Assembly: GCA_003598055.1 (NCBI GenBank)
Contig: QZKI01000121.1
Span: 7,102-71,101, forward strand
Direction: 5' to 3'
From: Candidatus Abyssobacteria bacterium SURF_17
GTDB taxonomy: Bacteria > Abyssobacteria > SURF-5
Length of the DNA stretch: 64,000 bases
Positions within the stretch are counted from its first letter, which is position 1, and every line of letters starts with the position of its first letter. The notes beneath the pieces were generated by a model. The model saw nothing but the letters and a program-made list of their open reading frames with translations, did no database searches and had not been told where the DNA came from. This document shows, piece by piece, positions 1-64,000 of the stretch. The translations under genes and the position numbers were made by a program.

Positions 1-639
1 GGCGACATATTGGCCATGTGCCAACATATACCCTCACCGATGACCGCTTTCGACGGATTTATCCTGATGGCTCCAATTGTGACGCTCCGGGGCATGCCGG
101 AGATTGTGGATTTCTATGAATTGCTCAAGGCCGAGTTGGAAGAGCGGATGACGCAGGGCATCGCAGCCATCCCGGGCGAGCGCTATCGCATCTTGTGGGA
201 TAATCTGCCGGTATGGTTCAAACTCCGCGATTTGTCGGAGAGATTCCTGAAGTTGAAGACATGCATCGCCGCCTCTACCTACGTGAGCGGATGGGCCTCG
301 TACGAACTCGATGGGAAAGAGCCGATTGATGCAATCGCGCGGGCATACTCGTGCGCATTCATCAACCGGAGCATCGAGTACCGTGCGGAGATGCTCCGGC
401 ACCTCGTCGAGGATTACTCGATTGACGGAATAATATTCCACTCGAACCGAAGCTGCAGACCATACTCGCTTGGACAGTACGACATGAAAGAGATGTTGTG
501 GGAGCGCGCGCGGGTACCGAGCGTTTTGGTCGAAGCGGACATGAACGATGAACGCACATTTGCGGAGGGGCCGGTTCTCACTCGCATCGAGGCATTCATA
601 GAAACACTCGAGCCGAAACGGGCCGTGGGAGCAGCGTAG
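1..639 (+). CDS. 2-hydroxyacyl-CoA dehydratase family subunit (HgdB/BcrB-like), C-terminal fragment; 5' end lies outside the window
   Basis: The ORF is open from base 1 in frame 1. Its C-terminal region (IDGIIFHSNRSCRPYSLGQYDMK) is typical of the HGD-D / benzoyl-CoA reductase BcrB family. An acyl-CoA dehydrogenase follows downstream. Confidence 0.6.
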   Translation, partial: GDILAMCQHIPSPMTAFDGFILMAPIVTLRGMPEIVDFYELLKAELEERMTQGIAAIPGERYRILWDNLPVWFKLRDLSERFLKLKTCIAASTYVSGWASYELDGKEPIDAIARAYSCAFINRSIEYRAEMLRHLVEDYSIDGIIFHSNRSCRPYSLGQYDMKEMLWERARVPSVLVEADMNDERTFAEGPVLTRIEAFIETLEPKRAVGAA

Positions 640-671
640 CGGCCTTCTAATCGTGCTTTTGTGGGTTTTCT

Positions 672-703
672 GTAGGGGCGCAGCATGCTGCGCCCCTACA
701 GAA
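672..703. repeat. Perfect 32-nt palindrome ctgtaggggcgcagcatgctgcgcccctacag
   Basis: Read directly from the sequence: 16+16 nt self-complementary. No U-tract follows on either strand. Confidence 0.8.
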
Positions 704-789
704 AGATATGCGCCTGTACTTGCAAACACAGTTATGCAAAACTCGAGCTTGCGTATCGAACTTCACCTCGCAACTCATTTAAGAAGAAT

Positions 790-850
790 CCCCCTCCCCC
801 CTTTGCCAAAGGGGGAATAATCGCCTCCCCCTTTGAAAAAGGGGGACTGA
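790..850. repeat. Two adjacent small hairpins (CCCCCTTTG..CAAAGGGGG and CCCCCTT..AAGGGGG) upstream of the acyl-CoA dehydrogenase gene
   Basis: Inverted repeats are visible in the sequence ccccctttgccaaaggggg ... ccccctttgaaaaaggggg. Confidence 0.6.
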
Positions 851-915
851 GGGGGATTTGAGCTGAGAAAGATGTAACGCAAATCTATGCAAGATAGGAC
901 GAGCGGGAGGAGTCG

Positions 916-2052
916 ATGAGTTTTCAGTTGACCGAAGAGCAGGAAAGCCTGCGGCGAACCGTTCAGAAATTCGCCGAGAAGGAAATCGCGCCGATAGCCG
1001 CGGAGGCCGAAGAGAAGGCGGAATTCCATCGCGAGATTTTTGAGAAGCTTGCCGACATCGGCCTGCTCGGCATCGCGTGCCCGGAAGAATACGGCGGCGC
1101 TGGCCTCGACTATTCCACGTACATAGTCGTGGTTGAAGAAATTGCCAAACACTGTCTCGCCACCGCAGTCGGGCTCGGCGTGCAGAATCTCCCTCAGATA
1201 ATGATAGACCGCTTCGGCACCAAGGAGCAGAAGGAGAAATACCTCTCGCCGTTGTCTTCAGGCAAGAAGCTGGGCGCGTTCGCGCTGACCGAGCCCGGAG
1301 CAGGCTCGGACGCGTCCTCGCTCAAGACGAGTGCAGTTCGCGACGGCGACGGTTATGTTTTGAACGGGACAAAGGTGTTCATCACTCACGGCGGCGTGGC
1401 CGATATTTACCTCGTGATGGCGAAGACGCAGCCTGAGAAGGGGGCACACGGCATCAGTTCATTCATCGTGGAGGACGGTACGCCAGGGTTCTCGTTTGGG
1501 AAAGTTGAAAAAAAGATGGGACTCCGGGCATCGCCGACTCGCGAAATCATTTTCGAGGATTGCCGCATCCCGCGCGAGAGCCTCGTCGGCAAGGAAGGAG
1601 ACGGTTTCAAGATTGCCATGATAGCGCTCGATTCGGGGCGCATTACCATCGGCGCAGCAGCAGTCGGAGTCGCTCAGGCGGCGCTCAATGAAGCAGTAAA
1701 ATATGCAAAGCAGCGCGAGCAGTTCGGCCAGCCGATAGCGAGTTTTCAGGGCATACAGTTCATGCTTGCGGACATGGCCACTTCGATTCGGGCGGCGCGC
1801 AATCTGGTTCGCGAGGCCGCGTATCTGAAGGACAGCGGCCAAGCGTTCTCGCATGTGGCCGCAATGGCGAAGCTGTACGCGACCGATACCGCGATGAAGG
1901 TGACGACGGATGCCGTCCAGATTTTCGGCGGGTACGGTTACATGCAGGATTATCCGGTCGAACGGTTGATGCGCGCGGCGAAGGTGACGCAGATTGTCGA
2001 AGGCACAAACCAGATTCAGCGTATGGTTATTGCCCGGAATTTGTTGAAATGA
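916..2052 (+). CDS. Acyl-CoA dehydrogenase (short-chain/butyryl-CoA dehydrogenase-like)
   Basis: Full-length ACAD architecture with the AGLDYSTY, FALTEPGAGSD and GGYGY(M)QDYPVER motifs. An RBS-like ggaggag lies upstream. Confidence 0.9.
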   Translation: MSFQLTEEQESLRRTVQKFAEKEIAPIAAEAEEKAEFHREIFEKLADIGLLGIACPEEYGGAGLDYSTYIVVVEEIAKHCLATAVGLGVQNLPQIMIDRFGTKEQKEKYLSPLSSGKKLGAFALTEPGAGSDASSLKTSAVRDGDGYVLNGTKVFITHGGVADIYLVMAKTQPEKGAHGISSFIVEDGTPGFSFGKVEKKMGLRASPTREIIFEDCRIPRESLVGKEGDGFKIAMIALDSGRITIGAAAVGVAQAALNEAVKYAKQREQFGQPIASFQGIQFMLADMATSIRAARNLVREAAYLKDSGQAFSHVAAMAKLYATDTAMKVTTDAVQIFGGYGYMQDYPVERLMRAAKVTQIVEGTNQIQRMVIARNLLK

Positions 2053-2071
2053 AGCGGGGGAAAGCAGCATC

Positions 2072-2824
2072 ATGAAGGGCTTGATTGAGACGACAGCCGA
2101 AAAAATAGCGACGGCCAATAAGGTAGTCGCGCTTACGGGCGCGGGGATTTCTGTCGATAGCGGCATTCCCGCGTTCAGGGGCGCGCAAGGGCTGTGGGAC
2201 AGGTATGACCCAATGGAATATGCGACCATTCACGCTTTCCTTTCCAATCCGGTGAAAGTGTGGAAGATGCTTCGCGAACTCGGGGAAATCGTCGGCGACG
2301 CAAAGCCGAACGCGGGGCATCTGGGTCTCGCCGAGCTCGAGACACTCGGCAAACTGAGCAGCGTCGTCACGCAGAATGTGGACGGACTGCATCAGGCCGC
2401 GGGAAACTCGTGCGTCATCGAGTTTCACGGAAACGGCCGCAAGCTCGTATGTCTTTCGTGCAAGCGGAAATATGACCGCGAGGACATGCCCGCCGACGCG
2501 TTCCCGCCAATGTGTGCTTGCCTTAATATTCTCAAGCCCGACGTTGTTTTCTTCGGTGAGATGATTCCCATGGAGGCATTTGTGGCGGCGCAGGCGGAGG
2601 CAGAGGGCTGCGACGTCATGATGGTAGTCGGCACGTCTGCGCAGGTGGAGCCGGCAGCGAGCTTGCCATATGTGGCCAAATCGCACGGCGCGACAATCGT
2701 TGAGGTTAATCCCGAGCCCACGCCGCTGACCCACACTCTCGCCGATATAGCGATTCATGAGAGCGCGACGACGGCGATGCCAGTGTTGGCGGCGGCAGTC
2801 AGAAAATTGTTGCAACAGATGTAG
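2072..2824 (+). CDS. cobB: NAD-dependent protein deacylase, Sir2 family
   Basis: Sirtuin motifs GAGISVDSGIPAFRG and TQNVDGLHQAAG, plus a Cys-pair zinc ribbon (LVCLSCKRKY...CACLNILKPDVVFFGE). Confidence 0.85.
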   Translation: MKGLIETTAEKIATANKVVALTGAGISVDSGIPAFRGAQGLWDRYDPMEYATIHAFLSNPVKVWKMLRELGEIVGDAKPNAGHLGLAELETLGKLSSVVTQNVDGLHQAAGNSCVIEFHGNGRKLVCLSCKRKYDREDMPADAFPPMCACLNILKPDVVFFGEMIPMEAFVAAQAEAEGCDVMMVVGTSAQVEPAASLPYVAKSHGATIVEVNPEPTPLTHTLADIAIHESATTAMPVLAAAVRKLLQQM

Positions 2825-2887
2825 CGTCATTCATTTCCATCAACGAGACACAGTAGTGCGGAGGCGAATACTTGCGGGAGGATTCAG

Positions 2888-3427
2888 ATGGACACACTCG
2901 AAGCAATCAAGACTCGGCGCAGCATCAGACAATACAAGGACACGCCGGTCACGGATGAACAATTGAAGGCAGTGCTCGAGGCCGTTCAGTGGGCTCCTTC
3001 GTGGGCAAACACGCAATGCTGGGAACTGGTCCTGGTGCGTGACCCTGCCGTTAAAGAGAAACTTGCGGGAACGCTGGCGCCGGGCAATCCATCGACTGAC
3101 GCCATTAAGAAGGCGCCAATTGTCATTGTCGCATGCGCGAAGAAGGGTCAGGCCGGATATTATAAAGGTCAGGCCATCACGAGCAAGGGTGATTGGCTCA
3201 TGTACGATATGGGGCTTGCGATGCAGAATTTGTGCCTTGCTGCCCAATCACTCGGGCTCGGCACGGTCCACATCGGCGCGTTTGTCCCAGAGGACGCGGA
3301 GAAGGTAGTCGGTGTGCCCGAGGGAGTAACCGTTGTCGCGATGACGCCGCTTGGCGTGCCAGCGGCCGAGAGCCGTGCGCCAAAGCGGCGTGCAATCGAG
3401 GAATTCGTTCATCACGATAAGTACTAA
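2888..3427 (+). CDS. Nitroreductase family protein
   Basis: The N-terminus LEAIKTRRSIRQY and overall length are typical of NAD(P)H nitroreductase / FMN reductase-fold proteins. Confidence 0.8.
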   Translation: MDTLEAIKTRRSIRQYKDTPVTDEQLKAVLEAVQWAPSWANTQCWELVLVRDPAVKEKLAGTLAPGNPSTDAIKKAPIVIVACAKKGQAGYYKGQAITSKGDWLMYDMGLAMQNLCLAAQSLGLGTVHIGAFVPEDAEKVVGVPEGVTVVAMTPLGVPAAESRAPKRRAIEEFVHHDKY

Positions 3428-3472
3428 CTGCCACGTTTCGAGAATCCCATAGCATTCAGTTGGGAAGCGCAC

Positions 3473-3493
3473 GGGCGACCCATCGGGTCGCCC
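3473..3493 (+). terminator. Stem-loop gggcgaccc-atc-gggtcgccc after the nitroreductase gene (no U-tract)
   Basis: A 9-bp perfect stem is seen in the sequence 46 nt after the stop codon. Confidence 0.3.
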
Positions 3494-3547
3494 CTACGGC
3501 TCTGCATGTTGGCCGGCAAGGGACATGCTGAGGTTAACTAGGAATCC

Positions 3548-4318
3548 ATGAAAAGGCTCAATCCTGAGAAAACGGCGGCGTTTCAATTCGAGCGGGGGCC
3601 GGTCGGTTGTTTGCTCACGCACGGCTTCACGGGCTCGCCGTTCGAGATGCGCGAGCTGGGTGAATACCTGGCAGGCAAAGGGCTAACGGTTCTGGGCAAG
3701 CCGCTCCCCGGGCACGGGACGTCCCCACATGATATGCTTCGCACGAATTGGTATGATTGGTATCATGCATGCGTTGAAAACCTTGCGGAGCTGAACGCCA
3801 GATGCGAGAAGGTGTTCCTTTGCGGCATGTCCATGGGCGGAACGCTCAGCCTGCACGTGGCTGCCCACTATGCGAGTCGATACAACATTGCCGGAGTCGC
3901 CGCGTACGCCGCTCCGCTCTACCTGAAAAACCCGCTGCTGCCTGTTCTGCCGGTCGCGAAGAGATTCATGAAGTTCAAGCCGCCGTCGGAAAGCGATGTT
4001 GCTGACCCCGTGGCTCGTGACCGGCAAGAAAGTTACGACCGCGTTCCCCTCGAGTGTATCTCATCGCTTCTCGAATTGCTCGCCCATGTGAAACATGATT
4101 TGCAGGACATCACCGTGCCGGTGCTCCTGGTCCAAAGCACGAAGGACAACACGGTTCACCCGCCAAATGTTCGCCTTATCCACAAGCTGCTTGGCAGCCG
4201 TGACAAGACTCTGGTCGAGGTGGAGAAATCCTACCACGTTGTGACCGTGGATTATGATAAAGAGCTCGTGAAGGAGAAGACGTACGAGTTCATCCGGCGC
4301 GTCGGAAACCTCGTATGA
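3548..4318 (+). CDS. Alpha/beta-hydrolase carboxylesterase (Est30-like)
   Basis: Nucleophile elbow GMSMGG (GxSxG) and the HGFTGSP N-terminus. About 256 aa. Confidence 0.8.
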   Translation: MKRLNPEKTAAFQFERGPVGCLLTHGFTGSPFEMRELGEYLAGKGLTVLGKPLPGHGTSPHDMLRTNWYDWYHACVENLAELNARCEKVFLCGMSMGGTLSLHVAAHYASRYNIAGVAAYAAPLYLKNPLLPVLPVAKRFMKFKPPSESDVADPVARDRQESYDRVPLECISSLLELLAHVKHDLQDITVPVLLVQSTKDNTVHPPNVRLIHKLLGSRDKTLVEVEKSYHVVTVDYDKELVKEKTYEFIRRVGNLV

Positions 4319-5307
4319 GTGAGCCTGCTGAAAGACTTCTCGCCCGCCTTGGCATTCATCGCATCGAGACGCCGAGCCCGTTCTCGGCCGTCACAACCAA
4401 TTCCTACTTCATCGATGGCGACGAGCCGACGCTCATAGATTCCGGCCTGGCCACCGAAGAGGCATACGAGTCGGTCCTTGCCGGACTCGCGCACATTGGA
4501 CGAAAGATCGCCGACATCAAACGGATTATCCTGACGCATGGCCATGCCGACCATAGGGCGCTGGCGCCGCGGATCGTCGAGGAAACGGGCGCGGAAGCGT
4601 TCTGCCACCCTTTAGAAATTGGAAAGGTTACTTACGTCTCTCAGGAGCAAAAGACGCGTGTCAACAGCGAGGCGACAGCGTTCTTCCGCACGATGGGAGT
4701 TCCTGAGGAATCTATTCCTGCGCTTGTCGAGGGGCCGAAGAGCCCAACCATCAAGCCACGACTTAAACATGTCTCGTTTCTTAATGACGCCGAGGAAATC
4801 CAGCTTGGAATGGTCAGTCTGCAGGTGCTCCATACGCCGGGACATTCGTCCGGCTCAATCTGCCTCTATGAACCCGATAATCGACTGCTGTTCACCGGCG
4901 ACACGTTGCTCCCAACCTCCCGAATCACCGCACTGATTGAGCTTGACATGCTCCTCAAGAATCCGGAGTATGACCCGCTTAAGCAACATCTTGAAAGTCT
5001 CCAGCGACTGTTTACCTTGCAAGCAGCACATGTGCTTCCCGGTCATGGAGAAGACTTCCATGAGTACGAATCGGTCGTGCGCGAACTTGGCGACCGCCAT
5101 GAGAAGAGGCAGCGCCATATTCTGCGTGCGCTCCGGCACGAACCACGCACGCTCTATGAAATTTGCCGGTCAGTCTTCTTGTTCGCATCTCCCGACGACC
5201 TCTTTCTCGCCCTCAGCGAGGTGCTGGGAAACATCCAAATCCTATTGCAGAAAAGGATAGTGACGGAACACTATCGGGAACGCATAGCGTACTACGAAAA
5301 AGCATAA
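4315..5307 (+). CDS. MBL-fold metallo-hydrolase
   Basis: HxHxDH motif (LTHGHADHRALAP). Its start overlaps the previous stop by 4 nt. Confidence 0.8.
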   Translation: MSEPAERLLARLGIHRIETPSPFSAVTTNSYFIDGDEPTLIDSGLATEEAYESVLAGLAHIGRKIADIKRIILTHGHADHRALAPRIVEETGAEAFCHPLEIGKVTYVSQEQKTRVNSEATAFFRTMGVPEESIPALVEGPKSPTIKPRLKHVSFLNDAEEIQLGMVSLQVLHTPGHSSGSICLYEPDNRLLFTGDTLLPTSRITALIELDMLLKNPEYDPLKQHLESLQRLFTLQAAHVLPGHGEDFHEYESVVRELGDRHEKRQRHILRALRHEPRTLYEICRSVFLFASPDDLFLALSEVLGNIQILLQKRIVTEHYRERIAYYEKA

Positions 5308-5500
5308 TTTCTTTCCGCCGGCATGAGAACCCCTGGCGAACGAGCATCCTCACAAGGATATGTCTGCGATTCGTTCAAGGTACTGCACACTTCATCCAGA
5401 GGCGAAAGCGCGGCATTACTGCCCACATTGCATGCGGTTTCTGTGTGAAGCATGCATCGAAGAGTTGCCGTAATAATTTTCAAGCCAATTCTCATTCCTC

Positions 5501-5529
5501 TTGACAAATCCCCAAAGCCATTGTATACT
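5501..5529 (+). promoter_or_regulatory. Sigma70-type promoter TTGACA-17-TATACT upstream of the gntR-ABC operon
   Basis: TTGACA at 5501-5506, a 17-nt spacer, and TATACT at 5524-5529. This is about 48 nt before the gntR start. Confidence 0.6.
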
Positions 5530-5550
5530 GTATTACAACAGTAGACAGTA
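5526..5550 (+). promoter_or_regulatory. Putative GntR operator: TACTGT-N6-ACAGTA palindrome plus a second ACAGTA half-site
   Basis: Perfect 6-bp inverted repeat at 5526-5531 / 5538-5543 overlapping the -10 element. A direct repeat of ACAGTA sits at 5545-5550. Confidence 0.5.
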
Positions 5551-5577
5551 AATTCAATTGCATTCAGGGACTATACC

Positions 5578-5988
5578 ATGCTTCTCAATATCAGCCATGT
5601 CGACGGCGTGCCCATTTACTTCCAGATAGCACGCGAGATCAAGCACTCGATAGCCGTGGGTTCGCTGCGACCCGGCGAGCAGCTTCCGTCCGTTCGCGAG
5701 ATTGCCGCGCAGATTACGGTAAACCCGAATACGGTCGCCAAGGCGTATCGCGAACTTGAAGCGGAAGGAATCGTCGAAACCAGGCGAGGGACCGGCACTT
5801 TCGTTTCAGAGCAGAGAGTCGCCATCTCGAGAGAAGAACGGGCTCAAATGGTAGGCAAGCTGATAGACAGAGCACTCGATGAGGCCAACCATTTGCGGAT
5901 GGACAAGAGCGAGTTGAAGCGTCTTTTTCTCGAAAGAATCAGAGCATTCAAGAGGGAAAGCGAGGAAAACCGGGAGGCCGGGAAATGA
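5578..5988 (+). CDS. GntR-family transcriptional regulator (YtrA subfamily-like)
   Basis: Winged-HTH signature LPSVREIAAQITVNPNTVAKAYRELEAEGIVETRRGTGTFV. Short (136 aa) and first gene of the ABC operon. Confidence 0.85.
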   Translation: MLLNISHVDGVPIYFQIAREIKHSIAVGSLRPGEQLPSVREIAAQITVNPNTVAKAYRELEAEGIVETRRGTGTFVSEQRVAISREERAQMVGKLIDRALDEANHLRMDKSELKRLFLERIRAFKRESEENREAGK

Positions 5989-6872
5989 ATGCTTTCGCCA
6001 TCGAGACGAACAAGTTGACCAAGAGATTTGGCTCGGTGTTCGCGGTGAATGAGCTCGACCTCCAGGTTCGTGTGGGAAGCGTGTTCGGTTTTCTCGGCAG
6101 AAATGGAGCGGGCAAGACAACCACCATCAAGACGCTGCTCGGCCTCATCAAGCCCACTTCCGGCTCCGTCCACGTGCTCGGCATGGACCCGATAAAGGAC
6201 GGCATCGAGGTAAAACAGCGGGTCGGATATGTGGCCGAGAACCAGAAGATGTATGACTGGATGAAGGTGAAGGAAATCATCCGATTCACTTCCGGTTTCT
6301 ATCGCGATTGGGATGCTGCTATCGCCGCCGACTTTTGCAAACGCTTTGAGCTCAACCCATCCGCGAAAGTCGGAAGTCTCTCGAAAGGTCAGCAGATGCG
6401 CCTGGCGCTGATGCTCGCGCTCTCTTCGCGGCCGCAACTGCTCATCCTGGACGACCCGACGATGGGGCTCGACCCAATCACGAGAAAGGAATTTCTCAAC
6501 GACATCGTCATGGCGCTTCAGGAAGAGGGCAGGACGGTCTTCTTCTCCACCCACATCTTGAGCGAACTCGAACGGGTTGCCGACACCGTCGCAATCATTG
6601 ACCGCGGAAAGCTGAAAGTTGCGGGCGAAATCGACTTGCTGAAGACTACGGTGAAGAGCGTTCGCCTCACGTTCGAGAATTCTCCACCGAACGATATCCT
6701 TATTGACGGCCTGCTGAGAGTGCAATCCGATGGGCGGGATTGCCTTCTCACGTTGACCGATTTCAGTGAGGACAAGCTCGGCCAACTGAAACAGCGATAC
6801 CAGCCGATGCGCGCGGAAGTCTGCAACCTCAGTCTGGATGAGATTTTTGCCGAATACGTTCTGAGCCGATAG
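5985..6872 (+). CDS. ABC transporter ATP-binding protein
   Basis: Walker A GRNGAGKTTT, signature LSKGQQMRL and Walker B LLILDDP. Overlaps the gntR stop. Confidence 0.9.
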   Translation: MNAFAIETNKLTKRFGSVFAVNELDLQVRVGSVFGFLGRNGAGKTTTIKTLLGLIKPTSGSVHVLGMDPIKDGIEVKQRVGYVAENQKMYDWMKVKEIIRFTSGFYRDWDAAIAADFCKRFELNPSAKVGSLSKGQQMRLALMLALSSRPQLLILDDPTMGLDPITRKEFLNDIVMALQEEGRTVFFSTHILSELERVADTVAIIDRGKLKVAGEIDLLKTTVKSVRLTFENSPPNDILIDGLLRVQSDGRDCLLTLTDFSEDKLGQLKQRYQPMRAEVCNLSLDEIFAEYVLSR

Positions 6873-6904
6873 GAGACATGGCGTAGCGCAGCCGGACCAA
6901 CCAT

Positions 6905-7007
6905 CGTCATTGCGAGGAGCGTAGGGTCGCAGACCCAGGCGACGAAGCAATCTCTGCATCATATTGAGATTGCTTCGCTCGGGCTTACGGCCCTTCGCTC
7001 GCAATGA
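6905..7007. repeat. MITE/REP-like nested-palindrome element, copy 1 (103 bp)
   Basis: Terminal inverted repeats gtcattgcgag / ctcgcaatgac, inner inverted repeats gaagcaatctc / gagattgcttc, and a gggtcgcagaccc hairpin. Homologous to 11957-12091. Confidence 0.75.
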
Positions 7008-7055
7008 CTGTGTATCGGAAAGCACGACGAGAGTTCAAGATTTCGAAAGTGAGTA

Positions 7056-7691
7056 GTGCAGATGCTCTGGTGGAAGGAATGGCGCGAGACAAGATTCGGA
7101 TTCTTGACCGCGCTGTTCTTCATCACAGGACTTGTGTGGACGCTCCCTCCCACAATAACCTTGTTGGATGAATATTGGCTGGGCATATTCCTCATGGCAT
7201 ACACAATCGGGATGGCGGTGATTCTCGGCTCAGGCGCAGTGGCAGCCGAGATAGATGCCGATACGATGCAGTTCATAATGTCCAAGCCAGCCAGAAGATG
7301 GAGCATCATTGGAACAAAATATGCGGTGCGATTGACCGAGACTGCCGCCGCTTTCATCGTTCCTGTACTCATCCAGATAAACCGAGATAATGTCGAAATG
7401 TGGATGTGGGTTCCACCCTACCTGTTCCTTAAGTACATCGCTTGCGCGACCCTTTCTGTCGTTTTCGCGTTCTCTATAACATTTCTGTTCTCAGTCATTT
7501 TCAGGAAACAGGCGCTTTGCGCTTTGGCCGGAATAAGTGCATTGCTCGCTTATCTTGGAGGTCGCGCAATGGATGTATTGAAGCAAGTGTACGAATCGCA
7601 GCCCATAGATTTGGAACTCTATGTTCTCACGACGCTCTGTGCGGCGGCTTTTCTCGCAAGCCTAATTCTGTTCAAGAATAAAGAGGTCTGA
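7056..7691 (+). CDS. ABC-2-type transporter membrane protein (permease-like)
   Basis: Multi-TM hydrophobic protein. Its N-terminal WKEWRE motif is shared with the next gene. Operon context with the ABC ATPase. Confidence 0.6.
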   Translation: MQMLWWKEWRETRFGFLTALFFITGLVWTLPPTITLLDEYWLGIFLMAYTIGMAVILGSGAVAAEIDADTMQFIMSKPARRWSIIGTKYAVRLTETAAAFIVPVLIQINRDNVEMWMWVPPYLFLKYIACATLSVVFAFSITFLFSVIFRKQALCALAGISALLAYLGGRAMDVLKQVYESQPIDLELYVLTTLCAAAFLASLILFKNKEV

Positions 7692-7692
7692 A

Positions 7693-9741
7693 ATGCTCTT
7701 CTGGAAAGAGTGGCGCGAGATTCTGTGGCTGGTTGTCCTGTCGCCTGTAGCGCTCTGCGCCATCTCATTTATCAGATGGGAAGGTTGGCGCCCGGAGTTT
7801 TATGAGTTCCAATTCTGGGTCAATGCAATATTGTTCCTCCCGCTCGCTGCCCTCTTCTTAGGAGCAGGAGCCATGGCAGCAGAACGAGAGAGGGGAACAT
7901 TTGATTCATTACTCGCGAGGCCTGTCAGCCTGCTGAGGGTCTTTGTGGCCAAATTTGTGGTCAGGTTTGTGGCTGTCTTCCTCGTATTGCTGACCTCGGG
8001 CGTTCTATTCTGTCTTCTCAGACCCACGCACAACATTGAGATAATTGACCTTGTAAAAGGGTTCGCCGTTTTCCTTTCAGGCTTGTTCTTCCTATTGGCC
8101 ATATCCTTGTGCGCTTCGTGCCTCAGCGACACGCAGGGGAAAGCTTTCATCGCCAGCATTACCACGCTTTTGGCATTGATTTTCGTTATTAATTACACGC
8201 CATTCTTCAAATATACATGGTGGTGGAGAAGCTCGAGCGGACCGACGTGGGTCGAGTATGCGGCGTTCTATGTAAGCCTCTCGATACCAGCGCTGATGGT
8301 CGGCGGCACAATCTTCATGCAACAGGCAGCACTGCACTATAGATGGAGAGTCCTGGCGGTCGTCGCAGTCATACTCGTCCTCATTTTCGTACGGTCGGTT
8401 TCCACAACCTTCTCGTTGTTTGCAGGAGCGGCGAGCTCAGGCGACCTGGAACTCGTTCAGCTCGCCAGGAGCCCCGTGTACGATATTCTGGCAAAGATTT
8501 CTTCCTTCCAGAATACAGCACGCTCGCAGCAATTGAGAGAATTCCTGGTAGTCGCCACCCGCAACGGTATCGAGCGTGACCTGATAAAAGAACTCTCAAA
8601 CAGCGACCCAAAGATTCGGGCGATGGCCATTCACATTCTAGAAATGCGAAAATCGGCACAGGCCGCTCCCGCCGTGACGCCGCTCTTGAAGGACCAGGAC
8701 AGGGAGGTGAGGTATTGCGCCACGATGTTTGTCCAATCCCTAAAATATGAGGAGGCAATGCCGGCGCTTCTCGGCCTACTCGACGACCCGGTGAGCAGCG
8801 TCAGAGAGCGAGCGGTTTCTGCCTTGGCGGAAATCGAAGGAAAGGACGCAGGCCCGAGAATAATGCCGCTTCTCGACGACGAGAATCCAAGAGTGCGGGT
8901 AGCGGCCGCATTATCGCTAGGTCGTATGGACTATGGAGAAGCCGCGGACAAGATTGCGATGATGATGTTTCAAGACCCCGTGGACTATGTAAGACGCCAG
9001 GCTGCAATTTCGCTTCGATACTTGAAAAGCTCGCCGGCCTGTGATGCACTGATTCAGGCACTTGAGGATGACGACTCCAGACTGGTGGAAAATGTGGTTT
9101 ATTCCCTTGGAGAACTACGATGCGAGGCGGCTGTCGGGCCTTTGGTGGACGGACTGCGAACACATCTCCATGTTGCGCAGGCGCTGAAAGAAGCAAGAAG
9201 GCGCGGCCAAGAGCATCCTCTTCGGCCGAAGTATGGACACGGTAAGGTAGAAATTCCGGAGTTGGGATTCTCCGCCAGATATATTGCGGCCATGTACCCG
9301 TCGATACTTGCGACTCTTGTGAAGATAGATAGTCCGGCTGTCAAGCAAGCTCTCAGACAACTCTTCACCGATTTTGACCGCTTTCCCCAACTCAAGTTAC
9401 AGGCGGCGATTGCGCTTGCCGAGCTGGGTGACGCTACGGGGATCCCATACATAAGGGAACGATTGGCCGAGGACGCCAGCCAGCAGAAGCCAGGCTGGGA
9501 AATGAGGGAGCATGCGATGAGGCTTGCGAAGGCAGGAGAATACTCCGCCGTTCCTTTGCTTATTCCATATTTGGACGAAGGGTGGCCCGAGGAAAGATAT
9601 ATGTATGGCCAAATTCTGGAAGAGCTGACCGGGAAGAAGTATGGCTGGGATTCGAAGAGATGGAGGAAATGGTGGGAAAAGAACAAAGATGAGCTTCTGA
9701 GCAAACCGTTTGAGGCCAAGGACGAACACAGGAGGGGATAA
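7693..9741 (+). CDS. Membrane permease-like domain fused to a C-terminal HEAT-repeat (PBS-lyase-type) domain
   Basis: N-terminal roughly 260 aa are multi-TM (MLFWKEWREILWLVV...). The C-terminal roughly 400 aa contain at least six HEAT-like repeats (DPKIRAMAIHIL, DREVRYCATMFV, VSSVRERAVSAL, NPRVRVAAALSL, VDYVRRQAAISL). Confidence 0.65.
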   Translation: MLFWKEWREILWLVVLSPVALCAISFIRWEGWRPEFYEFQFWVNAILFLPLAALFLGAGAMAAERERGTFDSLLARPVSLLRVFVAKFVVRFVAVFLVLLTSGVLFCLLRPTHNIEIIDLVKGFAVFLSGLFFLLAISLCASCLSDTQGKAFIASITTLLALIFVINYTPFFKYTWWWRSSSGPTWVEYAAFYVSLSIPALMVGGTIFMQQAALHYRWRVLAVVAVILVLIFVRSVSTTFSLFAGAASSGDLELVQLARSPVYDILAKISSFQNTARSQQLREFLVVATRNGIERDLIKELSNSDPKIRAMAIHILEMRKSAQAAPAVTPLLKDQDREVRYCATMFVQSLKYEEAMPALLGLLDDPVSSVRERAVSALAEIEGKDAGPRIMPLLDDENPRVRVAAALSLGRMDYGEAADKIAMMMFQDPVDYVRRQAAISLRYLKSSPACDALIQALEDDDSRLVENVVYSLGELRCEAAVGPLVDGLRTHLHVAQALKEARRRGQEHPLRPKYGHGKVEIPELGFSARYIAAMYPSILATLVKIDSPAVKQALRQLFTDFDRFPQLKLQAAIALAELGDATGIPYIRERLAEDASQQKPGWEMREHAMRLAKAGEYSAVPLLIPYLDEGWPEERYMYGQILEELTGKKYGWDSKRWRKWWEKNKDELLSKPFEAKDEHRRG

Positions 9742-9743
9742 CA

Positions 9744-10472
9744 ATGAAACGCGCATGGTCTGTTTTGATTCTCGCTATCGTGATTCTCTGCACGGCGGTG
9801 TGCACCGCCAACGCCATTGAGGTCTCGCCGGATATGGAGGGCTACTTCAAGGTCGGCTACACCGACGGCAATACGTATGCCGTGAGGCTCGAGCTGGGCG
9901 AGGGTGCAGTGAAAGCCTACATTCTGCCATACGACTTTCTCTATCTCGGCATGGTCGCAGAGGACGGCATTTACTTCTCCGACCGGAACAATCCGAACAG
10001 ATGGGGAGTGCTGAGGGAATTTGACGGCAACACGGCTCTCATCACCGGGCATGACGCAGATGCGGGCAAGACGCGCGAGTTTTCAGCCATCAGAATAACC
10101 GAAGAAGAAGCAGTGGAAATCGCCGAAGAAACCCGCCAAAGAGATGCAAACGATGGATGCGTCCACAACCTCAAGCAGCTCGGGCTGTACCTGCATCTGT
10201 TCGCGAAGGATCATGACGGCGAGCTTCCCTATGACCTTGCAGAGCTCTTTCCGGAATATGTCACGGACAAGAGCGTTTTCGTGTGCCCTTCGCGCGGAGG
10301 CGAGTTCAGGGATTTCGAAATGGATTACGAATACATCCCCGGCTTTCGGAGCAATAGTCCAAATGCCTCTCAGGAGGCGGTGCTGATTGAGGTAGGGGGC
10401 AACCACACCTCTCCAACGGATTCCTATCACGTCCTCTATTTGGACGGTCATGTCGAGGGAAAGACAAGATAA
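9744..10472 (+). CDS. Secreted DUF1559-like protein with a Sec-type signal peptide instead of the usual prepilin N-terminus
   Basis: Signal peptide MKRAWSVLILAIVILCTAVCTANA. Internal motif CVHNLKQLGLYLHLFAKDHDGELP resembles the C-SNLKQIGLA-HNY core of Planctomycete DUF1559 proteins. C-terminal YLDGHVEG resembles the H-X9-DG region. Translationally coupled to the upstream gene. Confidence 0.5.
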   Translation: MKRAWSVLILAIVILCTAVCTANAIEVSPDMEGYFKVGYTDGNTYAVRLELGEGAVKAYILPYDFLYLGMVAEDGIYFSDRNNPNRWGVLREFDGNTALITGHDADAGKTREFSAIRITEEEAVEIAEETRQRDANDGCVHNLKQLGLYLHLFAKDHDGELPYDLAELFPEYVTDKSVFVCPSRGGEFRDFEMDYEYIPGFRSNSPNASQEAVLIEVGGNHTSPTDSYHVLYLDGHVEGKTR

Positions 10473-10706
10473 GCCCTGGACATCCGGCATGCCCTTTTCT
10501 TATCAGCTTCCCTTTCCGCTAGTCTACCTCGGGCTCTTTTGTCTCATATCTTTTGCCGTGGTGCCGCTCGTCGTGCGGGCATTTATTGTTATGCAGTTCA
10601 GAATAGGAAAACGACCTCTTACTTCCGAGGATTTGATCGCCTCCATGTCCGGCAGCATCATGGGTGTTTCTGCGTCTTAAGTAGGCGCGGCTTCATTTCC
10701 GAGTTC

Positions 10707-10748
10707 GCACTTCAGTGATCTCCCACAAAAGTGAGGACCCCGTTTTCA
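10707..10748 (-). repeat. 42-bp conserved motif A (81% identical to 53937-53978), spanning the stop codon of a small minus-strand ORF
   Basis: Base-by-base alignment to motif B gives 34/42 identical. On the minus strand it encodes ...LTFVGDH followed by TGA AGTGC. Confidence 0.6.
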
Positions 10749-11060
10749 TTCCCACACTCATCTTCTCGAGTACTGAGCAATCCTATCTCTACGGCCGCTG
10801 GATAAGAGCAGTTGAATGATGAGAATGTGCGCTGCGCGTGCGCACGATATATGCACTGCTTTCTGATAAAATTTACCTTTACCATCCGTGCAGATAGCAA
10901 ATCACTCTTGACGGAAGTCTTGGTTACGGTGGGAAGCTTCTTGCCCTGCTTGTTTCAATCGGCGTACCCTTGTTTTTCTTTGAGTTTTTTTGATATTATC
11001 TGGGCACACAAATTGCTCGACCAGTGCAGTCTCACCATGCGAGAGGGAGGAGAAAGGTCA

Positions 11061-11846
11061 ATGGGAAAACTTGACGGAAGAATCGCAATAATCACCGGCG
11101 CCGCAATGGGAAATGGCGAAGGCATCGCAAGAGTAATGGCCAAGCACGGTGCACACGTCGTGCTGTGGGATATTTCGGAAAGAGTCTACGAAACAGCCAA
11201 ATCAATACAATCGGGCGGGCGCGAAGCGACCCCTTATAAGGTGGATGTGAGAAGCTTCGAACAATGCAAAGAAGCGGCCGATGACGCCATCGCCAAATTC
11301 GGCAAGGTCGACGTCCTCTGTAACAATGCCGGGGTGACTCGGATGGTTCCCTTTCTCGAAATGTCCGATGAGGTGAGGGACTTTCAATTTGATGTCAACA
11401 TCAAAGGCGTTTGGAACTGCACGAAGGCTGTCCTTCCCAACATGAAACAGAACCAGTATGGTCGGATCATTATCATGTCGTCGGTGACGGGGCCAATGGT
11501 CGCAAACACGGGCGAGACGGCATATGCGACAACCAAGGCCGCCTTATGGGGATTCACAAAAGCGCTCGCGATCGAAGTCGTCAAGGACAACATCACGGTG
11601 AACGCGATTTGTCCGGGCATGATACGAACGCCTATGGTGGAAAATGAAGCGAGAAAGTTCAGTCCGGACGACCCGGACTCGGTTCTCGACATGATAGCGA
11701 GCACAATCCCGATGGGCAGACTCGGGAATCCTTTGGAGATTGGAGAGCTGGCCGCGTTTCTTGCCTCCGACGAGTCGAGCTATATCACCGGCGCCCACGT
11801 TGTCATTGACGGCGGCAATTCCTTGCCCGAAATTCCGATGCCGTAG
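11061..11846 (+). CDS. SDR-family oxidoreductase (3-oxoacyl-ACP reductase-like)
   Basis: RBS gagggagg then ATG at 11061. Rossmann motif TGAAMGNGEG and catalytic YATTK. The 5' part of the tracked ORF (10812-11060) is judged non-coding. Confidence 0.9.
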   Translation: MGKLDGRIAIITGAAMGNGEGIARVMAKHGAHVVLWDISERVYETAKSIQSGGREATPYKVDVRSFEQCKEAADDAIAKFGKVDVLCNNAGVTRMVPFLEMSDEVRDFQFDVNIKGVWNCTKAVLPNMKQNQYGRIIIMSSVTGPMVANTGETAYATTKAALWGFTKALAIEVVKDNITVNAICPGMIRTPMVENEARKFSPDDPDSVLDMIASTIPMGRLGNPLEIGELAAFLASDESSYITGAHVVIDGGNSLPEIPMP

Positions 11847-11956
11847 CCGAGTCCAATACGCTGGCGATAAAACTCGAGCAAGATGCAGGGGCGGACCTCG
11901 CCCCCTGCACTAATAAGGTTCAGCTTTCTGAATTCCTGTGTGATTCTTCCGACGTA

Positions 11957-12091
11957 GTCATTGCGAGGGAGCAAAGGGTCGCAGACCCGAGCGACCGAAG
12001 CAATCTCATCGGCAGCATTTGGAGACACATAAAGAGATTGCTTCGCTCGGGTCCGAGACCGTCGGGCTTAAGGCCCTTCGCTCGCAATGAC
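11957..12091. repeat. MITE/REP-like nested-palindrome element, copy 2 (135 bp)
   Basis: Same terminal and inner inverted repeats as 6905-7007, with about 30 bp of extra internal sequence. Sits in the SDR to Fe-ADH intergenic region. Confidence 0.75.
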
Positions 12092-12191
12092 GGTTTTTCG
12101 GTTGCGCCTATGCAGTGCTGTGGAACATCAGTGCTTATTTACCATTATCAATGGTCAATATTTCTTGCGGACATCAGTGAAAGGAGATTGC

Positions 12192-13367
12192 ATGTCTGAA
12201 ATCATTGAAGGGAAATCATACGTTTTTCTTTCGCCCTCCAAGATAATTTTCGGGATGGGCGCGGCGAAATCGGTAGGCGATGAAGTGAAGCGATTGGGCG
12301 GGAGCAAGGTTCTGATCGTGACCGACTCAATTTTGCTGAAAGCGGACGTGATCCGGCCTGTGGTCGAGTCGCTGGAAACCGCAGGAATCCCGCATGTCAT
12401 TTATGATGGCGTGGAGCCGGACCCCCCGACGGAACTGGTGGACGAAGCGACGGACAAATACCGCAAAGAACGTTGTGACTTGGTGGTCGGTATTGGCGGA
12501 GCGAGTTCGCTCGACGTGGCAAAGGGCGTTTCGGTCGTGGCCACGAATTCAGAAAAAGTTATGGACGTATGCGGATTTGAGCAGGCCACCAAGAGAGCCG
12601 CGCCAAAAATTCTTCTCTCGACTACGCATACTGCCGGAGGAGAATTGAGCCCCTATGTCATCATGCACATGTCACGGGAAGACCACAGCCTCATGCCGAT
12701 CGTGAGCGAGTATGCGATACCTGAAGTGGCGATCATGGACCCGCTTCTTACCGTTTCGATGCCGCCGTCGGTCACGCTCGAGACCGGCTTAGATTCGCTT
12801 GTAACCGCCATCGAGGCGCTTGTCGCCGCAAACGCGAATCCGTTCTCGGACGTTTTTGCGGAGCCGGCTATCAAGATGGGGACCGAGTACCTTCCTGTTG
12901 CCTGGGCAAAAGGGTCGAATCTGACCGCCAGGTATTTTATGTGTCTCACGGCAACGTTTTCCGGCATAGCCTTCGTGGCTTCGAGTGTTGGAGCGGTACA
13001 TGCGTTATCGTACGCCATCGGGAGCGCGTATCACCTTAGTCATGGCCGCTCGCTTGCCGTGCTTCTCCCTCACGTTATGAAATTCAACCTGCCCGGGAAT
13101 CCGTCGAGATATGCGCGCGTCGCTGCTCTGATGGGGAAGAGCATAGAAGGACTTTCCCTGATGGAGGCCGCGCAGTTGGCCGTCGAGGGCGCCAAAGAAA
13201 TTCTGCAGACCTTGGGCGTCTCCACTCGATTGCGCGATTACGGCGCATCCGAAGGGGACCTGCCTCGTTTAGCCGACGAAACGATGGAAACGATAGGCTT
13301 TTTCGGATACAATCCGAGGGATTTGGATGAAGAAAAGATACGTGGGATCTATCAAGCTGCATATTGA
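12192..13367 (+). CDS. Iron-containing alcohol dehydrogenase
   Basis: RBS aaggag then ATG at 12192. GGGSSLDVAKG motif. Fe-ADH length (391 aa). Confidence 0.9.
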   Translation: MSEIIEGKSYVFLSPSKIIFGMGAAKSVGDEVKRLGGSKVLIVTDSILLKADVIRPVVESLETAGIPHVIYDGVEPDPPTELVDEATDKYRKERCDLVVGIGGASSLDVAKGVSVVATNSEKVMDVCGFEQATKRAAPKILLSTTHTAGGELSPYVIMHMSREDHSLMPIVSEYAIPEVAIMDPLLTVSMPPSVTLETGLDSLVTAIEALVAANANPFSDVFAEPAIKMGTEYLPVAWAKGSNLTARYFMCLTATFSGIAFVASSVGAVHALSYAIGSAYHLSHGRSLAVLLPHVMKFNLPGNPSRYARVAALMGKSIEGLSLMEAAQLAVEGAKEILQTLGVSTRLRDYGASEGDLPRLADETMETIGFFGYNPRDLDEEKIRGIYQAAY

Positions 13368-13404
13368 CGCAGATGCGACAGTCAGGCATTGTGGAGGAGA
13401 TGTT

Positions 13405-14808
13405 ATGAGCGAGAAGAAAATAGTGTATCCCTATATCCCCAACTCGGTCAGCACGGTCAAGGCGCAAATGATGAAGGAAGTTGGCATCAGCGACATCATG
13501 GAATTATATGATGAAATCCCTGAACATTTGCGGTTCAAGGAAAAGATGAATCTGCCCGAGCCGATTCTGGATGAATATTCCATACGAAAACATGTCGAAG
13601 GCCTGCTGAATAGGAACAAGAACTGTTCCGAATATCTCAATTTTTTGGGCGCCGGCTGCGCACAGCATTATGTGCCCGCAGTATGCGACGAAATCAACGG
13701 CCGCGGCGAGTTCCTGACAGCATATTCGGGGTTTTTCTGGGGCGACCATGGCAAATGGCAGGCGTGGTTCGAATACCAGAGCCTGATGGGCGAATTGCTC
13801 GATATGGACCATCTGAGCGTTCCGCAGTATGACGGCGCGCAGGCGGCTGCATCCTCCCTGCGAATGGCTTCAAGAATCAATGGACGGAAAGAAGTTCTCC
13901 TGCCAAAGACAATGAATCCGGAAATCCTGCTGGTGGTGCGAAACTACTTGAAGGGCGCTGCCGGTTCGGAAATCGCGAGCACGATGATCGGGTTCGACCC
14001 AAAGACGGGTCTGCTCGACCTCGATGACCTGAGGTCCAAGATTTCGGACGCGACGGCAGCGGTGTTCATTGAGAACCCATCCTATCTCGGGATGATCGAA
14101 AGTCAAGCTGAAGAGATTGGGAAGATTGCCCGCGAAAATGGCGCTGAGTTCGTCGTCTATACTGACCCAATTGCGCTCGGCATGATTGCTCCTCCCGCCC
14201 ATTACGGCGCTACGATAGCGTGCGGAGACCTTCATCCGCTTGGAATTCATATGCAATGTGGCGGGGGACAGGGTGGGTTTGTCGCAACACACGACGATAT
14301 GGAGCATGCATCGCAATTCAAGGACTTCGTCGTCAGCCTGACTGATACCGTCGTTGAAGGCGAGTACGGCCTCGGGTTGGTATTGCCCATGAATCTTTCG
14401 TACCTTGCCCGGGAAGAAGCAAAAGAGTATACGGGCACGAGCACTGGCCTCTGGGCGATCACCGCGGCAGTGTACCTTTCCTTGATGGGACCCAAAGGCA
14501 TGGAGGAAATTGCCCAAACCATCATGCAAAAAGCACAGTACGCGGCCAAAAAAATCGCACAATTAGACGGAGTCGAATTGCGGTTCAGCTCGCCATTCTT
14601 CAAAGAATTCGTTGTAAATTTTGATAAGAGCGGCAAGAGCGTAAAGAAGATAAATAAGGCATTGCTCAAGCACAGGATTTTCGGCGGGAAGGATATTTCG
14701 CGAGAATTTCCTGAGTTCGGCCAAAGCGCTCTCTACTGTGTGACGGAGATCATGACGAAGGAAGACATTGATAGGTTGGTTGGCGCTCTTGCGAAAGTTG
14801 CAAAATGA
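13405..14808 (+). CDS. gcvPA: Glycine dehydrogenase (decarboxylating) subunit 1
   Basis: RBS ggaggag then ATG at 13405. N-terminus MSEKKIVYPYIPNS and GcvPA length (467 aa). Immediately followed by gcvPB. Confidence 0.85.
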   Translation: MSEKKIVYPYIPNSVSTVKAQMMKEVGISDIMELYDEIPEHLRFKEKMNLPEPILDEYSIRKHVEGLLNRNKNCSEYLNFLGAGCAQHYVPAVCDEINGRGEFLTAYSGFFWGDHGKWQAWFEYQSLMGELLDMDHLSVPQYDGAQAAASSLRMASRINGRKEVLLPKTMNPEILLVVRNYLKGAAGSEIASTMIGFDPKTGLLDLDDLRSKISDATAAVFIENPSYLGMIESQAEEIGKIARENGAEFVVYTDPIALGMIAPPAHYGATIACGDLHPLGIHMQCGGGQGGFVATHDDMEHASQFKDFVVSLTDTVVEGEYGLGLVLPMNLSYLAREEAKEYTGTSTGLWAITAAVYLSLMGPKGMEEIAQTIMQKAQYAAKKIAQLDGVELRFSSPFFKEFVVNFDKSGKSVKKINKALLKHRIFGGKDISREFPEFGQSALYCVTEIMTKEDIDRLVGALAKVAK

Positions 14809-14862
14809 ATTCTGGGCGACGGATTGCAGACCGCAAGCCTGCTTGAGAAAGGACATACACCC

Positions 14863-16425
14863 ATGGGTAGAAATAGCAAAACATTACTTCGAAAGTTTCA
14901 TCAGGCTCGTTGGGATGAGGAAATCATCTTCGAACTGAGCGTGCCGGGCGAGAGAGGAATTCTGGTTCCGAGGGCTGAGGATGGCATTCGAGCTGAGGTG
15001 GGCGATGGCATATCAGTGATTCCGAACAACCTCAAGAGGGAAAAGCCCGCAGGTCTTCCGGAAATTAATCAGATGCGGGTTCTAAGGCACTTCATGCGGC
15101 TTTCGCAAGAAACCCTGGGCGCCGATATCGCTCCAGACATCGGAGAAGGCACGTGCACCATGAAGTACAGCCCAAAGGTTCAGGAACACCTGGCCGCAAG
15201 ACATCCGGGCATGGTGGAAATCCATCCTTTACAAGACGAGAACACGATCCAGGGAATTTTGGAGATATATTACAAGTTGGAACAGTTTCTGAAGGAAATC
15301 TCCGGCCTCACATACTTCTCTCTGCAGCCGAGCAGCGGCAGCCAGGCGATTTATGCGAATGCATCCATTGTGAGAGCATATCATGCATCCAGGGGCGATA
15401 ATAAGCGGGACGAAATCATCACCACAATGTTTTCACACCCCGTTGATGCTGCCGCTCCCGCAACCGCCGGGTACAAAGTCATCACGTTGATGCCGGGCGA
15501 AAACGGCTATCCGGACCTGGGCGCAATGAAAGATGCCCTTTCCGAGCGCACAGCGGGAATCTTCATCACAAACCCCGAAGATACCGGTATCTACAACTCG
15601 ACGATTGATGAGTACGTGAAAGCGGCTCACGACGTGGGGGCTTTGTGCTCGTACGATCAGGCAAACGCCAATGGACTGCTTGGTATCGCCCGGGCGAAGG
15701 AAGCCGGATTCGACCTGTGCCACTTCAACATTCATAAAACCTTCTCGGCTCCACACGGCTGCATGGGGCCGGCCATGGGCGCCATCGGGGTAACCAAGGA
15801 ACTGGGGGAATACCTTCCCGTGCCCAGGGTGAAGTTTGACGGGAAGAAGTACTATTTAGATTACAAAAGACCCAAGAGCATCGGCCGCGTCAGGTGCTTT
15901 TTCGGAAATACTCCGCTCGCATTGAAGGCCTACGCATGGATCATGCAGCACGGCGCTGACGGCCTGAAAGAGGCCGCCGAAATATCGGTTCTCAATAACA
16001 ACTACATGGAAAAAAAGATACGAGAAATTCCAGGCGTCGTGGTGAAGTACGCCGAGGGCAAGCGCAGGCTGGAACAAGTGCGCTACTCTTGGGAGAAGCT
16101 GATGGAGGATGTCGGTGTGGGCACGGATGACGTCGAGCGCCGAATGGTTGACTACGGGCTGCCGCACTATTTCCAGAGCCACCATCCCCATGTCGTGCCC
16201 GAGCCATTTACGCTCGAACCTTGCGAATCCTACTCGAAAGATGACATTGACGAGTTTGTGGCGGTTATGCGACAGATATCAAAGGAAGCCCACGAGGACC
16301 CGGAACTTGTCCGCAACGCGCCGCACAACGCTCCCATCCACAATATACCGATGCCGGTCATCTTCGACCCTGAAGAAATGGCGACTACATGGCGCAAGTA
16401 CAAGAGGATGAAGGGAATCAAGTAG
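14863..16425 (+). CDS. gcvPB: Glycine dehydrogenase (decarboxylating) subunit 2, PLP-dependent
   Basis: ATG at 14863. PLP-lysine region FNIHKTFSAPHG. 520 aa. Confidence 0.85.
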   Translation: MGRNSKTLLRKFHQARWDEEIIFELSVPGERGILVPRAEDGIRAEVGDGISVIPNNLKREKPAGLPEINQMRVLRHFMRLSQETLGADIAPDIGEGTCTMKYSPKVQEHLAARHPGMVEIHPLQDENTIQGILEIYYKLEQFLKEISGLTYFSLQPSSGSQAIYANASIVRAYHASRGDNKRDEIITTMFSHPVDAAAPATAGYKVITLMPGENGYPDLGAMKDALSERTAGIFITNPEDTGIYNSTIDEYVKAAHDVGALCSYDQANANGLLGIARAKEAGFDLCHFNIHKTFSAPHGCMGPAMGAIGVTKELGEYLPVPRVKFDGKKYYLDYKRPKSIGRVRCFFGNTPLALKAYAWIMQHGADGLKEAAEISVLNNNYMEKKIREIPGVVVKYAEGKRRLEQVRYSWEKLMEDVGVGTDDVERRMVDYGLPHYFQSHHPHVVPEPFTLEPCESYSKDDIDEFVAVMRQISKEAHEDPELVRNAPHNAPIHNIPMPVIFDPEEMATTWRKYKRMKGIK

Positions 16426-16456
16426 TTCTGCAAACGGTATTCGCTGACATATAGAA

Positions 16457-17572
16457 ATGAGAAAATTGGGAGTCATAGTTAATCCCGTCGCCGGCATGGG
16501 CGGACGGGTAGGGTTGAAGGGAAGTGATGGCCCCGATATTCTTCGCCGCGCGCGGGAATTGGGCGCACATCCCCAATCTCCCTCGAGGGCGGTCGAGGCA
16601 CTTAAGGTCGTCTCACGGCTAAAGGATACTATTGCTGTCATCACGTATCCAGCCGAGATGGGAGAATACGAATGCGTAGAGGCAGGCCTGCGGCCGACCG
16701 TTATCGGTTACATCCGCAGCACAGAGACCACCCCGCAAGACACCCAAAAGGCTGCCCAGGAGATGGCCGCGGAAAATGTCGACCTGATCCTCTTTGCCGG
16801 CGGAGACGGAACCGCGCGTGACATCTGTGATGCAATCGGACAGAAAACGACAGTGCTCGGAATACCAACCGGCGTAAAAATCCATTCGGGCGTGTACGCG
16901 GTCACTCCCAAGAGCGCCGGCGAGGTGGCAGCGATGTTCTTGGAAGGTAAATTGAAGGCCACGCGGGAGGCTGAGGTCATGGATATAGATGAGGACGCCT
17001 TCCGAAACGGTGTTCTAACCGCGAAACTCTACGGCTATCTCCTGGTTCCCGAGGAAAAGAGGTTTGTCCAGAGTGTCAAGTCTGGAGGTGTTCGCGCGGA
17101 AGCACAATCGCTTCATGCCATAGCTGCGGATGTAATTGCCGGGATGAACGAAGGCAATTACTACATCATCGGGCCGGGCACGACAACGCGGGCTATCATG
17201 GAGCGCTTAGGGCTGAAAAACACGCTGCTTGGGGTAGACGTCATTCTCAATAAAGAGCTTGTGGCAAATGACGCCAGTGAGAGTCAGCTATTAGACTTGA
17301 TACAAGGCAAAGAAGCAAAAATCGTTGTGACGGTAATCGGCGGCCAAGGCCACCTTTTCGGCCGCGGAAATCAACAGATCAGCCCACGTGTCATCCGCAT
17401 GGTGGGAAAGAAAAACATCATCGTCATCGCCACGAAGGAGAAGCTAATCTCATTATCCGGCAGACCGCTGCTGGTGGACACCGGCGATGAAGAGCTCAAT
17501 CAAGAACTCACGGGCTACATACGAGTGACGACCGGGTTCAGAGATTATGTGATGTACAGAGTGGGTTTCTGA
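16457..17572 (+). CDS. ATP-NAD kinase family protein (COG3199-like)
   Basis: N-terminal GVIVNPVAGMGG and internal GGDGT motifs of the NAD kinase / diacylglycerol kinase fold. About 370 aa, as in COG3199. Confidence 0.55.
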   Translation: MRKLGVIVNPVAGMGGRVGLKGSDGPDILRRARELGAHPQSPSRAVEALKVVSRLKDTIAVITYPAEMGEYECVEAGLRPTVIGYIRSTETTPQDTQKAAQEMAAENVDLILFAGGDGTARDICDAIGQKTTVLGIPTGVKIHSGVYAVTPKSAGEVAAMFLEGKLKATREAEVMDIDEDAFRNGVLTAKLYGYLLVPEEKRFVQSVKSGGVRAEAQSLHAIAADVIAGMNEGNYYIIGPGTTTRAIMERLGLKNTLLGVDVILNKELVANDASESQLLDLIQGKEAKIVVTVIGGQGHLFGRGNQQISPRVIRMVGKKNIIVIATKEKLISLSGRPLLVDTGDEELNQELTGYIRVTTGFRDYVMYRVGF

Positions 17573-17780
17573 GTCCCGGGCCGGGCCTATACCTGGCTGG
17601 ATGAATCAATGCCAATTACTCACTTAAGCTTTGGCGGACGAGCGCGATCAGCGGAAAAACCGGAGACTAGACATCACCCGATTCCCGCAGGTGGTGACAA
17701 GTCCCGCATCTCTGATATCAACCAGCAAATCTGACCTATTTAAATATTCATGTAAGCAAGAGTTCCGACAGAATTCCTCA

Positions 17781-17813
17781 CTTGTGCCCGTTCTTACTTG
17801 CGCCCGTTCTTCA
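17781..17813 (+). repeat. Tandem direct repeat CTTG(T/C)GCCCGTTCTT x2 in a 409-bp AT-rich intergenic region
   Basis: cttgtgcccgttctta / cttgcgcccgttcttca are adjacent, about 170 bp upstream of the 17982 gene. Confidence 0.6.
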
Positions 17814-17981
17814 AGAAGTCAAGATTTCGTTTCTTGTTCAGCCGGTTGTGCAACTAACTGAGTCATCATAATTCCAGCGCTAACATCAAGAACGCAAACG
17901 TACATTGGCAATCAACTGGAAAACCGGCCATACTATTCTTAAGATAGGATAAGTGCATGCAAAGAGCAGGAGAAGAAACCC

Positions 17982-18299
17982 ATGAAAACTCAAGAACAAA
18001 AGACGCAAGAATCACAGGAAAGAAAAGCGTATCGCGAAAAGATGGAGGCTCAGCTCAAAGAATGGAGTGCAAAGATCGACCTACTCAAGGCCAAGGCTGA
18101 TAAGGCAGGAGCCGAAGCCAAGATCGAGTATCACCAGCGAATCAATGAGCTGCGGCAGAAAAAAGAAATCATGCGCGGACGCCTCGAAGAGCTGAAAGAA
18201 GCCAGCGGCGAAGCATGGGACTCGTTGAAGTCGGGTGTCCAAAAAGCTCGCGATGACCTCAAGAAGGGCGTGGAAAGCGCAATCGCGAAATTCAAATAG
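17982..18299 (+). CDS. Small coiled-coil protein (105 aa), function unknown
   Basis: RBS aggagaag 7 nt upstream. Highly charged heptad-like sequence (KEWSAKIDLLKAKADKAGAEAKIEYHQRINELRQKK...). Confidence 0.5.
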   Translation: MKTQEQKTQESQERKAYREKMEAQLKEWSAKIDLLKAKADKAGAEAKIEYHQRINELRQKKEIMRGRLEELKEASGEAWDSLKSGVQKARDDLKKGVESAIAKFK

Positions 18300-18521
18300 A
18301 ACGTTTACGGTTCCTCCCCGTGAAGATAGCCAACAACGTACAGCGAAAAAGATTCAAGGCTGCTGTCATTTCGCAGTTCGTCGCACTTGTACTGTCCGTC
18401 TTTGTCACGAGAATTGCGAAAGTGGTACGATAACGAGTGGTGTTACGCCAATCAAATGGTACGGGGGGCCGTTCGCGTCATTACGTCTTCTGTGCTAACC
18501 TAAATAAGAGGGAGGTTGCTC

Positions 18522-19655
18522 ATGTTCGGGAAAAGTATCAAACTCTTCAAACTGTTTGGATTCTCGGTCAAGGTGGACATGAGCTGGATCATCATCGCCA
18601 TTTTGGTCGCCTGGTCGCTTTCTGTGGGGCTTTTCCCCCATCAGTTCAAAGGGCTTGCGGCACGGACCTATTGGCTGATGGGAATTGTGGGCGCTCTGGG
18701 ACTGTTCGCGTCGATCATATTTCACGAGATGTGCCATTCGCTCGTAGCGCGACAGTTCGGGCTGCCGATGAAAGGGATAACGCTCTTCATTTTCGGCGGC
18801 GTGGCCGAAATGGATGACGAGCCACCGAGCGCAAAGGCGGAGTTCATGATGGCTATCGCCGGACCGATCTCCAGCATTGTCCTCGCAGTGGGCTTCTACG
18901 CCGTCTCTTTGCTGGGGAAAAGCGCGCCGTGGCCCGGGCCGGTCACCGGTGTCCTCCAATACCTCGGGATGATTAATGGTTTGCTTGCCGCCTTCAATCT
19001 TGTTCCGGCATTTCCGCTCGATGGCGGAAGAGTCCTGAGGGCTGCGCTCTGGAGCTGGAAGAAGAATATCAAGTGGGCGACGCGCAAAGCCGCGGCAGCC
19101 GGGTCGGCGTTCGGATTGGTCCTCATCATACTGGGCGTATTTAATGTATTGGCCGGACGGTTTGTCGGGGGCATGTGGTGGTTTCTGATAGGGATGTTCC
19201 TCCGCGGCGCGGCGAATACGTCTTATCAGCAACTTGTGATACGGCAGGCGCTCGAAGGCGAGCCCATTAGACGCTTTATGGAACCAAATCCGGTCACGGT
19301 GCCGCCGTCGATTACAATCAATGAGCTGGTCGAAGACTACGTGTATAAGTACCACTTCAAGATGTTTCCGGTTACGGAGGAAGGTAAGCTCGTCGGGTGC
19401 GTCAGCACGCGACAGGTAAAGGAAATACCACGCGAAGAGTGGTCGCAGCGAACGGTTGGGGAGTTGCAGGTGGCGTGTTCGGACGAAAACACGATAGAGC
19501 CTGATGCCGATTCGGTCAAGGCGCTTTCGCGGATGCGTAAGACGGACGGCAGCCGGCTGATGGTTGTCGAAAACGGCCGTGTTGTTGGGATCGTTTCCCT
19601 CAAGGACCTGCTGCAATTCCTCTCTCTCAAAGTGGAACTCGAAGAGGAATCGTAA
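18522..19655 (+). CDS. Site-2 protease family (M50) zinc metalloprotease with tandem C-terminal CBS domains
   Basis: RBS gagggagg then ATG at 18522. HEMCH zinc motif in a multi-TM core. The C-terminal roughly 130 aa form a CBS pair. Confidence 0.85.
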   Translation: MFGKSIKLFKLFGFSVKVDMSWIIIAILVAWSLSVGLFPHQFKGLAARTYWLMGIVGALGLFASIIFHEMCHSLVARQFGLPMKGITLFIFGGVAEMDDEPPSAKAEFMMAIAGPISSIVLAVGFYAVSLLGKSAPWPGPVTGVLQYLGMINGLLAAFNLVPAFPLDGGRVLRAALWSWKKNIKWATRKAAAAGSAFGLVLIILGVFNVLAGRFVGGMWWFLIGMFLRGAANTSYQQLVIRQALEGEPIRRFMEPNPVTVPPSITINELVEDYVYKYHFKMFPVTEEGKLVGCVSTRQVKEIPREEWSQRTVGELQVACSDENTIEPDADSVKALSRMRKTDGSRLMVVENGRVVGIVSLKDLLQFLSLKVELEEES

Positions 19656-20043
19656 ACTCGAACAACGGTTCCACGACATCACGCTGCTGCGGATGAGTCG
19701 TAAGAAAGGAGAGGCGCAATCCGACGATGCCTGACAATCGTTGGTCCGCCACTGTGGGGAGTCCACTGGGTGCCCTTCCTCGTTATTGGTCCGGTCTTCG
19801 CATTATTTTTGGCAGCAACCGCACCTGCGCGGTCGCCTCGCTATCGCAGCGAGGCGGAAAACAGGCACAGGCCGCAACGAAGATTGCATTCGGGGTGTTC
19901 TTCTGGACTCTGCTCCTCATTTTGTGCTTCGTGATTTTTGCTTACTATTTATAATGCGTCACAGCAACAATATCAGGCTTATGCTGAAACATGAGGAAGA
20001 TATGCCATAACGGTTCTCTGCAAACGAGCAAGGAGGAAAGAAG

Positions 20044-20517
20044 ATGCTGCCTTTGAAGAAGATTCTCTGTCCAACGGATTTCAGTGAAGCCTCATACGAA
20101 GGCCTGAAAGCGGCAAACGAGCTAGCCCTGCATTTCTCCGCCGAGTTGAGCATTGTCCATGTCATCCCGCCCATCCCCACTCCGGTGGGTCTGAGTCCCG
20201 TGGGGCCAGCCGCTCCCGCATCATTCAATGTTCCTTCGTATCAAAAGGAGCTGGAGGAGTCGTCCACGAGAACGCTTCGGGAAGTGGTTGAGCAGAGGGT
20301 TTCCAAGAACCTGAGTGTAAAGCGGACCATCGTGCATGGCAGCGCAGCGCAAGAAATCGTACGCGTCGCCGACGAAGAAGGCATCGACCTCATCGTGATC
20401 GCCAGCCACGGACAGACTGGCTGGCGGCGAATCATGTACGGTTCGGTGGCCGAGAAAGTCGTCCGCCTTGCCCAACGTCCGGTGCTCGCTGTCCCGGCGC
20501 CGCACGATGAAGAATGA
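20044..20517 (+). CDS. Universal stress protein (UspA family)
   Basis: RBS aaggagg. N-terminus KILCPTDFSEAS and C-terminal GSVAEKVVRLAQRPVLAV. Confidence 0.85.
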   Translation: MLPLKKILCPTDFSEASYEGLKAANELALHFSAELSIVHVIPPIPTPVGLSPVGPAAPASFNVPSYQKELEESSTRTLREVVEQRVSKNLSVKRTIVHGSAAQEIVRVADEEGIDLIVIASHGQTGWRRIMYGSVAEKVVRLAQRPVLAVPAPHDEE

Positions 20518-20741
20518 AGAAGCTCGACTTGGGCTTGCGGCCAGGCTCGGATCCGCGCATGGGCATTGAAATCATCTGCAATAGACTGACTGGAACCAAA
20601 AATGAAAGCTAGTGAATCAGCAATTTCATAAGCAGCGGCAGATGTCAATCACCAGCGAGCTCCTCGATATCGTAACCGGTTTCGAGGCCCTCAAGAAAGG
20701 CCACTAGCCGTTTTCCGGGGAAATTCGAAAGTGGGTTGACA

Positions 20742-21713
20742 ATGAACTCGATAGTGACGCTGACAATCAATCCTGCCATTGATAAGAGCGCGAGAGTGCA
20801 GAATGTCGTGCCGGAACGAAAACTCAGGTGCCGGAATCCACGATATGAACCGGGAGGCGGTGGCATCAACGTCTCCCGCGCCATACACAATCTGGGCGGG
20901 AGTGCGGTTGCGGTATATACTGCCGGAGGATTTGCCGGAAAACTCTTGCAGCACCTGCTCGACCGGGAGGGAATCCCCCATCACGCGATTCCCGTGGATG
21001 GTTGGACGCGGGACAACCTGGTCGTGTATGAAGAGTCGACCGGCCAACAATTCCGATTCGGCATGCCAGGGCCGACCTTGAGGGATGACGAATGGAAGAA
21101 CTGCCTTGCGGAGTTATCAAGCATCGCCTCAAACGCGGAGTATATCATCGCCAGCGGGGCTCTGCCATCGGACGTGCCTGAGGATTTCTACGCGCAGGTT
21201 GCGAGACTCGGGAAAAAGCTCAAAGCGAAGGTAGTCGTGGATACTTCTGGAGAGCCGCTCCGCCTCGCTCTGAGCGAGGGCGTATTCTTGATCAAGCCGA
21301 ATCTTCGAGAACTCACGATGCTGGCCGGACACGAACTTGTGGATGAATCACAGCAGGAGCGGTTGGCTGGGAAAATTGTGGATGACGGCCAAAGTGAGGT
21401 GGTTGTGATCTCGCGCGGGGCGGGCGGCGTACTGGCTGTGTGGAAAGAGGGGCATGAACATGTGCGCGCACCCACGGTTCCCATAAAGAGCAAAGTGGGC
21501 GCAGGCGACAGCATGGTAGCGGGAATCGTGTTGAGTCTTGCTCGGGGAAGGGCGCTGCCTGAGGCGGTTCGGTTCGGCATCGCTGCGGGAACTGCCGCCG
21601 TGATGACGCCGGGGACGGAACTATGTCGGCGGGACGACACTGAGCGGCTTTATGCAATGATGAGTGCTGCGGTCGAATCGTCACGTCAGCATCGCCATCC
21701 CGCCAGGCATTGA
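20742..21713 (+). CDS. PfkB-family carbohydrate kinase (1-phosphofructokinase/tagatose-6-P kinase-like)
   Basis: N-terminal IVTLTINPAIDKS typical of the FruK/LacC subgroup. C-terminal GAGDSMVAG anion hole. Start is ATG 20742 or TTG 20736. Confidence 0.8.
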   Translation: MNSIVTLTINPAIDKSARVQNVVPERKLRCRNPRYEPGGGGINVSRAIHNLGGSAVAVYTAGGFAGKLLQHLLDREGIPHHAIPVDGWTRDNLVVYEESTGQQFRFGMPGPTLRDDEWKNCLAELSSIASNAEYIIASGALPSDVPEDFYAQVARLGKKLKAKVVVDTSGEPLRLALSEGVFLIKPNLRELTMLAGHELVDESQQERLAGKIVDDGQSEVVVISRGAGGVLAVWKEGHEHVRAPTVPIKSKVGAGDSMVAGIVLSLARGRALPEAVRFGIAAGTAAVMTPGTELCRRDDTERLYAMMSAAVESSRQHRHPARH

Positions 21714-21925
21714 CTTGACCAGAGCGATTGTCAAGTATTGCAGGTTCTGTTCGCCGTGACTTGCATCCGCGCCCAGATGGGTAAAACCTGTAATAAGGGA
21801 TTACAGAGATCCCAGGCTATCAGGATTGATATCGCTCGAGTAAGAGCGCAGAGCAGGAAAACCGCTCACTGCGGGTAGAGATGGCTCTCCGATAAGTGAC
21901 GCATGTATGAGAGAAAGGAGAGACA

Positions 21926-23080
21926 GTGATGGATAGATTGGATATTAATGAAATTGGGAAGCTGCTGGAAATGCGCGACGGATTGCGCGTTTCCCTTTTT
22001 ATGCCGGCGGAGCGGATGTCATCGGAATCGCGGCAAAACCCGGTTAGATTCAAGAACCTGATAAGGGAAGCCGGAGAAAAACTTATCGCCCACGGCCTTC
22101 GCACGCCGGAGGCGAAGGAATTCCTTAAGCGCGCTGACAGCCTCCTCAAAGACAGCAAGTTCTGGCAGTATCAAAGCGACGGGCTCGCGGTATTCCTGTC
22201 CGATGACATGTTCCGTTCATTTCGTCTTCCTATCCCCTTCCCGGAACTTGTAATCGTTGGCCAGCGATTCTACGTAAAACCCCTCCTCCCGTTACTGAGC
22301 AACGACGGACGATTCTATGTGCTTGCTATCAGCTTGAATGAGGTTCGGCTAATGGAGTGCACCCGATACCATGCGACCGAAGTTGACGTGGTAAACATGC
22401 CGAAGAGCCTTGCTGAGGCCATGAAATACGATGACCCGCAAAAACAACTCCAATTCCACACGGGCGCCGCAGCCGGAGGAGGCAAACGCCCGGCCATGTT
22501 TCACGGTCACGGAGTTGGAACGGATGACAGGAAGGATAAGATTCTGGAGTATTTCCGCCAGGTAGATAGAGGATTGCAGGGAACGCTCAATACGGATAAT
22601 GCCCCATTGGTGCTGGCGTGTGTGGACTACCTTTTCCCGATCTATAAGGAAGCGAATACCTTCCCTCACCTGGTGGACAAAGAAATATCGGGCAATCCGG
22701 AAGGAGCGCGCGCAGAAGAACTGCAGGAAAAAGCGTGGAAGATTGTCGAGCCGCTCTTCCTCAAGGTACAGGATGAAGCGGCTGCAGAATACAAACGACT
22801 AGCGGGAAACGCGCGCGCAACCAAGACTATTGAAGAGATTATTCCCGCTGCGTATCAAGGCCGCATTGGGTCTCTCTTCGTCGCTCTCGGCAGCCAGATG
22901 TGGGGACGGTTCAATCCTGACACACGGGAAACCGAGATTCACGAAAAAGAGGAGCAGGGAGATGAAGAGTTGCTAGACCTGGCGGCGGTCCAGACGATAC
23001 TTCATGGCGGGGCCGTGTACGCAGTAGAGCCGGATGAAATGCCAGACAGCGGACTGGCGGCCGCCGTATTTCGATACTGA
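21926..23080 (+). CDS. Conserved hypothetical protein (384 aa); possible eRF1-like (baeRF-type) fold, unverified
   Basis: Clean long ORF with protein-like composition. No catalytic motif was recognised. The family assignment is an inference from recollection only. Confidence 0.5.
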   Translation: MMDRLDINEIGKLLEMRDGLRVSLFMPAERMSSESRQNPVRFKNLIREAGEKLIAHGLRTPEAKEFLKRADSLLKDSKFWQYQSDGLAVFLSDDMFRSFRLPIPFPELVIVGQRFYVKPLLPLLSNDGRFYVLAISLNEVRLMECTRYHATEVDVVNMPKSLAEAMKYDDPQKQLQFHTGAAAGGGKRPAMFHGHGVGTDDRKDKILEYFRQVDRGLQGTLNTDNAPLVLACVDYLFPIYKEANTFPHLVDKEISGNPEGARAEELQEKAWKIVEPLFLKVQDEAAAEYKRLAGNARATKTIEEIIPAAYQGRIGSLFVALGSQMWGRFNPDTRETEIHEKEEQGDEELLDLAAVQTILHGGAVYAVEPDEMPDSGLAAAVFRY

Positions 23081-23452
23081 CGTAACGGTCCTCGTTGGGG
23101 CCTCTCCATCCCTCTTGACTATTCTCGCGGACCCCTTTCCGGTCGAGGAGAACTTCTTCCCTTCCTGAATTATGCGACGTCAAAGTGTTTAAGCAATATC
23201 TTGATTCCACATCCCGTCACACAGATTCTGGTCTTGCTTGTTGACCGTGTCAGCGTCGAGGCCGAGAGCGGGCGCAAGCCTGAGACTCGTTTTTCAAGTC
23301 GCTGCTCCCTGTAAAGCTATTGCGGAAAAGCTCTCGCAGGGTTCATAGTTGTAGTGAGCTTCAATTCCCTGGCGAAACGCAGACACTCTCTCAAACACCC
23401 CAGCAATTTGAGATAATGTCGCTCATCACGAGCGCATTATGGAGAGTGCAAA

Positions 23453-24664
23453 ATGGCCGCATTGAATAGGGACGCTGTGGCTTCTTTGGAATTCAACATT
23501 TCATGGAAAAGCGACATAGGCAAACACGAGGAGCAATACTATGCGCAAAAAGTGAACTTCTGGCGAGACGTTCTGCCAGTGGAAGCTGACGACTTATTGT
23601 CCGAGAGTAGAGGCGGCGCGGGAATCAAGCTTTCATTTTCCGGCGAGGACCGCCCGGCCTATGGCCACAACAAGGTCATCAGATTGAGACGCGAGCAGTT
23701 TGAGTGCCCGAAGATTGATCATCACGTCGTAAGGCCTCGTGTGGGTCGGTTCTACCCCAGGGGTCTGCTAAAGGGAGTGGACAATGTTTTCAGTGGAAAT
23801 GCCGAACCGTTTCGCATCGCGGAGGCAGAGGCCTCAAGTCTACTGGCCGACCTCAATCATCCGTTTACAGCAAGACCCTTTGACCTATCGGTATCGGCGC
23901 GCAATGTGCGGAAAAAGGCATTCGAAATAGGCGGAGCAATGACTGATTGGTTGGGCGTCGTCACGCAGGGTCCCGGCATGCAGGTCCGCTGGGAAGACAA
24001 ACCAACGGATTTCTTCTCGGACGACCCCTTTGTTCGAACGGATGAGAATGACGACAGGCGCTTCTATGAAAAACCGAGATTCGTCACCCACCTGGATGAC
24101 CAGGCATTGGAGCACATCAAGTCGCTCTATGGTACCCTGCTGAGGCCGGGAATGAACGTGTTGGACCTGATGAGCAGTTGGCGGTCGCACGTGCCGGAAT
24201 CTCTGCGACTCGACTCATTCGTTGGGCTCGGACTGAATGAGAAGGAAATGAGGAACAACCCGCAATTGACTTCCATTGCCGCGCACGACCTCAACGAAGA
24301 ACCTGCGTTACCGTTTGATGATAAATCATTCGATGCGATTGTCTGCACGGCTTCAGTCGAATACCTGACACGCCCATTCGAGGTCTTTGCCGAGTGTGCG
24401 AGAATCCTGAAGCCCGGCGGCGTCTTCGTCCATACGTTTTCCAATCGCTGGTTCCCGCCTAAGGTTGTGAGGATATGGACTGAGTTGAGCGAGTTCGAAC
24501 GTATGGGGTTGGTGCTCGAGTATTTTTTGCGAACAGGGCGTTACGAGAGTCTGGAGACCCGCTCGATTCGCGGCTGGCCGAGGCCGGTGAGCGACCAGTA
24601 CTATCCACGAGTCCGTATCTCGGACCCGGTCTATGCCGTTTTCGGAAGGCGGAGCGCCGGCTAA
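23453..24664 (+). CDS. Two-domain protein: unknown N-terminal domain (about 190 aa) plus a methyltransferase-like C-terminal domain with a degenerate glycine-loop
   Basis: C-terminal FDAIVCTASVEYLTRPFEVFAECARILKPGGVFV matches the Methyltransf_11 post-II region. Where motif I (hhDhGxGxG) is expected the sequence reads NVLDLMSSW and lacks the glycines. Confidence 0.5.
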   Translation: MAALNRDAVASLEFNISWKSDIGKHEEQYYAQKVNFWRDVLPVEADDLLSESRGGAGIKLSFSGEDRPAYGHNKVIRLRREQFECPKIDHHVVRPRVGRFYPRGLLKGVDNVFSGNAEPFRIAEAEASSLLADLNHPFTARPFDLSVSARNVRKKAFEIGGAMTDWLGVVTQGPGMQVRWEDKPTDFFSDDPFVRTDENDDRRFYEKPRFVTHLDDQALEHIKSLYGTLLRPGMNVLDLMSSWRSHVPESLRLDSFVGLGLNEKEMRNNPQLTSIAAHDLNEEPALPFDDKSFDAIVCTASVEYLTRPFEVFAECARILKPGGVFVHTFSNRWFPPKVVRIWTELSEFERMGLVLEYFLRTGRYESLETRSIRGWPRPVSDQYYPRVRISDPVYAVFGRRSAG

Positions 24665-24708
24665 TCAGCCGTTTGGGTATCCGAAATTTCCAAGAACGAG
24701 GAAGAACA

Positions 24709-26910
24709 TCAGAGGTTGGAAGAGCCGTTTTCCCTGCTGATAATGACTATTCCGAGGTAGCCGTCCACCGTGAGTTGATCACCAGTTTGAATAAGCAAAG
24801 TGGCATCTGTCACGCCGGTCACACAGGGAAGCCCGTACTCTCTGGCAATGATGGCGCCGTGAATGAGCATCCCTCCGCGACGTTCCACGATTCCGGCTGC
24901 AAGAGGCACTACGAAGGTCATGTTGGGGTCCAGAGCATCGCAGACCAGTACCTCCCCGGCTCGGAAGTCCATGAGGTCAGATAAATGAGCTATAACACGC
25001 GCTTTCCCGGTGGCTATTCCCGGACCTGCTGGCTGGCCTAGAATTTGTCTGGCTGTCAGTTGGAAGCCTCTCTTGGTTTTTGGGGGTGCCGCGTCGCCAC
25101 TCACTGGAGTATAGCCGACGTCAGTTAAAGCTTTTATCACTTCTTGTGCATCAATGTTTGCGGCATCAATCCCGCTTCTCGTTCCTATGCGAGACTTCCC
25201 TTCTTGAAGCGCGAGAAACAATTGGGCCTCGATTCTGCCAAGATATATGTTGTCATCGTCCCGGAGCCGATAGCTCGCTCGACCGAGTTCCAAAAGCTCC
25301 ACAGCATATGTTCTTTGATCTCCCTCAAACTGTGATAAGAAGTTTTCCTCAAGCAAAGTTATGCTGCCAGAGCGGGACTGGCTCTTTGCCCGTCCACGAT
25401 CCGTCATTTCCAGCAGCAGCTTGATAAGAGCTTTCCTGCCCTGCTGAGGTGAACCCGTACCAACGAAGATGTTCCCGAACTTCTCCAAGAAATCTTCAAT
25501 TTTTCGGACGAAGTCTTCATCGCATCTCGCATAGTCCTCGTTTCTCAGTTCTTCCGCAAGCGCGTGGTCTGCCCGTAGACTCGCCGCCATTTCTTCGAGC
25601 ATGCGGTTTCGCTCGACACTTGCCAACTCACTGCCTCGCAGTAGGTCAACGAACTCGTAGGGGTCAGACGGACGCATGACGTCGTTATAAACCTGGCCGA
25701 ACAATCGCGCCCCATGCGCAAACGGAATGAACTCGGTCCAGTAGACATCTGTCCATCTCTTGTGAATGCTCGAGCGTCTGGCAATCTCTTCTGCCAGTTC
25801 CGAGTCAGCTAAAGCCTTCGGATCCCGCTCGGCAAGCGCATTCGCTTCTCTCACCATCCGCGGGATGAGGTCGTGTTCTATCTTTTCGCGTAACGCCTTC
25901 AGGTTCTCGAAACTTCTGCGAAGACTCAGATACCATGGCCGTTTGTCATCACGCTGGTCGGGTGAAGCCGTGGTGATCGGACGCGACTGGAGAGCATACA
26001 ACGCACCCTGCCTGAATGTCCATTCGACGTCCTGAGGCGAACCGAAGATTTCCTCCGCCCTGAACGCGAGCAGAAAGACCTCCGTCACTTCCTCACTGTT
26101 CAAGGGTGCGCCGCTGAGCTTTCCCGCCGGCAGCGGTTCGAGACTGACGCCTTCGCGTGACGTAACAAGTGCCTTATTGCGCGTTGCAGTCGCATGAGAT
26201 ACAAGTTTTCGCGTTTTGCGGTCTAGAACCCATCTGTCAGGCTCAACGATGCCGTCCACCAGGCCCTGGTTTAGTCCATACACGGCTTCGATGACGGCTT
26301 GCGATTCATCCATCGGATGCTTGCCAAAGACCACTCCCGACTTCTCTCCTTCCACCAGTTCCTGCACAACGACTGCCATAGCGCTTCTCTCAACATCCAA
26401 TCGCAATTCTTGCCGATAGAGGAGGGCGCGGTCTGACCACAGAGAGGCCCACACAAGACGGATGTGGTCAAGGATGGAATCAATGCCTCTCACGTTCACG
26501 TAGGATTCGTGCAATCCCGCAAACGAAGCAATTCCTGAGTCTTCATCCAAAGCAGATGACCTGACCACCACCGCGCTTGACTTGAAACCGGAAGCAATCA
26601 CACGCTTCAATTGAGCGACAAGCTCTGGGGGAATCGCCGTCTTCAGAAACATGTTTCGGATTCGAAGCGATGCATCCCACATCTCTTCCCATCGCATGTC
26701 TTGGAAGTCTTTGCGGCTCAGCTCGAGCAATATCTGTTCGCGCAGTCCCGTCGAGGATACGTAGCTTGCATAGGTATCGGAGGTGATAAGAATCGCATTC
26801 GGTACGAGAATGCCGCCCCGCTTTAACTGTGCCAGCGAGAATCCCTTGCCCCCGACGCGGTTCCTGTCGTTCGGGCCTACCGTTTGAAGTTCGATTGCGG
26901 GATTTATCAT
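24709..26910 (-). CDS. PEP-utilizing enzyme / phosphotransferase (PPDK_N ATP-grasp domain plus C-terminal phosphohistidine mobile domain; PEP synthase- or rifampin phosphotransferase-like)
   Basis: N-terminal RVGGKGFSLAQL nucleotide-binding region. C-terminal GGMLIHGAIIAREYGLPCVTGV swivel domain. No C-terminal PEP/pyruvate TIM-barrel. Confidence 0.75.
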   Translation of the reverse strand: MINPAIELQTVGPNDRNRVGGKGFSLAQLKRGGILVPNAILITSDTYASYVSSTGLREQILLELSRKDFQDMRWEEMWDASLRIRNMFLKTAIPPELVAQLKRVIASGFKSSAVVVRSSALDEDSGIASFAGLHESYVNVRGIDSILDHIRLVWASLWSDRALLYRQELRLDVERSAMAVVVQELVEGEKSGVVFGKHPMDESQAVIEAVYGLNQGLVDGIVEPDRWVLDRKTRKLVSHATATRNKALVTSREGVSLEPLPAGKLSGAPLNSEEVTEVFLLAFRAEEIFGSPQDVEWTFRQGALYALQSRPITTASPDQRDDKRPWYLSLRRSFENLKALREKIEHDLIPRMVREANALAERDPKALADSELAEEIARRSSIHKRWTDVYWTEFIPFAHGARLFGQVYNDVMRPSDPYEFVDLLRGSELASVERNRMLEEMAASLRADHALAEELRNEDYARCDEDFVRKIEDFLEKFGNIFVGTGSPQQGRKALIKLLLEMTDRGRAKSQSRSGSITLLEENFLSQFEGDQRTYAVELLELGRASYRLRDDDNIYLGRIEAQLFLALQEGKSRIGTRSGIDAANIDAQEVIKALTDVGYTPVSGDAAPPKTKRGFQLTARQILGQPAGPGIATGKARVIAHLSDLMDFRAGEVLVCDALDPNMTFVVPLAAGIVERRGGMLIHGAIIAREYGLPCVTGVTDATLLIQTGDQLTVDGYLGIVIISRENGSSNL

Positions 26911-27374
26911 CTCGGGCGCAGTTCCATGACGTTCTGAAATCTATTAACGACAAAATAGCTGTCGACTTTTACTTTGAGCAACGCGCAGTTTGGGGAGGAA
27001 ACAAATTCCCGCAAATGCGGATGTTTACCGAGGTACAGCTTTAGGAGGCGGGTTCTTTCCCTTGTCCCTACCTCAGTGGTCTTGCCTGTGGCGGTAGCAG
27101 CTACTGCCTTGTGAAAGTCGGTCTCTCGGTTGGACCTGTTGTCGATAAGCAATGCAACATTGGGATTGGCCGCCAAATTTGCATACTTGCGCGTCGCTCG
27201 AGTGGTCGCGAAAAGCAACTGTTTGAGGTCTGCCGTTGAGGCGAACGCCACAAGGCTCGCATATGATTGCTTCTCGTTGTGTGTGGCCAGCACAGCCAGT
27301 TTCTGCGATGCAAAGAGTTCCTTCAACTGTTTTTTTAGTTTCGCTATCTCTGTCAATGGATTTCTCCTCCTCAA
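26907..27374 (-). CDS. Pyridoxamine 5'-phosphate oxidase-like FMN-binding split-barrel protein
   Basis: LAVLATHNEKQSYASLVAF... pattern of the PNPOx-like family. Its stop overlaps the downstream gene start by 4 nt. Confidence 0.7.
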   Translation of the reverse strand: MRRRNPLTEIAKLKKQLKELFASQKLAVLATHNEKQSYASLVAFASTADLKQLLFATTRATRKYANLAANPNVALLIDNRSNRETDFHKAVAATATGKTTEVGTRERTRLLKLYLGKHPHLREFVSSPNCALLKVKVDSYFVVNRFQNVMELRPR

Positions 27375-27425
27375 AACTGAAGTGGGCTCTCATCTTGCCG
27401 TGGATGGCACGGGTGAAAGCATCCT

Positions 27426-28019
27426 CTACGAGATTTTCCCGAACATCTCTTCCAGCCGTTTTCGGCGGAATCTGAAAATCTCCTGCACTTGTTTGTGAAC
27501 AAGGAGATCGTTTACGAGCCCCGCGAATATCGGAACCGGAAGGGCGTAGTGAACGATATCCTTGAGCTCAACACCACCCTCCACTTCCTCGAAGTGATGC
27601 TGGTGATGCCAGAACCGATATGGTCCGAAGCGTTGTTCGTCGATGAACAGATGAGGCTCGTTGACGTGTGTGATTTCCGTGACCCACTTCACGGGAATTC
27701 CCATGAAGGGTCTTATGTAGTACGTCACTATCATACCCGCATACATTGTATCGGGCACCTCTGACGTAATCGTCAAGCCCAGAGACGGTGGAGTGATCTT
27801 TGCCAGATTCCTCGGATTTGAGAAGAAAGCCCATGCTTCGGCTATTGATGTCGGTACACGTTGACGTTCTCTGAGACTGAAGAGCCGCACTATCTTTGTC
27901 CTCTCCCGAACTCCCTGCAATAACTTGTGCGTTGAGTATAACTTGGCTAATTTCCTCTGTGCAATTCTCCTTGATTGGTCGCATTGCAAACTCAATTGCG
28001 CCGGCTCATTCTTTCTCAT
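27426..28019 (-). CDS. SRPBCC-superfamily (START/polyketide-cyclase-like) ligand-binding protein; start uncertain
   Basis: Family-like region SIAEAWAFFSNPRNLAKITPP...FWHHQHHFEEVEGG. Same strand as neighbours. Confidence 0.5.
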   Translation of the reverse strand: MRKNEPAQLSLQCDQSRRIAQRKLAKLYSTHKLLQGVRERTKIVRLFSLRERQRVPTSIAEAWAFFSNPRNLAKITPPSLGLTITSEVPDTMYAGMIVTYYIRPFMGIPVKWVTEITHVNEPHLFIDEQRFGPYRFWHHQHHFEEVEGGVELKDIVHYALPVPIFAGLVNDLLVHKQVQEIFRFRRKRLEEMFGKIS

Positions 28020-28046
28020 GTGGAAGGTGCTCTTTGGAGCACTTCA

Positions 28047-29183
28047 TTACTTGGACAGGGGCAACTCGTAGATCCGATGCGTCTTGTAAATTTTCGCTCC
28101 CGCAAATTCGAGTATCGAGCGTACCGGCATATTGTCTTCGAGAATCCATGAGTAGTCCGCGACTTTGAATCCTCTTCGAATCGCGTTCTTGAAAGCGACA
28201 TCCATCATGGCCGCGGCCACACCCGTCCGATGATATTCTCGATGCACGCCCATCATGAAGAGGCGGCCTTTCTTGATACGGGGCTTGTTCCATACCAGTT
28301 GTAGCATCTGAATGGGGCCCATTTTCCCGTTGAACTTCTTGAGGGCGACATTGTAATCCGGCAAGAACAAGAGGAATCCGATCGGTTTTCCTTCCAGCTC
28401 GCCTATGTAGGCAAGTTCGTCAATAACCAGGTGTTTCATGTGTCTGGCAAAATCGTCGATCTCAGCCTCCGTCAGGGGAACGAATCCCCAGTTCTTGCTC
28501 CACGCATTGTTGTACACTTCCTTCACGCGTTCCATCTCGCCGTGAATGTTCTTGAGGTCGACCTGACGAGCGACCACGTGGTTCTCCGCCGCTTTTTCAG
28601 CAATCTTGCTCATATATGACATGTTGACTTCGCCGTCGGGGTCCATGATCAAGTAGGAGTACAGGTCACACGCTTTCTTCAACCCGTATGTTTCAAGCAG
28701 GTTCGCGTAATAAGGAGGATTGTATGTGCTGAGCATGACGGGGTCAGTGTCGAATCCGTCAACCAGCAAGCCGCATTCATGATTCGTCGTGAAGTTGAAC
28801 GGCCCTCTCATGACGTCCATGCCCTTTTTCTTCAACCGCTCCCGGGCGGTATCAAGCAGGCGCGAGGCGATATCGAAATCGTTGATTGCCTCGAAGAAAC
28901 CGAAGGCCCCCATCTTTTCTTCGTGGAAATCTACATAGTTTCGGTCAATGCTCACCGAGATGCGCCCACACGTCGCGCCATCTTTCCGAGCAAGATAGTA
29001 TTCGGCCTCGGCATGCTGGAAAAACGGGTTTGCGGAACTCAGAAATCTCATCTGTTCCTTGATAATCGGAGGCACCCAATATTCATTCCCGCGATAGATT
29101 TCCCACGGAAATTTGATGAACTCCATCATGTCTGCTTGGGACGTAACGCGAACGATGTCAATCGAGCCCGCGCGGGCGGTCAT
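28047..29183 (-). CDS. GNAT-fold N-acyltransferase (COG3146 / FemAB-like family), 378 aa
   Basis: Length and motifs (FPWEIYRGNEYWVPP, GVHREYHRTGVAAAMM) are consistent with two-lobed acyl-CoA N-acyltransferases. Assignment is moderate. Confidence 0.5.
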   Translation of the reverse strand: MTARAGSIDIVRVTSQADMMEFIKFPWEIYRGNEYWVPPIIKEQMRFLSSANPFFQHAEAEYYLARKDGATCGRISVSIDRNYVDFHEEKMGAFGFFEAINDFDIASRLLDTARERLKKKGMDVMRGPFNFTTNHECGLLVDGFDTDPVMLSTYNPPYYANLLETYGLKKACDLYSYLIMDPDGEVNMSYMSKIAEKAAENHVVARQVDLKNIHGEMERVKEVYNNAWSKNWGFVPLTEAEIDDFARHMKHLVIDELAYIGELEGKPIGFLLFLPDYNVALKKFNGKMGPIQMLQLVWNKPRIKKGRLFMMGVHREYHRTGVAAAMMDVAFKNAIRRGFKVADYSWILEDNMPVRSILEFAGAKIYKTHRIYELPLSK

Positions 29184-29980
29184 GATTTCTTCTCCTCCTT
29201 TTTCGGAAACCAGGGAATGAAAGCCCTTGTCCTTTCGGCATAGCTGCGGTATTCAGGCTGGGCGGCAAGCATCGACTCCTCAAGAAGTGGGACACCGGAA
29301 ACTCTGAGCAGCAGGAAGGTGATGACAAGCGGGCTGATTATCGCCCACAGGCCATATGGAGTCGCGAGTGCGATGAGGAACATGCCCCACCATACCAGCG
29401 ATTCTCCAAAGTAGTTGGGGTGGCGCGTGTATGCCCAGAGCCCCCGGGTAAGCAGCTTGCTCTTGTTCGCGGGGTCCGCGGTGAAGCGTGCCAACTGCCA
29501 ATCTCCCACAGATTCGAAGAAGAATCCGACCGCCCAGACGCATGCGCCCACGATATCAAGCCATACGAGTTGTTCCGGCGTCTTCGAGAGTTGGCCTATC
29601 TGCACAACAAGAGAAATTACCCACAGCAGCAGCGCTTGAAGCCCGAAGACCGTGAATAGGCTTACCCACCAGAAACGGTCGCCGTGTTTCTCTCTCATGG
29701 TCCGGTAGCGAGGGTCTTCACCTTTTCCTCGATTCCTGAACGCAATGTGGACGGCAAGGCGCAGTCCCCACGCGGTCGTAAGCAGAGAAATCAGCACCTC
29801 GCGTCCCCAATAGCCATCGGCTTGGGCAAAGCTTAGCCAGGCAATGACCACGAAACCCAACCCCCAGAAGATGTCAACGATGCTGGCGTCTTTCTTGGCC
29901 ACACTCAGGAGCCAGACACAAAACATCAGCGCCATTGCCGCTGCGAGATTCGTGCCGAATACAGCCCACGCGGGAGTCAT
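29180..29980 (-). CDS. DUF1295-family membrane protein (steroid 5-alpha-reductase / ICMT / PEMT-like fold)
   Basis: Multi-TM protein with EDPRYRTMREKHGDRFWW and RHPNYFGE, the hallmark motifs of DUF1295/ICMT-type proteins. Overlaps the downstream acyltransferase start. Confidence 0.7.
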   Translation of the reverse strand: MTPAWAVFGTNLAAAMALMFCVWLLSVAKKDASIVDIFWGLGFVVIAWLSFAQADGYWGREVLISLLTTAWGLRLAVHIAFRNRGKGEDPRYRTMREKHGDRFWWVSLFTVFGLQALLLWVISLVVQIGQLSKTPEQLVWLDIVGACVWAVGFFFESVGDWQLARFTADPANKSKLLTRGLWAYTRHPNYFGESLVWWGMFLIALATPYGLWAIISPLVITFLLLRVSGVPLLEESMLAAQPEYRSYAERTRAFIPWFPKKEEKKS

Positions 29981-30093
29981 GAGTCGGTCCCTTCACATGC
30001 CAGTTCGCGCCCTCAAGAAACTCTGCGCGTTACGCAAGATGGTTGTCAGCTGTCGGTTCGATAAACCAAGATACTATGCCATCTGGCAGCGCC

Positions 30094-31515
30094 TCATGCA
30101 ATTGACCGGTGCGGATTCAACGGGTCATAAACGACTCTGCCGGCATGTCGTTCAGAGATTGCAACACGGATTTCTTCGTGTACTGCACGGGTGAGCGGAT
30201 ACGTAAGAAGAATGATGAAAGCCAAGAGGTTACAGACGCACGGCGCCAGACAATAAAGAATGCGGAGCGTGACCTGCACCGTTGCCGACTGTTCGGCATT
30301 GGGCTCATACCCGGCATAACCGAGGATGGCAAACGCCACACCTACCCCGAACGCTGCAGCAAGCTTTCTCGTGATTGACCAAATCCCAATATAGTGGCCT
30401 TCCCTGCGCTCTCCAGAAAGAAGTTCGTCGTAATCAATGACGTCCGCCTGCATTGCGGACGGAAGCGCGACGGTCGCGCCGAAAGCGGTTCCCGACAGGA
30501 ACACCAATATGCCATACACCAACGTATCGCCGGGACCCAGAAAGAAAACGCCGAAGAAAGCTCCTGTGTTAATTGCCATCGCGGCCAGCCATGCCTTCTT
30601 CCTATCCCATTTCTGTGCGAGAACAACCCATCCCGGCAAAAAGAGAATGCCGGTCAGGAAATAGAGAACAAGAAACAGGTCTGCGTGCGCTGAGCGGAGG
30701 ATGTACTGGACATAATAAAGAATCAGCACGGCAGGCAGATTATTGCCGAGCGAGCTGACCGTGTTTGCGGTAATCAAGATGAGAAAGGGCCGGTTGCGAA
30801 TTACGAGGCCAAGGCCCCGTATCATGGTGAATGAGGCCGACGCTCGCTGGTGAATCCTTTCCCGGAGGGATATCACGCACCACCAACCGAACCCTACGAT
30901 GAGCGGCGCATAAAGAACTGACAGCCAGAAGAATTTGGACCGCTCCCCTTCAGCATTCGGCGGCAACCTGAGAACCCAGGCAACAACTACGGGCGAACTC
31001 GCAGCCGCCAGCGTTCCCACAATGAGCGCGCCATCCCTCATGCTGAACAAAGCGGTCCTCTCATCATAGTCGAACGTGAGTTCCGGCCCCAAGGACTCGT
31101 AAGGCACAACAATAACTGTCCAGAACAGAAATACCATGAAAATCCAGACGCCGAACCAGGCTGTCTCGAACATGGGAGAAGCCATCGGAGGGTTAAACAA
31201 GAGATATATGGAGGCGGCAAGAATTATCACGCCGCCAGCGATGTACGGGCGGCGCCTCCCGAAGCGCGTTCTCGTTCTGTCGGAGAGAAAACCCATCAGC
31301 GGGTCCGTGAGCGCATCAAAGATGCGAACACCAAGGAGAAGATGGCCGAGAATGGCGATGTTGACTCCTACGGTATCCGTGTAGAACTTCGGAATGTGGA
31401 TGTACAGCGGAATACCCACGACGGCGAGCGCAAATGCGGGGGCGGAATATGCAAGTTTCTTGCTTGTTGGAATCTTGCCCTGATTGCTTATATTCATCCG
31501 GATTTGTCTGGACAA
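30094..31515 (-). CDS. MFS transporter, glycoside-pentoside-hexuronide (GPH) cation symporter family
   Basis: D(A)LTDPLMGFLSDRTRTRFGRRRPYI motif typical of MelB/GPH. 12-TM hydrophobicity. Confidence 0.85.
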   Translation of the reverse strand: MSRQIRMNISNQGKIPTSKKLAYSAPAFALAVVGIPLYIHIPKFYTDTVGVNIAILGHLLLGVRIFDALTDPLMGFLSDRTRTRFGRRRPYIAGGVIILAASIYLLFNPPMASPMFETAWFGVWIFMVFLFWTVIVVPYESLGPELTFDYDERTALFSMRDGALIVGTLAAASSPVVVAWVLRLPPNAEGERSKFFWLSVLYAPLIVGFGWWCVISLRERIHQRASASFTMIRGLGLVIRNRPFLILITANTVSSLGNNLPAVLILYYVQYILRSAHADLFLVLYFLTGILFLPGWVVLAQKWDRKKAWLAAMAINTGAFFGVFFLGPGDTLVYGILVFLSGTAFGATVALPSAMQADVIDYDELLSGERREGHYIGIWSITRKLAAAFGVGVAFAILGYAGYEPNAEQSATVQVTLRILYCLAPCVCNLLAFIILLTYPLTRAVHEEIRVAISERHAGRVVYDPLNPHRSIA

Positions 31516-31799
31516 ATGGCGGCGCCGAAGCGGCCGAATGCAGCCGGCGGACTAGGCCCACAACAAAGAGTCCCACGCGATAAGCCTATTATACCCCCTG
31601 CTTGCCGGCAAATGCCAATTCGCCGGCTATTGGCTTCTCGCGTCCTATGAATGACGCGCTCGACCGAACCCATTTCGCACCAGCTTGCCTTTTCACAATG
31701 AATGTGCATAGTCTTGTTTAGGCGTGGGGAAATAAGCGCGCCCATTTTCAGGAAGGCAAGGCTGGGTCTCGAAATGGAAAACAACCAATACCCGGGAGA

Positions 31800-32714
31800 A
31801 TGCACATGAAAGCACTAATTACCGGCGGTCTTGGATTTGTCGGCACGCAGTTATGCTCTCGTCTTCTCAAGAAAGGGCATGCAGTCACAATCGTAGACCA
31901 TTCGCCCCGCCCTCACTCCGGTACGCCGCCGGAAGTGAAATACGTAGCCGGTGACACCACGGCCAGAGGTTCTTGGCAAGACGAGGTCGGGAAGCAGGAT
32001 GCAATCATCAATTTGGCCGGGGCTTCAATCTTCAGGCGCTGGACGGATGAGACCAAGAAGCTGATACATGACAGCAGGGTCCTGACCACCCGCAATGTCG
32101 TTGAGGCGATGGCACAGAAGCGGGACGTGACGCTGTGCAGCGCGTCGGCGGTGGGCTATTATGGTTTCCGGGGCGACGAAGAGGTTACGGAAAAGGGCAA
32201 ACCCGGCGACGACTTTCTTGCTCGTCTCTGTTCCGACTGGGAGAACGAGGCTCACAAGGCGTCGCGTGACGGGGCCAGAGTTGTTGTTACCCGATTCGGC
32301 ATCGTTCTCGGCAAGACCGGCGGGGCGCTGGGGCAAATGATCCCTGCGTTCAAATGGTTTGTCGGAGGCCCGCTGGGAAGCGGCAACCAGTGGTTCTCAT
32401 GGATTCATATGGAGGACCTCCTGGGAGCGATTCTGTTTGTTCTTGAAAAGCACGACCTCGAAGGGCCTGTCAACCTCTGCTCGCCGAATCCCGTCAGGAA
32501 CAAGGAACTGGCGAAAGCACTGGGAAAAATTCTGGGCCGCCCATCTTTTCTGAAAGCGCCCGGTTTCATGATACGCGCAATTCTTGGAGAATTCGGTTCT
32601 GTGCTACTGGAGGGCCAAAGGGTTATTCCCGATAGGCTGCTCAAGGAAGGATTCGCGTTTCACTATCCGGAGCTTACGGATGCGCTGCAGGAGGTCGTTG
32701 GAAAAAAAAGATAA
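31800..32714 (+). CDS. TIGR01777-family NAD-dependent epimerase/dehydratase (YfcH-like, DUF1731 C-terminus)
   Basis: N-terminal ITGGLGFVG Rossmann motif. About 300 aa with the conserved C-terminal extension. Confidence 0.8.
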   Translation: MHMKALITGGLGFVGTQLCSRLLKKGHAVTIVDHSPRPHSGTPPEVKYVAGDTTARGSWQDEVGKQDAIINLAGASIFRRWTDETKKLIHDSRVLTTRNVVEAMAQKRDVTLCSASAVGYYGFRGDEEVTEKGKPGDDFLARLCSDWENEAHKASRDGARVVVTRFGIVLGKTGGALGQMIPAFKWFVGGPLGSGNQWFSWIHMEDLLGAILFVLEKHDLEGPVNLCSPNPVRNKELAKALGKILGRPSFLKAPGFMIRAILGEFGSVLLEGQRVIPDRLLKEGFAFHYPELTDALQEVVGKKR

Positions 32715-32956
32715 GAAATCGTGCGGGACATCCTTGGGACCGGTTGGATACCTGCCAGATAAAGCAAGAGGGAGGCCTCGCTGTCGCCACTCGAAGCCTC
32801 CCCTTCCGTGAATCATCCTAACAAGAAGACTTACACTTGCAGGTCCCGCTGAGCTTCTTACTCACCTTGCGAATCTTCATCCCACGTCACCTCCTCCGCG
32901 AGGTTGGCGCGGCAAACCGTTTGCCGCGACTGGGATAATTATATCATTTGAATACG

Positions 32957-33166
32957 TCAGAGTTCAACCGGCTCACAGAGGTTCGCAGCTTTGGCTGCGG
33001 CTCGTCCGCATATGTGACATACGTATTGAGCGTTCTTGGCCAACCTGCCGACCTTATCCATCTGGCGCTTCGCTGTGAGCTCGCAGAGATGGTTGCCGTG
33101 ACCGCCGTGAGACTTCATGAGCTTGTGTTCTGGGACTGTCATCTTCTTCGCTTGTGCCTGGGCCAT
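32957..33166 (-). CDS. Small Cys/His-rich protein (69 aa), putative metal-binding
   Basis: Contains HGGHGNH, HLCE, CHICGR and CEP. Weak RBS aaagg. Co-directional with the upstream 116-aa gene. Confidence 0.4.
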   Translation of the reverse strand: MAQAQAKKMTVPEHKLMKSHGGHGNHLCELTAKRQMDKVGRLAKNAQYVCHICGRAAAKAANLCEPVEL

Positions 33167-33230
33167 TACAATCCGCCTTTCTTCCTATAATCACTCACCC
33201 TAAAAATAGTTGGTCGCAGAGTCCGTGGAT

Positions 33231-33581
33231 TTAACCACCCTGAACGTTCTCGTCGCGGTCAACCGCCAGCCCTTTGTGTACGTCGCGAACATGCTTCTCT
33301 TTCAACTCTGCGGTTCCCGGCGGCGTCTTCGCGAAATAGAATTCAAAGGCGTCTTCGTTCACCGAAACACGAATGTCAGCCTTGTGATGCTCAGCATAGT
33401 CACGCACGCATTTCCAACTCTCAAGCGCGCACGCTTCCTGAGGGGCTCCTGTCTTCTTTGCCTTGTCATACCAGGCGAGAAGCGAGAACTTCCCCGCCAT
33501 ATCGGCCGCAGCCTCACGCGCAGCCTTTTCGGCCTTCGCGTAATCGACGCCTGAGCCCAATTTCAGATTGATGTTCTTCAT
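33231..33581 (-). CDS. Hypothetical protein (116 aa)
   Basis: Strong RBS aaggagg 7 nt upstream of the ATG. Protein-like composition. No recognised motif. Confidence 0.6.
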   Translation of the reverse strand: MKNINLKLGSGVDYAKAEKAAREAAADMAGKFSLLAWYDKAKKTGAPQEACALESWKCVRDYAEHHKADIRVSVNEDAFEFYFAKTPPGTAELKEKHVRDVHKGLAVDRDENVQGG

Positions 33582-33863
33582 GCCTCGTACCTCCTTGTTT
33601 GTCCTCTAAAGAATGTCCCGCGCGCATAGAACCGCATAGTCCTGGCGCTTGTTACAAATATAACGTTCATCGTAGCCGGACGCTAGTGGGCCGCCGGTAG
33701 TTCGGCATGGAACGACTTTCCTTGCGGATCGGTCGCTTATGGGATGCAAAGCTCACAATTTTCCGCAAACACTCACTCGCGATATGTGCTCTTGTCTATC
33801 CGCATGATTCTGTCCATAATTGAAGCGGGCATGTTTCAGAAAAATAAACCGCAGGAGCGAATC

Positions 33864-33977
33864 ATGAAAACTCTCTTGATCGTAGTCGGCTTGATTCTCT
33901 TGCTAGGCATATCCGCTTTCGCAATCATGGCGCTGAAAGCAACGTCGGGGAGACCAAAGGGGCCCACCGGCGACTAA
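33864..33977 (+). CDS. Putative 37-aa single-TM micropeptide
   Basis: RBS aggag 7 nt upstream. MKTLLIVVGLILLLGISAFAIMALK followed by a basic tail. Unsupported beyond sequence features. Confidence 0.3.
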   Translation: MKTLLIVVGLILLLGISAFAIMALKATSGRPKGPTGD

Positions 33978-34439
33978 CATTGAGCACAGGATTGGTGTAT
34001 TGTCGCTGGCATCCTATCACGGAGTCGACATACCATTCGGGCTGATGCATTCCTGATGAAGCCACTCTGCATCATTGCATCTTGAGTCATTCAGGTTGAG
34101 TGAGGATCTGTTATGACCCAGAAAAGTCGTGAGCCCAAAAAAATGCCCGGCCCTCAAAGATCAGGCATATGGGAATCATTGTTGAGGATGTTGAAAGGAC
34201 GGCGCTCTCTCTGGGTTTCGGCATCCTGTTTGCGATGATTCCGACGCTGTACTTGGCCGCTGAGGATGCGAGACGTGTCAACGCCAAAATCCGTCACGCC
34301 CTATTATCGGACTCGAAATCTCAACTGGAGCCGGGATCCGGTGGCAGGTAGGATGCACAGTTGGGGGTAGCATCCGCTCTCAAAAAGTGAAGGTTCCGCT
34401 TTCAACGCTGCGCTTCAGAAAGATTCAACCAGGTTTCCC

Positions 34440-37400
34440 TCAGAAATATAGGTGTCGCTCGCCGTGCTCAATCATGCCGACGCGCTTCTCGGTTTCGGCG
34501 CGGGTCATGGAAGAGGAAATCTGGTTCGAAGCCTTCCGTATCAGCGCCAGGCCTGCCTCCCGGACTTCGGAGCCTGCGTAGTCTTCCAGATACTCCTTGA
34601 AGGTCAATATCGCATTTGGCAGACAGTAATCCTTAATGAGGCCGGGTTTCGCAAGGTTCATGAAGTGGGCTCCCGTTCGTCCCAGCTTGTAGCAGGCAGT
34701 GCAGAAGGAAGGAATATGTCCCCTATTCACAAGCGGAAGAATGGCGTCGTCGAGATTTCGCGCCCCGTCCACACCTCTGCTCGAATCTATTCCCAACTCA
34801 CCATCAACTCGGCTGCTGGGGTCGGTTCGACTGCCGGCGCTCACCTGCGAAACGCCGAGCGTGAACATTTCGGCTTGCATTTCCGGCGGTGCTTGCGTGC
34901 TTGTAACAATTCCCGCATACGGGACAGCCAGCCGCAGCACGGCTATGACCCTCTTGAAATCTGAATCTGTGAGTGATGGAACAGATTGTTCTGTAGATGA
35001 GGAGTCCTTTGCAGGCTTGAGCCGAAACAAACCGAGCGTGCGCGGCCCTATGCCGTATACGTGTTCGAGATGCCGAATGTGTTGGAGAAGCGCAAGAACC
35101 TCGAAACGATAATCATAAAGCCCGAATAGCAGGCTGATTCCGCTATCACTGATACCACCTTCGAACGCGTGGCCGATGGCATTCAGCCTCCGGGTGTATT
35201 CCGCCGAGGAATCTTCCCCGTGGAGTTTCTTGAACGTGGGCACATGATAGGTTTCCTGAAAGAGCTGGTATGCTGCTATCTTTGACGCTTTCAGTTGCCG
35301 GAATTCCTTCACCGCAAACGGAGGAGCATTCAGGCTAACGTGGCGGATTTCTCCCTCTTCCCCGTGAGTGGACCAAATGGTCGCAATCGACTGCAGGAGA
35401 TAATCGAGTCCCCCATGGGGAACGCCATTGCCGGCAACGAGTAGAACGCGCTTATGTCCTCGCCTCTCAATCAGGCGCACTTCCTCAGCAATTTCCCCTT
35501 GCGACAACGCCTTGGCCTGCTTCTTTCTATCGCTCACGCGAAGGAAGCAATCTTTACAGTCTTCCCGGCAAAAGCTCGATACATATAAGGGAGCGAAAAC
35601 CACGAGTCTATTCCCGAAAATTGACTTTTTGACTTCGTGCGCTGCCTGAAACATCTCCTCCGTGACCGCAGGGCTCGTGCATTGGAGCAGAACCGCTGCT
35701 TCTTCCGTGTGCAGCCCTTTAAGCTCGCGAGCCTTCTTGATGACCTCCTTCACGCGGTCATCCCCCACCCTCGCCGTTGAATCAATATAGTTCTGTATCA
35801 CCCCCTCATCAATGAAGGCCTTCGGCGCCCCGCCGATTTCGATTCCGACCGATTTCTGGGCGCCTTCCTGTGGCGCGACCGGAAGATGCACCGTAAAAGT
35901 GCTGCCGTGTTCCTCCTTGCTCTCCACCGTTATTCTGCCGCCGTGCTGGCTGACGATTTCCTTCACAATCGACAATCCCAGGCCTGTTCCGATTTTCTCC
36001 ATGTCCCGCGCACTTTGAGTCCGAAAGAACTCGTTGAAAATCCGCGGAATGTCCGCCTGCGGAATTCCAATCCCTGTATCGCTTACTTCTATCTTTACGG
36101 ATGTGCTGTCATCGCAGGTACAGAGCATCTTGACGCGCCCGCCCGTCGGAGTGTACTTTATCGCGTTGGAAATCAGATTCTCGAACATCTGTTGAATCAT
36201 TTCCTCGTCGCACTTGATGCCGGGCACGGCATCAGGAATGACAGTCTCAAAGCAAATTCCCTTTTTCTCCGCCTCTGTTTGAAATGTCCGCTGCACCCCT
36301 CTCATCAGCGTAGATACGTCGACAACTTTATGCACTACACTCCGCTTGTCTCTTCTCTGTGCATACAACACCATAAGCTCGTTTATCATGGAGAGCATAT
36401 TACGAATGGGGTATTCAATCCGGCGCAGATAGGACAACTGCCGGTCGTTCAAGTCGCCCAGATACTTCCCTTGCACGACATCAAGGATGCTTATCGCTGC
36501 TGCCAAAGGCGCGCGCAGATTGTGGGTGACGCGCATCATGAACCTCGACCGCTCCTTCACCATTTCCTCGATTTCTTCGTAATAGCGCGCGTTCTCGAGC
36601 GCTATGGCCACAAGCCCGGCGGCCAGCCTGAAGAAATCCACGTCATCACTGCCAAACTCCTCGGCACGCTTTGAATACGCTCCCAGAATTCCGGTGACTC
36701 GGTCCTCCACGGTCAGAGGCACAAACAAAACCGACCTTACCTGCGCTGCTTTCAGATCTTCTCCGAACTGGAACAACTCCCGCTGCGTGACGTGCCCCGT
36801 TACAAACGGGTCCCCCTCGATAATCCTCCGGTTCAAAGGGCTCTTGGCAACCTCGATGACCTTGTCCCTTATTAGCTCACTTGGCAAACCGTATGCAGCG
36901 GCATAGCGAAGTACTTTGCCGTCGTCACTGAGCAATTTGACTGACATTCCTTGCACGTTCATCACTGCAGCAAGTTCCGAAGTGGTGATGTTCATAAGGT
37001 GCTCAAGTCGCTGGTTCGAGACGATGGCTTGGGTCATCACGTAGAGACTTCTGAGCTTGTTGTTGAGGGTCGTCAATTCCTCCGACAGTTCCGCAAGGCT
37101 TACAATCCGCTTCCTGAGCATGCTCATGATAGCGGTTGTTGAAAATGCGGTTATGAACACTGTGGTCGTGAAGAAAATTAAGTTGACCATCATGTGGAAT
37201 GGCGACTGAATGAGATTGAGGGTTCTCCCGTGGAAGATGAGTGAGTGATGCGAAATCCAGCCGAGATATTCTCCAAGGGAAACGAGGGCCATGCCGGCAG
37301 CCGCCAGCGCTGCAAAACCGTATGCCGAGCGCGGACGCAGGAGAATGGACGCGAAGATGATGTGGAAGATGAAGAAGAGTGTGAGCGGACTCGAAACGCC

Positions 37401-37781
37401 ACCCGTGAAATGAATGAGCAGGAACATCGCCGCGTAGTCGAGCGTCACCTGGCAATAGGTGAACCGCTGAATATAGTCGGTTTGTTCCACCGGCACGGTC
37501 GCCAAGGAGCGCCCCCACCGCGCGAAGACCATGTTGTAGGCCAAGATGAACGCTGCAATACCGAAAAGTGCGCCCGCCGAAAATTCCACCCCGACGAGCC
37601 GACCCACGACTGTTCCCGTTGCAATGCAAGGTGGAACCCACCATCTGAGCCGAACAAACCAGACGGTTCGCTCCTTCAGCTCGCCGAGGATGATCCGCTT
37701 GCGCTTATTGACCTCCTCAGGCAGGTTCAGCACTCCCACACTGTTCGGCATCTGGCTCACTTTCTGCTCCTGTATCCTCAA
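34440..37781 (-). CDS. hydG: Sensor histidine kinase (multi-TM + GAF + HisKA + HATPase_c) translationally fused to [FeFe]-hydrogenase maturase HydG (radical SAM tyrosine lyase)
   Basis: Single 1113-codon ORF. H-box VTHNLRAPL and G-boxes VSDTGIGIP / GTGLGLSIV. Then a linker APQEGAQKSVGIEIGGAP with no in-frame start codon. HydG part has KAFIDEG..., radical-SAM CREDCKDC (Cx3Cx2C) and C-terminal CTACYKLGRTG-x-C (Cx2Cx22C). Confidence 0.8.
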   Translation of the reverse strand: MRIQEQKVSQMPNSVGVLNLPEEVNKRKRIILGELKERTVWFVRLRWWVPPCIATGTVVGRLVGVEFSAGALFGIAAFILAYNMVFARWGRSLATVPVEQTDYIQRFTYCQVTLDYAAMFLLIHFTGGVSSPLTLFFIFHIIFASILLRPRSAYGFAALAAAGMALVSLGEYLGWISHHSLIFHGRTLNLIQSPFHMMVNLIFFTTTVFITAFSTTAIMSMLRKRIVSLAELSEELTTLNNKLRSLYVMTQAIVSNQRLEHLMNITTSELAAVMNVQGMSVKLLSDDGKVLRYAAAYGLPSELIRDKVIEVAKSPLNRRIIEGDPFVTGHVTQRELFQFGEDLKAAQVRSVLFVPLTVEDRVTGILGAYSKRAEEFGSDDVDFFRLAAGLVAIALENARYYEEIEEMVKERSRFMMRVTHNLRAPLAAAISILDVVQGKYLGDLNDRQLSYLRRIEYPIRNMLSMINELMVLYAQRRDKRSVVHKVVDVSTLMRGVQRTFQTEAEKKGICFETVIPDAVPGIKCDEEMIQQMFENLISNAIKYTPTGGRVKMLCTCDDSTSVKIEVSDTGIGIPQADIPRIFNEFFRTQSARDMEKIGTGLGLSIVKEIVSQHGGRITVESKEEHGSTFTVHLPVAPQEGAQKSVGIEIGGAPKAFIDEGVIQNYIDSTARVGDDRVKEVIKKARELKGLHTEEAAVLLQCTSPAVTEEMFQAAHEVKKSIFGNRLVVFAPLYVSSFCREDCKDCFLRVSDRKKQAKALSQGEIAEEVRLIERRGHKRVLLVAGNGVPHGGLDYLLQSIATIWSTHGEEGEIRHVSLNAPPFAVKEFRQLKASKIAAYQLFQETYHVPTFKKLHGEDSSAEYTRRLNAIGHAFEGGISDSGISLLFGLYDYRFEVLALLQHIRHLEHVYGIGPRTLGLFRLKPAKDSSSTEQSVPSLTDSDFKRVIAVLRLAVPYAGIVTSTQAPPEMQAEMFTLGVSQVSAGSRTDPSSRVDGELGIDSSRGVDGARNLDDAILPLVNRGHIPSFCTACYKLGRTGAHFMNLAKPGLIKDYCLPNAILTFKEYLEDYAGSEVREAGLALIRKASNQISSSMTRAETEKRVGMIEHGERHLYF

Positions 37782-37787
37782 CTGCGG

Positions 37788-38192
37788 TCAGCTCTTCCGC
37801 AAAATCCCCTGTATCTTTTCCAGGAGTTTCTTCGTATCCACCGGCTTTTCAAACAACCAGTCGGCGGGCCACTCCTCACCCAAGATTCGCTGAAAGTTTC
37901 CCGGTCCCTCCATGCGCACCTTGTCCAGAAAACAGGTAATCATGATGATGGGCGTATTGGCAAATTCGGGATTGTTCCGAAGCATGCATGCCACGTCAAA
38001 ACCTTCGGTATCAGTTGCCATCATCAGGTCCATGAGTATGAGGTCCGGCCGCCATTCCTTCAGCATTTCCCGAGCCTCGCTCCCATTCTTGGCGGTTTGA
38101 ACCGCGTACCCGTTCTTTTCAAGGACATCGCGGAGGATTCGCCTCATGTCCGAATCGTCGTCCACCACAAAGATTTCGCCCTTGCGCGTCAT
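37788..38192 (-). CDS. Single-domain response regulator (CheY-like receiver)
   Basis: Receiver motifs VVDDDSD, LILMDLMM (phospho-Asp), IIMIT and EKP. Sits 6 nt upstream of the kinase-HydG gene and 33 nt downstream of hydA. Confidence 0.85.
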   Translation of the reverse strand: MTRKGEIFVVDDDSDMRRILRDVLEKNGYAVQTAKNGSEAREMLKEWRPDLILMDLMMATDTEGFDVACMLRNNPEFANTPIIMITCFLDKVRMEGPGNFQRILGEEWPADWLFEKPVDTKKLLEKIQGILRKS

Positions 38193-38225
38193 ATTGACCT
38201 CACGCGAGATTCCGGTTAACGTGAG

Positions 38226-39995
38226 CTACAGGCCGCGTTCCACATACTGCGTGTGAAGCAGCTTATGCGAGAGATGGCCTAAGGGCTTTCCCAGAAATTG
38301 TTCATAAATCTGGACTATTTCAGGGTTCTCGTGAGACTTCCGCAATTTCTTGCCTTCATCCTCCTTGTAGATGGCTCGTATCCTTGCCATGCGCACCTCA
38401 TTGTCCGTCATCCGCGGCTGGCCTCCGCCTCCGATGCATCCGCCGGGGCACGTCATGATTTCGACGAAATGGTAGCTGCCCTCGCCGGATTTGATACGCT
38501 CAATCACCTTTCTGGCATTCCCCAGGCCGTGAGCGACCGCCACCTTGAGCGTAGCTCCGTCGAGGAACGACCATTCGGGAACTGCACGCGGGATCTCGAT
38601 TGATGCTTCCTTCACACCTTCCAGCCCGCTAATAGGAGCGACGTGGAGGTTCTCGAACGGCAGCGGCGTCCCAGTCACGATCTCATATGCCGTCCTGAGT
38701 GCGGCCTCCATCACGCCTCCCGTGTTGGCGAATATGTCCGCGGCTCCCGACGACATGCCTATCGGCGAGTCCATCTTGTCGTCCGGCAGTGAGACGAAGT
38801 CGATGCCGGATTGCTTAATCATTCGGCCGAGTTCTCGGGTGGTCAAGACAACATCGACATCCCTGACACCGCTGCTGTGCATCTCCGGCCTCTGGGCCTC
38901 AAACTTCTTGGCCGTGCACGGCATGACTGACACCACAAAAATGTCCTTCGGCTCTTTGTTCAACATTTTCGCATAGTAAGTCTTCGCGACCGCGCCAAAC
39001 ATCTGTTGCGGAGACTTGCACGTGGAGATGTTCGGCAGCAGCTCAGGATAGAAGTGTTCTACAAACTTGATCCACCCGGGAGAACAACTCGTAAACTGGG
39101 GAAGAGCAACTTCCTTCTTCTCCACAAGCGCCGCTTTAAGCCGCATCAGAAGCTCGGTCCCTTCCTCTATGATGGTCAGGTCAGCGGTAAAGTTGGTGTC
39201 AAACACGCCGTCAAAGCCCAGCCGCCGCAGCGCCGAGACCATCTTTCCCGTCACAAGCGTTCCGGGCGGATATCCGAAGCATTCTCCCAGCGCAGCCCTG
39301 ATTGCCGGGGCTGTCTGCACGATTACGTGCTTGCTCGGATCATCAAGCGCAGCCCATGCTTCGCTAATCTGGTCCTTCTCGCTTATGGCGCCCACCGGAC
39401 ATACTGCGGCGCATTGGCCGCATTGGACGCAGACCACTTCGGCAAGCTCATTCGTGAATGCAGGGCCGATGACGGATTCAAACCCGCGGTATTGGGGAAA
39501 CAGGGCTCCCACGCCTTGGACTTGGCCGCAGACGGTTACGCAACGACGGCACTTGATGCATTTGGCCGAATCGCGCATAAGCGCCGGCGTGCTCGCATCA
39601 ACTACCCGAGCACTTTTTTCGCCGGGATAGGTGATGTCGCTTATGCCGAGCTCACGGGCAAGAGCCTGCAATTCACAGTCATCGTTCCGGTTGCAGGTTT
39701 GGCAGTCGCCGTTATGCTCTGATAGGAGAAGCTCTACCACGGTGCGCCTTGCTTCGCGCACCCGGGCCGTATTCGTGAACACCTTCATGCCGTCCAAGAC
39801 CGGCGTCACACAGGAAGCCACGAGAACGCGTGAGCCCTGCACTTCTACGAGACACACCCGACATGCGCCTATTGCTTGAATATCTTTCAGGTAGCACAAG
39901 GTCGGCACTCTTACTCCAATCTGGCGGACGGCCTCCAGAATGGTTGTTCCCTCGGGCACCTGCACACTCATACCATCAATGGTTAGTTGAGGCAT
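38226..39995 (-). CDS. hydA: [FeFe]-hydrogenase catalytic subunit HydA (group A, NuoG-like N-terminus)
   Basis: RBS ggaagggg then ATG at 39995. N-terminal 2Fe-2S, a His-ligated 4Fe-4S (HNGDCQTCNRNDDC) and two ferredoxin 4Fe-4S clusters. H-cluster motifs L2 MPCTAKKFE and L3 EIMTCPGGCIGGGGQP. L1 reads TSCSPGW. Confidence 0.9.
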   Translation of the reverse strand: MPQLTIDGMSVQVPEGTTILEAVRQIGVRVPTLCYLKDIQAIGACRVCLVEVQGSRVLVASCVTPVLDGMKVFTNTARVREARRTVVELLLSEHNGDCQTCNRNDDCELQALARELGISDITYPGEKSARVVDASTPALMRDSAKCIKCRRCVTVCGQVQGVGALFPQYRGFESVIGPAFTNELAEVVCVQCGQCAAVCPVGAISEKDQISEAWAALDDPSKHVIVQTAPAIRAALGECFGYPPGTLVTGKMVSALRRLGFDGVFDTNFTADLTIIEEGTELLMRLKAALVEKKEVALPQFTSCSPGWIKFVEHFYPELLPNISTCKSPQQMFGAVAKTYYAKMLNKEPKDIFVVSVMPCTAKKFEAQRPEMHSSGVRDVDVVLTTRELGRMIKQSGIDFVSLPDDKMDSPIGMSSGAADIFANTGGVMEAALRTAYEIVTGTPLPFENLHVAPISGLEGVKEASIEIPRAVPEWSFLDGATLKVAVAHGLGNARKVIERIKSGEGSYHFVEIMTCPGGCIGGGGQPRMTDNEVRMARIRAIYKEDEGKKLRKSHENPEIVQIYEQFLGKPLGHLSHKLLHTQYVERGL

Positions 39996-40014
39996 TCCAT
40001 TCCACCCCTTCCGC

Positions 40015-43000
40015 TCAGCGCTCGTCTCGATAGTCGCAGCGCAGACACCGTTTCGCTTCCCTCTGGGCCACATTCTGCCGCCATGGCGTTTCCACCTCGA
40101 GGAAATTACTCCTCCTTTTTGCGACCGGAATCATCTGGGCCTTTGCACGCGGATATTGCACAGGGTCGGCCTCCGGGTCAAAGAAGGTGTCGATTGTTTG
40201 TTCCTTCCTCCAGAACGCCTCTCCCTCGCCCTCGAGAAACTCGTGAATACCCACAGCGGCCTTCTCGCCGCCTCCTATCGCGCTTGTTACCGTAGCGGGG
40301 CCGGTTGCCGCATCGCCTCCCGCGAAAACCCATTCAACGGATGTCTGTCCGGTCACCGGGTTCATGTGAAGCACATTTCCGGCAAATTTGAGGCTGATTC
40401 CGTCGCATATCTCCTTGCCATCCAGCGCTTGCCCGATGGCCGCGATTACCTGGTCGGCATTCACCACAAAGTCGCTGTCCTCACACCGCTCCGGACGCCG
40501 CCTCCCCGAGCGGTCATAGTCTCCTAGCTTCATGCGACAGCATTTCACGCCGACGACATGGCCGTTACTGGAGAGAATCTCGACAGGTGCAACAAGGGTT
40601 CTGATACGAAGCCCCTCTCGTTCTGCTTCTTCAATCTCCTCTTCATATGCAGGCATCTCAGCCCGCGTTCGGCGATACAGGATCGTCACCGCCCCGGCGC
40701 CCAGCCGGAGGGCTGTTCGTGCAGCATCAACTGCCGCGTTTCCGCCGCCGATGACGACCACTTCCTTGCCGACCGATACCGAGCCATTTAGGTTGTGGTC
40801 ATGCAAGAAGCGCATTGCGTCGCTCACGCCCTCGACCTTCTCGCCGGGAATGCCTAGGTCCAGACCTCGCGGAGTGCCTACGCCCACAAAGACCGCCTTG
40901 TAGCCATCCGCTTTCAAGCTCTTCAAGGTGAAATCCCTTCCAAGCTTCATTCCGGTTTCTATATCTACGCCGAGGTGCTCGATCATTCTAACTTCGCGCG
41001 TTATTACGTCTCGAGGCAGACGATAAGCCGGGATTCCCCAGCGAAGCATGCCTCCCGGCTGGCTCTCGGCCTCGAAGACCTTCGGACGATACCCCAGCCG
41101 TGCGAGGAAATATGCGCAGGAAAGCCCGGCAGGCCCGGCTCCGATTATTGCGACCTTGTGTCGTGCGTTTCGTTCGCTTTCCCGTATCTCCGGAAGCTGT
41201 ACCGTCACTTCCTGTTCAACCATGAACCGTTTGAGGCCGCGGATTGAAACCGACTCGTCCACGGTCGAGCGTCGGCATTTGCTCTCGCACGGATGGAAGC
41301 ATACTCGCGCGCATACGGACGCAAACGGGTTTCGATTTCGGTGAAGCTTCAACGCCTCGGCGTACCGGCCTTCGGAAATCAAGGCCACATATCCGGGTAC
41401 ATCCACGCCTGCGGGGCACGCATTCTGACATGGCGCCCGCACGAGCGACTCACAGACGCCCGCGGGACAATGTTTTTCCCTGATATGTGCGTTATACTCG
41501 TCGCGGAAATGCCTGATTGTGGACAACACCGGGTTCGGTCCGGTCTGCCCCAACCCGCAGAGCGCGGTATCTTTTATCTTGTTGCCCAGGTCGATAAGCT
41601 TTTCGACGTCGCCCTCTTGCCCGTTGCCCTCGCAAATCCGGTTCACAATCTCCAGCATCCGCTTCGTGCCCACCCGACACGGAGGGCACTTGCCACATGA
41701 TTCGTCCTGAATGAAGTCAAGGAAATAGCGAGCCATGTCCACCATGCACGTATCCTCATCCATGACGATGAGGCCGCCCGACCCCATGATCGCTCCCAAA
41801 TCGGTGAGCGATTCATAATCGACGGGCACATTGAGATGTTCCTTTGGAATGCACCCACCGGAAGGTCCGCCCATCTGCGCGGCCTTGAACTTTTTGCCGC
41901 CAGGAATTCCTCCGCCAACCTCATATATAATCCTGCCCAGCGACGAGCCAATGGGGACTTCAACCAGGCCGGTGTTGTTGACCGTTCCCGCAAGCGCAAA
42001 CACCTTGGTCCCTTTGCTCTTCTCGGTGCCGAACGAAGCGTACCATTCCGCTCCTTTCATGATGATCGCGGGTATGTTGGCATAGGTCTCCACATTGTTG
42101 AGCAGGCTCGGCTTTCCCCATAATCCTTTTTGGGCAGGGAATGGGGGCCGCGGCCTCGGCTCGCCTCGATTCCCTTCGATGGAGGTCATGAGCGCGGTTT
42201 CCTCGCCACATACGAACGCTCCCGACCCCATCCGAATCTCCAAATCGAAATCAAAGCCGGTCCCCATGATGTTCTTCCCGATGAGCCCGTATTGCCTGGC
42301 TTGATCGAGCGCCTTGCCCAGCCTCTCGACGGCAAGCGGATATTCGGCTCTCACGTACACATAGCCTTGGCTCGATCCGATTGCATACGCCGCTATTGCC
42401 ATGGCCTCGATGATGCTGTGGGGGTCGCCTTCGAGCACGCTGCGGTCCATAAACGCCCCCGGGTCACCCTCGTCACCGTTGCAGATTACGTATTTAACAT
42501 CTCCTTTGGACTGGCGGGTCACGCGCCATTTCCTGCCGGTCGGAAATCCTGCTCCCCCTCTGCCGCGCAGACCGGACTTCTCCACGACGTCGATGACCTG
42601 TTCAGGCGTCATCCCGGTTAGCACCTTGGCGAGTGCCTGATAGCCGTCTCGCGCGATGTATTCGTCAATCCGCAGCGGGTCTATGATTCCGCAATTGCGA
42701 AGAACGATCTTCTCCTGCTCGCGGAAGAAGCTGATGTCCTGAAGCCTGGCGACTCCTTGAGCTGTTGCAGGAGCCCTATGCACCAGCCGCTCAACTACGC
42801 GACCCTTCAGGAAATGCTCTTCAACGATGACCGCCGCGTCTTCCGGTTTCAGATTTTGGTAAAACACGCCGTCCGGGTAAACCACTGCCACCGGACCGAC
42901 CGCGCATGGTCCCAGGCATCCCGTTTCAATGATTCTTACTTCGCCCGTGAGACCATGCTTGCGTAAGGGATCCTGCATCGCCGCACCGACCTCGAGCGAG

Positions 43001-43059
43001 CCCGAGGCAACGCATCCAGCGCCAGCGCACAGAAGGAAGTGAGTCCTGGCGTTCTCCAT
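40015..43059 (-). CDS. hydB: Hydrogenase NAD(P)-linked flavoprotein: HydB (NuoF-like, FMN/NADH, 4Fe-4S) fused to a C-terminal GltD/NfnB-like FAD/NADPH oxidoreductase domain
   Basis: RBS aaggagg then ATG at 43059. NuoF motifs GRGGAGFPTGRKW, CNGDEGDPGAFMDR and ESCGKCPPCRVG. Then two 4Fe-4S Cys clusters, FAD motif VAIIGAGPAGLSCAYFL and NADPH motif VVVIGGGNAAVDAART. 1014 aa. Confidence 0.85.
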   Translation of the reverse strand: MENARTHFLLCAGAGCVASGSLEVGAAMQDPLRKHGLTGEVRIIETGCLGPCAVGPVAVVYPDGVFYQNLKPEDAAVIVEEHFLKGRVVERLVHRAPATAQGVARLQDISFFREQEKIVLRNCGIIDPLRIDEYIARDGYQALAKVLTGMTPEQVIDVVEKSGLRGRGGAGFPTGRKWRVTRQSKGDVKYVICNGDEGDPGAFMDRSVLEGDPHSIIEAMAIAAYAIGSSQGYVYVRAEYPLAVERLGKALDQARQYGLIGKNIMGTGFDFDLEIRMGSGAFVCGEETALMTSIEGNRGEPRPRPPFPAQKGLWGKPSLLNNVETYANIPAIIMKGAEWYASFGTEKSKGTKVFALAGTVNNTGLVEVPIGSSLGRIIYEVGGGIPGGKKFKAAQMGGPSGGCIPKEHLNVPVDYESLTDLGAIMGSGGLIVMDEDTCMVDMARYFLDFIQDESCGKCPPCRVGTKRMLEIVNRICEGNGQEGDVEKLIDLGNKIKDTALCGLGQTGPNPVLSTIRHFRDEYNAHIREKHCPAGVCESLVRAPCQNACPAGVDVPGYVALISEGRYAEALKLHRNRNPFASVCARVCFHPCESKCRRSTVDESVSIRGLKRFMVEQEVTVQLPEIRESERNARHKVAIIGAGPAGLSCAYFLARLGYRPKVFEAESQPGGMLRWGIPAYRLPRDVITREVRMIEHLGVDIETGMKLGRDFTLKSLKADGYKAVFVGVGTPRGLDLGIPGEKVEGVSDAMRFLHDHNLNGSVSVGKEVVVIGGGNAAVDAARTALRLGAGAVTILYRRTRAEMPAYEEEIEEAEREGLRIRTLVAPVEILSSNGHVVGVKCCRMKLGDYDRSGRRRPERCEDSDFVVNADQVIAAIGQALDGKEICDGISLKFAGNVLHMNPVTGQTSVEWVFAGGDAATGPATVTSAIGGGEKAAVGIHEFLEGEGEAFWRKEQTIDTFFDPEADPVQYPRAKAQMIPVAKRRSNFLEVETPWRQNVAQREAKRCLRCDYRDER

Positions 43060-43064
43060 CGGTC

Positions 43065-43454
43065 TCAAGCCTCCTTAGATGATTGACTGCTTACCATGTA
43101 CTCAACGAGTGGCTGATTCTCCAGCATGTGCCTGGTCACAATCTCATGCACCTTCGACCGGTCAAGCCTCGCATAACAGAATTCCGTGCCTGATGCGTCG
43201 GTCAAAGTGAACATGGGCTCCTGGTCGCAAAGCCCCATGCATCCTGATAATCGGACAGTCACGCTTTCAACCCCTGCCAGGCGCAATTCCTCAATCACTT
43301 GCGTCAGGATGTCGCGCGCTCCGGCGGCGATTCCGCACGTTCCCATGTGCACCACGATGCGCATGTCTTTTTCCCCTGTGCGCAGCTCAATGTCGGACTT
43401 GGCTTGGTCACGGAGCGCGTTAAGGTCTTTGACGCTCTTAATTTTCTTCTCCAT
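43065..43454 (-). CDS. Thioredoxin-like [2Fe-2S] ferredoxin (HndB-like hydrogenase subunit)
   Basis: 129 aa with a four-Cys pattern (HMGTCGIAAGA...SGCMGLCDQEP) typical of the 2Fe-2S thioredoxin-like ferredoxin of HndABCD-type hydrogenases. Confidence 0.7.
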   Translation of the reverse strand: MEKKIKSVKDLNALRDQAKSDIELRTGEKDMRIVVHMGTCGIAAGARDILTQVIEELRLAGVESVTVRLSGCMGLCDQEPMFTLTDASGTEFCYARLDRSKVHEIVTRHMLENQPLVEYMVSSQSSKEA

Positions 43455-43456
43455 TT

Positions 43457-43987
43457 CTATGCCCCCTTCTCAGCGACGGCGCCCTGGTTCCTGTACTCAT
43501 CAAGGAGCTCATGGACTTTGAGCGGTTTCACGCGCTGATGCACTTCGTTATCGATGGTAATTGTCGGCGCCAGTCCACACGCCCCGAAACAGCGGGCGAC
43601 CTCCAAGGAAAACATCTTATCGGGCGTCGTCTCGCCCACATCGATGCCCAGGTCTCGTTTTATCGAGTCGAGCACCCGCTTCCCGCCTCGAACGTAGCAC
43701 GCTGTCCCCAAACACGTGCGGATGAGGTGCTTTCCCCTCGGGACGGTGGAGAAAAAGGAATAAAATCCGACAACTCCGGCAACCTCGCTATACGATTTGT
43801 TCAATCCCCGGCTGATGCGCTTGAGGGCCGATTCCGGCAGGTAGCCAAAGATGCCTTGCGCAATCTGAAGGACGGGAATGAGTGCGCCCGGCTTTTCCCG
43901 ATATTCCTGAATCACTTCATCGAGTCTGGCCAGAAGCTCCTGTTCCGACACTTCCTCACAGGCACATCCCAGTTTTTCTGGTGCCAT
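43457..43987 (-). CDS. hydC: NuoE-like [2Fe-2S] subunit (HydC/HndA)
   Basis: CLGTACYVRGG ... CFGACGLAP motifs of the NuoE 24-kDa subunit family. Confidence 0.85.
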   Translation of the reverse strand: MAPEKLGCACEEVSEQELLARLDEVIQEYREKPGALIPVLQIAQGIFGYLPESALKRISRGLNKSYSEVAGVVGFYSFFSTVPRGKHLIRTCLGTACYVRGGKRVLDSIKRDLGIDVGETTPDKMFSLEVARCFGACGLAPTITIDNEVHQRVKPLKVHELLDEYRNQGAVAEKGA

Positions 43988-44019
43988 CTCCTCTTACCTC
44001 CTTTGCTCCTCTCTCACGG

Positions 44020-44565
44020 CTACACTGACACTGCAAGCGTTACCATAGCGTTTTTGATCTCTTCCGAAATCAGTCTGGCAACCGCCAGGCCACGGAACTC
44101 ATTGAAGTTCAGCTTGCGTGCCACTTCCGACACACTCACGGCACTTTCACGCCCATCCACCTTCAACTTGCATCGAATGTCTATATCCGGATTCGTGCAT
44201 GCCACCGAAGCAAGCGTTGCGGCCAAGTCTCCCAAAGGACTCCTGTCAATATGGCTCAGCCGCATGGTCACCGTGACTACCAACCCCCCAAGCGGGGATT
44301 TCCCCAGCGTCAAGCTTCCGTTTGCTCGCTCGGCAGCCGCGCGGAAGAGGCTCAAGCCCAATCCCACCCGCTTACCCGATTTGGTGGTATAAAAGGGGTT
44401 CACAGCAACGTTCGGGGATACTTGAAGTCCTCGCCCGTTATCCTCAACGCTGATTTTCAGGAGGTCTTCCGCGTGGTCTTCTTCGACCGTTACCGAGACA
44501 ACTGAGACCCCTGCCCGGATGGAGTTTTCGATAAGGTCAAGAATATGCAGTGACAGCTCACGCAC
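44020..44565 (-). CDS. GHKL/HATPase_c-type ATP-binding regulatory protein (anti-sigma-factor / Ser-kinase-like); start approximate
   Basis: LSLHILDLIENSIRAG ... VEDNGRGL ... GLGLSL motifs. The tracked start overlaps the PHP gene, so a later GTG start is preferred. Confidence 0.65.
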   Translation of the reverse strand: MRELSLHILDLIENSIRAGVSVVSVTVEEDHAEDLLKISVEDNGRGLQVSPNVAVNPFYTTKSGKRVGLGLSLFRAAAERANGSLTLGKSPLGGLVVTVTMRLSHIDRSPLGDLAATLASVACTNPDIDIRCKLKVDGRESAVSVSEVARKLNFNEFRGLAVARLISEEIKNAMVTLAVSV

Positions 44566-45292
44566 AGCAGCACCTTCTTCCACCAATTCCTTTTATCGCC
44601 TGGACAAGCTCATCGAATGTGGGTTCAGCCACTTCGAGTATCGTGGCGCACCTGCCTATCTCGAAGAGAAAATGACTGTCGGAAGAACTGACTACCGACA
44701 GCCCGTGAAAATGCTCACTGCCGAAGGGAGGAACAGCATTGGGTTTCAAGAAAATCTCGACGGCATCAAATCCCACGTCAGGGGGAAACAGGCCAAGCTG
44801 GCTCATAACGCTGAAGGACGGCCTGTTCACATGTGCAGCAATTGCAAGACCGTCATGTCTCTTTATGAGATTCACGGTTTCCGAAAGAGTGAGGGCGGAC
44901 GATGCAGCAAGCATCTTGGATTCAGTTCCCACAACCCGTCCTTTCGCGTCCATCAGGAGTTGCTGGCCGAACCTCTTCGCTCGCTCGCTCAGAGGAGGGA
45001 GATTTGCCCGAACCGTCTCGGCCGCGGAACAGGCTTTCGCAGCATCGGGAAACAGACCAACCACATGAATATCCTCGACCGTCGTTACTTCCATTCCCGC
45101 AACCGCAGCGATAGCTGTTCCCGCCGCCTCCTGCATGGATGCAGTGTTTCCTGCGGCGTTATGGTCGCAAATCGCAATCATGTGAAGCCCCTTCCGAACA
45201 GCCTCCTCCACAATCGCAGGAGGGCTCATCTCCTCCATCGCGCACGGAGACAGTGCGGAATGAATATGCAAGTCTGCCTTGAACCGTTTCAC
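44558..45292 (-). CDS. PHP-domain (polymerase/histidinol-phosphatase-like) metal-dependent phosphoesterase
   Basis: Begins with DLHIHSALSPC ... ICDHN, the PHP His/Asp metal motifs. Confidence 0.8.
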   Translation of the reverse strand: MKRFKADLHIHSALSPCAMEEMSPPAIVEEAVRKGLHMIAICDHNAAGNTASMQEAAGTAIAAVAGMEVTTVEDIHVVGLFPDAAKACSAAETVRANLPPLSERAKRFGQQLLMDAKGRVVGTESKMLAASSALTLSETVNLIKRHDGLAIAAHVNRPSFSVMSQLGLFPPDVGFDAVEIFLKPNAVPPFGSEHFHGLSVVSSSDSHFLFEIGRCATILEVAEPTFDELVQAIKGIGGRRCCCA

Positions 45293-45642
45293 GCATGCTT
45301 CCCTCTCAGCCCCAAGGCGTAGAGCTTGCCCACGGTATTGAACGTTGACTCCTCGGTCGCATAGAGCACGAGGCCCTCTTCAATCGCTTTTTGCCTGACC
45401 GATTCTTCAGGCACCATGCCTCCGGCAAAAATCACCGCTTTGAGCTCAGCATGAACACACACCGCAATGACGTTGAGATGCACCTGAATGGTGACCAGCA
45501 GCCCTCCTTGTGGGGCATTGGCCAGCACGTCGCTCAGCAGGTCGCACGAATGACCGCTCCAGACTTCCGCCTGTTGGTCGGCTTCCTTCTCCGGCGTGAG
45601 ATTTCTCAGACTTAGTTGTTGCGCTATGTCCGCGAGTTTCAT
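45289..45642 (-). CDS. DRTGG-domain protein
   Basis: About 117 aa of DRTGG-like sequence (GLLVTIQVHLNVIAVCV...IFAGGM). Translationally coupled on both sides. Confidence 0.65.
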   Translation of the reverse strand: MKLADIAQQLSLRNLTPEKEADQQAEVWSGHSCDLLSDVLANAPQGGLLVTIQVHLNVIAVCVHAELKAVIFAGGMVPEESVRQKAIEEGLVLYATEESTFNTVGKLYALGLRGKHA

Positions 45643-47216
45643 GGCGCTCTCTCCGCATCGTCAATGACATACGGACATGCCTTCTTCCGTGCTCTGCCCA
45701 TCACCACATCCTCGGCAAGCGCGTCGCAGGTCGGCGCGCCGCACAGACCGCAATCTTTGCCCGGAAGGCTTTTGGCGAGTTCCTCCAACTCAGACAGCTT
45801 TTCAATGGCCTGTGAGACATCGGCGCTGAGCCCCATGCCCGTTCGTGGCTTAAGCGGGGCCGTCCGGCGAATTGCTTTTGCTGCAATCGCATGTTCAACT
45901 TGGGTCCGGCTCCACCGATACCTGGCGACGAAGGGCTGCTCCGTGAGAAGCGGCGAGCCATAACACCCGCACTCGCATGCGTACAATTCCAAAATCCGCA
46001 CGTCGCGCAGCCGGCCGTTCTCCAGCTTCTCGAGCACGTCAATAACGTGCCTCATGCCACATGCTTCGAGGATGCCGTTGAGTGCGCTTCCGTTTGCCGG
46101 CGGAATGATGCGAACTTGCTGCAGCCGTTCCTCAACTCCTTCCTCCATGACAACCCGTTGAACCACGTGGCGAAATGTGGCGGGCATCATAACTTCGACA
46201 TTCCTCGAGAAAGAACCGGCGGTGAGTGCGGTAAGTTGACAAGGGCAACAAGCAACGAAGACAACCTTCTGTCCGTTGAACTGGTTCCTGGCTGCTTCAA
46301 AAGGGGATAAGAAGGGAGCTATGACTTCAATGAGAGACTGAAACCGCAATCGTATGAGATTCACAATGGCCGGACACACGGGCGAAATCACGGGCAATTG
46401 CCTTGCTTCTTCGGCAGCATACCTGATGACGGCGCTTCGCAACGCGTTCTCCCACGCTTCGGTGAGGTAGACCTCCCTGAAAGCGAGTTTCCGTATTCCT
46501 GCAAGCACGCGGCTGGGATATATTGCCGCACTGAATTGCGCCAGAAAATGGGGTGGGACTAACAACACCTTCTCTTCAAAAGGCTGAGCCTCACTCATGG
46601 CGCTCGCTGTCGTGAGCGCACCACTTTTGCATACTCCAATACATGCCGCGCAGTCGATGCAGAGTTCTCTCAGTATCTGTGGCTTGCCGTCGTAGACTCT
46701 CAGCGCCTTCGGTGCGCAAACCCTCACACAGTAGAGACATTGGCGACAATTCGTGGAAATCGCTCGAATCGAGTTGTGCCCTGTCTCCGAAGACTCCTGG
46801 CTCCTGAAGCAAACCGTATACAGCACCCTGGTTCCCTGGCCTACGGTGGAGTCTATCTCGAACACATCGGAGTTCTTCTTCATATTCGGCAGGCCCAGAC
46901 CGGCTCCATAGCCCAACTGCCTCGCCGCAGGCGAAGCCGTGGAGAAGCCTTCCTGCATTGCCTGCTCAATGTCGGGAATGCCGGGACCCTCGTCCCTCAC
47001 TTCAACCTCTATCTCCGTGGAATCAATGATCGCGCGCATGCTGCCCCTGTATGCGTGTATCACGACATTCATCTCGGCCTCGAAGGCGGCGATGATGGCA
47101 CGGCGCATATCGGCTGGGTCCATATTGATTTTTTTCAGAAGCCGCTTCAGCGCACTCGTTGCCGCGCCTGCCTTTTTGAAATCACCGCCCTCGATCATGC
47201 TAAGCGTGACTCTCAT
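45639..47216 (-). CDS. HydS-like putative sensory [FeFe]-hydrogenase paralogue with N-terminal GHKL Ser-kinase domain, 2x[4Fe-4S] ferredoxin domain, degenerate H-cluster domain and C-terminal Cys cluster
   Basis: N-terminal anti-sigma Ser-kinase pattern (NVVIHAYRG...EVRDEGPGIP...GYGAGLGL). Ferredoxin motifs CRQCLYCVRVCAP and CIDCAACIGVC. H-cluster-like L1 ISPVCPAIV, L2 VACCPCQ and L3 ELYACECGCYGSPL. C-terminal CGLCGAPTC-x16-C. Confidence 0.75.
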   Translation of the reverse strand: MRVTLSMIEGGDFKKAGAATSALKRLLKKINMDPADMRRAIIAAFEAEMNVVIHAYRGSMRAIIDSTEIEVEVRDEGPGIPDIEQAMQEGFSTASPAARQLGYGAGLGLPNMKKNSDVFEIDSTVGQGTRVLYTVCFRSQESSETGHNSIRAISTNCRQCLYCVRVCAPKALRVYDGKPQILRELCIDCAACIGVCKSGALTTASAMSEAQPFEEKVLLVPPHFLAQFSAAIYPSRVLAGIRKLAFREVYLTEAWENALRSAVIRYAAEEARQLPVISPVCPAIVNLIRLRFQSLIEVIAPFLSPFEAARNQFNGQKVVFVACCPCQLTALTAGSFSRNVEVMMPATFRHVVQRVVMEEGVEERLQQVRIIPPANGSALNGILEACGMRHVIDVLEKLENGRLRDVRILELYACECGCYGSPLLTEQPFVARYRWSRTQVEHAIAAKAIRRTAPLKPRTGMGLSADVSQAIEKLSELEELAKSLPGKDCGLCGAPTCDALAEDVVMGRARKKACPYVIDDAERAP

Positions 47217-47568
47217 GCGTGATCCGCGCTCCCCGGCCCAATAACCGGCTCAAACGGTCCGCCGTTTCCGTCAGTCCGACAGATGAGACCATGAGAATCG
47301 TTCCGTTTTCCGTGGATGCGTTCAGCAGCTCTTGCTCCGGCACGTAGCCATTGAGAAGGCAAATCGCCGGCACTTCCAGAAGTCCTGCTACGCGAAAGAT
47401 GTGAGGATTGAGTATGTTGCTTACGACCAGCGTCCTCTCGCAGCACCGTTCGGCGAGAAGTTCGCTAATCTTGTCGTCAGCGTAGAATCGCTCAATCTCT
47501 GCGCTGAGTGGGCCTGAATAGGTCAGAATTTTGGCCCCGATTTTTTTGGCTAGTTCGTAGAGTCTCAC
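47200..47568 (-). CDS. DRTGG-like domain protein; GTG start inferred downstream of the sigma54 promoter
   Basis: The tracked ORF starts at ATG 47652, but a sigma54 promoter overlaps that position. An in-frame GTG at 47568 gives a 122-aa DRTGG-sized protein. Confidence 0.5.
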   Translation of the reverse strand: MRLYELAKKIGAKILTYSGPLSAEIERFYADDKISELLAERCCERTLVVSNILNPHIFRVAGLLEVPAICLLNGYVPEQELLNASTENGTILMVSSVGLTETADRLSRLLGRGARITHESHA

Positions 47569-47662
47569 ACTCGCGCTCGCACGGTTGGAGTCATTGTCGA
47601 GGGCCCCCGTCCGCTGTCCGCAAATGCAATCCCCATGCCGACGACGTTTCATGAGGTGGGCT

Positions 47663-47678
47663 TGCAGGCAACTTGCCG
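47663..47678 (-). promoter_or_regulatory. Sigma54-type -24/-12 promoter (cGGCAAG-N4-cTGCA) at the head of the hydrogenase operon
   Basis: Minus-strand sequence ctcGGCAAGttgccTGCAag has the GG-N10-GC spacing of the TGGCACG-N4-TTGCA consensus. About 130 bp downstream of the NtrC-family activator gene. Confidence 0.45.
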
Positions 47679-47806
47679 AGCATGCAAGTAATCACTTTGC
47701 ACACAGCTTATGTATCCACAGAGATTTGCGAATGCAGAAGGGGGAGTGCGTAATGGAAAGGTGAACTCGTAATTATGAGCGGGTTACATCTGGATGAACC
47801 GAAATT

Positions 47807-49261
47807 TCATGGGCGCGAATCACCCATGGGAGATATATGCTCGTTTCCTCGGGCCTTGAACTGCTCTTTTATCAAACCATATTTCTTCATCCTTTCGTAA
47901 AGGGCTCTTCTCGATATTCCCAAAGCTCCGCTCGTGGCGCCTACCTCTCCGTGGTGCTCCCGGAGCGCGCTTTCAATCACCTGTCTTTCGGTCAGTTCCA
48001 TTGCATCGTGCAGCCTCCCCGGTGTGGCGGGCAACGATAGAAGGCGCTGGTCAACGAAGCTTTCATCCATCTCGAATGAACCGGTCACACCGCGGGAAGA
48101 GGTAATCACCATTCTCTCAATGGCGTTTTTCAACTCTCGAATGTTACCCGGCCACGAGTGCGTCATCATCTTGCCGAATGTCTCCTCAGGGAATCTGGGC
48201 ACCGGGATTCCGCTTCGGTTTGCGGCAGCTTTTGAGAAGTGGGACGCCAGGAGGGGAATATCCTCACGCCGCTCGCGAAGCGGCGGGATAACAATAGTGA
48301 GCACATTGATCCGGTGATAGAAATCTTCCCTGATTCGTCCTTGCTGCACGAGTTCTCTGAGGTTGACGTTCGTAGTTGCAACAACACGAACGTCCACGCT
48401 CCGCAATTCATCCTGACCGAGCGGCTGCACGAGTCCGTCTTCGATAACCCGAAGCAAATGCACTTGCGCTCGTTCGGAAAGGCTCTCGATTTCATCGAGC
48501 AGAAGCGTTCCGCCAGATGCCATGACAATCTTGCCGTCCCTCTTAAAGGTAGCTCCCGTAAATGCGCCGCGCGCATGGCCGAACAATTCGCTCTCAAGCA
48601 GGGTCTCTGACAAGGCTCCTGCATTTACCGGTACGAATGGGCCGTTCACACGCGCGCTCAGCGAGTGGATAGCGCGGGCCGCAAGTTCCTTTCCCACACC
48701 CGTTTCGCCCAATATCAACACCGGTGCGTCGGACCTCGCATATACCCTGATTTGTTCGTACACATCTTGCATGACCCTGCTTCTACCCACCATTCCGCAG
48801 AACTGGTCTTCGTCAAGGCACATCATGTCAAGCCGTCTGCGGAGCTCCTCGCTCTCATGGCGGAACTTTGTCAGTTCCACGGCGCGCCTGACACTCGCAA
48901 GGAGCACATCTTCCTCAAACGGTTTTTCGAGGAAATCATACGCGCCCGATTTCAAACATCGAACCGCCATCGGGATATCCCCGTGGCCGGTGAGCATGAT
49001 CACAGGCACCTGATAATTTCGTTTCTTTACCTCTGCCAAAAATTGCTCCCCGTCCATCCATGGCATCTTCACGTCCGCAATTACGCAGTGAGCGTCACAA
49101 AGCGGCACCCACTCAAGCGCCGCTATCGCCGATGGGAACTCCTCGACTCCGAACCCCCGCAAGCGAAGCATCTGCCCAATAGACTCCCGCGCTGCATCGT
49201 CATCATCTATGATGGCAATGTTTACTCGTACGGATGGCGTGACATCAGTCATTTTCCTCAA
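47807..49261 (-). CDS. Sigma54-dependent Fis-family response regulator (REC + AAA+ + HTH; NtrC family)
   Basis: Receiver domain, Walker A GETGVGKE, the GAFTGA motif (RGAFTGA) and a C-terminal Fis-type HTH. Confidence 0.9.
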   Translation of the reverse strand: MRKMTDVTPSVRVNIAIIDDDDAARESIGQMLRLRGFGVEEFPSAIAALEWVPLCDAHCVIADVKMPWMDGEQFLAEVKKRNYQVPVIMLTGHGDIPMAVRCLKSGAYDFLEKPFEEDVLLASVRRAVELTKFRHESEELRRRLDMMCLDEDQFCGMVGRSRVMQDVYEQIRVYARSDAPVLILGETGVGKELAARAIHSLSARVNGPFVPVNAGALSETLLESELFGHARGAFTGATFKRDGKIVMASGGTLLLDEIESLSERAQVHLLRVIEDGLVQPLGQDELRSVDVRVVATTNVNLRELVQQGRIREDFYHRINVLTIVIPPLRERREDIPLLASHFSKAAANRSGIPVPRFPEETFGKMMTHSWPGNIRELKNAIERMVITSSRGVTGSFEMDESFVDQRLLSLPATPGRLHDAMELTERQVIESALREHHGEVGATSGALGISRRALYERMKKYGLIKEQFKARGNEHISPMGDSRP

Positions 49262-50753
49262 CCTCGCCGATACCCACAGGATTCCGTGACGGCAGCATTA
49301 CTTTAAAAATGGAACCTACTCCAGGCGCGCCAATGGCCTCAATTTCACCCATGTGCTCCTTGATTATCGTTAGGGAGATGGACAGGCCTAGGCCGGTTCC
49401 GTCACCCGGCTGCTTGGTCGTGTAGAAAGGGGTAAATATCTTCTTTCCCTCCTCAGACGTAAAGCCTGTTCCTGTGTCCGTGATCTCGGCCACCACCGGC
49501 CTGCTGCCTGTGTTGAGGTACGTTTTGATTCCCAAGCGGCGCTCTGGCGTGTCTGCCATAGCCTGACTTGCATTCGCGAGAATATTGAGGAACACTTGCT
49601 CAAGCCTGATTTTGTCACCCATCACGAGTGGAAGATTATCTCCGAGCTCAAGCGCCACTTTGATTCCGTGCAGCCTGAATTGAGGAGCCATGAAGTCAAC
49701 GCTTTCTCGCAAAATACTGTTGATATCCAACAACGTGAACTGCCGGTCTGACTTGCGCGTGAGATGTCGAATCTGGTTTATGATTCTCGATGCGCGGTCA
49801 ACCTGGTCCGCGATACGGTGAAGGTTATCACGGATGTCCTCCGGAGTTCCCGCGTTCGTCTCAATCATATAACAGGTGTTCTTGGCAAAGTTCTTGACAG
49901 CCGTCAACGGCTGGTTGATTTCGTGTGCAATGGAAGCAGCCATTTCCCCCAGCTCTGCAAGCCGATGCGCATGTACCAGTTGCTCTTCCTGTCTGCGTGA
50001 AAGCTCGAGGAGTTCCTGGCGTTTTTCCTCGGCCTCCTTTCTATCGGTAATATCGTACACATTCACGAGGACAGCCGGCTCCCCCTCATACGACGTCATG
50101 GAACTGCCAAGATCAACCCAGATCTTTTCCCCATCCTTGCTCACAAACCGGCATTCATAGTGCGCATCGGATGCGGCCCGGTCCTTGCGTTCCGAAATCA
50201 GCTCGCCGCGCCTATTCCTGTCGGGCTCATGAATCAGCCTTGCGAAGGAGCTCTCCAACAATTCGTGGGGCTCATATCCAAGCATTTCACAGAATCGTCT
50301 GTTCACGAAGACGATCTTGCCCTGCCGATGGACGAAGATGCCCGCGAGTGATTTGTCGATGAGCAACTTATACTTTTCCTCTGACGCTCTGACCGCTCCT
50401 TGCGCTTTCATGACTCGCTCGCTCAGAAATCCTATGCACGAGGCCACCGTAAGAAAAAAGAGGGTGCGTGCAGCATCACTCCAGAGAGCGCCTTCTCCGG
50501 TGCCGGACAAGCGAAAGCCGAACGTCATCCCCGCCAGGAGCAGTGCAATCCCGATGCTCTTTTGTCCCCACCAAAGACCAGCCAACACAATGGGAATATA
50601 GGCAAAATGGGTATACACGATGGGAGTATGAAGGACAATGCGAAAATAGACTCCCAATCCGCCATACGCGACTAACAGCAAGACCATAACGCCTATGCGC
50701 ATGACTTCGCGACGACGTGTCTTGATGTCCTCATTCATAGTCTTCAACAGCAA
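49245..50753 (-). CDS. Membrane-anchored PAS-domain sensor histidine kinase
   Basis: Four N-terminal TM segments, a PAS region, H-box SIAHEINQPL and HATPase_c motifs DTGTGF / GTGLGLS. Overlaps the regulator gene start. Confidence 0.85.
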   Translation of the reverse strand: MLLKTMNEDIKTRRREVMRIGVMVLLLVAYGGLGVYFRIVLHTPIVYTHFAYIPIVLAGLWWGQKSIGIALLLAGMTFGFRLSGTGEGALWSDAARTLFFLTVASCIGFLSERVMKAQGAVRASEEKYKLLIDKSLAGIFVHRQGKIVFVNRRFCEMLGYEPHELLESSFARLIHEPDRNRRGELISERKDRAASDAHYECRFVSKDGEKIWVDLGSSMTSYEGEPAVLVNVYDITDRKEAEEKRQELLELSRRQEEQLVHAHRLAELGEMAASIAHEINQPLTAVKNFAKNTCYMIETNAGTPEDIRDNLHRIADQVDRASRIINQIRHLTRKSDRQFTLLDINSILRESVDFMAPQFRLHGIKVALELGDNLPLVMGDKIRLEQVFLNILANASQAMADTPERRLGIKTYLNTGSRPVVAEITDTGTGFTSEEGKKIFTPFYTTKQPGDGTGLGLSISLTIIKEHMGEIEAIGAPGVGSIFKVMLPSRNPVGIGEVEEND

Positions 50754-51376
50754 GCCGACATGAGTCAGCGGCTCCTATCATGAACGGGACTTACGGATAG
50801 TGCTGTGCGAAGGACGTGAAATGGCAGTCATTCTGCTGGAGACGAGGGCGTACTGTATGAAATTGAAAGTGGGCATCATCGAGCATTCTCATGGCTGAAC
50901 CCACTTCTTTCTTTTCTGCGGCGACTGTGTCTCCCTCGTTGCGGGATTACACGCGCGCTTCAGGCGAGAATCGGACCGGAGAACTCGCGTCTTCTCTTTG
51001 GAAACTGCGTGTCCTCCCCATTCTTATCTTCAAGGAGAAATTGTCTGTCGGCAAATTCTCCTTCTCGTAATCAAACTATATATCTATTCGGATGGTATAC
51101 TCAGAGCGAATAGGACTTCCTCAGCCAACCTAAACCTCGCTCATTTATTACATTATATACCCCTCAGGACTTTGTCAAGTGCCATACGGCTTCCACACTC
51201 ATTTCCTGAAAAACCCGCCCGGTATGATGTCCTGGTGTTCTTCCCACTTTCTTTGCACCAGATCAAAGAGAAACTCCATCCCGATGAGACCATATGCTTC
51301 TCTACCCCCCGCCGCCGACCGACTTGATGACAAGCATGTGCACTCTTGCCTTGAAGCATCTCCTATGCTGCTCATA

Positions 51377-51405
51377 TTGCCAAAATGCACACAATGTGAT
51401 ACAAT
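51377..51405 (+). promoter_or_regulatory. Sigma70-type promoter TTGCCA-17-TACAAT giving a probably leaderless brnT transcript
   Basis: -35 at 51377-51382, 17-nt spacer, -10 at 51400-51405. The brnT ATG at 51413 is 7 nt downstream of the -10 and has no RBS. Confidence 0.5.
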
Positions 51406-51412
51406 ACTATAG

Positions 51413-51697
51413 ATGAAAACAATCAACTGGGATACGGAGAAAAGCCTGGCGCTCAAGGAATCAAGGGGAATCTGCTTCGAGGATGCGGTCTTCCATATGG
51501 AAAAAGGCGACATAGTGGATGACTATGAGCATCCCAACCAACAGAAATACGCCGGTCAGCGCATAATGGTCGTCGGCATTAACAATTATGCATATCTCGT
51601 CCCGTATGTCGAGACTGAGGATGAAGTGTTCCTGAAGACGATTATCCCCAGCAGGAAGGCAACGGAAAAATACTTTGGAGAAAAACATGAAAACTAG
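51413..51697 (+). CDS. brnT: BrnT-family ribonuclease toxin (type II TA; formerly DUF497)
   Basis: INWDTEKSLALKESRGICFEDAVFHM...IMVVGINNYAYLV...IIPSRKATEKY matches the BrnT W-D..K...N..KH.V.FEEA ... IISARKA pattern. Confidence 0.8.
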   Translation: MKTINWDTEKSLALKESRGICFEDAVFHMEKGDIVDDYEHPNQQKYAGQRIMVVGINNYAYLVPYVETEDEVFLKTIIPSRKATEKYFGEKHEN

Positions 51698-51965
51698 ACT
51701 GACAAAAGAGGAAAAGGAAATCCTTGAGAGTTTTGAGAAGGGCGAATGGGTTCCCACAAAGAACCTTCCGCGAAGAAAGAAGGAATTAATGCGCTATGCG
51801 CGGAATACCTTGAAAAAGGACAAGAGACTCAATATCCGGATTTCCGAACGAGACCTACTCGAACTGCAGAGAATGGCAGTCAGGGAAGGCCTGCCATACC
51901 AGACGTTTGTCTCCAGCATACTTCACAAGTTCGTCAACGGCACATTGGTCGAGGAAAAGGAATAA
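51687..51965 (+). CDS. brnA: BrnA antitoxin (RHH/CopG-like)
   Basis: NIRISERDLLELQRMAVREGLPYQTFVSSILHKFV matches the BrnA C-terminal RHH region. Overlaps the brnT stop. Confidence 0.75.
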   Translation: MKTRLTKEEKEILESFEKGEWVPTKNLPRRKKELMRYARNTLKKDKRLNIRISERDLLELQRMAVREGLPYQTFVSSILHKFVNGTLVEEKE

Positions 51966-52170
51966 CGGACTGACAATCTGCCCCTCACGAAGCAGGCACC
52001 TCACCCCATCTGGTTACACTCCAGATTCATTATGATATTGTGCGCTCCGGCAGCTCCCGCCCGAAGTGCAGATTCTATGACAAACTCTGCACATTTTTCC
52101 GACGTAATATGAGTGCGATTTTCTGATAGAAGCTACACTTATTACTGCCCGTGGAAGAAAAGCTGTTCTT

Positions 52171-52200
52171 GACAGGGAAAACATGCGGGTATACTATGTT
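52171..52200 (+). promoter_or_regulatory. Possible sigma70 promoter TTGACA-15-TATACT upstream of the second TA pair
   Basis: cTTGACAgggaaaacatgcgggTATACT. The spacer is short (15 nt). Confidence 0.35.
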
Positions 52201-52270
52201 TTTAGGCACACAGACCGACTCAGCCGCCATGGATGCGTCGTATGGGGAATGTGAGAAGAGGGGGCGACGA

Positions 52271-52486
52271 ATGAGCAAGGGTATAACTTTTGATGAAGTG
52301 CTCGACATGATTGACTCTTTGCCTGCTGAACAAAGAGAGTCACTCATTGAAATCGTGAAGAGTCGTCTGATAGAAGAGCGTAGGGACAGACTCGCAAAGA
52401 GCATTAAGAAGGCGAGACGCGAGTACAAGCACGGCAAAGCGAGTCGAGGAACGGTCGACGACCTTATGAACGAGCTTGCCAAATGA
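52271..52486 (+). CDS. Type II antitoxin (small helical addiction-module component)
   Basis: RBS gagaagaggggg then ATG at 52271. 71 aa, charged and helical. Its stop overlaps the toxin start by 4 nt. Confidence 0.55.
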   Translation: MSKGITFDEVLDMIDSLPAEQRESLIEIVKSRLIEERRDRLAKSIKKARREYKHGKASRGTVDDLMNELAK

Positions 52487-52764
52487 GAACGCTCATATGG
52501 ACGAATACGTTTCTCCGGGCGCTTAAGAGAGTAGTGCGGAGACACCCAGAGAAGCGGCGGGATATCGAGGTCACTCTGAGATTCCTCCTGGCTAATCCAT
52601 TCGCTCCTCAGTTGGAGACGCATAAGCTTAAGGGCAAGCTATCTGGTTCGTGGGCATGCAGCGTGGGGCGCGACTTGCGAATAATCTTTGACTTTGTGAA
52701 AGATGAAAAAGGAAAGGAAGGCATCCTTTTACTGGAAATCGGCACGCATGAAGAGGTTTACTGA
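52483..52764 (+). CDS. RelE/ParE-superfamily toxin (RelE/StbE- or YafQ-like mRNA interferase)
   Basis: C-terminal LKGKLSGSWACSVGRDLRIIFDFVKDE...ILLLEIGTHEEVY matches the RelE/StbE L.G....W.LRVGDYRIIY..D....I.IL.IGHRK.VY pattern. Confidence 0.8.
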   Translation: MRTLIWTNTFLRALKRVVRRHPEKRRDIEVTLRFLLANPFAPQLETHKLKGKLSGSWACSVGRDLRIIFDFVKDEKGKEGILLLEIGTHEEVY

Positions 52765-52816
52765 TGGTGAGAGATGATGTCTCCTTCATTTTTTGCTGAC
52801 AGACATTAGTACCCCA

Positions 52817-53851
52817 ATGACCAAATCTCAGTTCATCTGTATTTATTGCCTCAAGAGAGAACCAGAATTAATACCTTCCGAGGCGCACATTATCCCCGCT
52901 GCAATCGGAGGAACCCGGTACTCCAAAAAAATCGTTTGCAAGAATTGTAATGGTCTGACAAATCAAATGTTCGAAAATGCAGTCATTGAAAGATTTGCCT
53001 TCTTCCGGAGCATCTGGGGTATAAAGAGTCGAAAGAAGGACAGAGTGCCTCATGTTTCCACAAAACTGAAATTTGCTGACATCGAGGGGAAAGTTTCTAT
53101 AGATCAAAATGGTGAATTGACTGGCCCAATCGTGATGACGAATCTGGATACGAACGGGATTAAGGAATATCGAGTTATTGGTTTTGGAGAAAAAGGCAAG
53201 AAACAAGCCGAAATTAAACGTCAACAAATCTCCGCGAAACATCCCAATGTCGCTTGGGAAGAAGTTCATCATGCTGAGACTCCATTGATTCAGTTCGTAA
53301 TCGAGACTCCAGAAGTTGATGATATTATTTTGCGCAGATTGGCCGCTAAGGTTGCTTTCGAAAGTTGGGCCGAAAAAAGGGCATCATTGGTTGCCAGCGA
53401 TAGTCAGTATGCTCAGATTCGGGACTTTATTCTGACGGGCAACCATGATTTCTGTTCCGGTGTTTTGCCGGCACCTCCACCCCTCACCGGGCTTAGCGAT
53501 TTGCCTGTAGGCATCCATGCGGGCGGAATTGTACACAATGTGAGCTCCCCCATATTGGGAGCCTTTATCGTCTTCTTCGGTCTTTTCCACTATTGGGTCT
53601 TGATATCAACGAGCTATCAATCACTGCAATCTGATGATGAGTTCTGGATTGAGAATCCCCAGAAGGGATATTTCCCTGATTCCAAACTAAGATGCCAAGC
53701 CAGGCCCATCCTGATAGATTGGGGTCAGTATGTGCGGGCTTGGCGTAACGACCCACAGGGGATTCTAAAGAAAGCAGTCACCTATAATGAGGCAAAGTTC
53801 CAGGAAGCTTGGAGAGAAGCTTTGCAAGACGGGCGTGTGCTAAAACCCTGA
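52817..53851 (+). CDS. HNH-endonuclease-domain protein with a roughly 290-aa C-terminal domain of unknown function
   Basis: N-terminal CIYCLKREPELIPSEAHIIPAAIGG...VCKNCN is an HNH/His-Me finger (CxxC ... H ... N ... CxxC). Start is ATG 52817 (TTG 52793 also possible) and no RBS is seen. Confidence 0.6.
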   Translation: MTKSQFICIYCLKREPELIPSEAHIIPAAIGGTRYSKKIVCKNCNGLTNQMFENAVIERFAFFRSIWGIKSRKKDRVPHVSTKLKFADIEGKVSIDQNGELTGPIVMTNLDTNGIKEYRVIGFGEKGKKQAEIKRQQISAKHPNVAWEEVHHAETPLIQFVIETPEVDDIILRRLAAKVAFESWAEKRASLVASDSQYAQIRDFILTGNHDFCSGVLPAPPPLTGLSDLPVGIHAGGIVHNVSSPILGAFIVFFGLFHYWVLISTSYQSLQSDDEFWIENPQKGYFPDSKLRCQARPILIDWGQYVRAWRNDPQGILKKAVTYNEAKFQEAWREALQDGRVLKP

Positions 53852-53936
53852 AGCTTGGGTTCTTGAGTTGTCAGTTCAGAGAGTTCAACCGCAACGTATC
53901 TGAGTCGGGAATAAGTTCAGTCTTCTTGTCGATTCT

Positions 53937-53978
53937 GCACTTCAGCCATCTCCCGCAAAAGTCAAGAATTCGTTTTCA
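53937..53978 (-). repeat. 42-bp conserved motif B (81% identical to 10707-10748), spanning the stop codon of a small minus-strand ORF
   Basis: gcacttcagccatctcccgcaaaagtcaagaattcgttttca. On the minus strand it encodes ...LTFAGDG followed by TGA AGTGC. Confidence 0.6.
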
Positions 53979-54138
53979 ACTCTGCATATCCGGAGGTTGT
54001 TCCTGCGGCCGACAATGGAGTGTTCGCGAAATGGACGAATGTGTCTGTTCATCGTGAGGCGGGAGGCCGGCATTTCAGAATGAAGACAGGAGAAACGCTC
54101 GAAGAGAAGTGAGCCATCGGCTCTCTTTCTCTCCCCCA

Positions 54139-55275
54139 TCAAGCCAGCGTTTTTTTAAATCTTCGCGTTGCGAGCCAGAGGGTGATGAGTCCCATCACGG
54201 CGAGGGCGAGCATCTGCGGCCAGAGAACGGATGGCCCGACTCCCTTGAGGAAAATTCCTCGGATAATCACGAGGAAGTACCGCAGCGGATTAAGATAGGT
54301 GAACCACTGGATGATGACAGGCATGTTCCTGATGGGGAACATGAAGCCGGAGAGAAGCACCGCCGGAAAATAGAAGAAGAACGTGCTCATCATCGCCTGC
54401 TGTTGTGTATGACTGACGGTGGAAATGAGCAGGCCGACGCCGAGCGTGGTCATCAAGTACAGCGCGGTCGCGGCGAACAACAACGCCAGATTGCCGCGAA
54501 TGGGCACGCCGAACCAGAAAACTCCAATTACCGTGATGAGTATCACGTCCGCAAAGCCGATGAGGGCAAACGGAACGGTCTTTCCGAGAATGAACTCGCC
54601 CGATGTTATAGGCGTCACAATAATCTGCTCCATCGTCCCGATTTCCTTCTCTCGCACGACCGCCATGCTCGTGAGCATAAGCGTGATGAGCATGACAATG
54701 ATGGCGATGACGCCGGGCACGTAGAAGTTGCGGCTTTCGAGATTCTCGTTGAACCACGCCCGCGTCTCGAGCTCGACGCGCGCAGGCTCTTCATACATCC
54801 CCTTCAGCCGCGTGAGCCGTGTGATGAGCACTTTTTGAGAAAATTGCGAGGCGATTCGAGAGCTGTAGTCGAGCACGATTCCGGCAGTATTCGAATCGGT
54901 CCCATCAACAATCACCTGAAGCTGGGCCGTGCGCCCGGCGCGCAGGTCATCCTCGAATCCATAATTGATGCGCAGTACGGCGTTTACCTTGCCGCGGTCC
55001 ACGAGTTCGCGCGCGCGCCGTTCCTCGCCCACATATTCGACGATGTCGAAGTAGCCGGACTTGACGAATCGCGCCACAAGCTCACGGCTGGCGACGCTGT
55101 TATCGAGGTCATAGACTGCGGTGGCAACATGCTTGACGTCGGTTGTTACAGCGTATCCGAACACAAGCACCTGAATGATAGGCATCATGAAAATGACGCC
55201 TTTCATTTTGGGGTCGCGAAAGACCTGTATGAATTCTTTGATGAGCATGTGCTTGATTCGTTCAAACATGGTCAC
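54139..55275 (-). CDS. ABC-2-family transporter permease (YhhJ/YbhS-like)
   Basis: N-terminal IKEFIQVFRDPKMKGVIFMMPIIQVLVFGYA, a large periplasmic loop, then six TM segments typical of ABC-2 permeases. Confidence 0.85.
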   Translation of the reverse strand: MTMFERIKHMLIKEFIQVFRDPKMKGVIFMMPIIQVLVFGYAVTTDVKHVATAVYDLDNSVASRELVARFVKSGYFDIVEYVGEERRARELVDRGKVNAVLRINYGFEDDLRAGRTAQLQVIVDGTDSNTAGIVLDYSSRIASQFSQKVLITRLTRLKGMYEEPARVELETRAWFNENLESRNFYVPGVIAIIVMLITLMLTSMAVVREKEIGTMEQIIVTPITSGEFILGKTVPFALIGFADVILITVIGVFWFGVPIRGNLALLFAATALYLMTTLGVGLLISTVSHTQQQAMMSTFFFYFPAVLLSGFMFPIRNMPVIIQWFTYLNPLRYFLVIIRGIFLKGVGPSVLWPQMLALAVMGLITLWLATRRFKKTLA

Positions 55276-56405
55276 ACCAGCTTTTTCTTGAATGTGAGAT
55301 TTGCCAGCAACACCATGAAGATGCCGAACACGGTCAGCAACGCGGCTTCAAGTGCTAGAATCTCGAGGCCGACTCCTTTGAGATAGACGCCCTTGAGCAG
55401 CGTGACAAAATATCGTGCCGGTATCAGGTGCGTCATGACTTGAATCGGCCTTGGCATATTGCTGATGGCGTACATGAATCCCGACAGCAAGAATGACGGC
55501 AGGAACGTGAGCACCATCGCCAGCTGACTCGCCAGGAGCTGGCTCTTCGTCACGATGCTTATCACCATTCCGAGCGCCAAAGCCCCTACGAGGAAAATCG
55601 CCGCCAGCCCGAACAGAAGGGCGACATTTCCTCTGAGGGGGACATGAAACAGGAATTCCCCCATGAGCACTGCAATGAGCACATCCACCATGCCGATGAG
55701 GAAATATGGCAGAAGCTTGCCGAGAATGAGTTCGTGCCCCTTGACCGGCGTTGAGATAAGCTGCTCCATCGTGCCTCGCTCCCACTCGCGCGCGACGGTC
55801 AGCGAGGTGAGCAAAGCCGCAATCACCATCATGATGACCGCGATGAGTCCGGGGATAATGTAATTGCGCGATTCCATATCGGCGTTGAACCACGCGCGGG
55901 GCCGGAAATCGAGCGGCTCATTCAGCTCGAGTCCGCCGAGCCGCTGAATCTCGCGAAGCGCCACATTTTGGGAATACGTCGAGGCAATCACATTTGCATA
56001 ACCAATCGCGATGGTCGCCGTGTTCGAATCGCTTCCATCAACGATGAGCTGCACGGCGGCCACACGGTTGGAATCAACGTGCCCTGCAAAGTCGGGAGGA
56101 ATGATGAAAGCCATGAGCGCCTCACCGGAGTCAATGGCGCGTTCCACCTCGCGATAGTTGCGCACGTATCCCTTGAGCGAGAAGTAGGAGGAACCGCCGA
56201 AACCACTGATGAATTCGCGGCTGGCGTGCGATTCGTTCTGGTCCCAGATGACCATCGGCACGTTATCCACATCAAGTGTGAGCGCATAGCCGAACAACAC
56301 GAGCAGCAGCATAGGAATGGCAATTGCCATACCGAGGCTCCTCGGGTCGCGAAAGATGTGGATGAACTCTTTCCGGGAGACGGCCCAGACTCGCATCGGT
56401 TTCAT
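55272..56405 (-). CDS. ABC-2-family transporter permease (paralogue)
   Basis: Same architecture as 54139-55275. Stop and start overlap. Confidence 0.85.
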   Translation of the reverse strand: MKPMRVWAVSRKEFIHIFRDPRSLGMAIAIPMLLLVLFGYALTLDVDNVPMVIWDQNESHASREFISGFGGSSYFSLKGYVRNYREVERAIDSGEALMAFIIPPDFAGHVDSNRVAAVQLIVDGSDSNTATIAIGYANVIASTYSQNVALREIQRLGGLELNEPLDFRPRAWFNADMESRNYIIPGLIAVIMMVIAALLTSLTVAREWERGTMEQLISTPVKGHELILGKLLPYFLIGMVDVLIAVLMGEFLFHVPLRGNVALLFGLAAIFLVGALALGMVISIVTKSQLLASQLAMVLTFLPSFLLSGFMYAISNMPRPIQVMTHLIPARYFVTLLKGVYLKGVGLEILALEAALLTVFGIFMVLLANLTFKKKLV

Positions 56406-57376
56406 CGTTTCACCTCCTCTTGAGGCTGTTCGGCCCGGTCGCGCGCTTCGATAAGCGAGACAAACACGTCTTCGAGCGAAGGAACAATCCTTTCGATGCG
56501 CGTCGGCTTGTAGCCCTGTCTCTCGAGAAGGTCCCTCACCGCATGCGCGGCTTCATCTCCGTTTTCGGCAACGAGGTGCAGTCCTTTCCCGAACAAAGCG
56601 ATTTCTTTTATGCCTGCTACTTTCTCAATCTCGCCCATTGCGTCTTGAGGCCGCTCGCAGAGGACTTCGAGGACTTCATCCTTCATGAGTTCGGTCTTGA
56701 GCGTTTGCGGCGAGCCGACCGCAATCAGCTCGCCTCGGTAGATAAGACCTAACCGGTCGCAGTATTCGGCTTCGTCCATGTAGTGAGTTGTCACGAAGAC
56801 GGTCACGCCTTTGGCGGAAAGCTCATATATCAAATCCCAAAATTGTCTGCGGCTGATCGGGTCTACGCCCGAGGTCGGTTCGTCGAGAAATATGATTGGC
56901 GGCTCGTGCAAAATGGCGCACCCGAGTGAGAGCCGCTGCTTCCAGCCGCCCGAGAGCACGGCAGTGCGCGAGTGACGATGTTCCTCAAGCCCAGCCATCT
57001 CGATGACCCATTCTTTCCTTTCTTTCCGCTTCGCGGGTGGGATGCGATAGATGCCGCTGTAGAAATCGATATTCTCTTCCACGGTCAAGTCTTCATACAA
57101 CGAGAATTTCTGGCTCATGTATCCGATGTGTGCTTTTATGTTCTCCGCTTCGGTTCGGATGTCGAATCCAGCAACCGTGCCGGCGCCTCCGGTTGGGGAC
57201 AGGATGCCGCAGAGCATGCGGATGGTCGTTGATTTCCCCGCACCATTCGGCCCGAGAAATCCGAAAATCTCTCCTCTGGGAACATCGAACGTGACGCGGT
57301 TTACGGCCACGAAGCTGCCGAAACGTTTTTCGAGGTCTTTCACGACAACGGCCTTTTCGCTATTATTCTTTATCAT
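56402..57376 (-). CDS. ABC transporter ATP-binding protein
   Basis: RBS ggagg then ATG at 57376. Walker A GPNGAGKSTT, signature LSGGWKQRLSL and Walker B IFLDEPTSGVD. Confidence 0.9.
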   Translation of the reverse strand: MIKNNSEKAVVVKDLEKRFGSFVAVNRVTFDVPRGEIFGFLGPNGAGKSTTIRMLCGILSPTGGAGTVAGFDIRTEAENIKAHIGYMSQKFSLYEDLTVEENIDFYSGIYRIPPAKRKERKEWVIEMAGLEEHRHSRTAVLSGGWKQRLSLGCAILHEPPIIFLDEPTSGVDPISRRQFWDLIYELSAKGVTVFVTTHYMDEAEYCDRLGLIYRGELIAVGSPQTLKTELMKDEVLEVLCERPQDAMGEIEKVAGIKEIALFGKGLHLVAENGDEAAHAVRDLLERQGYKPTRIERIVPSLEDVFVSLIEARDRAEQPQEEVKR

Positions 57377-58307
57377 GGCGGCCTCCTTCCCCTTTTGCGG
57401 CGAGGACCGACACGAACACATCTTCGAGGCTGGCCTCGATGGGCTTAATTGCGGTGACGGAAATGCCTTCTTCGGCAAGAATCGTTTGCGCTCGCACTCC
57501 GGCTTCCTCGGGTTCTCGTGTGGCGACGTGGACACGGTCGCCAAAAAGACCGACAGACTCGGCCTCAAGCCGTTGACGAAGCAACGCCTGGGCAGCGCGC
57601 GGCTGAGATGCGCGCACCTCCAGTATTGTGCCGCTCATGAGTTTTTTCACCCCGTCCGGCGTATCGCAGGCCAGCAATGTGCCTTTATGAATGAGTCCGA
57701 CTCGGCTGCAGCGTTCGGCCTCGTCGAGATATGCCGTCGAAACGAAGATGGTGACCCCTTCGCGGACGAGCTGATAGAGAATGCGCCAGAAGTCGCGGCG
57801 CGAGACCGGGTCCACGCCATTGGTCGGCTCATCGAGGAACAGCACCTTCGGCGTGTGGATGAGTGCGCAGGCCAGGCCAAGTTTCTGCTTCATCCCACCG
57901 GAAAGATTTCCCGCGAGGCGCTTCTTGAACGGAGTCAGATTGCTGAAAGCAAGCAGTTTGTCAACTTTCTTTTCGCGACCCTTTCGCGGCACGCCGTAGA
58001 TGTCGCCATAGAAATCGATATTCTCGGAAACAGTGAGGTCCGGATACAGCCCAAACCTCTGGCTCATGTAGCCTATCTTTTCCTTGATGGCCTCGGCCTC
58101 TTTGACAATATGGTGGCCTGCAACCCAGGCGTCGCCTGATGACGGCTCCATAATCGAGGTCAACAGTCGCATGGTCGTGGTCTTGCCGGCTCCATCCGGA
58201 CCAACGAGCCCGAAGATTTCGCCTTCGGCGACCTCGAACGTGAGGCCGTCAACCGCGACCGTGCCGACAAAGCTCTTTGCAAGCGCCTGCGTCTCTATGG
58301 CATTCAT
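57363..58307 (-). CDS. ABC transporter ATP-binding protein (second NBD gene)
   Basis: Walker A GPDGAGKTTT, signature LSGGMKQKLGL and Walker B LFLDEPTNGVD. Confidence 0.9.
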   Translation of the reverse strand: MNAIETQALAKSFVGTVAVDGLTFEVAEGEIFGLVGPDGAGKTTTMRLLTSIMEPSSGDAWVAGHHIVKEAEAIKEKIGYMSQRFGLYPDLTVSENIDFYGDIYGVPRKGREKKVDKLLAFSNLTPFKKRLAGNLSGGMKQKLGLACALIHTPKVLFLDEPTNGVDPVSRRDFWRILYQLVREGVTIFVSTAYLDEAERCSRVGLIHKGTLLACDTPDGVKKLMSGTILEVRASQPRAAQALLRQRLEAESVGLFGDRVHVATREPEEAGVRAQTILAEEGISVTAIKPIEASLEDVFVSVLAAKGEGGRHDKE

Positions 58308-59467
58308 TGCCGGCCTTCCTCTGTCACTACGATATCTGCATCGGCGGGCATTCCCGGCTTCAGTTCCATATTTGGATTCGGGATATCAATCTTGATGCGA
58401 TACACGAGCTTCACGCGTTCTTTCTCTGTTTGAACGTTCTTTGGCGTGAATTCCGCCTCCGACGCAATGAAGGAGACATACCCCTGATACACTTTATCCG
58501 GATACGTATCGGCCGTCACGCGCACAGGCTGGCCGACCTTCACCCGGCCAAGGTCGCTTTCATTGACGTATGCCCGCAGCCATACATTCTGAAGGTCTCC
58601 AACCGTGACAACCGGCGTGCCGGAGGCGACATACTCCCCCGCCTCGACATTCTCGGAAAGCACAACGCCGGAAAGCGGCGATACAAGAGAGGCATAGCCC
58701 AAGCGCGTCTCAGCGAGCCCGAGCGTTTGTCTCGCTTGTTCAACTCGGGCGCGCGCTTGCTCGATGGTCTCCTCACGCGGCCCTTTCTTTACCAGTAGAT
58801 ATCGCTCGTTCACTTCCGCCAGCGCCGCGCGCGCCTGCTCGATTTCCTCCGCACGCGGCCCTTCCCGCACGAGTTCCAGATGCTCGTTCGTTTCCTTCAA
58901 CCTTGCCGAAGCGACCTCATGAGAAGCCATGGCAAGGTCGAACTGCTGGGCAGCAATAATCCCATTGTCGTGGAGATACTTCTGCCGCTCGAACTCGGCC
59001 TTCTGGCGCTCTGCCTCCGCTCTGGCTTGTCGCACCGTGGCTTCCGCCACGGCGACCTCCTGCGCCCTTGAGCCGGCGAGCAGTTCATCGAGTCGCGCTC
59101 GGGCTCTTCGGGCGGAGGCCTCAGCCTGGGCTATTTCCTCGGGCCGCGACCCGGCCTCGAACTCGGCGAGCTGCGCCTTAGCCGCCTGCAATTCGGCTTT
59201 GCGCACACCTGTCTCGCGCTCAAGCTCAGCGCTGTCCAGTTGAGCCACGCGCTGACCCGCATATATGGTTTGCCCTTCAGATACGAGTCGGGACTCGACC
59301 CTGCCCGGGATTTTGAAACTCACTTCTGCGTCCGTCACCTCGATATTGCCGGATACCCGGATCACACCGACCTCGTCATCCGACCTGGTGAGATATCGCG
59401 TGGAAATGATCAAGCCGACGATAATCAAGGGCACCAAGACAATGAGTTTTCTCTTCCTTGGTATCAT
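58304..59467 (-). CDS. HlyD-family periplasmic adaptor (membrane fusion protein)
   Basis: RBS aagggagg then ATG at 59467. N-terminal TM anchor, long coiled-coil (AELQAAKAQLAEFEAG...) and a beta-barrel/lipoyl-like C-terminus. Confidence 0.85.
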   Translation of the reverse strand: MIPRKRKLIVLVPLIIVGLIISTRYLTRSDDEVGVIRVSGNIEVTDAEVSFKIPGRVESRLVSEGQTIYAGQRVAQLDSAELERETGVRKAELQAAKAQLAEFEAGSRPEEIAQAEASARRARARLDELLAGSRAQEVAVAEATVRQARAEAERQKAEFERQKYLHDNGIIAAQQFDLAMASHEVASARLKETNEHLELVREGPRAEEIEQARAALAEVNERYLLVKKGPREETIEQARARVEQARQTLGLAETRLGYASLVSPLSGVVLSENVEAGEYVASGTPVVTVGDLQNVWLRAYVNESDLGRVKVGQPVRVTADTYPDKVYQGYVSFIASEAEFTPKNVQTEKERVKLVYRIKIDIPNPNMELKPGMPADADIVVTEEGRQ

Positions 59468-59573
59468 GATCGCACCTCCCTTCATGTGAATACTCATTCA
59501 CATTTCGCTCACAATAAACCGCCTCGCAAAGCTTCCCTCGTGACCTCAGCCGCGTTGGGTTGCTTAAAGCACA

Positions 59574-60212
59574 TCAGTGCTCATGAGCAACTTCTTTGGC
59601 AGCCTCCCCGGCAGGTTCGTGATGCACTGCGGAAGTGGTCGCATCGAGATGCAGCCGCTCGACGTAATGGACGAACTCGACGTAAGCCGCCACAAATTCG
59701 CGCCCGGCCTTAACGCTTTCCGATGCGGTCTTTTTCTTTTCGAGAGCCTTATGAAATCGCACCTGAATGCCTGTCACCACTTCATTCGTAAGCATGACCA
59801 CGACTGAGTCAATTTCACCGGTTTCGAGCGCTTTATCGGCGCCCACGACTGCGGGTCCAAGGTTTAGGCCGGCGGGTTTCAAGCCTGTATATGGTGCTCC
59901 CTCACCCGCCCGGTGAATCCGAACGAGCGTCTCAAAGAAATACATGTCAGCAAGCTGTTTCGCTTCCGGCCCCTTGGTCCGTACGACCAGCGTTTTTTCA
60001 AACGCATCACGAATTTCCGCCTCGTGCTCCGGTTTCACCCACTTGAGGACGGGCGTGACATCCTTTTGCTCCAGTGCCGCTTTGGCCTCAGCTACGACAG
60101 GGCCGTCAAGCGTGTCACAATGCGCAAACGCTGCCTCCGACAGAAAGAGTCCAAACGCCGTGCCGACACAAGCGATTGCCAAAATGCTGATAAAACCAAT
60201 CCGTACGTTCAT
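59574..60212 (-). CDS. Secreted hypothetical protein (DUF6448-like?)
   Basis: RBS aaggagg then ATG at 60212. Signal peptide MNVRIGFISILAIACVGTAFG followed by the HCDTLDGPVV motif. Confidence 0.5.
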   Translation of the reverse strand: MNVRIGFISILAIACVGTAFGLFLSEAAFAHCDTLDGPVVAEAKAALEQKDVTPVLKWVKPEHEAEIRDAFEKTLVVRTKGPEAKQLADMYFFETLVRIHRAGEGAPYTGLKPAGLNLGPAVVGADKALETGEIDSVVVMLTNEVVTGIQVRFHKALEKKKTASESVKAGREFVAAYVEFVHYVERLHLDATTSAVHHEPAGEAAKEVAHEH

Positions 60213-60228
60213 CCTAGTCCTCCTTCGT

Positions 60229-60870
60229 TCAGTTTCTGCGTGCCGAGTCATGAGTCCCATCACATGGTCCAACTTTCGCTTGAATCGCATCATGAAACAA
60301 CTTCCACGCCTTCTCCCCATGCTTCGTTACATCGAACGCGCCATCGCTCATTTGCCAGAGGATGGCCGCGGGTTGAATCATGCCGAGGAACATCATGGAA
60401 ACAGTCGCCGGTTCGACATCCGGGCGGATTACACCTTGCTCCTGCCCCTGAGCCACAATTTCGGCTATCTTCGCGAGGTATCGCTGAATCATATCGTACA
60501 AGCGTCTCCTCCTGGCGGGATTGTCAGCATGGGCATCTTCCGAGAACACGACACGAATTGCCCCCTGATTCTCACGGATAAATATGATATGCAACTTCAG
60601 AAGGAGATTCAACCGCTCAAGGGCATCCGTGCTTTGCTCGCACACAGCCTTCACATTCTCCAGGAGTCGGTCTCCAATGAGGTCGAGCACAGCATCAAGG
60701 ATTTCGTCCTTGCTCGCGAAATGACGATAGAGAGCCGAGGGGACCAGACCGATTGTCCGAGCCACGCGGCCCATGCTGAGTTTCTTGATGCCGTGGGTCG
60801 CGATTAGCCCGAATGCCACCTGTGCGATCTGCTCCTTGCGTATCTCTGTGGTGAGTTTTTCGGTGCTCAT
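60229..60870 (-). CDS. TetR/AcrR-family transcriptional regulator
   Basis: N-terminal HTH IAQVAFGLIATHGIKKLSMGRVARTIGLVPSALYRHF. First gene of the efflux operon. Confidence 0.85.
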   Translation of the reverse strand: MSTEKLTTEIRKEQIAQVAFGLIATHGIKKLSMGRVARTIGLVPSALYRHFASKDEILDAVLDLIGDRLLENVKAVCEQSTDALERLNLLLKLHIIFIRENQGAIRVVFSEDAHADNPARRRRLYDMIQRYLAKIAEIVAQGQEQGVIRPDVEPATVSMMFLGMIQPAAILWQMSDGAFDVTKHGEKAWKLFHDAIQAKVGPCDGTHDSARRN

Positions 60871-60882
60871 GATGCTCTCCTT

Positions 60883-60900
60883 TGTGAATGCCTATTCACA
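60883..60900. promoter_or_regulatory. Putative TetR operator: TGTGAAT-N4-ATTCACA perfect palindrome 13 bp upstream of the tetR start
   Basis: tgtgaatgcctattcaca at 60883-60900, read from the sequence. Confidence 0.55.
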
Positions 60901-61166
60901 CTATAGCACACCTTTGAGGAATTGTCAAGAGACAAAGGCATAATTTCCCGAGCACCTATAACAAATTTGCTGGTAATTAGTTACATAGGTCTAATGTTGT
61001 CGATAATAGATTAGAATATGAGCCTACTCCTTATGTTTTGCTGCCTTACCATGTGCATACAAAATCACATTATCTATCGGATGACTGAGAAAGAGCCTCT
61101 TTGACAAGGCAAACCAGAAAAGCATGAGAGAGGCAAGAAACAGCTGCTCATGGGTGTGAGCAGAAC

Positions 61167-61511
61167 TCATCCCGATTTGGCAATGAGTTTCTTGAGGAGA
61201 AAGCGGTGACAGCGGTTTCCCTCCCGACAACTACAGAGAAGTGTGATCGTCTCTTTGTTGGCACGCTCGGCAAGCTCTGCGATTTTGCCCTGTTGCTCCC
61301 GCATCGCCGTTCGGTATCGCTTCGAGAATTCGGCCCACGTGATAGCCCCACTCTTCCAGTCCTTGATGAGGTCTTTCGGAGCGCCGAGTTCCTTTTCCCA
61401 TCCGTCGACTCTATCTTTACGGACGCCACGCGGCCAGAAACGCATGACAAGAAGGCGGAACCCATCGTCCGGTTCCGCCTCGTCATAAACACATTTCGTC
61501 TTTACGGACAT
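61167..61511 (-). CDS. DUF488-family protein
   Basis: VYDEAEPDDGFRLLVMRFWPRGVRKDRVDGWEKELGAP matches the DUF488 pattern (RxYD.P...DG.RIL.DR.WPRGxxK). Confidence 0.75.
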   Translation of the reverse strand: MSVKTKCVYDEAEPDDGFRLLVMRFWPRGVRKDRVDGWEKELGAPKDLIKDWKSGAITWAEFSKRYRTAMREQQGKIAELAERANKETITLLCSCREGNRCHRFLLKKLIAKSG

Positions 61512-61635
61512 TGAGAAAACCTTGCCTTAACGAAATTTTGGGTTTTCGATTGTGGGTTTCGGATTGTGGTTCCGGATAGATTACTTCCTGCGTGTGGTCA
61601 ATGACCTCTAACTTCAGTATACAGTTTCTCCTACG

Positions 61636-62673
61636 TTACTTCACATACGCATACACCGGGATTTCGAGGAGCTTCTGTTCGCGGTCGTTCGTCTCGACGA
61701 GCAGCTTGCCGGAGAATGCGCCTTTGGGCGGCTTTGACGTGAGCGAGACGGTCACCTGATACCTGTTTAGCGTCCCTTCCCTGCTGATCTTGTATGAGAT
61801 AAGCGGGTTCGATGCTTCCACTTTGGTCAGCTCGAAATTCGACGTGTCGGTTGAGTAGATACGTATGCTTCGCGTCGGCACCACGTCGTGCTCGATGACT
61901 CCCAGCGAAACGGAATCAGGAACGGCTTTGACCGCCCCGACAACCTTCCCCCTCAACGCCACCTCCAGTCTCTTATGATTCGGCTGATTGGTCTCGACAA
62001 TAAGCCTTTCAATGAAGTTGCCTACCGGAAGGCTCCCGTCATATTTGATGTCGATGTCGTAGCCCGGAAATTCCGCGTCCGCTTTAGGCCGGGCGGAAGC
62101 CGTGAACGCTGGCGCAGTGGTGTGCAGATTCTCGATTTTCAGCTTCAGGTCAGGTTGATAGAAAATCTGAATAGTCCGCATCGAGGCCATGTTCTTCTCA
62201 GCAACCCAATAGAGCGTGCGCGGTCTGACCTCCAGGGGCACGACCACCTTCGCGGAAATGTGCAACTCCGTTGAGGGCATCTTGGGGTCATTGGAATGCA
62301 CGAAGATTGATTTTTTCTTTTCGCCGCCGGAAGCGCCCGAGCTGAAGGTTACCTCGATATTGCCTTCTTCACCCGGCGCAAGCTCTTTCTTGGATAGCAG
62401 TGTGCCGGTGCAGCCGCAGGTAGCTTTTACGTCATTTATGATGAGCGTAGCATCGCCGGCATTCTTGAACGTGAACGTGTGCTTCGCTGTCTCCTGCTGG
62501 CCCATTGTTCCGAAGTCATGCTCAGTTTCGGCAAAGACGATTTGCGGCGATTTTCCGGTTTGCTGCTGGGTATTCTCCGATTGGGAAAACGCGGGGAGAA
62601 CACCTATAATCGTGCACAGAACAATTGCCAACGCCCATGCGCCCTTGGACAGAATGAAAGAACGTTTCATCAC
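61636..62673 (-). CDS. Secreted protein with repeated DUF1573 domains
   Basis: Signal peptide. First repeat has HDFGTM...FTFKNAGDATLIINDVKATCGCT, the DUF1573 FDFG ... CGCT signature. Two further beta-sandwich-sized repeats follow. Confidence 0.7.
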   Translation of the reverse strand: MMKRSFILSKGAWALAIVLCTIIGVLPAFSQSENTQQQTGKSPQIVFAETEHDFGTMGQQETAKHTFTFKNAGDATLIINDVKATCGCTGTLLSKKELAPGEEGNIEVTFSSGASGGEKKKSIFVHSNDPKMPSTELHISAKVVVPLEVRPRTLYWVAEKNMASMRTIQIFYQPDLKLKIENLHTTAPAFTASARPKADAEFPGYDIDIKYDGSLPVGNFIERLIVETNQPNHKRLEVALRGKVVGAVKAVPDSVSLGVIEHDVVPTRSIRIYSTDTSNFELTKVEASNPLISYKISREGTLNRYQVTVSLTSKPPKGAFSGKLLVETNDREQKLLEIPVYAYVK

Positions 62674-62693
62674 TAAACCCCTCCTTGAACGAG

Positions 62694-63548
62694 TTACCGA
62701 TTTGGGCGGACCTGCCTTTTCACTGTCCGCCTCTGCTGCTCTGCGATATATCGCAAGATCCTATCTATACCTTTCTTATACTCGATTTCTGAATCCACCT
62801 CGATGAATTGCACGCCGAAAAAGGCTTCACGAGCCTTTGGCAAACGAAGGCTGAAACAGATTCGACCGAGAAGCGTCACGACTTCGTCATCCGATGGAAT
62901 CTGAAACGACATTCGCACGCGCGTGCCCAGCCCAAGGAGCAAACTCTTGCCCTCAGGCATGCGAAAACCAAGCCCGCCCCCGCCGATGTCCGTCAGAGAC
63001 CCCTTTGCGCGCGCCCGAATCCTCTTTCCGCGTTCATCTCCCGCCAGGATGGCCAACTTGACTTCTCGCGGAGCTTGGTTCGTGACCGACACCCGGTAGA
63101 AGCTCCTCTTTTCTCCAGATGACACACTGTCGGGAATATCGAGCCTAAGAGACGGTACGATGACCGCAGGATTCAATCTGAATTTTCCGCGGCCAGCCAC
63201 TTCACTCTCGAAGGAACGGTTCTGACCGTTGTGGACAAACGAAACTCTCACCTTCTGCCCGGGCCGAAGAGGAACAATGCTGCCTTTCAACGTAGGCGCC
63301 TCAATCACAAACGTGTGGTCTTGAGCGTCTCTGTCGAACTCGAGGAATTTGCTCATATATTCCGACACCGAGCGCTCGCTCAGAACCCGTAACGTGAGTG
63401 AAAGGTTCTGCGAACAGGCAAATGAAAGAACCGATACCGCTTCTGCGGCTTTTTCGTTTTCTGGACTCACAACGGCATAACCTCGATACACTAAATTATA
63501 GCCACTGCAGCCGGAATGTTCAAGCAGTGCCAGTCTTGTCCGAAACAA
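62694..63548 (-). CDS. PilZ-domain protein (c-di-GMP receptor-like); N-terminal boundary uncertain (TTG 63548 or ATG 63356)
   Basis: RxxxR motif (EKRSFYRV) and D/NxSxxG motif (TDIGGGGLGF) in the spacing expected for PilZ. Confidence 0.5.
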   Translation of the reverse strand: MFRTRLALLEHSGCSGYNLVYRGYAVVSPENEKAAEAVSVLSFACSQNLSLTLRVLSERSVSEYMSKFLEFDRDAQDHTFVIEAPTLKGSIVPLRPGQKVRVSFVHNGQNRSFESEVAGRGKFRLNPAVIVPSLRLDIPDSVSSGEKRSFYRVSVTNQAPREVKLAILAGDERGKRIRARAKGSLTDIGGGGLGFRMPEGKSLLLGLGTRVRMSFQIPSDDEVVTLLGRICFSLRLPKAREAFFGVQFIEVDSEIEYKKGIDRILRYIAEQQRRTVKRQVRPNR

Positions 63549-63904
63549 ACGATCCTAAACCGCGAAAAACTCCGTCACCATACAATCATGTTGACTTGCT
63601 TGAACAAAGAACCTCGCAGTTATGAATTGAAAAAAATTGAAATAAGCTGCACAAACCATAAGCGCTGAGGTCGCCCGCGCCCCGGCAGGAACAAAGCATG
63701 ACAGCTCAGAACCATCTGGCAGAAATTCAAGGAACGGAAGGCAAACGATACAGACGAGCACAAATTCGACGTGATGAATTCTTCCCTATGAGATCCGCTC
63801 GACTTTCACCAGGACGCGCGAATACGTTTCCCTCATTATATATGACTGGCTGCGGGCCACTGGCTCTTCACACGGACATTGCAACAATGGGTCAAGTGTG
63901 ATTT

Positions 63905-64000
63905 CTAGAGACTCCCGGCAAGCGCCTGATTGGCCGCTTTCTTGAATGAAGCAACAATGTGGTCGAGATACTCATTGCAGGGAACATGGAAGCCGACACT
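63905..64000 (-). CDS. 3' end of a minus-strand gene running off the window (unknown product)
   Basis: Open frame ending ...SVGFHVPCNEYLDHIVASFKKAANQALAGSL with TAG stop at 63905-63907. Too short to classify. Confidence 0.3.
   Translation of the reverse strand, partial: SVGFHVPCNEYLDHIVASFKKAANQALAGSL

Follow-up and report, generated by a model that had tools for sequence, protein, structure and literature searches.

The DNA analysed here, a stretch of 64,000 nucleotides that we call the window, carries on its minus strand a gene in which a sensor histidine kinase continues in frame into a module of the HydG family. HydG, a radical-SAM enzyme of [FeFe]-hydrogenase maturation, acts as tyrosine lyase and Fe(CO)2(CN) synthon synthase. 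The fusion is genuine and recurrent. We hold with moderate confidence, judging from the residues that are retained and lost, that in the window it joins an active kinase to a HydG-derived domain that would bind Fe–S clusters as a non-catalytic accessory domain. The sequence-only reading of this DNA had supposed such a fusion to be undescribed, and our literature search found no paper on this architecture.

The reading frame is uninterrupted over 1113 codons, as first proposed, and every kinase and HydG motif quoted in that proposal was located in it (Table 1). Pfam recognizes 6TM_PilS, GAF, HisKA, HATPase_c, Radical_SAM and BATS domains on the fused protein. The two halves, an intact transmitter and a HydG-family module, are joined in frame by a linker of about 20 aa predicted to be disordered (pLDDT < 50 at residues 629–642 of the AF2 model), and sequence composition is continuous across the junction.

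Table 1. Features of the fused gene and of its surroundings, in window coordinates.
Feature	Position	Strand	Basis or remark
Whole fused ORF	34440-37781	minus	1113 codons counted from first TTG, stop-free
Probable CDS	34440-37751	minus	ATG at 37751; 1103 aa; identical to NCBI RJP65908.1
HydG-derived module	34443-35819	minus	Full-length (beta-alpha)8 barrel and C-terminal cluster domain; active site eroded
Auxiliary-cluster motif Cx2Cx22C, CTACYKLGRTGAHFMNLAKPGLIKDYC	34623-34703	minus	Intact
TSTQAPPEMQ where family has STRExxxxR	34875-34904	minus	Alignment to 7PD1; R953Q, R959Q
Arg replacing dangler-iron ligand His	35040-35042	minus	H904R, GPHT to GPRT; equivalent to TiHydG His265
Asn replacing AGE (GGE-like) Glu	35427-35429	minus	E775N, AGE to AGN; Glu conserved in HydG and ThiH
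Radical-SAM motif CREDCKDC	35547-35570	minus	Three Cys kept; CxNxC Asn to Glu (N730E), CxYC Tyr to Asp (Y734D)
FIDEG	35802-35816	minus	Motif present
Linker APQEGAQKSVGIEIGGAP	35823-35876	minus	Kinase C-terminal tail and HydG N-terminal residues
HATPase_c catalytic domain	35874-36209	minus	Pfam 109 bits; N, G1 and G2 boxes intact
G2 box GTGLGLSIV	35964-35990	minus	Motif present
G1 box DTGIGIP	36060-36080	minus	Motif present
N-box ENLISNAIKYT	36150-36182	minus	Motif present
HisKA/DHp domain	36369-36551	minus	H-box THNLRAPL at 36504-36527
GAF domain	36591-37007	minus	Pfam GAF_3/GAF_2/GAF, aa 258-397
N-terminal membrane sensor, PilS-like 6TM, about six predicted helices	37107-37664	minus	Pfam PF25323 aa 99-217; hydrophobic segments
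Single-domain receiver, 134 aa	37788-38192	minus	Pfam Response_reg; DD pocket, conserved Thr and Lys
HydA, [FeFe]-hydrogenase catalytic subunit	38226-40073	minus	L2 and L3 motifs intact; L1 is TSCSPGW
HydB fused to GltD-like module	40015-43068	minus	Domain annotation
Small 2Fe-2S protein	43065-43454	minus	Domain annotation
HydC/NuoE-like	43457-43987	minus	Domain annotation
Regulatory genes: HATPase_c protein, PHP, DRTGG, HydS-like, 150-aa DRTGG-like ORF	44020-47652	minus	Domain annotation and translation
Candidate sigma54 -24/-12 element cGGCAtGGGGATTGC	47626-47639	minus	Pattern match only
NtrC-type sigma54 activator	47807-49261	minus	Domain annotation
PAS histidine kinase	49245-50753	minus	Domain annotation

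The kinase half shows the sensor of several membrane spans, the GAF-like domain and the complete transmitter that had been predicted, with Pfam domains and intact boxes in agreement. Helices of the AF2 model span residues 39–163 and 184–245, and the predicted HATPase_c fold resembles HK853 and WalK. The Pfam HisKA score (23.6 bits) lies slightly under the GA cut-off of 26.9; NCBIfam kinase models cover aa 400–640 with E of about 1e-50, and the phospho-acceptor His of the H-box is invariant across 16 aligned fused proteins. Of 220 columns conserved in this half, 11 are changed, where the family median is 7 and the highest value 20. The kinase half is intact and, to judge from these motifs, most likely autophosphorylates and hands its phosphate to the adjacent receiver, whose phospho-acceptor Asp sits in LILMDLMM. 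The receiver had been called an orphan; it is instead a conserved partner, and in those related hydrogenase loci that were examined its gene directly precedes that of the kinase. Unfused orthologues of the kinase, of about 633 aa, number in the hundreds in a protein search.

Gene annotation shows the fused gene closing an [FeFe]-hydrogenase operon at its 3′ end, behind the receiver, in accordance with the initial description. The regulatory genes of this cluster include a HydS-like protein composed of HATPase_c_2, Fer4, a partial H-domain and FeS. Control by sigma54, also suggested at the outset, is plausible given the NtrC-type activator and the -24/-12-like cGGCAtGGGGATTGCA, but a search of the hydrogenase cluster with a stricter sigma54 consensus gave no match. 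A lyase, hydE, hydF and a second hydG are all absent from the 64-kb window.

The architecture is not peculiar to this organism. The search of public genomes for HisKA+HATPase_c+HydG proteins that the sequence-only reading had recommended found at least 31 protein clusters (1101–1111 aa, 54–63% identity, 98–100% coverage), drawn from independent JGI, ENA, NCBI and Logan assemblies. The gene order HydC-HydB::GltD-HydA-RR-HK::HydG is kept in six loci (L001, L002, L005, L009, L020, L033), and linkers are conserved as protein within the fused clades. Other loci, among them L003, L004 and L006, have split, overlapping HK|HydG gene pairs. HydG lies directly downstream of the kinase in 23 evaluable loci, split in 17/23 and fused in 6/23. 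Between LP and FIDE lie 63 nt in the window and 60 or 63 nt in fused genes generally; split loci have 55–64 nt, and there the two are out of frame. In the kinase tree, fused forms are interspersed with unfused ones at five or more places. In split versions, the end of the kinase gene and the beginning of hydG overlap or abut in a junction of about 60 nt, where an indel of 1–2 nt is enough to fuse the two frames or to split them, and such events have occurred repeatedly. The fusion joined two neighbouring genes of a conserved module of receiver, 6TM-GAF histidine kinase and HydG, a module that trails HydC-HydB-HydA-type [FeFe]-hydrogenase operons in many uncultured anaerobes.

The C-terminal half is of the HydG type, neither ThiH nor BioB, since it scores 409.2 bits with the HydG equivalog model TIGR03955 (cut-off 312) and 184.7 bits with the ThiH model (cut-off 380); this was the HMM check recommended at the outset, and a ThiH or BioB identity was rejected on these scores. 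That the module still clears the curated HydG cut-off counts against a non-catalytic reading. Its homology to 4WCX runs end to end (E = 6e-115), and the predicted fold is confident (target TM 0.92 to 4WCX). The description of a complete HydG therefore stands for length, fold and both Cys motifs, but catalytic residues are gone and 63 of 212 conserved positions are changed (family median 4). TIGR03955 scores are 409 bits for the window, 386 for its sister P0002 and 527–549 for relatives; the degraded clade is represented by two sequences, the window and P0002.

Several of the losses fall on sites with assigned roles. In the AGE (GGE-like) motif, Asn replaces the Glu, which we take from general radical-SAM knowledge to be a SAM contact; K849S is a further substitution at a conserved position. 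TiHydG His265, a ligand of the dangler iron (PMC8855341), has become Arg; this numbering was anchored by F81/F192/E133, which correspond to SEQRES F95/F206/E147 (offset 14). The site lies ahead of strand beta6 in the AF2 model, and the His is kept in the other 15 aligned fused proteins and in both solved HydGs; ThiH has Val. TcThiH T299, R300, R306, S318 and S321 bind tyrosine and are strictly conserved in ThiH and HydG (PMC9046217); in the window the equivalents of R300 and R306 are both Gln, and those of T299, S318 and S321 are kept. In P0002 none of the five tyrosine-contacting residues (T, R, R, S, S) survives, and its substitutions differ from those of the window. All six cluster Cys are retained in both proteins.

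Because the fold and both cysteine triads are kept, binding of two [4Fe-4S] clusters by the HydG half is probably preserved. The residues for productive SAM and tyrosine binding and for holding the dangler iron have been lost, and given the roles established for these residues in ThiH and HydG, the module has most likely ceased to act as tyrosine lyase or Fe(CO)2CN-synthon synthase. Against this reading stands that radical-SAM enzymes can tolerate a degree of motif variation.

The same MAG also encodes a conventional copy. The window protein (P0001) and an unfused paralogous kinase (P0041, RJP66495.1) both come from records named SURF_17, and a canonical HydG (P0280, RJP66496.1; 548 bits with TIGR03955) has the accession consecutive with that of P0041, each on a 12,045-bp contig. 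Ca. Abyssubacteria SURF_17 thus has a canonical split pair of kinase and HydG on another contig, and the fused copy belongs to another hydrogenase operon, a paralogue lacking both hydE and hydF; both statements are subject to binning, on which the same-genome argument hinges (MAG 91% complete, 4% contamination). We assume, by likeness to L003 and L006, that hydF and hydE lie on the P0041/P0280 contig.

Relative to its own kinase, the window HydG half evolves about four times faster than canonical modules do. It is reasonable to ask whether it is simply a decaying relic, a hydG made redundant by operon duplication, fused accidentally by an indel, merely harmless to the kinase and heading for loss. 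The acceleration would suit such decay, as would the different replacements of the same catalytic sites in the window and P0002, the complete loss of HydG from the sister operon L166 and the truncated HydG ORF behind the kinase in L010. However, the HydG halves of the window and P0002, at 49% identity, show a dN of 0.41 with dS saturated, and 466 codons have stayed open in two lineages over a divergence at which neutral decay should have produced stops and frameshifts. Both lineages keep the six cluster cysteines, and conservation stays high in the beta5-alpha5 region and in the cluster domain at the C-terminus. We consider a relic rather unlikely: this pattern of substitution indicates that the HydG module is still under purifying selection.

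Since purifying selection persists, we speculate that the module is retained as a C-terminal Fe–S accessory domain. As such it could modulate the kinase in response to redox, O2 or Fe–S status, or dock it to maturation or hydrogenase partners. A more specific and distinctly tentative version is that the maturase has turned sensor, its two Fe–S clusters serving, with no tyrosine cleavage, as an input domain, although the input domains of kinases do not usually lie at the C-terminus. If so, the kinase would be coupled to redox, O2, Fe–S status or ligand occupancy (SAM, cysteine-Fe, CO or CN-), and a hydrogenase operon would be regulated via the fossil of its own maturation enzyme.

A fully bifunctional protein, i.e., a membrane-anchored, active HydG whose synthon synthesis is controlled by, or reported via, the kinase, would agree with the above-cut-off score, the presence of both Cys triads and the intact fold. 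It gains from the canonical fused proteins found elsewhere, whose HydG halves score 527–549 bits and supply the sole hydG of hydG-(lyase)-hydF-hydE clusters, so that in those genomes the fused arrangement evidently permits maturase function. In the window, on the other hand, the residues lost include the CxYC Tyr, the AGE Glu, the dangler His and the two Arg that bind tyrosine. Substitutions affect about 30% of the conserved columns in the HydG half but 5% in that of the kinase, no hydE or hydF is nearby, a canonical HydG exists elsewhere in the MAG and the sister lineage has dropped HydG altogether. We therefore regard signal-controlled ligand synthesis or maturation-status reporting by the window protein as unlikely. 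Canonical fused proteins elsewhere, with HydG intact and followed by hydF and hydE, may work in this way; every canonical locus examined, fused or split, has hydE and hydF downstream. More broadly, and just as tentatively as for the maturase turned sensor, the repeated fusions would be Rosetta-stone evidence for physical contact between kinase and HydG in the many anaerobes with overlapping genes, and would mean that a two-component system controls or reports H-cluster maturation.

That the gene also yields a free HydG-like protein from an internal start is very improbable. The linker has no start codon, as had been noted, but the conclusion that HydG cannot be translated separately was too strict: in-frame GTG codons occur just past FIDEG at aa 661, 672 and 677, one of them preceded by GAGGGG, and a weak sigma70-like match lies at 35812-35784 on the minus strand. 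Promoter-like matches are nevertheless at chance level (4 found against 2.9 expected), the Shine-Dalgarno-like sequence abuts its GTG with zero spacer, the product would miss the conserved N-terminal FIDE segment, and the linker is conserved as protein in fused clades. A sequencing or assembly frameshift had been feared from the start. The window does come from a MAG, and the junction is a place where a 1–2-nt error in a short gene overlap would fuse the frames, but this explanation is least credible of all, given the recurrence of the fusion with conserved synteny across independent assemblies (the closest relative, P0002, from an independent JGI assembly and with a linker nearly equally long; fused genes at six more independent loci; fused protein clusters by the dozen) and the junction free of any composition break.

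Returning to the reading we favour, an active kinase with a non-catalytic Fe–S accessory domain, the protein can be set beside several known systems. It shares its domains and all catalytic boxes with transmembrane HisKA-type sensor kinases that carry GAF and PilS-like 6TM domains, and likewise has a cognate single-domain receiver, immediately upstream. Unlike classical HisKA-type kinases, it bears a 460-aa module derived from an Fe–S enzyme past its ATPase domain, and genes of the fused type sit between hydA and maturation genes. With HydG (TIGR03955; 4WCX, 4RTB) the module shares the fold, Cx3Cx2C, Cx2Cx22C and an above-cut-off score; it differs in being fused behind a histidine kinase, in scoring 120–140 bits below relatives, in the absence of the active-site residues listed above and of adjacent hydE and hydF, and in being redundant, since the MAG also encodes a canonical HydG.

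Sensory [FeFe]-hydrogenases (HydS, groups C and D) and HydS-kinase fusions likewise attach a component of a hydrogenase system to signalling domains, and in L002 an H-cluster domain fused to HisKA/HATPase_c (13318-15321) directly follows the HK::HydG gene. These systems reuse the hydrogenase H-domain and not a maturase, so that the likeness is one of function, and the HydG module has no homologue among the parts reused there. Hyd maturases are also parts of multidomain proteins in maturase–maturase fusions such as algal HydEF and, among the proteins found here, HypC-HydE-HydG, HydF-HydG and HydE-HydG; these link enzymes of the same pathway, whereas the window fusion links HydG to a signal-transduction protein. 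A second, independent regulator–HydG architecture occurs in P0330 and P0337, where a DtxR/MntR-type repressor is fused to a canonical HydG half (537–541 bits) with hydF and hydE downstream; the partner is a metal-dependent DNA-binding repressor and not a kinase, and a literature search aimed at other questions found no paper on it. Finally, trigger enzymes and pseudoenzyme sensor domains keep an enzyme fold for sensing or regulation once catalytic residues are lost. The window module resembles them in keeping its fold with catalytic residues gone, and we speculate that regulation of the kinase may complete the parallel.

The window protein is read from one uninterrupted reading frame, 1113 codons long when counted from the first TTG, and the identical protein is deposited for SURF_17 as RJP65908.1 (1103 aa, start ATG at 37751), annotated only as “HydG”. 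Pfam recognizes a PilS-like 6TM region, GAF, HisKA (borderline), HATPase_c, Radical_SAM and BATS. The motifs quoted in the sequence-only reading were all found where it had placed them, and its naming of the C-terminal half as HydG is decided by NCBIfam scores: the HydG equivalog TIGR03955 spans aa 655–1112 with 409 bits (cut-off 312), while the ThiH profile stays at 185 bits, below its cut-off of 380. These scores, and the fact that a C-terminal cluster domain is present, rule out a ThiH or BioB identity. Over its full length the same half can be aligned with HydG of T. italicus (4WCX, E = 6e-115), on which the AlphaFold2 model (pLDDT 80.6) superposes with a target-normalised TM of 0.92; linker residues 629–642 are predicted to be disordered and, since pTM is 0.48, the placement of the kinase half relative to the HydG half is undefined.

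A chimeric assembly or frameshift artefact is ruled out by recurrence in independent assemblies and by synteny, so the fusion proposed from the sequence is upheld. Our search of 5.8 billion proteins (JGI, ENA, NCBI and Logan assemblies among the sources of matches) returned at least 31 further clusters of 1101–1111 aa, with 98–100% query coverage and 54–63% identity, together with several fused fragments that are cut off. Fused contigs have a common gene order, i.e., HydC, HydB fused to a GltD-like module, HydA, a 134-aa receiver and the kinase–HydG gene. At the canonical fused loci (L001, L002, L009, L020 and L033), ammonia-lyase, HydF and HydE follow, and the fused protein stands where hydG is expected among the maturation genes, with a HydG half scoring 527–549 bits. 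GC content and skew show no discontinuity at the kinase/HydG junction.

Stand-alone kinases of approximately 633 aa, more than 500 of them, are 56–67% identical to the N-terminal half of the window protein. A separate 468–470-aa HydG comes directly after the kinase in Abyssubacteria SURF_5 (L003), a “Poribacteria” MAG (L004) and many Thermodesulfobacteriota-type MAGs, its start overlapping or abutting the kinase stop. From the terminal “LP” of the kinase to the “FIDE” of HydG we counted 55, 56, 56, 61 and 64 nt where the genes are split, in differing frames, and 60 or 63 nt where they are fused; an indel of 1–2 nt is therefore enough to fuse or split the pair. Fused and unfused forms are interleaved in at least five places of the kinase-half neighbour-joining tree. 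Among 61 evaluable loci with kinase relatives, HydG is split and adjacent in 17 and fused in 6, and 36 are without HydG, being receiver–kinase pairs located elsewhere in the genome. Internal initiation would yield a HydG translated separately from within the fused gene; the linker, however, is conserved at the protein level inside the fused clades L001/L020 and L002/L009, and therefore the fused frame is translated and maintained. Taken together, these results show that the fusion is real and recurrent and has arisen through small insertions or deletions at the junction where kinase and hydG overlap, and that the receiver–kinase–HydG module is conserved and accompanies [FeFe]-hydrogenase operons of one type. 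At another locus, L010, a truncated HydG-like ORF (266 aa) and a HydE fragment come after the kinase, possibly another decaying maturation cluster.

SURF_17 also has an unfused kinase (P0041, RJP66495.1), 64% identical to the window kinase half, and a canonical 470-aa HydG (P0280, RJP66496.1; 548 bits with TIGR03955). We infer that the two genes are adjacent, since their accessions are consecutive and both are on 12,045-bp contigs. In the kinase-half tree, P0041 clusters with other Abyssubacteria kinases. The window operon forms a group with the fused P0002 (from JGI) and the unfused P0035 (from ENA). The fused copy is shown to be a divergent paralogue in the same MAG as a canonical HydG, inasmuch as the binning holds (SURF_17 is 91% complete with 4% contamination). 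Within the 64 kb of the window there is neither hydE nor hydF, and no lyase or second hydG; no remnants of hydE, hydF or lyase were found downstream of the fusion, nor any RNA families across window 32.8–38.4 kb. The 858 bp 3′ of the fusion, next to which a DUF5619 gene is located, are devoid of minus-strand ORFs of at least 60 aa, contain two plus-strand ORFs (60 and 77 aa) and gave no Rfam match or hyd-gene remnant. The P0035 locus (L166, ENA k141_1410389) is a sister operon whose HydA is 85% identical to that of the window; its receiver and unfused kinase are followed, after a gap of 373 bp, by a 484-aa ORF that is unrelated, and HydG is absent from it altogether.

The two halves of the window protein have diverged unequally. 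Identity to P0002 is 76% for the kinase half and 49% for the HydG half, whereas other fusions average 72% and 78%, respectively. Similarly, dN between the window and L005, a fused locus sharing its synteny, is 0.15 for the kinase half and 0.41 for the HydG half, versus 0.27 and 0.19 between L001 and L002; dS is saturated in all comparisons, which leaves the dN/dS ratio not computable and only dN compared. At columns conserved at 90% or more, the window protein deviates at 11/220 positions of the kinase half and 63/212 of the HydG half, and P0002 at 13/220 and 64/212, against family medians of 7 and 4 (maxima 20 and 14), although this degraded clade is represented by these two sequences only.

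Structural work on ThiH established that the strictly conserved R300, which corresponds to NosL R323, contacts the substrate amino and carboxyl groups, that T299, S318 and S321 hold the phenolate and that R306 stabilises it, the HydG equivalents of T299, S318, S321 and R306 being strictly conserved as well (PMC9046217). In our HMMER alignment to 7PD1 (SEQRES = paper numbering + 10), the R300 and R306 equivalents are both Gln in the window protein, and all five tyrosine-site residues are replaced in P0002, by A, W, K, G and N. TiHydG His265, a dangler-iron ligand (PMC8855341), maps onto the “GPHT” histidine, the 14-residue numbering offset being fixed because F81/F192/E133 (PMC9046217) are F95/F206/E147 in 4WCX SEQRES; this position is Val in ThiH and Arg in the window protein. 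The AGE (GGE-like) motif has likewise lost its Glu, CxNxCxYC its Asn and Tyr, and GPK its lysine; the PGGY and QF..D motifs are missing. Both lineages keep all six cluster cysteines, and the window copy retains the beta5-alpha5 region and the C-terminal cluster domain. The “complete HydG” of the sequence-only reading is, therefore, full-length with its cluster cysteines, but has lost tyrosine-binding and dangler-iron residues: it is shown to be a paralogous copy lacking some of the residues that structural work on ThiH and HydG identifies as substrate and dangler-iron ligands.

It is reasonable to assume from its sequence that the kinase half works and passes its signal to the receiver encoded next to it, and that the HydG half would bind Fe–S clusters but would not be a working tyrosine lyase or synthon synthase. 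We speculate that the HydG-derived module is retained as a sensory or docking domain. A relic in decay would agree with the accumulated substitutions; on the other side are the overall fold, 466 open codons and a dN far below the saturated dS. An active bifunctional enzyme could draw on the family score and the intact cysteines, and fits poorly with the missing ligands. For the canonical fusions in other genomes, a membrane-tethered maturase coupled to signalling is a live possibility.

HydG uses up SAM, tyrosine, cysteine and iron and gives off CO and cyanide, and to our knowledge the cellular control of H-cluster biosynthesis is essentially unknown. Because the fusions are repeated, kinase and HydG are taken to act together; a receiver–kinase–HydG module whose genes overlap, fused several independent times, suggests that in uncultured anaerobes of wide occurrence (Thermodesulfobacteriota/Syntrophaceae-type MAGs, Abyssubacteria and related groups) two-component signalling is directly linked to hydrogenase maturation. 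This link could be probed with the canonical fusions, in which nature provides a membrane-tethered HydG. The window copy, a natural “catalytically dead” HydG with its cluster sites kept, could reveal other roles of the HydG scaffold and residues dispensable for folding and cluster binding; under its current label (“HydG” or “2-iminoacetate synthase”) it would inflate functional-maturase counts in metabolic reconstructions.

The HydA L1 motif is TSCSPGW, not TSCCP, in the window and in 17 related loci among L001–L033, so that a serine naturally takes the place of the proton-relay cysteine; motifs L2 and L3 remain intact in this operon family. The same L1 variant was mentioned for Melainabacteria ACD20 hydrogenases (PMC3787301). 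The NuoF-like HydB is fused to a GltD/NfnB-like Pyr_redox_2 module (1017 aa), an arrangement kept in all related loci (1020–1045 aa), which suggests an NAD(P)H-linked form of HydABC-type complex. A HydS-like protein (HATPase_c_2, Fer4, partial H-cluster domain and FeS) has DRTGG, PHP and HATPase_c genes as neighbours, and at L002 an H-cluster domain fused to a HisKA/HATPase_c transmitter comes directly after the kinase–HydG gene. No match to a strict sigma54 consensus was found in the window hydrogenase cluster; a looser pattern gave one candidate −24/−12-like element, cGGCAtGGGGATTGC, just downstream of an NtrC-type activator gene and inside the first codons of a 150-aa DRTGG-like ORF, the real start of which is probably further downstream. 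The glycine cleavage system has been implicated in H-cluster dithiomethylamine synthesis (PMC11736057), but gcv genes probably share this contig with the hydrogenase operon by coincidence; the top named matches of GcvPB are from Lindowbacteria and Deltaproteobacteria (76–83%). The contig also carries a gene of the bacterial eRF1-like (baeRF) family.

Features of the window and of related loci
Feature	Location	Strand	Proteins	Source
GcvPA and GcvPB (glycine-cleavage P-protein subunits)	window 13327-16425 and 21926-23080
DUF5619 gene	window 33231-33581	minus
Stretch 3′ of the fusion	window 33582-34439
Kinase–HydG fusion	window 34440-37781	minus	P0001
TSTQAPPEMQ, with the R300 and R306 equivalents	window 34875-34904
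Arg at the “GPHT” histidine	window 35040-35042
HydA	window 38226-40073
HydB–Pyr_redox_2	window 40015-43068
HydS-like protein	window 45639-47216
DRTGG-like ORF	window 47200-47652
Candidate sigma54 element	window 47626-47639	minus
H-cluster domain–transmitter fusion	L002 13318-15321
Truncated HydG-like ORF and HydE fragment	L010 11884-12426
DtxR/MntR–HydG	L167 4882-6768; L168 161-2047		P0337, also P0330	two Logan assemblies
Multidomain HydG proteins			P0122, P0123, P0126, P0128	representative library

Finally, no description of a kinase–HydG fusion or of a receiver–kinase–HydG module was found in the full texts covered, a scope with most subscription journals outside it; the Abyssubacteria genome paper, the hyd-operon neighbourhood study, the archaeal hydrogenase survey and the Pelobacter genome paper are silent on both. 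Fusions between maturases are known from algal HydEF, and we found HypC-HydE-HydG (881–906 aa), HydF-HydG (861 aa) and HydE-HydG (803 aa). A DtxR/MntR-type metal-dependent repressor fused to HydG (628–638 aa, canonical HydG half of 537–541 bits, followed by HydF and HydE) constitutes a second, independent regulator–HydG architecture. The window protein can thus be described as a two-component kinase that carries, at its C-terminus, a module derived from a maturase.

Follow-up and report, generated by a model that had tools for sequence, protein, structure and literature searches.

A HydB flavoprotein with a StnC/NfnA-like module in place of its ferredoxin-like domain, in an [FeFe]-hydrogenase of Candidatus Abyssobacteria SURF_17 that probably links hydrogen to NADH and NADPH

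The hydrogenase operon of Candidatus Abyssobacteria bacterium SURF_17 raises the question of which electron carriers an [FeFe]-hydrogenase might serve when its HydB flavoprotein runs on, within a single polypeptide, into a second flavin module of the GltD/NfnB kind. The window analyzed here is a stretch of 64,000 nucleotides from contig QZKI01000121.1 (GCA_003598055.1), and all coordinates refer to it. The fused ORF occupies 40015..43059 on the minus strand (stop codon included) and encodes 1014 amino acids, with an AAGGAGG Shine-Dalgarno sequence, a strong ribosome-binding site, 8 nt 5′ of its ATG (43059) and the stop of the gene before it falling between the two. Residues 1-541 represent a HydB/BfuB flavoprotein with an N-terminal 2Fe-2S site, an FMN/NADH site, a 4Fe-4S site and a Zn-hinge motif, and residues 541-1014 make up a module resembling GltD and NfnB, in which two 4Fe-4S clusters are accompanied by FAD and a site of the NADPH type. 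An earlier note on this DNA had read the domains in this way and had placed the module on HydB rather than HydA; both points were borne out, with Pfam returning 2Fe-2S_thioredx, Complex1_51K, NADH_4Fe-4S, Fer4_20 and Pyr_redox_2, and the motif strings quoted there were all found (GRGGAGFPTGRKW at residues 166-178, IIGAGPAGLSCAYFL at 638-652 and VIGGGNAAVDAART at 769-782). As to whether two separate genes had been merged, a possibility raised in the same note, the fusion is real: it is uninterrupted in more than 120 protein clusters and at 69 independent genome loci from more than 15 phyla, including two cultured species. An artefact, i.e., an adjacent hydB and gltD-like gene joined by assembly or sequencing error, might be suspected given that the source, to which the protein has a 100% match, is a metagenome-assembled genome and that another ORF of the window, HK-HydG, may be a merger of that kind, but is vanishingly improbable against full-length proteins of ~1015 aa in more than 120 clusters (70-87% identity), unbroken ORFs in 58 full-length loci including those of the isolates Pontiella sulfatireligans F21 and Pelotomaculum terephthalicicum JT, the invariance of both C536 and C544 with just seven residues between them, and the finding that the seemingly stand-alone modules P0121 and P0122 are miscalled fragments of fused genes.

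The fused gene is the third of a four-gene Bfu-type [FeFe]-hydrogenase operon in the order HydC, HndB-like, HydB, HydA, all on the same strand. HydC/BfuC (43457..43987, minus strand) is NuoE-like, matching Pfam 2Fe-2S_thioredx at 161 bits and the NCBIfam HoxE/NuoE families, with C92, C97, C133 and C137 as the cysteines of its C1 [2Fe-2S] cluster. The HndB-like small subunit (BfuD; 43065..43454, minus strand) is paralogous to the N-terminal domain of BfuB and, among solved structures, best matches the N-termini of StnB and Csac NfnB; it falls below the Pfam 2Fe-2S_thioredx threshold (22.6 vs 24.8 bits) and, of its cysteines C40, C72, C76 and C93, provides just three of the four canonical cluster positions, so that a 2Fe-2S cluster in this protein is uncertain. 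The pairing of HydC with an HndB-like 2Fe-2S protein noted earlier thus stands for the genes, and is doubtful for the second cluster. HydA/BfuA (38226..39998, minus strand) is an M3-type catalytic subunit (898 bits with NCBIfam FeFe_hydrog_A6, whose cut-off is 765) with the Pfam domains Fer2_4, NADH-G_4Fe-4S_3, Fer4_7, Fe_hyd_lg_C and Fe_hyd_SSU and the motifs P1 TSCSPGW, P2 MPCTAK and P3 EIMTCPGGCIGG. Along with HydA and HydC, the HndB-like gene has a counterpart in HndABCD of Desulfovibrio fructosovorans.

The HydB part was compared with the structures of canonical electron-bifurcating HydABC from T. maritima (7P5H), A. woodii (7Q4V) and T. kivui (8A6T), with which the SURF_17 enzyme has HydA, HydC and HydB up to the Zn hinge in common (59% identity to A. 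woodii HydB; 814 bits to 7q4v_B). The thioredoxin-like [2Fe-2S] domain, or B5 site (residues 1-100; 42760..43059, minus strand; Pfam 2Fe-2S_thioredx at residues 5-81), has the ligands C11, C16, C48 and C52, invariant in 119-120 of 120 homologues. The NuoF-type FMN/NAD(H) core with SLBB and the B1 [4Fe-4S] cluster follows at residues 120-526 (41482..42702, minus strand), where Pfam placed Complex1_51K at residues 159-330 (2.4e-46, 158 bits), SLBB at 354-402 and NADH_4Fe-4S at 441-525 (5.5e-33, 113 bits), the B1 ligands being C455, C458, C461 and C501. By the criteria of PMC7311640, this core carries bifurcating-type signatures in common with canonical HydB, namely the invariant A202, M204, F307 and GGPSG (397-401). 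Among 67 fused B, all have M at position 204 and 66 have A at position 202, the same residues as in canonical HydB (11/11), whereas HydB of the same data set lacking the C-terminal domain (CTD) has mostly T and K there; GGPSG is not discriminating here, since 6 of 10 CTD-less HydB carry it too. The core runs into the hinge H-x5-CPAGVC (residues 525-536; 41452..41487, minus strand), with H525, C531 and C536 invariant; it corresponds to the Zn or 'B2' site of Bfu enzymes, and a Zn here is a putative assignment transferred from PMC11829005.

Directly after this hinge the canonical ferredoxin-like domain would start, and it is at this point that the fused protein departs from other HydB proteins. 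Alignments to solved HydB chains end at residue 541-544 and leave the last ~55 residues of those chains unmatched, and neither Pfam nor these alignments revealed in the fused protein a Fer4 dicluster, the usual C-terminal 2x[4Fe-4S] of HydB. Canonical HydB in related loci reads '...CPAGVCKALxSYxIxxxKCxGCxxCxxxCP...' and enters a 2x CxxCxxCxxxC domain, where the fused protein reads '...CPAGVCESLVRAPCQNACPAGVDVPGY' and enters a flavoprotein module of 475 aa. The ferredoxin-like B3/B4 domain has therefore been swapped for the module, not supplemented by it, contrary to the initial description of a usual HydB that continues into an extra module. The two ferredoxin-like Cys clusters of that description do exist, but they belong to the Fer4_20 domain of the GltD-like module, and the usual pair is gone.

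The module opens with this Fer4_20 (DPD_II) domain holding two [4Fe-4S] clusters (residues 541-620; 41200..41439, minus strand; Pfam Fer4_20 at residues 533-618, 4.3e-19, 69 bits), continues with an FAD Rossmann fold and an NADP(H)-type Rossmann fold (residues 630-945; 40225..41172, minus strand; Pyr_redox_2 at residues 635-930, 6.2e-28, 98.5 bits), and closes with a permuted tail, RRSNFLEV...EAKRCLRC (residues 975-1014; 40018..40137, minus strand). On alignment to Csac NfnA (C108, C147, C151, K170), the FAD-proximal cluster was assigned to C548, C587, C591 and K610, and the distal cluster would be held by C544 and C595 together with the tail cysteines C1005 and C1008; all of these are invariant among the 120 homologues compared, and C583 is an additional invariant Cys outside the assigned ligands. 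The tail gives the CxxC pair that is N-terminal in NfnB, GltD and DPD: it aligns with residues 13-43 of T. maritima NfnB and 16-46 of P. furiosus NfnL, and also with the closing part of the modules of Tsib NfnA, Csac NfnA and Sov StnC, and a CxxC lies within the last 30 aa in 55 of 58 fused homologues. The FAD motif is GAGPAG (640-645), and the nucleotide motif GGGNAA (771-776) with Y795-R796-R797 is identical to that of NADPH-specific relatives, the YRR motif being present in 206-207 of 208 related modules, including NADPH-specific StnC, NfnA and NfnB; the site is thus predicted to prefer NADP(H). In an AlphaFold model, residues 630-945 are the confident part (pLDDT 80-94), and the whole model (mean pLDDT 70, pTM 0.45) is too poor to position the module against the core.

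To which branch of this family the module belongs bears on how many bifurcating flavins the enzyme could have. The Nfn-Bfu structures compared were Sporomusa ovata StnABC (8OH5), C. saccharolyticus NfnABC (9BOV) and T. sibiricus NfnABC (9N5U), and the best solved matches were Csac NfnA 101-570 (402 bits), Sov StnC (367) and Tsib NfnA (359), ahead of T. maritima NfnB (301), GltD (209) and DPD (200). In percent identity the NfnA-type modules (40-44%) are just slightly above NfnB/NfnL (38-40%). K610 corresponds to K170 of StnC/NfnA; all 120 close homologues and all 58 fused loci have K here, and both NfnB structures have E. The circular permutation of the RCLxC segment is common to the module, StnC and NfnA. 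Judged by these features, the module is of the StnC/NfnA (Nfn-Bfu) type and not of the NfnB type that had been claimed. From structures and mutagenesis, the StnC/NfnA FAD is the chain terminus, a non-bifurcating NADPH site that forms a neutral semiquinone, and K170 mutants lose activity (PMC10482914; PMC11829005). The claim of two candidate bifurcating flavin sites, in which an NfnB-like FAD in addition to FMN would send NADPH electrons partly to the [4Fe-4S] pair and partly to another exit, for instance the 2Fe-2S site of the N-terminal domain or of the HndB-like protein, is very unlikely on this basis. It draws on the homology to NfnB (301 bits; TM 0.78 and rmsd 3.3 Å in a Foldseek comparison giving TM 0.76-0.78 and 3.2-3.3 Å over NfnL/NfnB), on two thioredoxin-like domains without known role (B5 and BfuD), and on the kept flavin-adjoining Arg, R680; this last is not discriminating because StnC has the same Arg, yet ~6 Å from N5 (PMC10482914). 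NfnB/NfnL of NfnAB (NfnSL; 4YLF, 5JCA) resembles the module in its FAD and NADPH motifs including YRR and in having two [4Fe-4S] clusters, but has an N-terminal RCLxC and the Glu that is held to make its proximal cluster low-potential, where the module has an invariant Lys and the permutation of proteins whose FAD ends the chain. Moreover, NfnB requires an NfnA/NfnS partner (2Fe-2S and a second FAD), none of which was found in the operon by a Pfam scan of the window genes, and BfuD is missing from many fused-B loci and may bind Zn.

A HydB in which an NADPH-binding flavin module replaces the ferredoxin-docking domain makes NADH and NADPH together the probable partners of hydrogen in this enzyme. 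With a probability of about 0.5, we propose a complex that couples H2 to two nucleotides, NAD(H) at FMN and NADP(H) at FAD, free of ferredoxin and with FMN as the sole (con)furcation site; an H2-linked NAD(H)/NADP(H) complex, as the earlier note had suggested, is thus also the reading that we infer as best. H2 would be oxidized or formed at the H-cluster of HydA, whose clusters would connect to B1 and to FMN, where NAD(H) binds. The second electron stream normally runs over the mobile [2Fe-2S] C1 of HydC to B3/B4 and ferredoxin; in Tsib and Csac NfnABC, C1 swings over and ferredoxin is then reduced at B3/B4 (PMC12018979; PMC11829005). In the fused enzyme, C1 would instead pass electrons to the distal and then to the Lys-ligated proximal [4Fe-4S] of the module, a presumed contact, and from there to FAD, which would exchange hydride with NADP(H). 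The net reaction would be 2 H2 + NAD+ + NADP+ <-> NADH + NADPH + 2 H+ without ferredoxin, with the FMN/B1/C1 'flavobicluster' as the only (con)furcating center and FAD as a plain two-electron/one-electron converter; cofactor occupancy, coupling and direction are likewise predictions. The module is seven times bigger than the domain it replaces, and therefore may not move like the canonical C-terminal domain. It is rather unlikely that ferredoxin is still a substrate, docked, for example, at HydA's N-terminal clusters or between the module and HydC, which would make the enzyme a hydrogenase with Nfn-like transhydrogenase chemistry on H2, ferredoxin, NAD and NADP. The M3-type N-terminus of HydA does resemble ferredoxin-dependent monomeric hydrogenases, and Zheng & Huang treat these clusters together with Rnf, but B3/B4 is gone here, the site that in the one complex solved experimentally (PMC12018979) is 12.8 Å away from the cluster of ferredoxin, and the Pfam scan of the window genes found no ferredoxin gene in the operon.

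An enzyme that does not bifurcate at all, with FMN (for NADH) and FAD (for NADPH) as independent doors onto one Fe-S wire to the H-cluster, so that either nucleotide alone could drive or accept electrons with no obligate coupling, is possible but unlikely. S. wolfei and S. aciditrophicus have HydB without B3/B4 that does not bifurcate (PMC7311640; PMC11406978), and the location of the module in the complex, left unfixed by the AlphaFold model, would allow two doors; however, fused B has the bifurcating-type A202, M204 and GGPSG in place of the mostly non-bifurcating T/K of CTD-less B, and C1 of HydC is kept and invariant, as are the Zn hinge and B5. We calculated from the potentials in PMC9304861 that NADH (-280 mV) and NADPH (-380 mV) average -330 mV, in equilibrium with ~145 Pa H2, and that NADH alone equilibrates with ~3 Pa H2, so that NADH/NADPH coupling would pay off in low-H2 habitats. 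In uptake, obligate coupling is not thermodynamically required, because high H2 reduces NAD+ and NADP+ downhill, oxidation with either nucleotide being exergonic.

Among known systems, the Nfn-Bfu transhydrogenases share with the fused enzyme its BC core (residues 14-542 are matched by StnB and Csac NfnB at ~690 bits) and, with Lys ligand and permuted RCLxC tail, its type of NADPH-FAD-2x[4Fe-4S] module. There, however, BfuA carries the module, inserted behind its A1 cluster and feeding the mid-potential branch, and BfuB retains B3/B4 and reduces ferredoxin; in SURF_17 it is BfuB that carries the module, where B3/B4 would otherwise be, and BfuA is a genuine hydrogenase. In HydDB group A2, the 'glutamate synthase-linked' [FeFe]-hydrogenases, a GltD-like NAD(P)H module is likewise associated, as a separate protein partner of HydA and without NuoE/NuoF-like subunits, whereas here it lies within HydB of an A3-type operon. 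Two apparent A2-like relatives were rejected as gene-calling artefacts. The closest counterpart is sub-type I BfuABC(D) of Hydrogenedentota, for which both the architecture and the idea of a second bifurcating FAD are already in print (Zheng & Huang 2024, mSystems, PMC11406978), so that neither is new here. It has an identical BfuB, with B3/B4 replaced by DPD_II (Fer4_20) and an FAD/NAD(P) domain, the gene order C-(D)-B-A, an M3a HydA with Ser in P1 and a neighboring HATPase-bearing group-C1-like sensor, all as in SURF_17. No structural difference separates the two, and the host here is a sister lineage, Ca. Abyssubacteria, not named in the main text of that paper (PMC11406978). The SURF_17 fused HydB is thus a further member of a design catalogued in 2024 but uncharacterized, a search of the literature on the HydB-GltD fusion having found no biochemical or structural study of any member. 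PMC11406978 favors a possible second bifurcating FAD, whereas a terminal FAD of the StnC type is what the Lys ligand and the permutation point to.

Across the 69 loci from more than 15 phyla, fused B always comes after a HydC-like gene and precedes HydA, a (seleno)formate dehydrogenase, or a small Fe-S subunit with a GltB-like protein, and so behaves as an exchangeable core across partner enzymes. In SURF_17, putative regulatory genes lie upstream of the hydrogenase cluster (44020..47652, minus strand; Pfam): a 150-aa ORF without family, a sensor-like protein (group C1-like) combining HATPase, Fer4, a partial H-domain and FeS, a DRTGG protein, a PHP protein and a HATPase_c protein. The same genes occur in the same order 5′ of the fused-B hydrogenases in loci L002-L007, L016 and L018. 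The downstream genes (34440..38192, minus strand; Pfam) comprise a response regulator following HydA (37788-38192) and a GAF histidine kinase joined in frame to a HydG maturase (34440-37781), which may be a merger of two genes; its HydG part matches TIGR03955 at 409 bits over residues 655-1112.

The fused HydB is encoded by a single ORF of 1014 aa on the reverse strand at 40015-43059, whose ATG start codon at 43059 is preceded 8 nt upstream by an AAGGAGG ribosome-binding site, with the stop codon of the preceding gene falling between the two. Pfam analysis placed, in this order, 2Fe-2S_thioredx (residues 5-81), Complex1_51K (residues 159-330, 158 bits), SLBB (residues 354-402), NADH_4Fe-4S (residues 441-525, 113 bits), Fer4_20 (residues 533-618) and Pyr_redox_2 (residues 635-930). 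This domain order, i.e., a NuoF-type core followed by Fer4_20 and Pyr_redox_2, confirmed the fused make-up that an earlier note had read from the sequence, and the three motif strings picked out there were located at residues 166-178, 638-652 and 769-782. It matches a deposited protein of 'Candidatus Abyssobacteria bacterium SURF_17', named 'NuoF', at 100%, and most of its homologues are likewise deposited as 'NADH-quinone oxidoreductase subunit NuoF'. Identity with NuoF of complex I was rejected, and metabolic reconstructions are misled by the name, because the score against TIGR01959 (498 bits) lies below the equivalog cut-off of 559 and the gene belongs to a hydrogenase operon. Both partners of the fused HydB, BfuC with its C1 [2Fe-2S] site and BfuA, are present in this operon as a NuoE-like HydC (43457-43987, reverse strand; 161 bits) carrying the four C1 cysteines and an M3-type HydA (38226-39998, reverse strand) that scored 898 bits against the NCBIfam model FeFe_hydrog_A6. 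The operon also encodes a small HndB-like protein (BfuD; 43065-43454, reverse strand), which among solved structures is matched best by the N-terminal domains of StnB and of NfnB from C. saccharolyticus (Csac). Of the four cysteines that canonically bind the cluster in thioredoxin-like domains it retains three (C40, C72, C76), and it has a stray C93. The HndB-like gene proposed earlier stands. Its label as a '2Fe-2S protein' is uncertain, since the equivalent Csac site carries Zn and not a 2Fe-2S cluster (PMC11829005) and one canonical cysteine is missing.

The N-terminal core of the fused HydB contains the NuoF-type FMN/NAD(H) domain and the B1 [4Fe-4S] site, and it matched A. woodii HydB with 814 bits. 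The ligands of B1 (C455, C458, C461, C501), the cysteines of the B5 site (C11, C16, C48, C52) and the residues of the B2/Zn hinge (H525, C531, C536), all sites predicted from sequence, are invariant. Neither the Zn-hinge motif nor any B5 cysteine has been lost, and HydC keeps its C1 cysteines as well. According to Losey et al. (2020, PMC7311640), bifurcating HydB proteins have A or E at position 232 and M at position 234 of the Thermotoga maritima protein, which belong to the NADH site, F at position 367 near FMN, and a GGPSG motif. The fused HydB has A202, M204, F307 and GGPSG at 397-401, invariant in the close family, where the match to T. maritima numbering was judged by motif and not by alignment. 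Among the related loci, position 202 is A in 66/67 fused and 11/11 canonical HydB proteins and position 204 is M in 67/67 and 11/11, respectively, whereas eight of the 10 CTD-less HydB proteins in the data set carry 'non-bifurcating' T/K residues there (T at 202 in 8/10; K or S at 204 in 8/10). F307 and GGPSG separate the HydB types less well, with F found in 5/10 and GGPSG in 6/10 of the CTD-less proteins. Judged against this control, the fused core retains the residues predicted for a bifurcating-type NADH site.

The alignments of the fused HydB to all solved HydB/BfuB chains end at residue 541-544, and what remains unmatched in those chains is their final ~55 residues, i.e., the ferredoxin-like B3/B4 domain; Pfam found no Fer4 dicluster domain in the fused HydB. 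Canonical HydB of related loci reads '...KKCPAGVCKALxSYxIxxxKCxGCxxCxxxCP...CxKCGxCxxxC', with two CxxCxxCxxxC motifs, and at the equivalent point the fused HydB reads '...EKHCPAGVCESLVRAPCQNACPAGVDVPGY...', with Fer4_20 in place of the dicluster. Because the HydB alignments end there and because of this comparison with canonical HydB, the Fer4_20 clusters can be placed where B3/B4 usually lie. The module is a replacement of B3/B4 and not an addition, which revises the earlier picture of a usual HydB continuing into a further module. Cryo-EM of NfnABC showed that the mobile C1 of the C subunit brings a low-potential electron to B3/B4, and current Bfu enzyme structures assign ferredoxin reduction to this domain of BfuB (PMC12018979, PMC11829005). 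The replacement matters because B3/B4 is the point to which C1 delivers that electron in NfnABC; exactly the ferredoxin-reducing domain has been swapped for an NADPH-flavin module.

When residues 541-1012 were compared with solved structures, the highest score was obtained with the 'NfnB-like' insert of BfuA from C. saccharolyticus (NfnA 101-570, 402 bits), followed by Sporomusa ovata StnC (367 bits), T. sibiricus NfnA (359 bits), T. maritima NfnB (301 bits), P. furiosus NfnL (279 bits), GltD (209 bits) and DPD (200 bits). The final 40 residues of the module (RRSNFLEV...EAKRCLRC) align with the N-terminus of NfnB/NfnL, directly before the 'PC...CP' motif, and the same tail also aligns with the module ends of NfnA and StnC; the module therefore shares the circular permutation of the Nfn-Bfu enzymes. 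By alignment, K610 is the equivalent of K170 of Csac NfnA and S. ovata StnC, where NfnB has Glu, and it is invariant in 120/120 close homologues and at 58/58 fused loci. This lysine is the predicted fourth ligand of the FAD-proximal cluster. By analogy with the published ligands of cluster A7 (PMC11829005), the proximal [4Fe-4S] cluster was assigned to C548, C587, C591 and K610, and we infer C544, C595, C1005 and C1008 as ligands of the distal [4Fe-4S] cluster; all residues so assigned are invariant. The Lys ligand and the circular permutation agree with the bit-score ranking, in which StnC and NfnA stand above NfnB, and by these two sequence features the module is classified as StnC/NfnA type. 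This type takes the place of the NfnB/GltD-like one assigned in the earlier note. In a rough neighbour-joining tree, which has no bootstrap support and in which NfnB is the outgroup, 52/58 fused modules form one clade inside a Lys-type group that also contains BfuA-type modules. Specificity for NADP(H) is predicted from just two motifs, GGGNAA and YRR, common to NADPH-specific relatives. The location of the module differs from that in StnC/NfnA, where it is inserted in BfuA between A1 and the other A clusters, whereas in the fused HydB it forms the C-terminus of BfuB; Pfam found no NfnB-like insert in the HydA of the window operon.

Identity with NfnB/NfnL was rejected on account of the Lys rather than Glu ligand and the permuted order, which lacks the N-terminal CxxC topology, and no gene for an NfnA-like partner was found among the operon genes scanned. 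GltD was likewise rejected (TIGR01317, 191 bits against a cut-off of 448; TIGR01318, 292 against 483), and the window operon has no Glu_synthase gene, which is present in more distant fused-B loci. An arginine near flavin N5 was dropped as a bifurcation marker, since R680 is conserved in 207/208 sequences across all groups and is therefore uninformative on bifurcation. An AlphaFold2 model of the full fused HydB with 47 close homologues reached a mean pLDDT of 70 and a pTM of 0.45, with every cluster-binding stretch below 50 pLDDT and only the Rossmann part reliable. Foldseek found no solved chain spanning both halves of the fused HydB (maximum TMq 0.39) and otherwise gave the same outcome as sequence.

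Beyond domains, homology and conservation, we infer a Bfu-type [FeFe]-hydrogenase complex that uses NADP(H) in place of ferredoxin and has one (con)furcating centre, a reading to which we give a probability of roughly 0.5. NAD(H) would react at the FMN as before, the C1 branch would end in two [4Fe-4S] clusters, a StnC-type FAD and NADP(H) instead of ferredoxin, and the FMN/B1/C1 flavobicluster would be the sole (con)furcating centre, so that the predicted reaction is 2 H2 + NAD+ + NADP+ <-> NADH + NADPH + 2 H+. With the physiological potentials of Schut et al. (PMC9304861), i.e., -280 mV for NADH, -380 mV for NADPH and -414 mV for H2, the NADH/NADPH pair averages -330 mV and is calculated to be in equilibrium with ~145 Pa H2; the corresponding values are ~3 Pa when NADH acts alone and ~0.15 bar when it is combined with ferredoxin. 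The SURF_17 genome comes from the deep subsurface (Abyssubacteria genome paper), and by this calculated equilibrium the enzyme would suit low-H2 habitats such as this one. If the reading holds, H2 would be tied to both pyridine-nucleotide pools without ferredoxin, NADH-driven H2 evolution would be possible to about 100 Pa H2 rather than a few Pa, and the enzyme would offer a test case for the low-potential branch of the flavobicluster in which the acceptor is soluble, takes two electrons and is readily assayed.

Among the alternatives, the NADH and NADPH sites might be two independent doors for nucleotides, without coupling; we consider this unlikely. A slightly smaller chance is given to continued use of ferredoxin at another site of the complex, the domain to which its reduction is assigned having been replaced. 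It is improbable that the module FAD bifurcates as in NfnB and forms another such centre in series with the FMN/B1/C1 flavobicluster, as the two candidate bifurcating flavins of the earlier note would have it. The other outlet would then be the N-terminal or HndB-like thioredoxin-fold site, and each hydrogenase would hold two mechanistically different bifurcation sites. The StnC/NfnA type of the module, with its Lys ligand and common permutation, argues against two centres, as does the dispensability of BfuD; in StnC/NfnA the FAD lies at the chain end, forms a neutral semiquinone and is non-bifurcating according to structures and mutagenesis, and activity is abolished by K170A and K170C (PMC10482914, PMC11829005).

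The fused gene is widespread. More than 120 clusters at the 90% identity level, from Planctomycetota, Phycisphaerae, Hydrogenedentes and other lineages, match the fused HydB at 70-87% identity across the full ~1015 aa, and a scan of one genome per species found the same fused gene at 69 loci in more than 15 phyla, with hosts in Nitrospiraceae, Spirochaetaceae, Thermoleophilia, Verrucomicrobiota, Acidobacteria, Atribacteria, Chloroflexi and Desulfobacterota. Two of the 69 loci are from isolates, Pontiella sulfatireligans F21 and Pelotomaculum terephthalicicum JT, and biochemistry is feasible because these cultured hosts exist. Together with the spacing of the invariant C536 and C544, only seven residues apart, this distribution in practice excludes a merger of two adjacent genes during assembly, which the earlier note had raised against itself. 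The routine mis-annotation of so widespread a subunit as 'NuoF' has consequences for reconstructing the metabolism of subsurface and gut anaerobes.

The gene context was counted from an explicit listing of the loci. Nearly all 69 loci have a HydC-like gene ahead of the fused B, and in about 36 the fused B is followed by HydA. The remaining loci fall into three groups. At two loci (L026, 8001-14791; L046, 7896-13761) a gene for a molybdopterin formate dehydrogenase comes after the fused B, an arrangement that resembles a formate-linked version of the hydrogenase; in L026 this dehydrogenase gene is split by an in-frame stop that would fit selenocysteine, and the next gene encodes a FocA formate channel. 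At three loci (L053, 7893-13386; L062, 7881-13370; L082, 3840-11312) a more distant fused B, of 45-50% identity, is accompanied by a NuoE-like gene and followed by genes for a small Fer2_4/Fer4 subunit and a protein with a Glu_synthase domain, a set that may encode an unusual NAD(P)H-glutamate-synthase-like complex. Genes for glutamine synthetase and glutamate dehydrogenase are also close by at L082. In a third group (L022, L023, L031, L032 and L025) the fused B is followed by a second HydC, a CTD-less HydB that terminates directly after the CPxxVC hinge, and a single HydA, so that two distinct flavoprotein cores may share one hydrogenase subunit. Canonical BfuBC pairs with various catalytic partners (PMC9304861), and, judged by its own varied partners, the fused B acts as an alternative 'core' in the same manner. 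That this is a ferredoxin-independent Bfu core which confurcates NADH and NADPH and serves several kinds of partner (hydrogenase, formate dehydrogenase, GltB-like) has, in our judgement, about an even chance. A2-like ancestry was dropped, as the 'stand-alone' modules that were the nearest hits outside the family, publicly called as GltD-like proteins of 489 aa (P0121, 55% identity, adjoining a HydA 66% identical to that of the window) and 494 aa (P0122), proved by six-frame analysis to be pieces of fused BfuB genes. The former comes from a fused B with a frameshift near nt 1380 (L081, 3-2949) and the latter from an intact but under-called fused ORF of 1070 aa (L082, 4273-7482). Such miscalls could inflate counts of 'GltD-linked' hydrogenases.

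Zheng and Huang (mSystems 2024, PMC11406978) described the same BfuB, with B3/B4 replaced by DPD_II and an FAD/NAD(P) domain, as 'sub-type I BfuABC(D)' of Hydrogenedentota with relatives in several phyla, and postulated a possible second bifurcating FAD centre without biochemistry; the idea of the earlier note was therefore already in print. The window has the B3/B4 replacement, the C-(D)-B-A cluster and the M3a HydA of this sub-type. The strict Bfu definition of Schut et al. (2022, PMC9304861) has B1-B5 all conserved, and the fused HydB lacks one defining feature, B3/B4; we would class it as a published variant within the Bfu family. The literature searched on the fusion, its family and the host lineage yielded no study, biochemical or structural, of a BfuB-GltD protein, no mention of the fusion in Schut 2022 (PMC9304861), Losey 2020 (PMC7311640), Liang 2019 or single-cell genomics papers, and nothing on the SURF_17 hydrogenase operon in the Abyssubacteria genome paper. 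To the published description the present analysis adds the StnC/NfnA type of the module as read from its Lys ligand and permutation, the bifurcating-type NADH-site residues as judged by the control, and the pairing of the same core with formate dehydrogenase and GltB-like partners.

Other features of the operon were also observed. Motif P1 of HydA is TSCSPGW (residues 303-309; 39072-39092, reverse strand), in which Ser replaces the proton-relay Cys of prototypical hydrogenases (TSCCP). A P1 Ser (TSCSP or SSCSP) occurs in 32/43 HydA proteins adjoining fused HydB and 7/10 adjoining plain HydB in the related loci, and it is common in four of the five sub-types (Zheng and Huang, PMC11406978). In a single ORF of 1113 aa at 34440-37781 on the reverse strand, a histidine kinase with a GAF domain (residues 1-645) runs into a full-length HydG, the H-cluster maturase (residues 655-1112; TIGR03955, 409 bits, cut-off 312), with no in-frame stop or ATG at the junction; at L037 and L024 two different ORFs encode the kinase and the HydG-like protein, and the joined ORF is either a true sensor-maturase fusion or a MAG indel. 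A putative regulatory block at 44020-47652 on the reverse strand precedes hydC and comprises a familyless 150-aa ORF, a HATPase + Fer4 + partial H-domain + FeS sensor-like gene, and DRTGG, PHP and HATPase_c genes. The block is found in the same order at eight loci (L002-L007, L016 and L018), in Spirochaetaceae and Thermoleophilia MAGs, and this conserved order suggests that the whole ~11-gene cluster was transferred.

Follow-up and report, generated by a model that had tools for sequence, protein, structure and literature searches.

The window analysed here, a stretch of 64,000 nucleotides from Candidatus Abyssubacteria SURF_17, carries on its reverse strand an open reading frame that starts with ATG and encodes RJP65917.1, a protein of 525 residues whose current annotation is "hypothetical". 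From the N- to the C-terminus, this chain is composed of a GHKL domain of the SpoIIAB/RsbW type, a 2x[4Fe-4S] ferredoxin domain, a shortened [FeFe]-hydrogenase H-domain and a Cx2Cx4Cx16C cluster. The gene, its domains and its neighbours are located as follows.

47807..50753, (-): two-component pair upstream (Pfam)
49245-50753, (-): PAS histidine kinase of this pair (Pfam)
47807-49261, (-): sigma-54 activator response regulator of this pair (Pfam)
47200..47652, (-): upstream divergent DRTGG-like protein, listed ORF of 150 aa (hhalign to the DRTGG117 family, that of the downstream 117-aa protein)
45639..47216, (-): whole gene, SpoIIAB-like kinase fused to a group-D-like hydrogenase-like protein, 525 aa
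46824..47168, (-): GHKL domain, SpoIIAB/RsbW type, residues 17-131 (Pfam, NCBIfam, PDB, Foldseek, motif conservation)
46611..46760, (-): 2x[4Fe-4S] ferredoxin domain, residues 153-202 (Fer4 dicluster models, Cys conservation)
45897..46565, (-): shortened H-domain-like region, residues 218 to about 440 (partial Fe_hyd_lg_C, hhalign, Foldseek, residue table)
45669..45767, (-): C-terminal Cx2Cx4Cx16C [4Fe-4S]-type domain, residues 484-516 (Pfam PF04060, translation)
45289..45642, (-): downstream DRTGG-fold protein, 117 aa, DRTGG117 (Pfam DRTGG, E 2.9e-4; Foldseek)
44558..45292, (-): PHP-family metal-dependent phosphoesterase, 244 aa, candidate phosphatase of the module (Pfam PHP and PHP_C)
44020..44586, (-): stand-alone HATPase_c protein, 188 aa, inside the hydrogenase operon (Pfam, E 5.4e-14)
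38226..43987, (-): HydABC operon, proposed regulated enzyme (Pfam, NCBIfam, sequence matches)
43457-43987, (-): HydC/NuoE-like
43065-43454, (-): 2Fe-2S protein
40015-43068, (-): HydB/NuoF fused to a GltD-like domain
38226-40073, (-): HydA, group A6

The order of domains given in the first-pass annotation is reproduced by Pfam matches along the 525-aa protein, and the motifs quoted there (L1, L2, L3 and the C-terminal Cys cluster) are all present in the translation. Among the profiles that it named, HATPase_c_2 and Fe_hyd_lg_C match above their cutoffs, whereas the Fer4 dicluster models stay below their own. By sequence search, more than 1000 homologues of the fused protein were found, and 247 clusters at 50% identity match RJP65917.1 at E<=1e-30. 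Because the homologues are so numerous and the best 120 listed all have the fused architecture, this arrangement lies far beyond chance. The AlphaFold model of the whole chain has a pLDDT of 90.2 and a pTM of 0.88, and the latter suggests that the kinase domain may be packed in a defined manner against the Fe-S domains. In the literature on DRTGG, PHP or anti-sigma proteins combined with hydrogenase, no description of the fused form was found.

The N-terminal domain is matched by HATPase_c_2 at residues 17-131 (E 7.3e-10, 39.4 bits against a cutoff of 27.4), by the NCBIfam model spIIAB (E 2.9e-15; 56 bits, far under the equivalog cutoff of 135) and, among PDB sequences, by SpoIIAB (E 2.6e-7). 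When this domain of the model is compared with SpoIIAB 1til by Foldseek, the target-normalised TM is 0.85 and the rmsd is 2.1. The N-box (E46/E48/N50/H54), G1 (D75-x-G77-x-G79) and G2 (G102-x-G104-x-G106-x-G108) are in register with SpoIIAB residues 42-132. In the 120 fused sequences, E46, E48, N50 and the G1 and G2 residues are invariant and H54 is nearly so (>=90%); the kinase motifs are conserved in 112-118 of the 120 fused sequences and in 70-72 of the 72 split kinases. The GHKL fold and the ATP-binding motifs of SpoIIAB/RsbW-type kinases are present in RJP65917.1, and kinase activity is predicted. The stand-alone HATPase protein at 44020-44586 was considered as a close paralogue of this domain and rejected (BLASTP against the N-terminal domain, E 0.23).

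In sequence as in fold, the N-terminal domain matches the anti-sigma F factor SpoIIAB best, and homologues are annotated by JGI as 'anti-sigma regulatory factor (Ser/Thr protein kinase)'. Both points are consistent with classical partner switching, in which a sigma factor, or some other regulator, would be captured by the GHKL domain and set free according to the cluster redox state, and a STAS phosphoacceptor would be encoded elsewhere. On the other hand, the genes that recur in the 80 loci compared are those for DRTGG, PHP and HydABC, and no STAS phosphoacceptor or sigma-factor partner is seen among the conserved neighbours, as queried with the window's own operon proteins only, by which sigma and STAS genes would be missed. 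The small neighbours were modelled as possible STAS partners and rejected, since their fold is DRTGG and not STAS. Partner switching of the classical kind is accordingly given a low probability.

Two sets of cysteines, C157/C160/C163/C167 and C186/C189/C192/C196, define the ferredoxin domain. The best of the Fer4 dicluster Pfam models at residues 153-202 is Fer4_9 (E 3.1e-05), each model being under its own cutoff. At the second Cys position of the first motif, 105 of 120 sequences have C, 12 have S, 2 have A and 1 has G. At the opposite end of the chain, the FeS family PF04060 matches residues 484-516 (E 8.5e-12, 45 bits against a cutoff of 23). The cluster motif is C489-x2-C492-x4-C497-x16-C514, followed by a conserved AED motif, and the Cx2Cx4Cx16C pattern is found in 119 of 120 fused sequences; the sequence matches of this domain are RnfB and CoFeSP. 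The chain stops 11 residues past C514, and a PAS domain has no Pfam match in RJP65917.1. In total, the ligands for four cubane clusters are conserved in the fused protein. The combination of an ATPase with Fe-S domains, the tight operon linkage with the enzyme and the occurrence of PF04060 in electron-transfer proteins would also suit an ATP-driven accessory or repair factor for HydABC, for example a reductive reactivator or an assembly chaperone feeding electrons via the clusters, rather than a regulator. But SpoIIAB-type GHKL domains are signalling kinases, not electron-transfer ATPases, and such a factor would leave the DRTGG and PHP neighbours unexplained; we consider it very improbable.

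The homology of the central region to the H-domain, which the first-pass annotation had staked on a Fe_hyd_lg_C match above noise, holds in three comparisons. Fe_hyd_lg_C matches residues 218-326 (E 4.7e-10, 40 bits against a cutoff of 22.1) over profile positions 5-130 of 245 only. By hhalign, the family profile is aligned with the window's HydA at 96.8% (E 2.5e-10), covering the ferredoxin domain and the first half of the H-domain; this alignment to a single HydA sequence reached only L1, and the second half was placed by a multi-family MAFFT alignment with M2e and HydS proteins from the loci. Finally, Foldseek superposes the AlphaFold model on solved [FeFe] hydrogenases over ~385 columns, among them CbA5H (8zqd, E 6e-12).

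The three motifs of this region are VISPVCPAIVN (L1), VACCPCQLT (L2) and ELYACECGCYGSPL (L3), and RJP65917.1 departs from the group A signature, in which L1 is TSCCPxW with the proton-relay Cys, L2 is MPCxxKxxE and L3 is ExMxCxxGCxxGGGQP. The putative [4Fe-4S]H ligands are C281 (L1), C324 (L2) and C414 and C418 (L3), whose CpI counterparts are C300, C355, C499 and C503; in the fused clade, they are conserved in 128, 128, 128 and 126 of 128 sequences, respectively. The surroundings of the [2Fe] subcluster are different. The equivalent of CpI K358 (CrHydA1 K228) is Q327 in RJP65917.1; across the 128 fused sequences it is Q in 109, H in 9, E in 4 and K in none, whereas K is found in 73 of 84 split M2e (group D) proteins and in 3 of 3 HydA. 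The W..GGE loop of group D, which aligns with the CpI F417-V423 loop (FxxTGGVME in group A; the G421-G422-V423 equivalent is GGE), is missing from the fused clade, and the region has no conserved motif there: the Trp equivalent to F417 falls in a gap in 106 of 128 fused sequences and is W in 79 of 84 split ones. The lowest AlphaFold confidence of the chain is at residues 374-378, in the pocket-loop region. In addition, the P354 equivalent is lost in the fused clade, the M353 position is Ala/Val as against Ser/Thr in group D, and the position of the proton-relay Cys, C299, is V in RJP65917.1. The spacing between L1 and L2 is 43 residues in fused and 55 in split proteins, and that between L2 and L3 is 88 and 102; two deletions, of ~12 and ~14 residues, make the fused H-domain ~26 residues shorter. 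The earlier claim that the [4Fe-4S]H cysteines are kept while the 2Fe-subcluster residues are lost is thus borne out in 128 fused sequences compared with 84 unfused relatives, and the loss of the residues holding the [2Fe] subcluster spans the whole fused clade.

These results bear directly on whether the protein could be a true H2 sensor, in which an H-cluster, perhaps with an altered second sphere, would be inserted by HydEFG and H2 binding would switch the fused kinase. The same role has been proposed for group D and group C HydS, all four cluster-ligating cysteines are kept (including the equivalent of the bridging C503), the H-like domain is under clear purifying selection (mean identity between fused proteins 46%), and TamHydS, the closest characterised relative, binds the H-cluster despite many substitutions (PMC8163306). 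Set against this are the deletions, the missing pocket loop, the lost P354 and the absence of the Lys from every fused sequence; this Lys contacts the distal CN, [2Fe] insertion depends on it, and its CrHydA1 variants prevent H-cluster assembly (PMC9516953). The HydG maturase is encoded 8 kb from the fused gene, but its presence does not discriminate, because the neighbouring HydA requires HydG anyway. An H2-binding sensor is therefore judged unlikely, and the fused clade, unlike TamHydS, probably does not bind the H-cluster. As read from the sequence, RJP65917.1 would have a sensing role rather than a catalytic one.

Loci were compared in the best-scoring 80 of at least 595 genome loci. Among these 80, 8 are fused like the window, and 72 have a separate SpoIIAB-like kinase gene of ~140 aa directly upstream of an M2e gene of ~430 aa (401-481). 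The stops between the split kinase and M2e (TAA 31, TAG 21, TGA 20) often occur several in a row and are followed by ribosome-binding sites and ATG starts; selenocysteine incorporation or programmed read-through at an in-frame stop was ruled out for the 72 split loci. A single tblastn segment spans the stop codon in all 72, and this same-frame pattern arises from ranking bias, since the comparison was limited to the top-scoring 80 of at least 595 loci, and the highest scores go to long single segments. In a neighbour-joining tree (a simple distance tree with limited sampling of 41 fused and 84 split proteins, built without the HydDB reference set), the fused proteins are monophyletic (41/41) and stand beside the split M2e proteins (84/84) as their sister clade, not nested among them. 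By sequence comparison, the closest relatives are the group D (M2e, TamHydS-type) putative sensory hydrogenases and not the PAS-bearing HydS/HfsB proteins. The first-pass annotation had likened the module to HydS/Hfs-type cassettes; a regulatory cassette of the bifurcating HydABC it is, but its nearest family is group D (~30% identity to the fused clade), with group C at ~21%. It had also taken the GHKL domain for an input domain in place of PAS, and this did not survive the comparison: because the kinase is normally a separate adjacent gene (72 of the best 80 loci) that has here been fused on, the GHKL domain is more likely an output or partner than an input. The fusion is Rosetta-stone evidence that points to the kinase as the partner of M2e, and the fused protein is best explained as a cytoplasmic signalling protein made of two partners that most bacteria encode separately.

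The neighbours named earlier (two DRTGG proteins, PHP and a stand-alone HATPase) were confirmed by Pfam, hhalign and fold matches. Across phyla, the gene order is DRTGG, kinase plus M2e, DRTGG, PHP and then HydABC with a second HATPase; in the best 80 of at least 595 loci, DRTGG is present in 73, PHP in 71, HATPase in 58 and NuoE in 55. The window's HydA matches the HydA1 chains of the A. woodii and T. kivui HydABC structures (7q4v, 8a6t). The model of DRTGG117 (pLDDT 91.4) is matched by Foldseek to the AF1212 DRTGG protein 2ioj, to 3l2b and to the HPrK N-terminal domain, and its conserved residues are the DLLS motif (D34, L35, L36, S37), T51 and N57; DLLS and T51 are at least 90% conserved in the DRTGG copies of both fused and split loci. 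The protein at 47200-47652 has no Pfam match and is aligned with the DRTGG117 family by hhalign at 84.5% from residue 30; its true start is probably a GTG near 47568, giving about 122 aa. An upstream gene of this kind (tblastn match to the 150-aa ORF or to DRTGG117) occurs in many loci.

The best NCBIfam matches of the PHP protein are 3',5'-nucleoside bisphosphate phosphatase and RNase RNM, both far under cutoff and not family assignments. Being weakly similar to nucleotide phosphoesterases, it may not be a protein phosphatase. This resemblance would fit signalling by a small molecule instead of protein phosphorylation. In such a system, PHP would cleave a nucleotide, be it pAp-like or some other phosphoester, the DRTGG proteins would be regulators that bind a ligand, and the GHKL domain would serve as an ATPase or conformational switch and not as a kinase. 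In line with this, DRTGG domains are known from enzymes under ligand control, examples being CBS-pyrophosphatase (3l2b, 3l31) and the HPrK N-terminal domain. Yet the PHP matches are weak, every catalytic motif of the SpoIIAB type is retained in the GHKL domain, with E46 and N50 among the residues, and no nucleotide cyclase or synthase is seen among the conserved neighbours, so that there is little likelihood of a small-molecule system.

Upstream of the module, the pair of a PAS kinase and a sigma-54 activator is also found in three fused loci (L002, L003 and L013), and it probably controls transcription of the operon. A sigma-54 promoter-like match, CGGCATGGGGATTGCA, lies at 47625-47640 (-), just past the activator gene; at a tolerance of up to 3 mismatches, the window shows no enrichment of such matches (161 observed where 175 are expected), and a sigma-54 promoter upstream of the fused gene is a hint only.

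Based on the results presented above, the best explanation, which we hold tentatively and at somewhat less than an even chance, is a redox input through [4Fe-4S] clusters only, driving a Ser-kinase/PHP module that tunes the bifurcating hydrogenase. The H-like domain would hold only its [4Fe-4S] cluster, and the chain of four clusters would report electron pressure, either as reduced ferredoxin or as the redox state of HydABC, rather than H2 binding. The redox state of the clusters would then alter how active the fused kinase is or how it binds a partner, and this kinase may phosphorylate a small partner; our best guess is the DRTGG proteins, at the conserved Ser of the DLLSD motif. The PHP enzyme would strip the phosphate, and the phosphorylation state would tune the activity or expression of the adjacent hydrogenase, with the PAS kinase and sigma-54 activator next to it as the probable drivers of transcription itself. 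Several points count against parts of this scheme. Known SpoIIAB/RsbW kinases act on STAS proteins, we know of no DRTGG protein shown to be phosphorylated, and the DRTGG fold of the modelled neighbour differs from STAS, all of which speaks against DRTGG as phosphoacceptor. The H-cluster binding of TamHydS (PMC8163306) also counts against the scheme. Moreover, H2 does not reduce the C-terminal cluster of TamHydS (PMC13104023), so a redox relay through this cluster is putative even for the parent group. A bolder version is possible but doubtful: a hydrogenase 'fossil', without the [2Fe] subcluster but with four cubanes retained to gauge electron pressure, would have become a redox-gated Ser kinase, working by non-STAS partner switching with DRTGG phosphoacceptors and a PHP phosphatase on bifurcating hydrogenases of many anaerobic phyla, and the kinase would be the signalling partner of all group D 'HydS', the last part following from the Rosetta-stone argument (fused versus adjacent genes).

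Putative sensory hydrogenases of group D occur widely in fermenters, in bacteria of the rumen and gut and in biofuel strains, and finding the interaction partner was called critical in a 2026 study of TamHydS (PMC13104023). Our results point to the adjacent SpoIIAB-like kinase as a candidate signalling partner of these putative sensors, beside energy-conserving hydrogenases, and in the fused gene nature provides a single-chain construct suited to biochemical and structural studies. That the fused clade as a whole has lost the [2Fe] residues while keeping the cubane ligands suggests that H2 sensing naturally gave way to redox sensing inside a single protein family, and the conserved DRTGG and PHP partners hint at signalling chemistry of an undescribed kind. 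Since control of bifurcating hydrogenases sets the yields of H2, ethanol and acetate in anaerobes, the module is a plausible engineering target.

Among known systems, group D (M2e: TamHydS of Thermoanaerobacter mathranii, Cthe_0335, TTE0887) shares with the fused protein the 2x[4Fe-4S] domain, the H-domain, the Cx2Cx4Cx16C cluster, the lack of PAS and the replacement of the proton-relay Cys299. R173 and E502/D503 of RJP65917.1 match an N/C-domain contact conserved in TamHydS (PMC13104023). Both groups occupy the same slot upstream of DRTGG-PHP-HydABC, with a GHKL ATPase adjoining or fused (PMC3561251; PMC8163306); in Firmicutes, the group D members Cthe_0335 and TTE0887 lie upstream of HydABC (PMC3561251), and group D proteins are already classed as sensory because they are adjacent to kinases and HydABC (PMC3561251; PMC8163306). 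The kinase is a separate gene in group D but fused in the window's clade, which, unlike group D, has lost K358, the W..GGE loop, P354 and ~26 residues of the domain; of the group D active-site signature (C299 replaced, M353 to Ser/Thr, K358 kept; PMC8163306), RJP65917.1 shows the C299 replacement only. Group C (M2f: Thermotoga maritima HydS, R. albus HydS, T. saccharolyticum HfsB) shares the N-terminal 2x[4Fe-4S] domain and the C-terminal four-Cys cluster, and is linked to bifurcating hydrogenases, and Ser/Thr kinases and phosphatases have been proposed as the recipients of its signal (PMC5707799); three examples occur in the same loci as the module (L011, L041 and L066). In contrast to RJP65917.1, which has an N-terminal GHKL domain instead, group C carries a PAS domain after the four-Cys cluster, and it keeps K358 and mostly the CC pair in L1 (TTCCP). 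With SpoIIAB, RsbW and RsbT (HATPase_c_2), RJP65917.1 shares the fold and the N-box, G1 and G2 motifs, but its kinase is fused to (or paired with) an Fe-S sensor protein, and no STAS or sigma gene is seen among its conserved neighbours as queried with the operon proteins. Eukaryotic Nar1/NARFL is an H-domain homologue that keeps the cubane-binding cysteines, has no [2Fe] subcluster and plays a non-catalytic role; it belongs to another lineage, has no kinase and functions in cytosolic Fe-S assembly, and as an analogy it may offer a lead to the fused clade.

The gene under study (45639-47216, minus strand) opens with ATG and encodes a protein of 525 aa (RJP65917.1, Candidatus Abyssubacteria bacterium SURF_17) that is annotated as 'hypothetical protein'. 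Its start differs between public calls (519 aa in JGI, 525 aa in NCBI). The first-pass annotation had described a GHKL kinase domain, a ferredoxin domain, a hydrogenase-like domain (H-domain) and a C-terminal cluster, and Pfam recovers all four in this order; the three H-cluster motif strings quoted there (L1, L2 and L3) and the Cx2Cx4Cx16C spacing are likewise present in the translation.

Pfam domains of the protein (residues)
17-131: HATPase_c_2
153-202: 4Fe-4S dicluster domain
218-326: Fe_hyd_lg_C (40 bits, cutoff 22.1; first half of the profile only)
484-516: PF04060, four-Cys 'FeS' domain

In addition, a family profile of 34 sequences aligns with the genuine HydA of the same window at a probability of 96.8%. 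The AlphaFold model (pLDDT 90.2, pTM 0.88) aligns with [FeFe] hydrogenases of known structure across about 385 columns (E 6e-12), and its N-terminal domain fits SpoIIAB at a target-normalised TM-score of 0.85. The possibility that the H-domain is a generic ferredoxin or fails to align is not borne out. The gene sits within a minus-strand cluster, listed here in gene order.

49245-50753, minus: PAS histidine kinase
47807-49261, minus: sigma-54 activator response regulator
47200-47652, minus: divergent DRTGG-like protein, directly before the gene under study
45289-45642, minus: DRTGG protein, directly after it
44558-45292, minus: PHP phosphoesterase
44020-44586, minus: stand-alone HATPase
43457-43987, minus: HydC/NuoE-like
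43065-43454, minus: small 2Fe-2S protein
40015-43068, minus: HydB/NuoF fused to a GltD-like domain
38226-40073, minus: HydA, group A6
37788-38192, minus: receiver protein
34440-37781, minus: histidine kinase fused to HydG

Because DRTGG-family similarity begins at residue 30 and homologues have about 117 aa, the 47200-47652 ORF (listed as 150 aa) probably starts at an internal GTG near 47568. A sigma-54-type -24/-12 element, CGGCATGGGGATTGCA (2 mismatches, 47625-47640, minus), follows closely on the sigma-54 activator gene and precedes this GTG by about 57 bases (47569-47624); across the window, -24/-12-type matches show no enrichment (161 found, 175 expected).

Several other features of the window were recorded. 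The last ORF of the cluster is a single 1113-aa frame with two parts: a membrane sensor histidine kinase, made up of a PilS-like TM region and GAF, HisKA and HATPase_c domains, and the whole of HydG, the radical-SAM maturase of the H-cluster (residues 655-1112; TIGR03955 at 409 bits, cutoff 312). The fusion is real, since it recurs in at least 33 clusters of proteins about 1100 aa long (54-63% identity); the kinase also has unfused homologues, which measure about 635 aa. It seems unusual for a maturase to be tethered to a sensor kinase, in a gene that directly follows those for HydA and a receiver protein. L1 of the window HydA reads FTSCSPGW, compared to TSCCPGW in CpI, and a plain alignment puts Ser where CpI has C300, a ligand of [4Fe-4S]H. 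TSCSPGW recurs in 36 of the 45 module-adjacent HydA genes with a recognisable L1 in the 80 best genome loci (L001-L080). Of two further HydA1 sequences, that of A. woodii (solved structure, 7q4v) also has it, and that of T. kivui reads TSCCPSW. The HydB/NuoF-like subunit has 1017 aa, its GltD-like domain being an NAD(P)H/FAD domain (Fer4_20 plus Pyr_redox_2). A long hydB (about 3 kb) occurs in all four fused-sensor loci with full-length hydB recovered (L001, L002, L005, L009), whereas the match is about 1.6 kb in loci with split sensor genes, which suggests a non-canonical hydrogenase, possibly NADP-linked, that co-varies with the degenerate sensor. Elsewhere, 51413-53851 (plus strand) is an islet of lower GC (0.47-0.50, flanks 0.54-0.58). 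It encodes a 352-aa protein with an HNH endonuclease domain and two toxin-antitoxin-like pairs: a BrnT-like protein (E 8.7e-7, a score below cutoff) paired with a CopG/NikA-like one, and an unassigned small ORF together with a toxin of the YafQ/ParE type (36.5 bits, cutoff 30).

Homologues of the sensor number more than 1000 in the protein database; all of the best 120 listed share the fused architecture, which about 44 clusters at 50% identity carry over their full length. A scan with one genome per species found relatives in at least 595 genomes, from Planctomycetota, Spirochaetota, Actinomycetota, Atribacterota, Bacillota, Bacteroidota, Chloroflexota, Synergistota, Cloacimonadota and Thermodesulfobacteriota. 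Eight of the 80 best loci (L001-L006, L009, L013) are fused, including Brocadiia, Spirochaetota, Thermoleophilia and Actinomycetes. The other 72 are split: a SpoIIAB-like gene of about 140 aa comes first and, beyond a short spacer, a gene of its own (401-481 aa) encodes 2x[4Fe-4S], H-domain and C-terminal cluster. This second gene is M2e, a putative sensory hydrogenase of group D. Carere et al. assigned Cthe_0335, TTE0887, Teth39_1463 and others to the M2e slot, which precedes the gene of the catalytic subunit HydA by five genes (PMC3561251). Read-through of the stop codon in split loci was rejected, the apparent in-frame continuity being a ranking artefact. The module runs [DRTGG], (kinase+M2e), DRTGG, PHP across loci, and its block is co-directional with or divergent from NuoE-HATPase-Fdx-HydB-HydA, depending on the locus.

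Loci (of 80, several contigs truncated) with a tblastn match to window operon proteins
DRTGG: 73
PHP: 71
Second HATPase: 58
NuoE-like: 55
2Fe-2S protein: 49
HydA: 41
HydB: 40

Three loci, L011 (4192-6045), L041 (542-2326) and L066 (570-2342), also hold a PAS-bearing group C HydS of 590-617 aa beside the module, which served as comparator. Its L1 is TTCCP in L041 and L066 and TTHCP in L011, and its L2 is GPCxAKK and a shifted SCVSAK, respectively; the gene lies directly downstream of HydA in L041 and L066 and about 2.3 kb downstream in L011.

The H-cluster site was compared in an alignment of 128 fused, 84 split M2e, 3 group C HydS and 3 HydA sequences; columns were mapped through the motifs of the window's HydA onto CpI residue numbers.

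H-cluster positions in fused (n=128) and split M2e (n=84) sequences
Cubane ligands C300, C355, C499, C503: fused 128, 128, 128, 126; split 84, 84, 84, 84
K358: fused K 0, Q 109, H 9, E 4; split K 73
F417 equivalent: fused gap in 106; split W 79
G421, G422, V423 equivalents: fused none conserved; split G 69, G 81, E 77
P354: fused variable; split P 82
M353: fused Ala/Val; split Thr/Ser
S298: fused Pro 127; split Ser/Thr

K358 is Lys in all three HydA sequences. The fused H-domain is also shorter, with an L1-L2 spacing of 43 residues (55 in split M2e) and an L2-L3 spacing of 88 (102 in split M2e, 144 in HydA). The earlier proposal that cubane cysteines are kept and 2Fe-subcluster residues lost holds across the fused clade: as read from the alignment, precisely those features are gone that hold the [2Fe] subcluster. 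The equivalent Lys is 'extremely well conserved', and in its variants 'H-cluster assembly is prevented' (PMC9516953). In the preferred reading the H-like domain of the fused clade would be a cubane-only input; a rival reading takes the protein as a still-functional H2 sensor. A simple NJ tree rooted on HydA groups the fused sequences together (41/41), and their sister is a clade of the split M2e sequences (84/84). Mean identity is 46% among fused and 42% among split sequences; it is 30% from one clade to the other, 21% against group C and 20% against HydA. The fused clade is thus conserved and evolves under constraint.

The GHKL domain keeps the N-box (E46, E48, N50, H54), G1 (D75-x-G-x-G) and G2 (G102-x-G-x-G-x-G) in register with SpoIIAB; of the 72 stand-alone kinases in split loci, 70-72 have these motifs as well. 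One rival reading takes the whole protein as an ATP-driven accessory factor. The downstream 117-aa DRTGG protein is more conserved than the sensor (59-92% identity among the matches listed). Fold matches of its model (pLDDT 91.4) are AF1212, which is a DRTGG protein, the CBS-pyrophosphatase DRTGG domain and the HPr kinase N-terminal domain. Structure comparison of this model gave no match to the STAS fold, which bears on the rival of a classical anti-sigma or STAS system, whose partners would be encoded elsewhere. In fused and split loci the protein keeps DLLS (D34, L35, L36, S37) at a helix start, T51 and N57; similarly, the upstream DRTGG paralogue of split loci keeps D-[LM]-[LM]-S-D-V-L. 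Our guess is that the DRTGG Ser is the phosphoacceptor of the fused kinase. The PHP protein, whose family assignment is weak, has both Pfam PHP domains, with HxH and DxH metal motifs by eye; its role in the module is putative, and nucleotide-based signalling is a further rival. Directly observed are the homologies, the gene order in fused and split loci, which motifs are kept and which are lost, and the synteny. The best-supported reading is a redox-gated serine-kinase module, in which a redox signal would gate the kinase and the output would be tuning of the bifurcating hydrogenase.

The systems that the protein works most like are the group D and group C 'HydS' cassettes, for which a Ser/Thr kinase link has long been suspected from gene order (PMC3561251), as also in a passage of PMC5707799 citing Zheng et al. 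The resemblance to HydS proposed at first stands at the level of the cassette. The protein does not show the group D active-site signature and has no PAS domain such as group C carries; the most fitting description is a sister clade of group D with a fused kinase. No description of the fused form or its degenerate site was found in the open-access literature. The most recent study of TamHydS, the group D type, names its unidentified interaction partner as the key gap (PMC13104023), and the kinase-M2e fusion bears directly on it.
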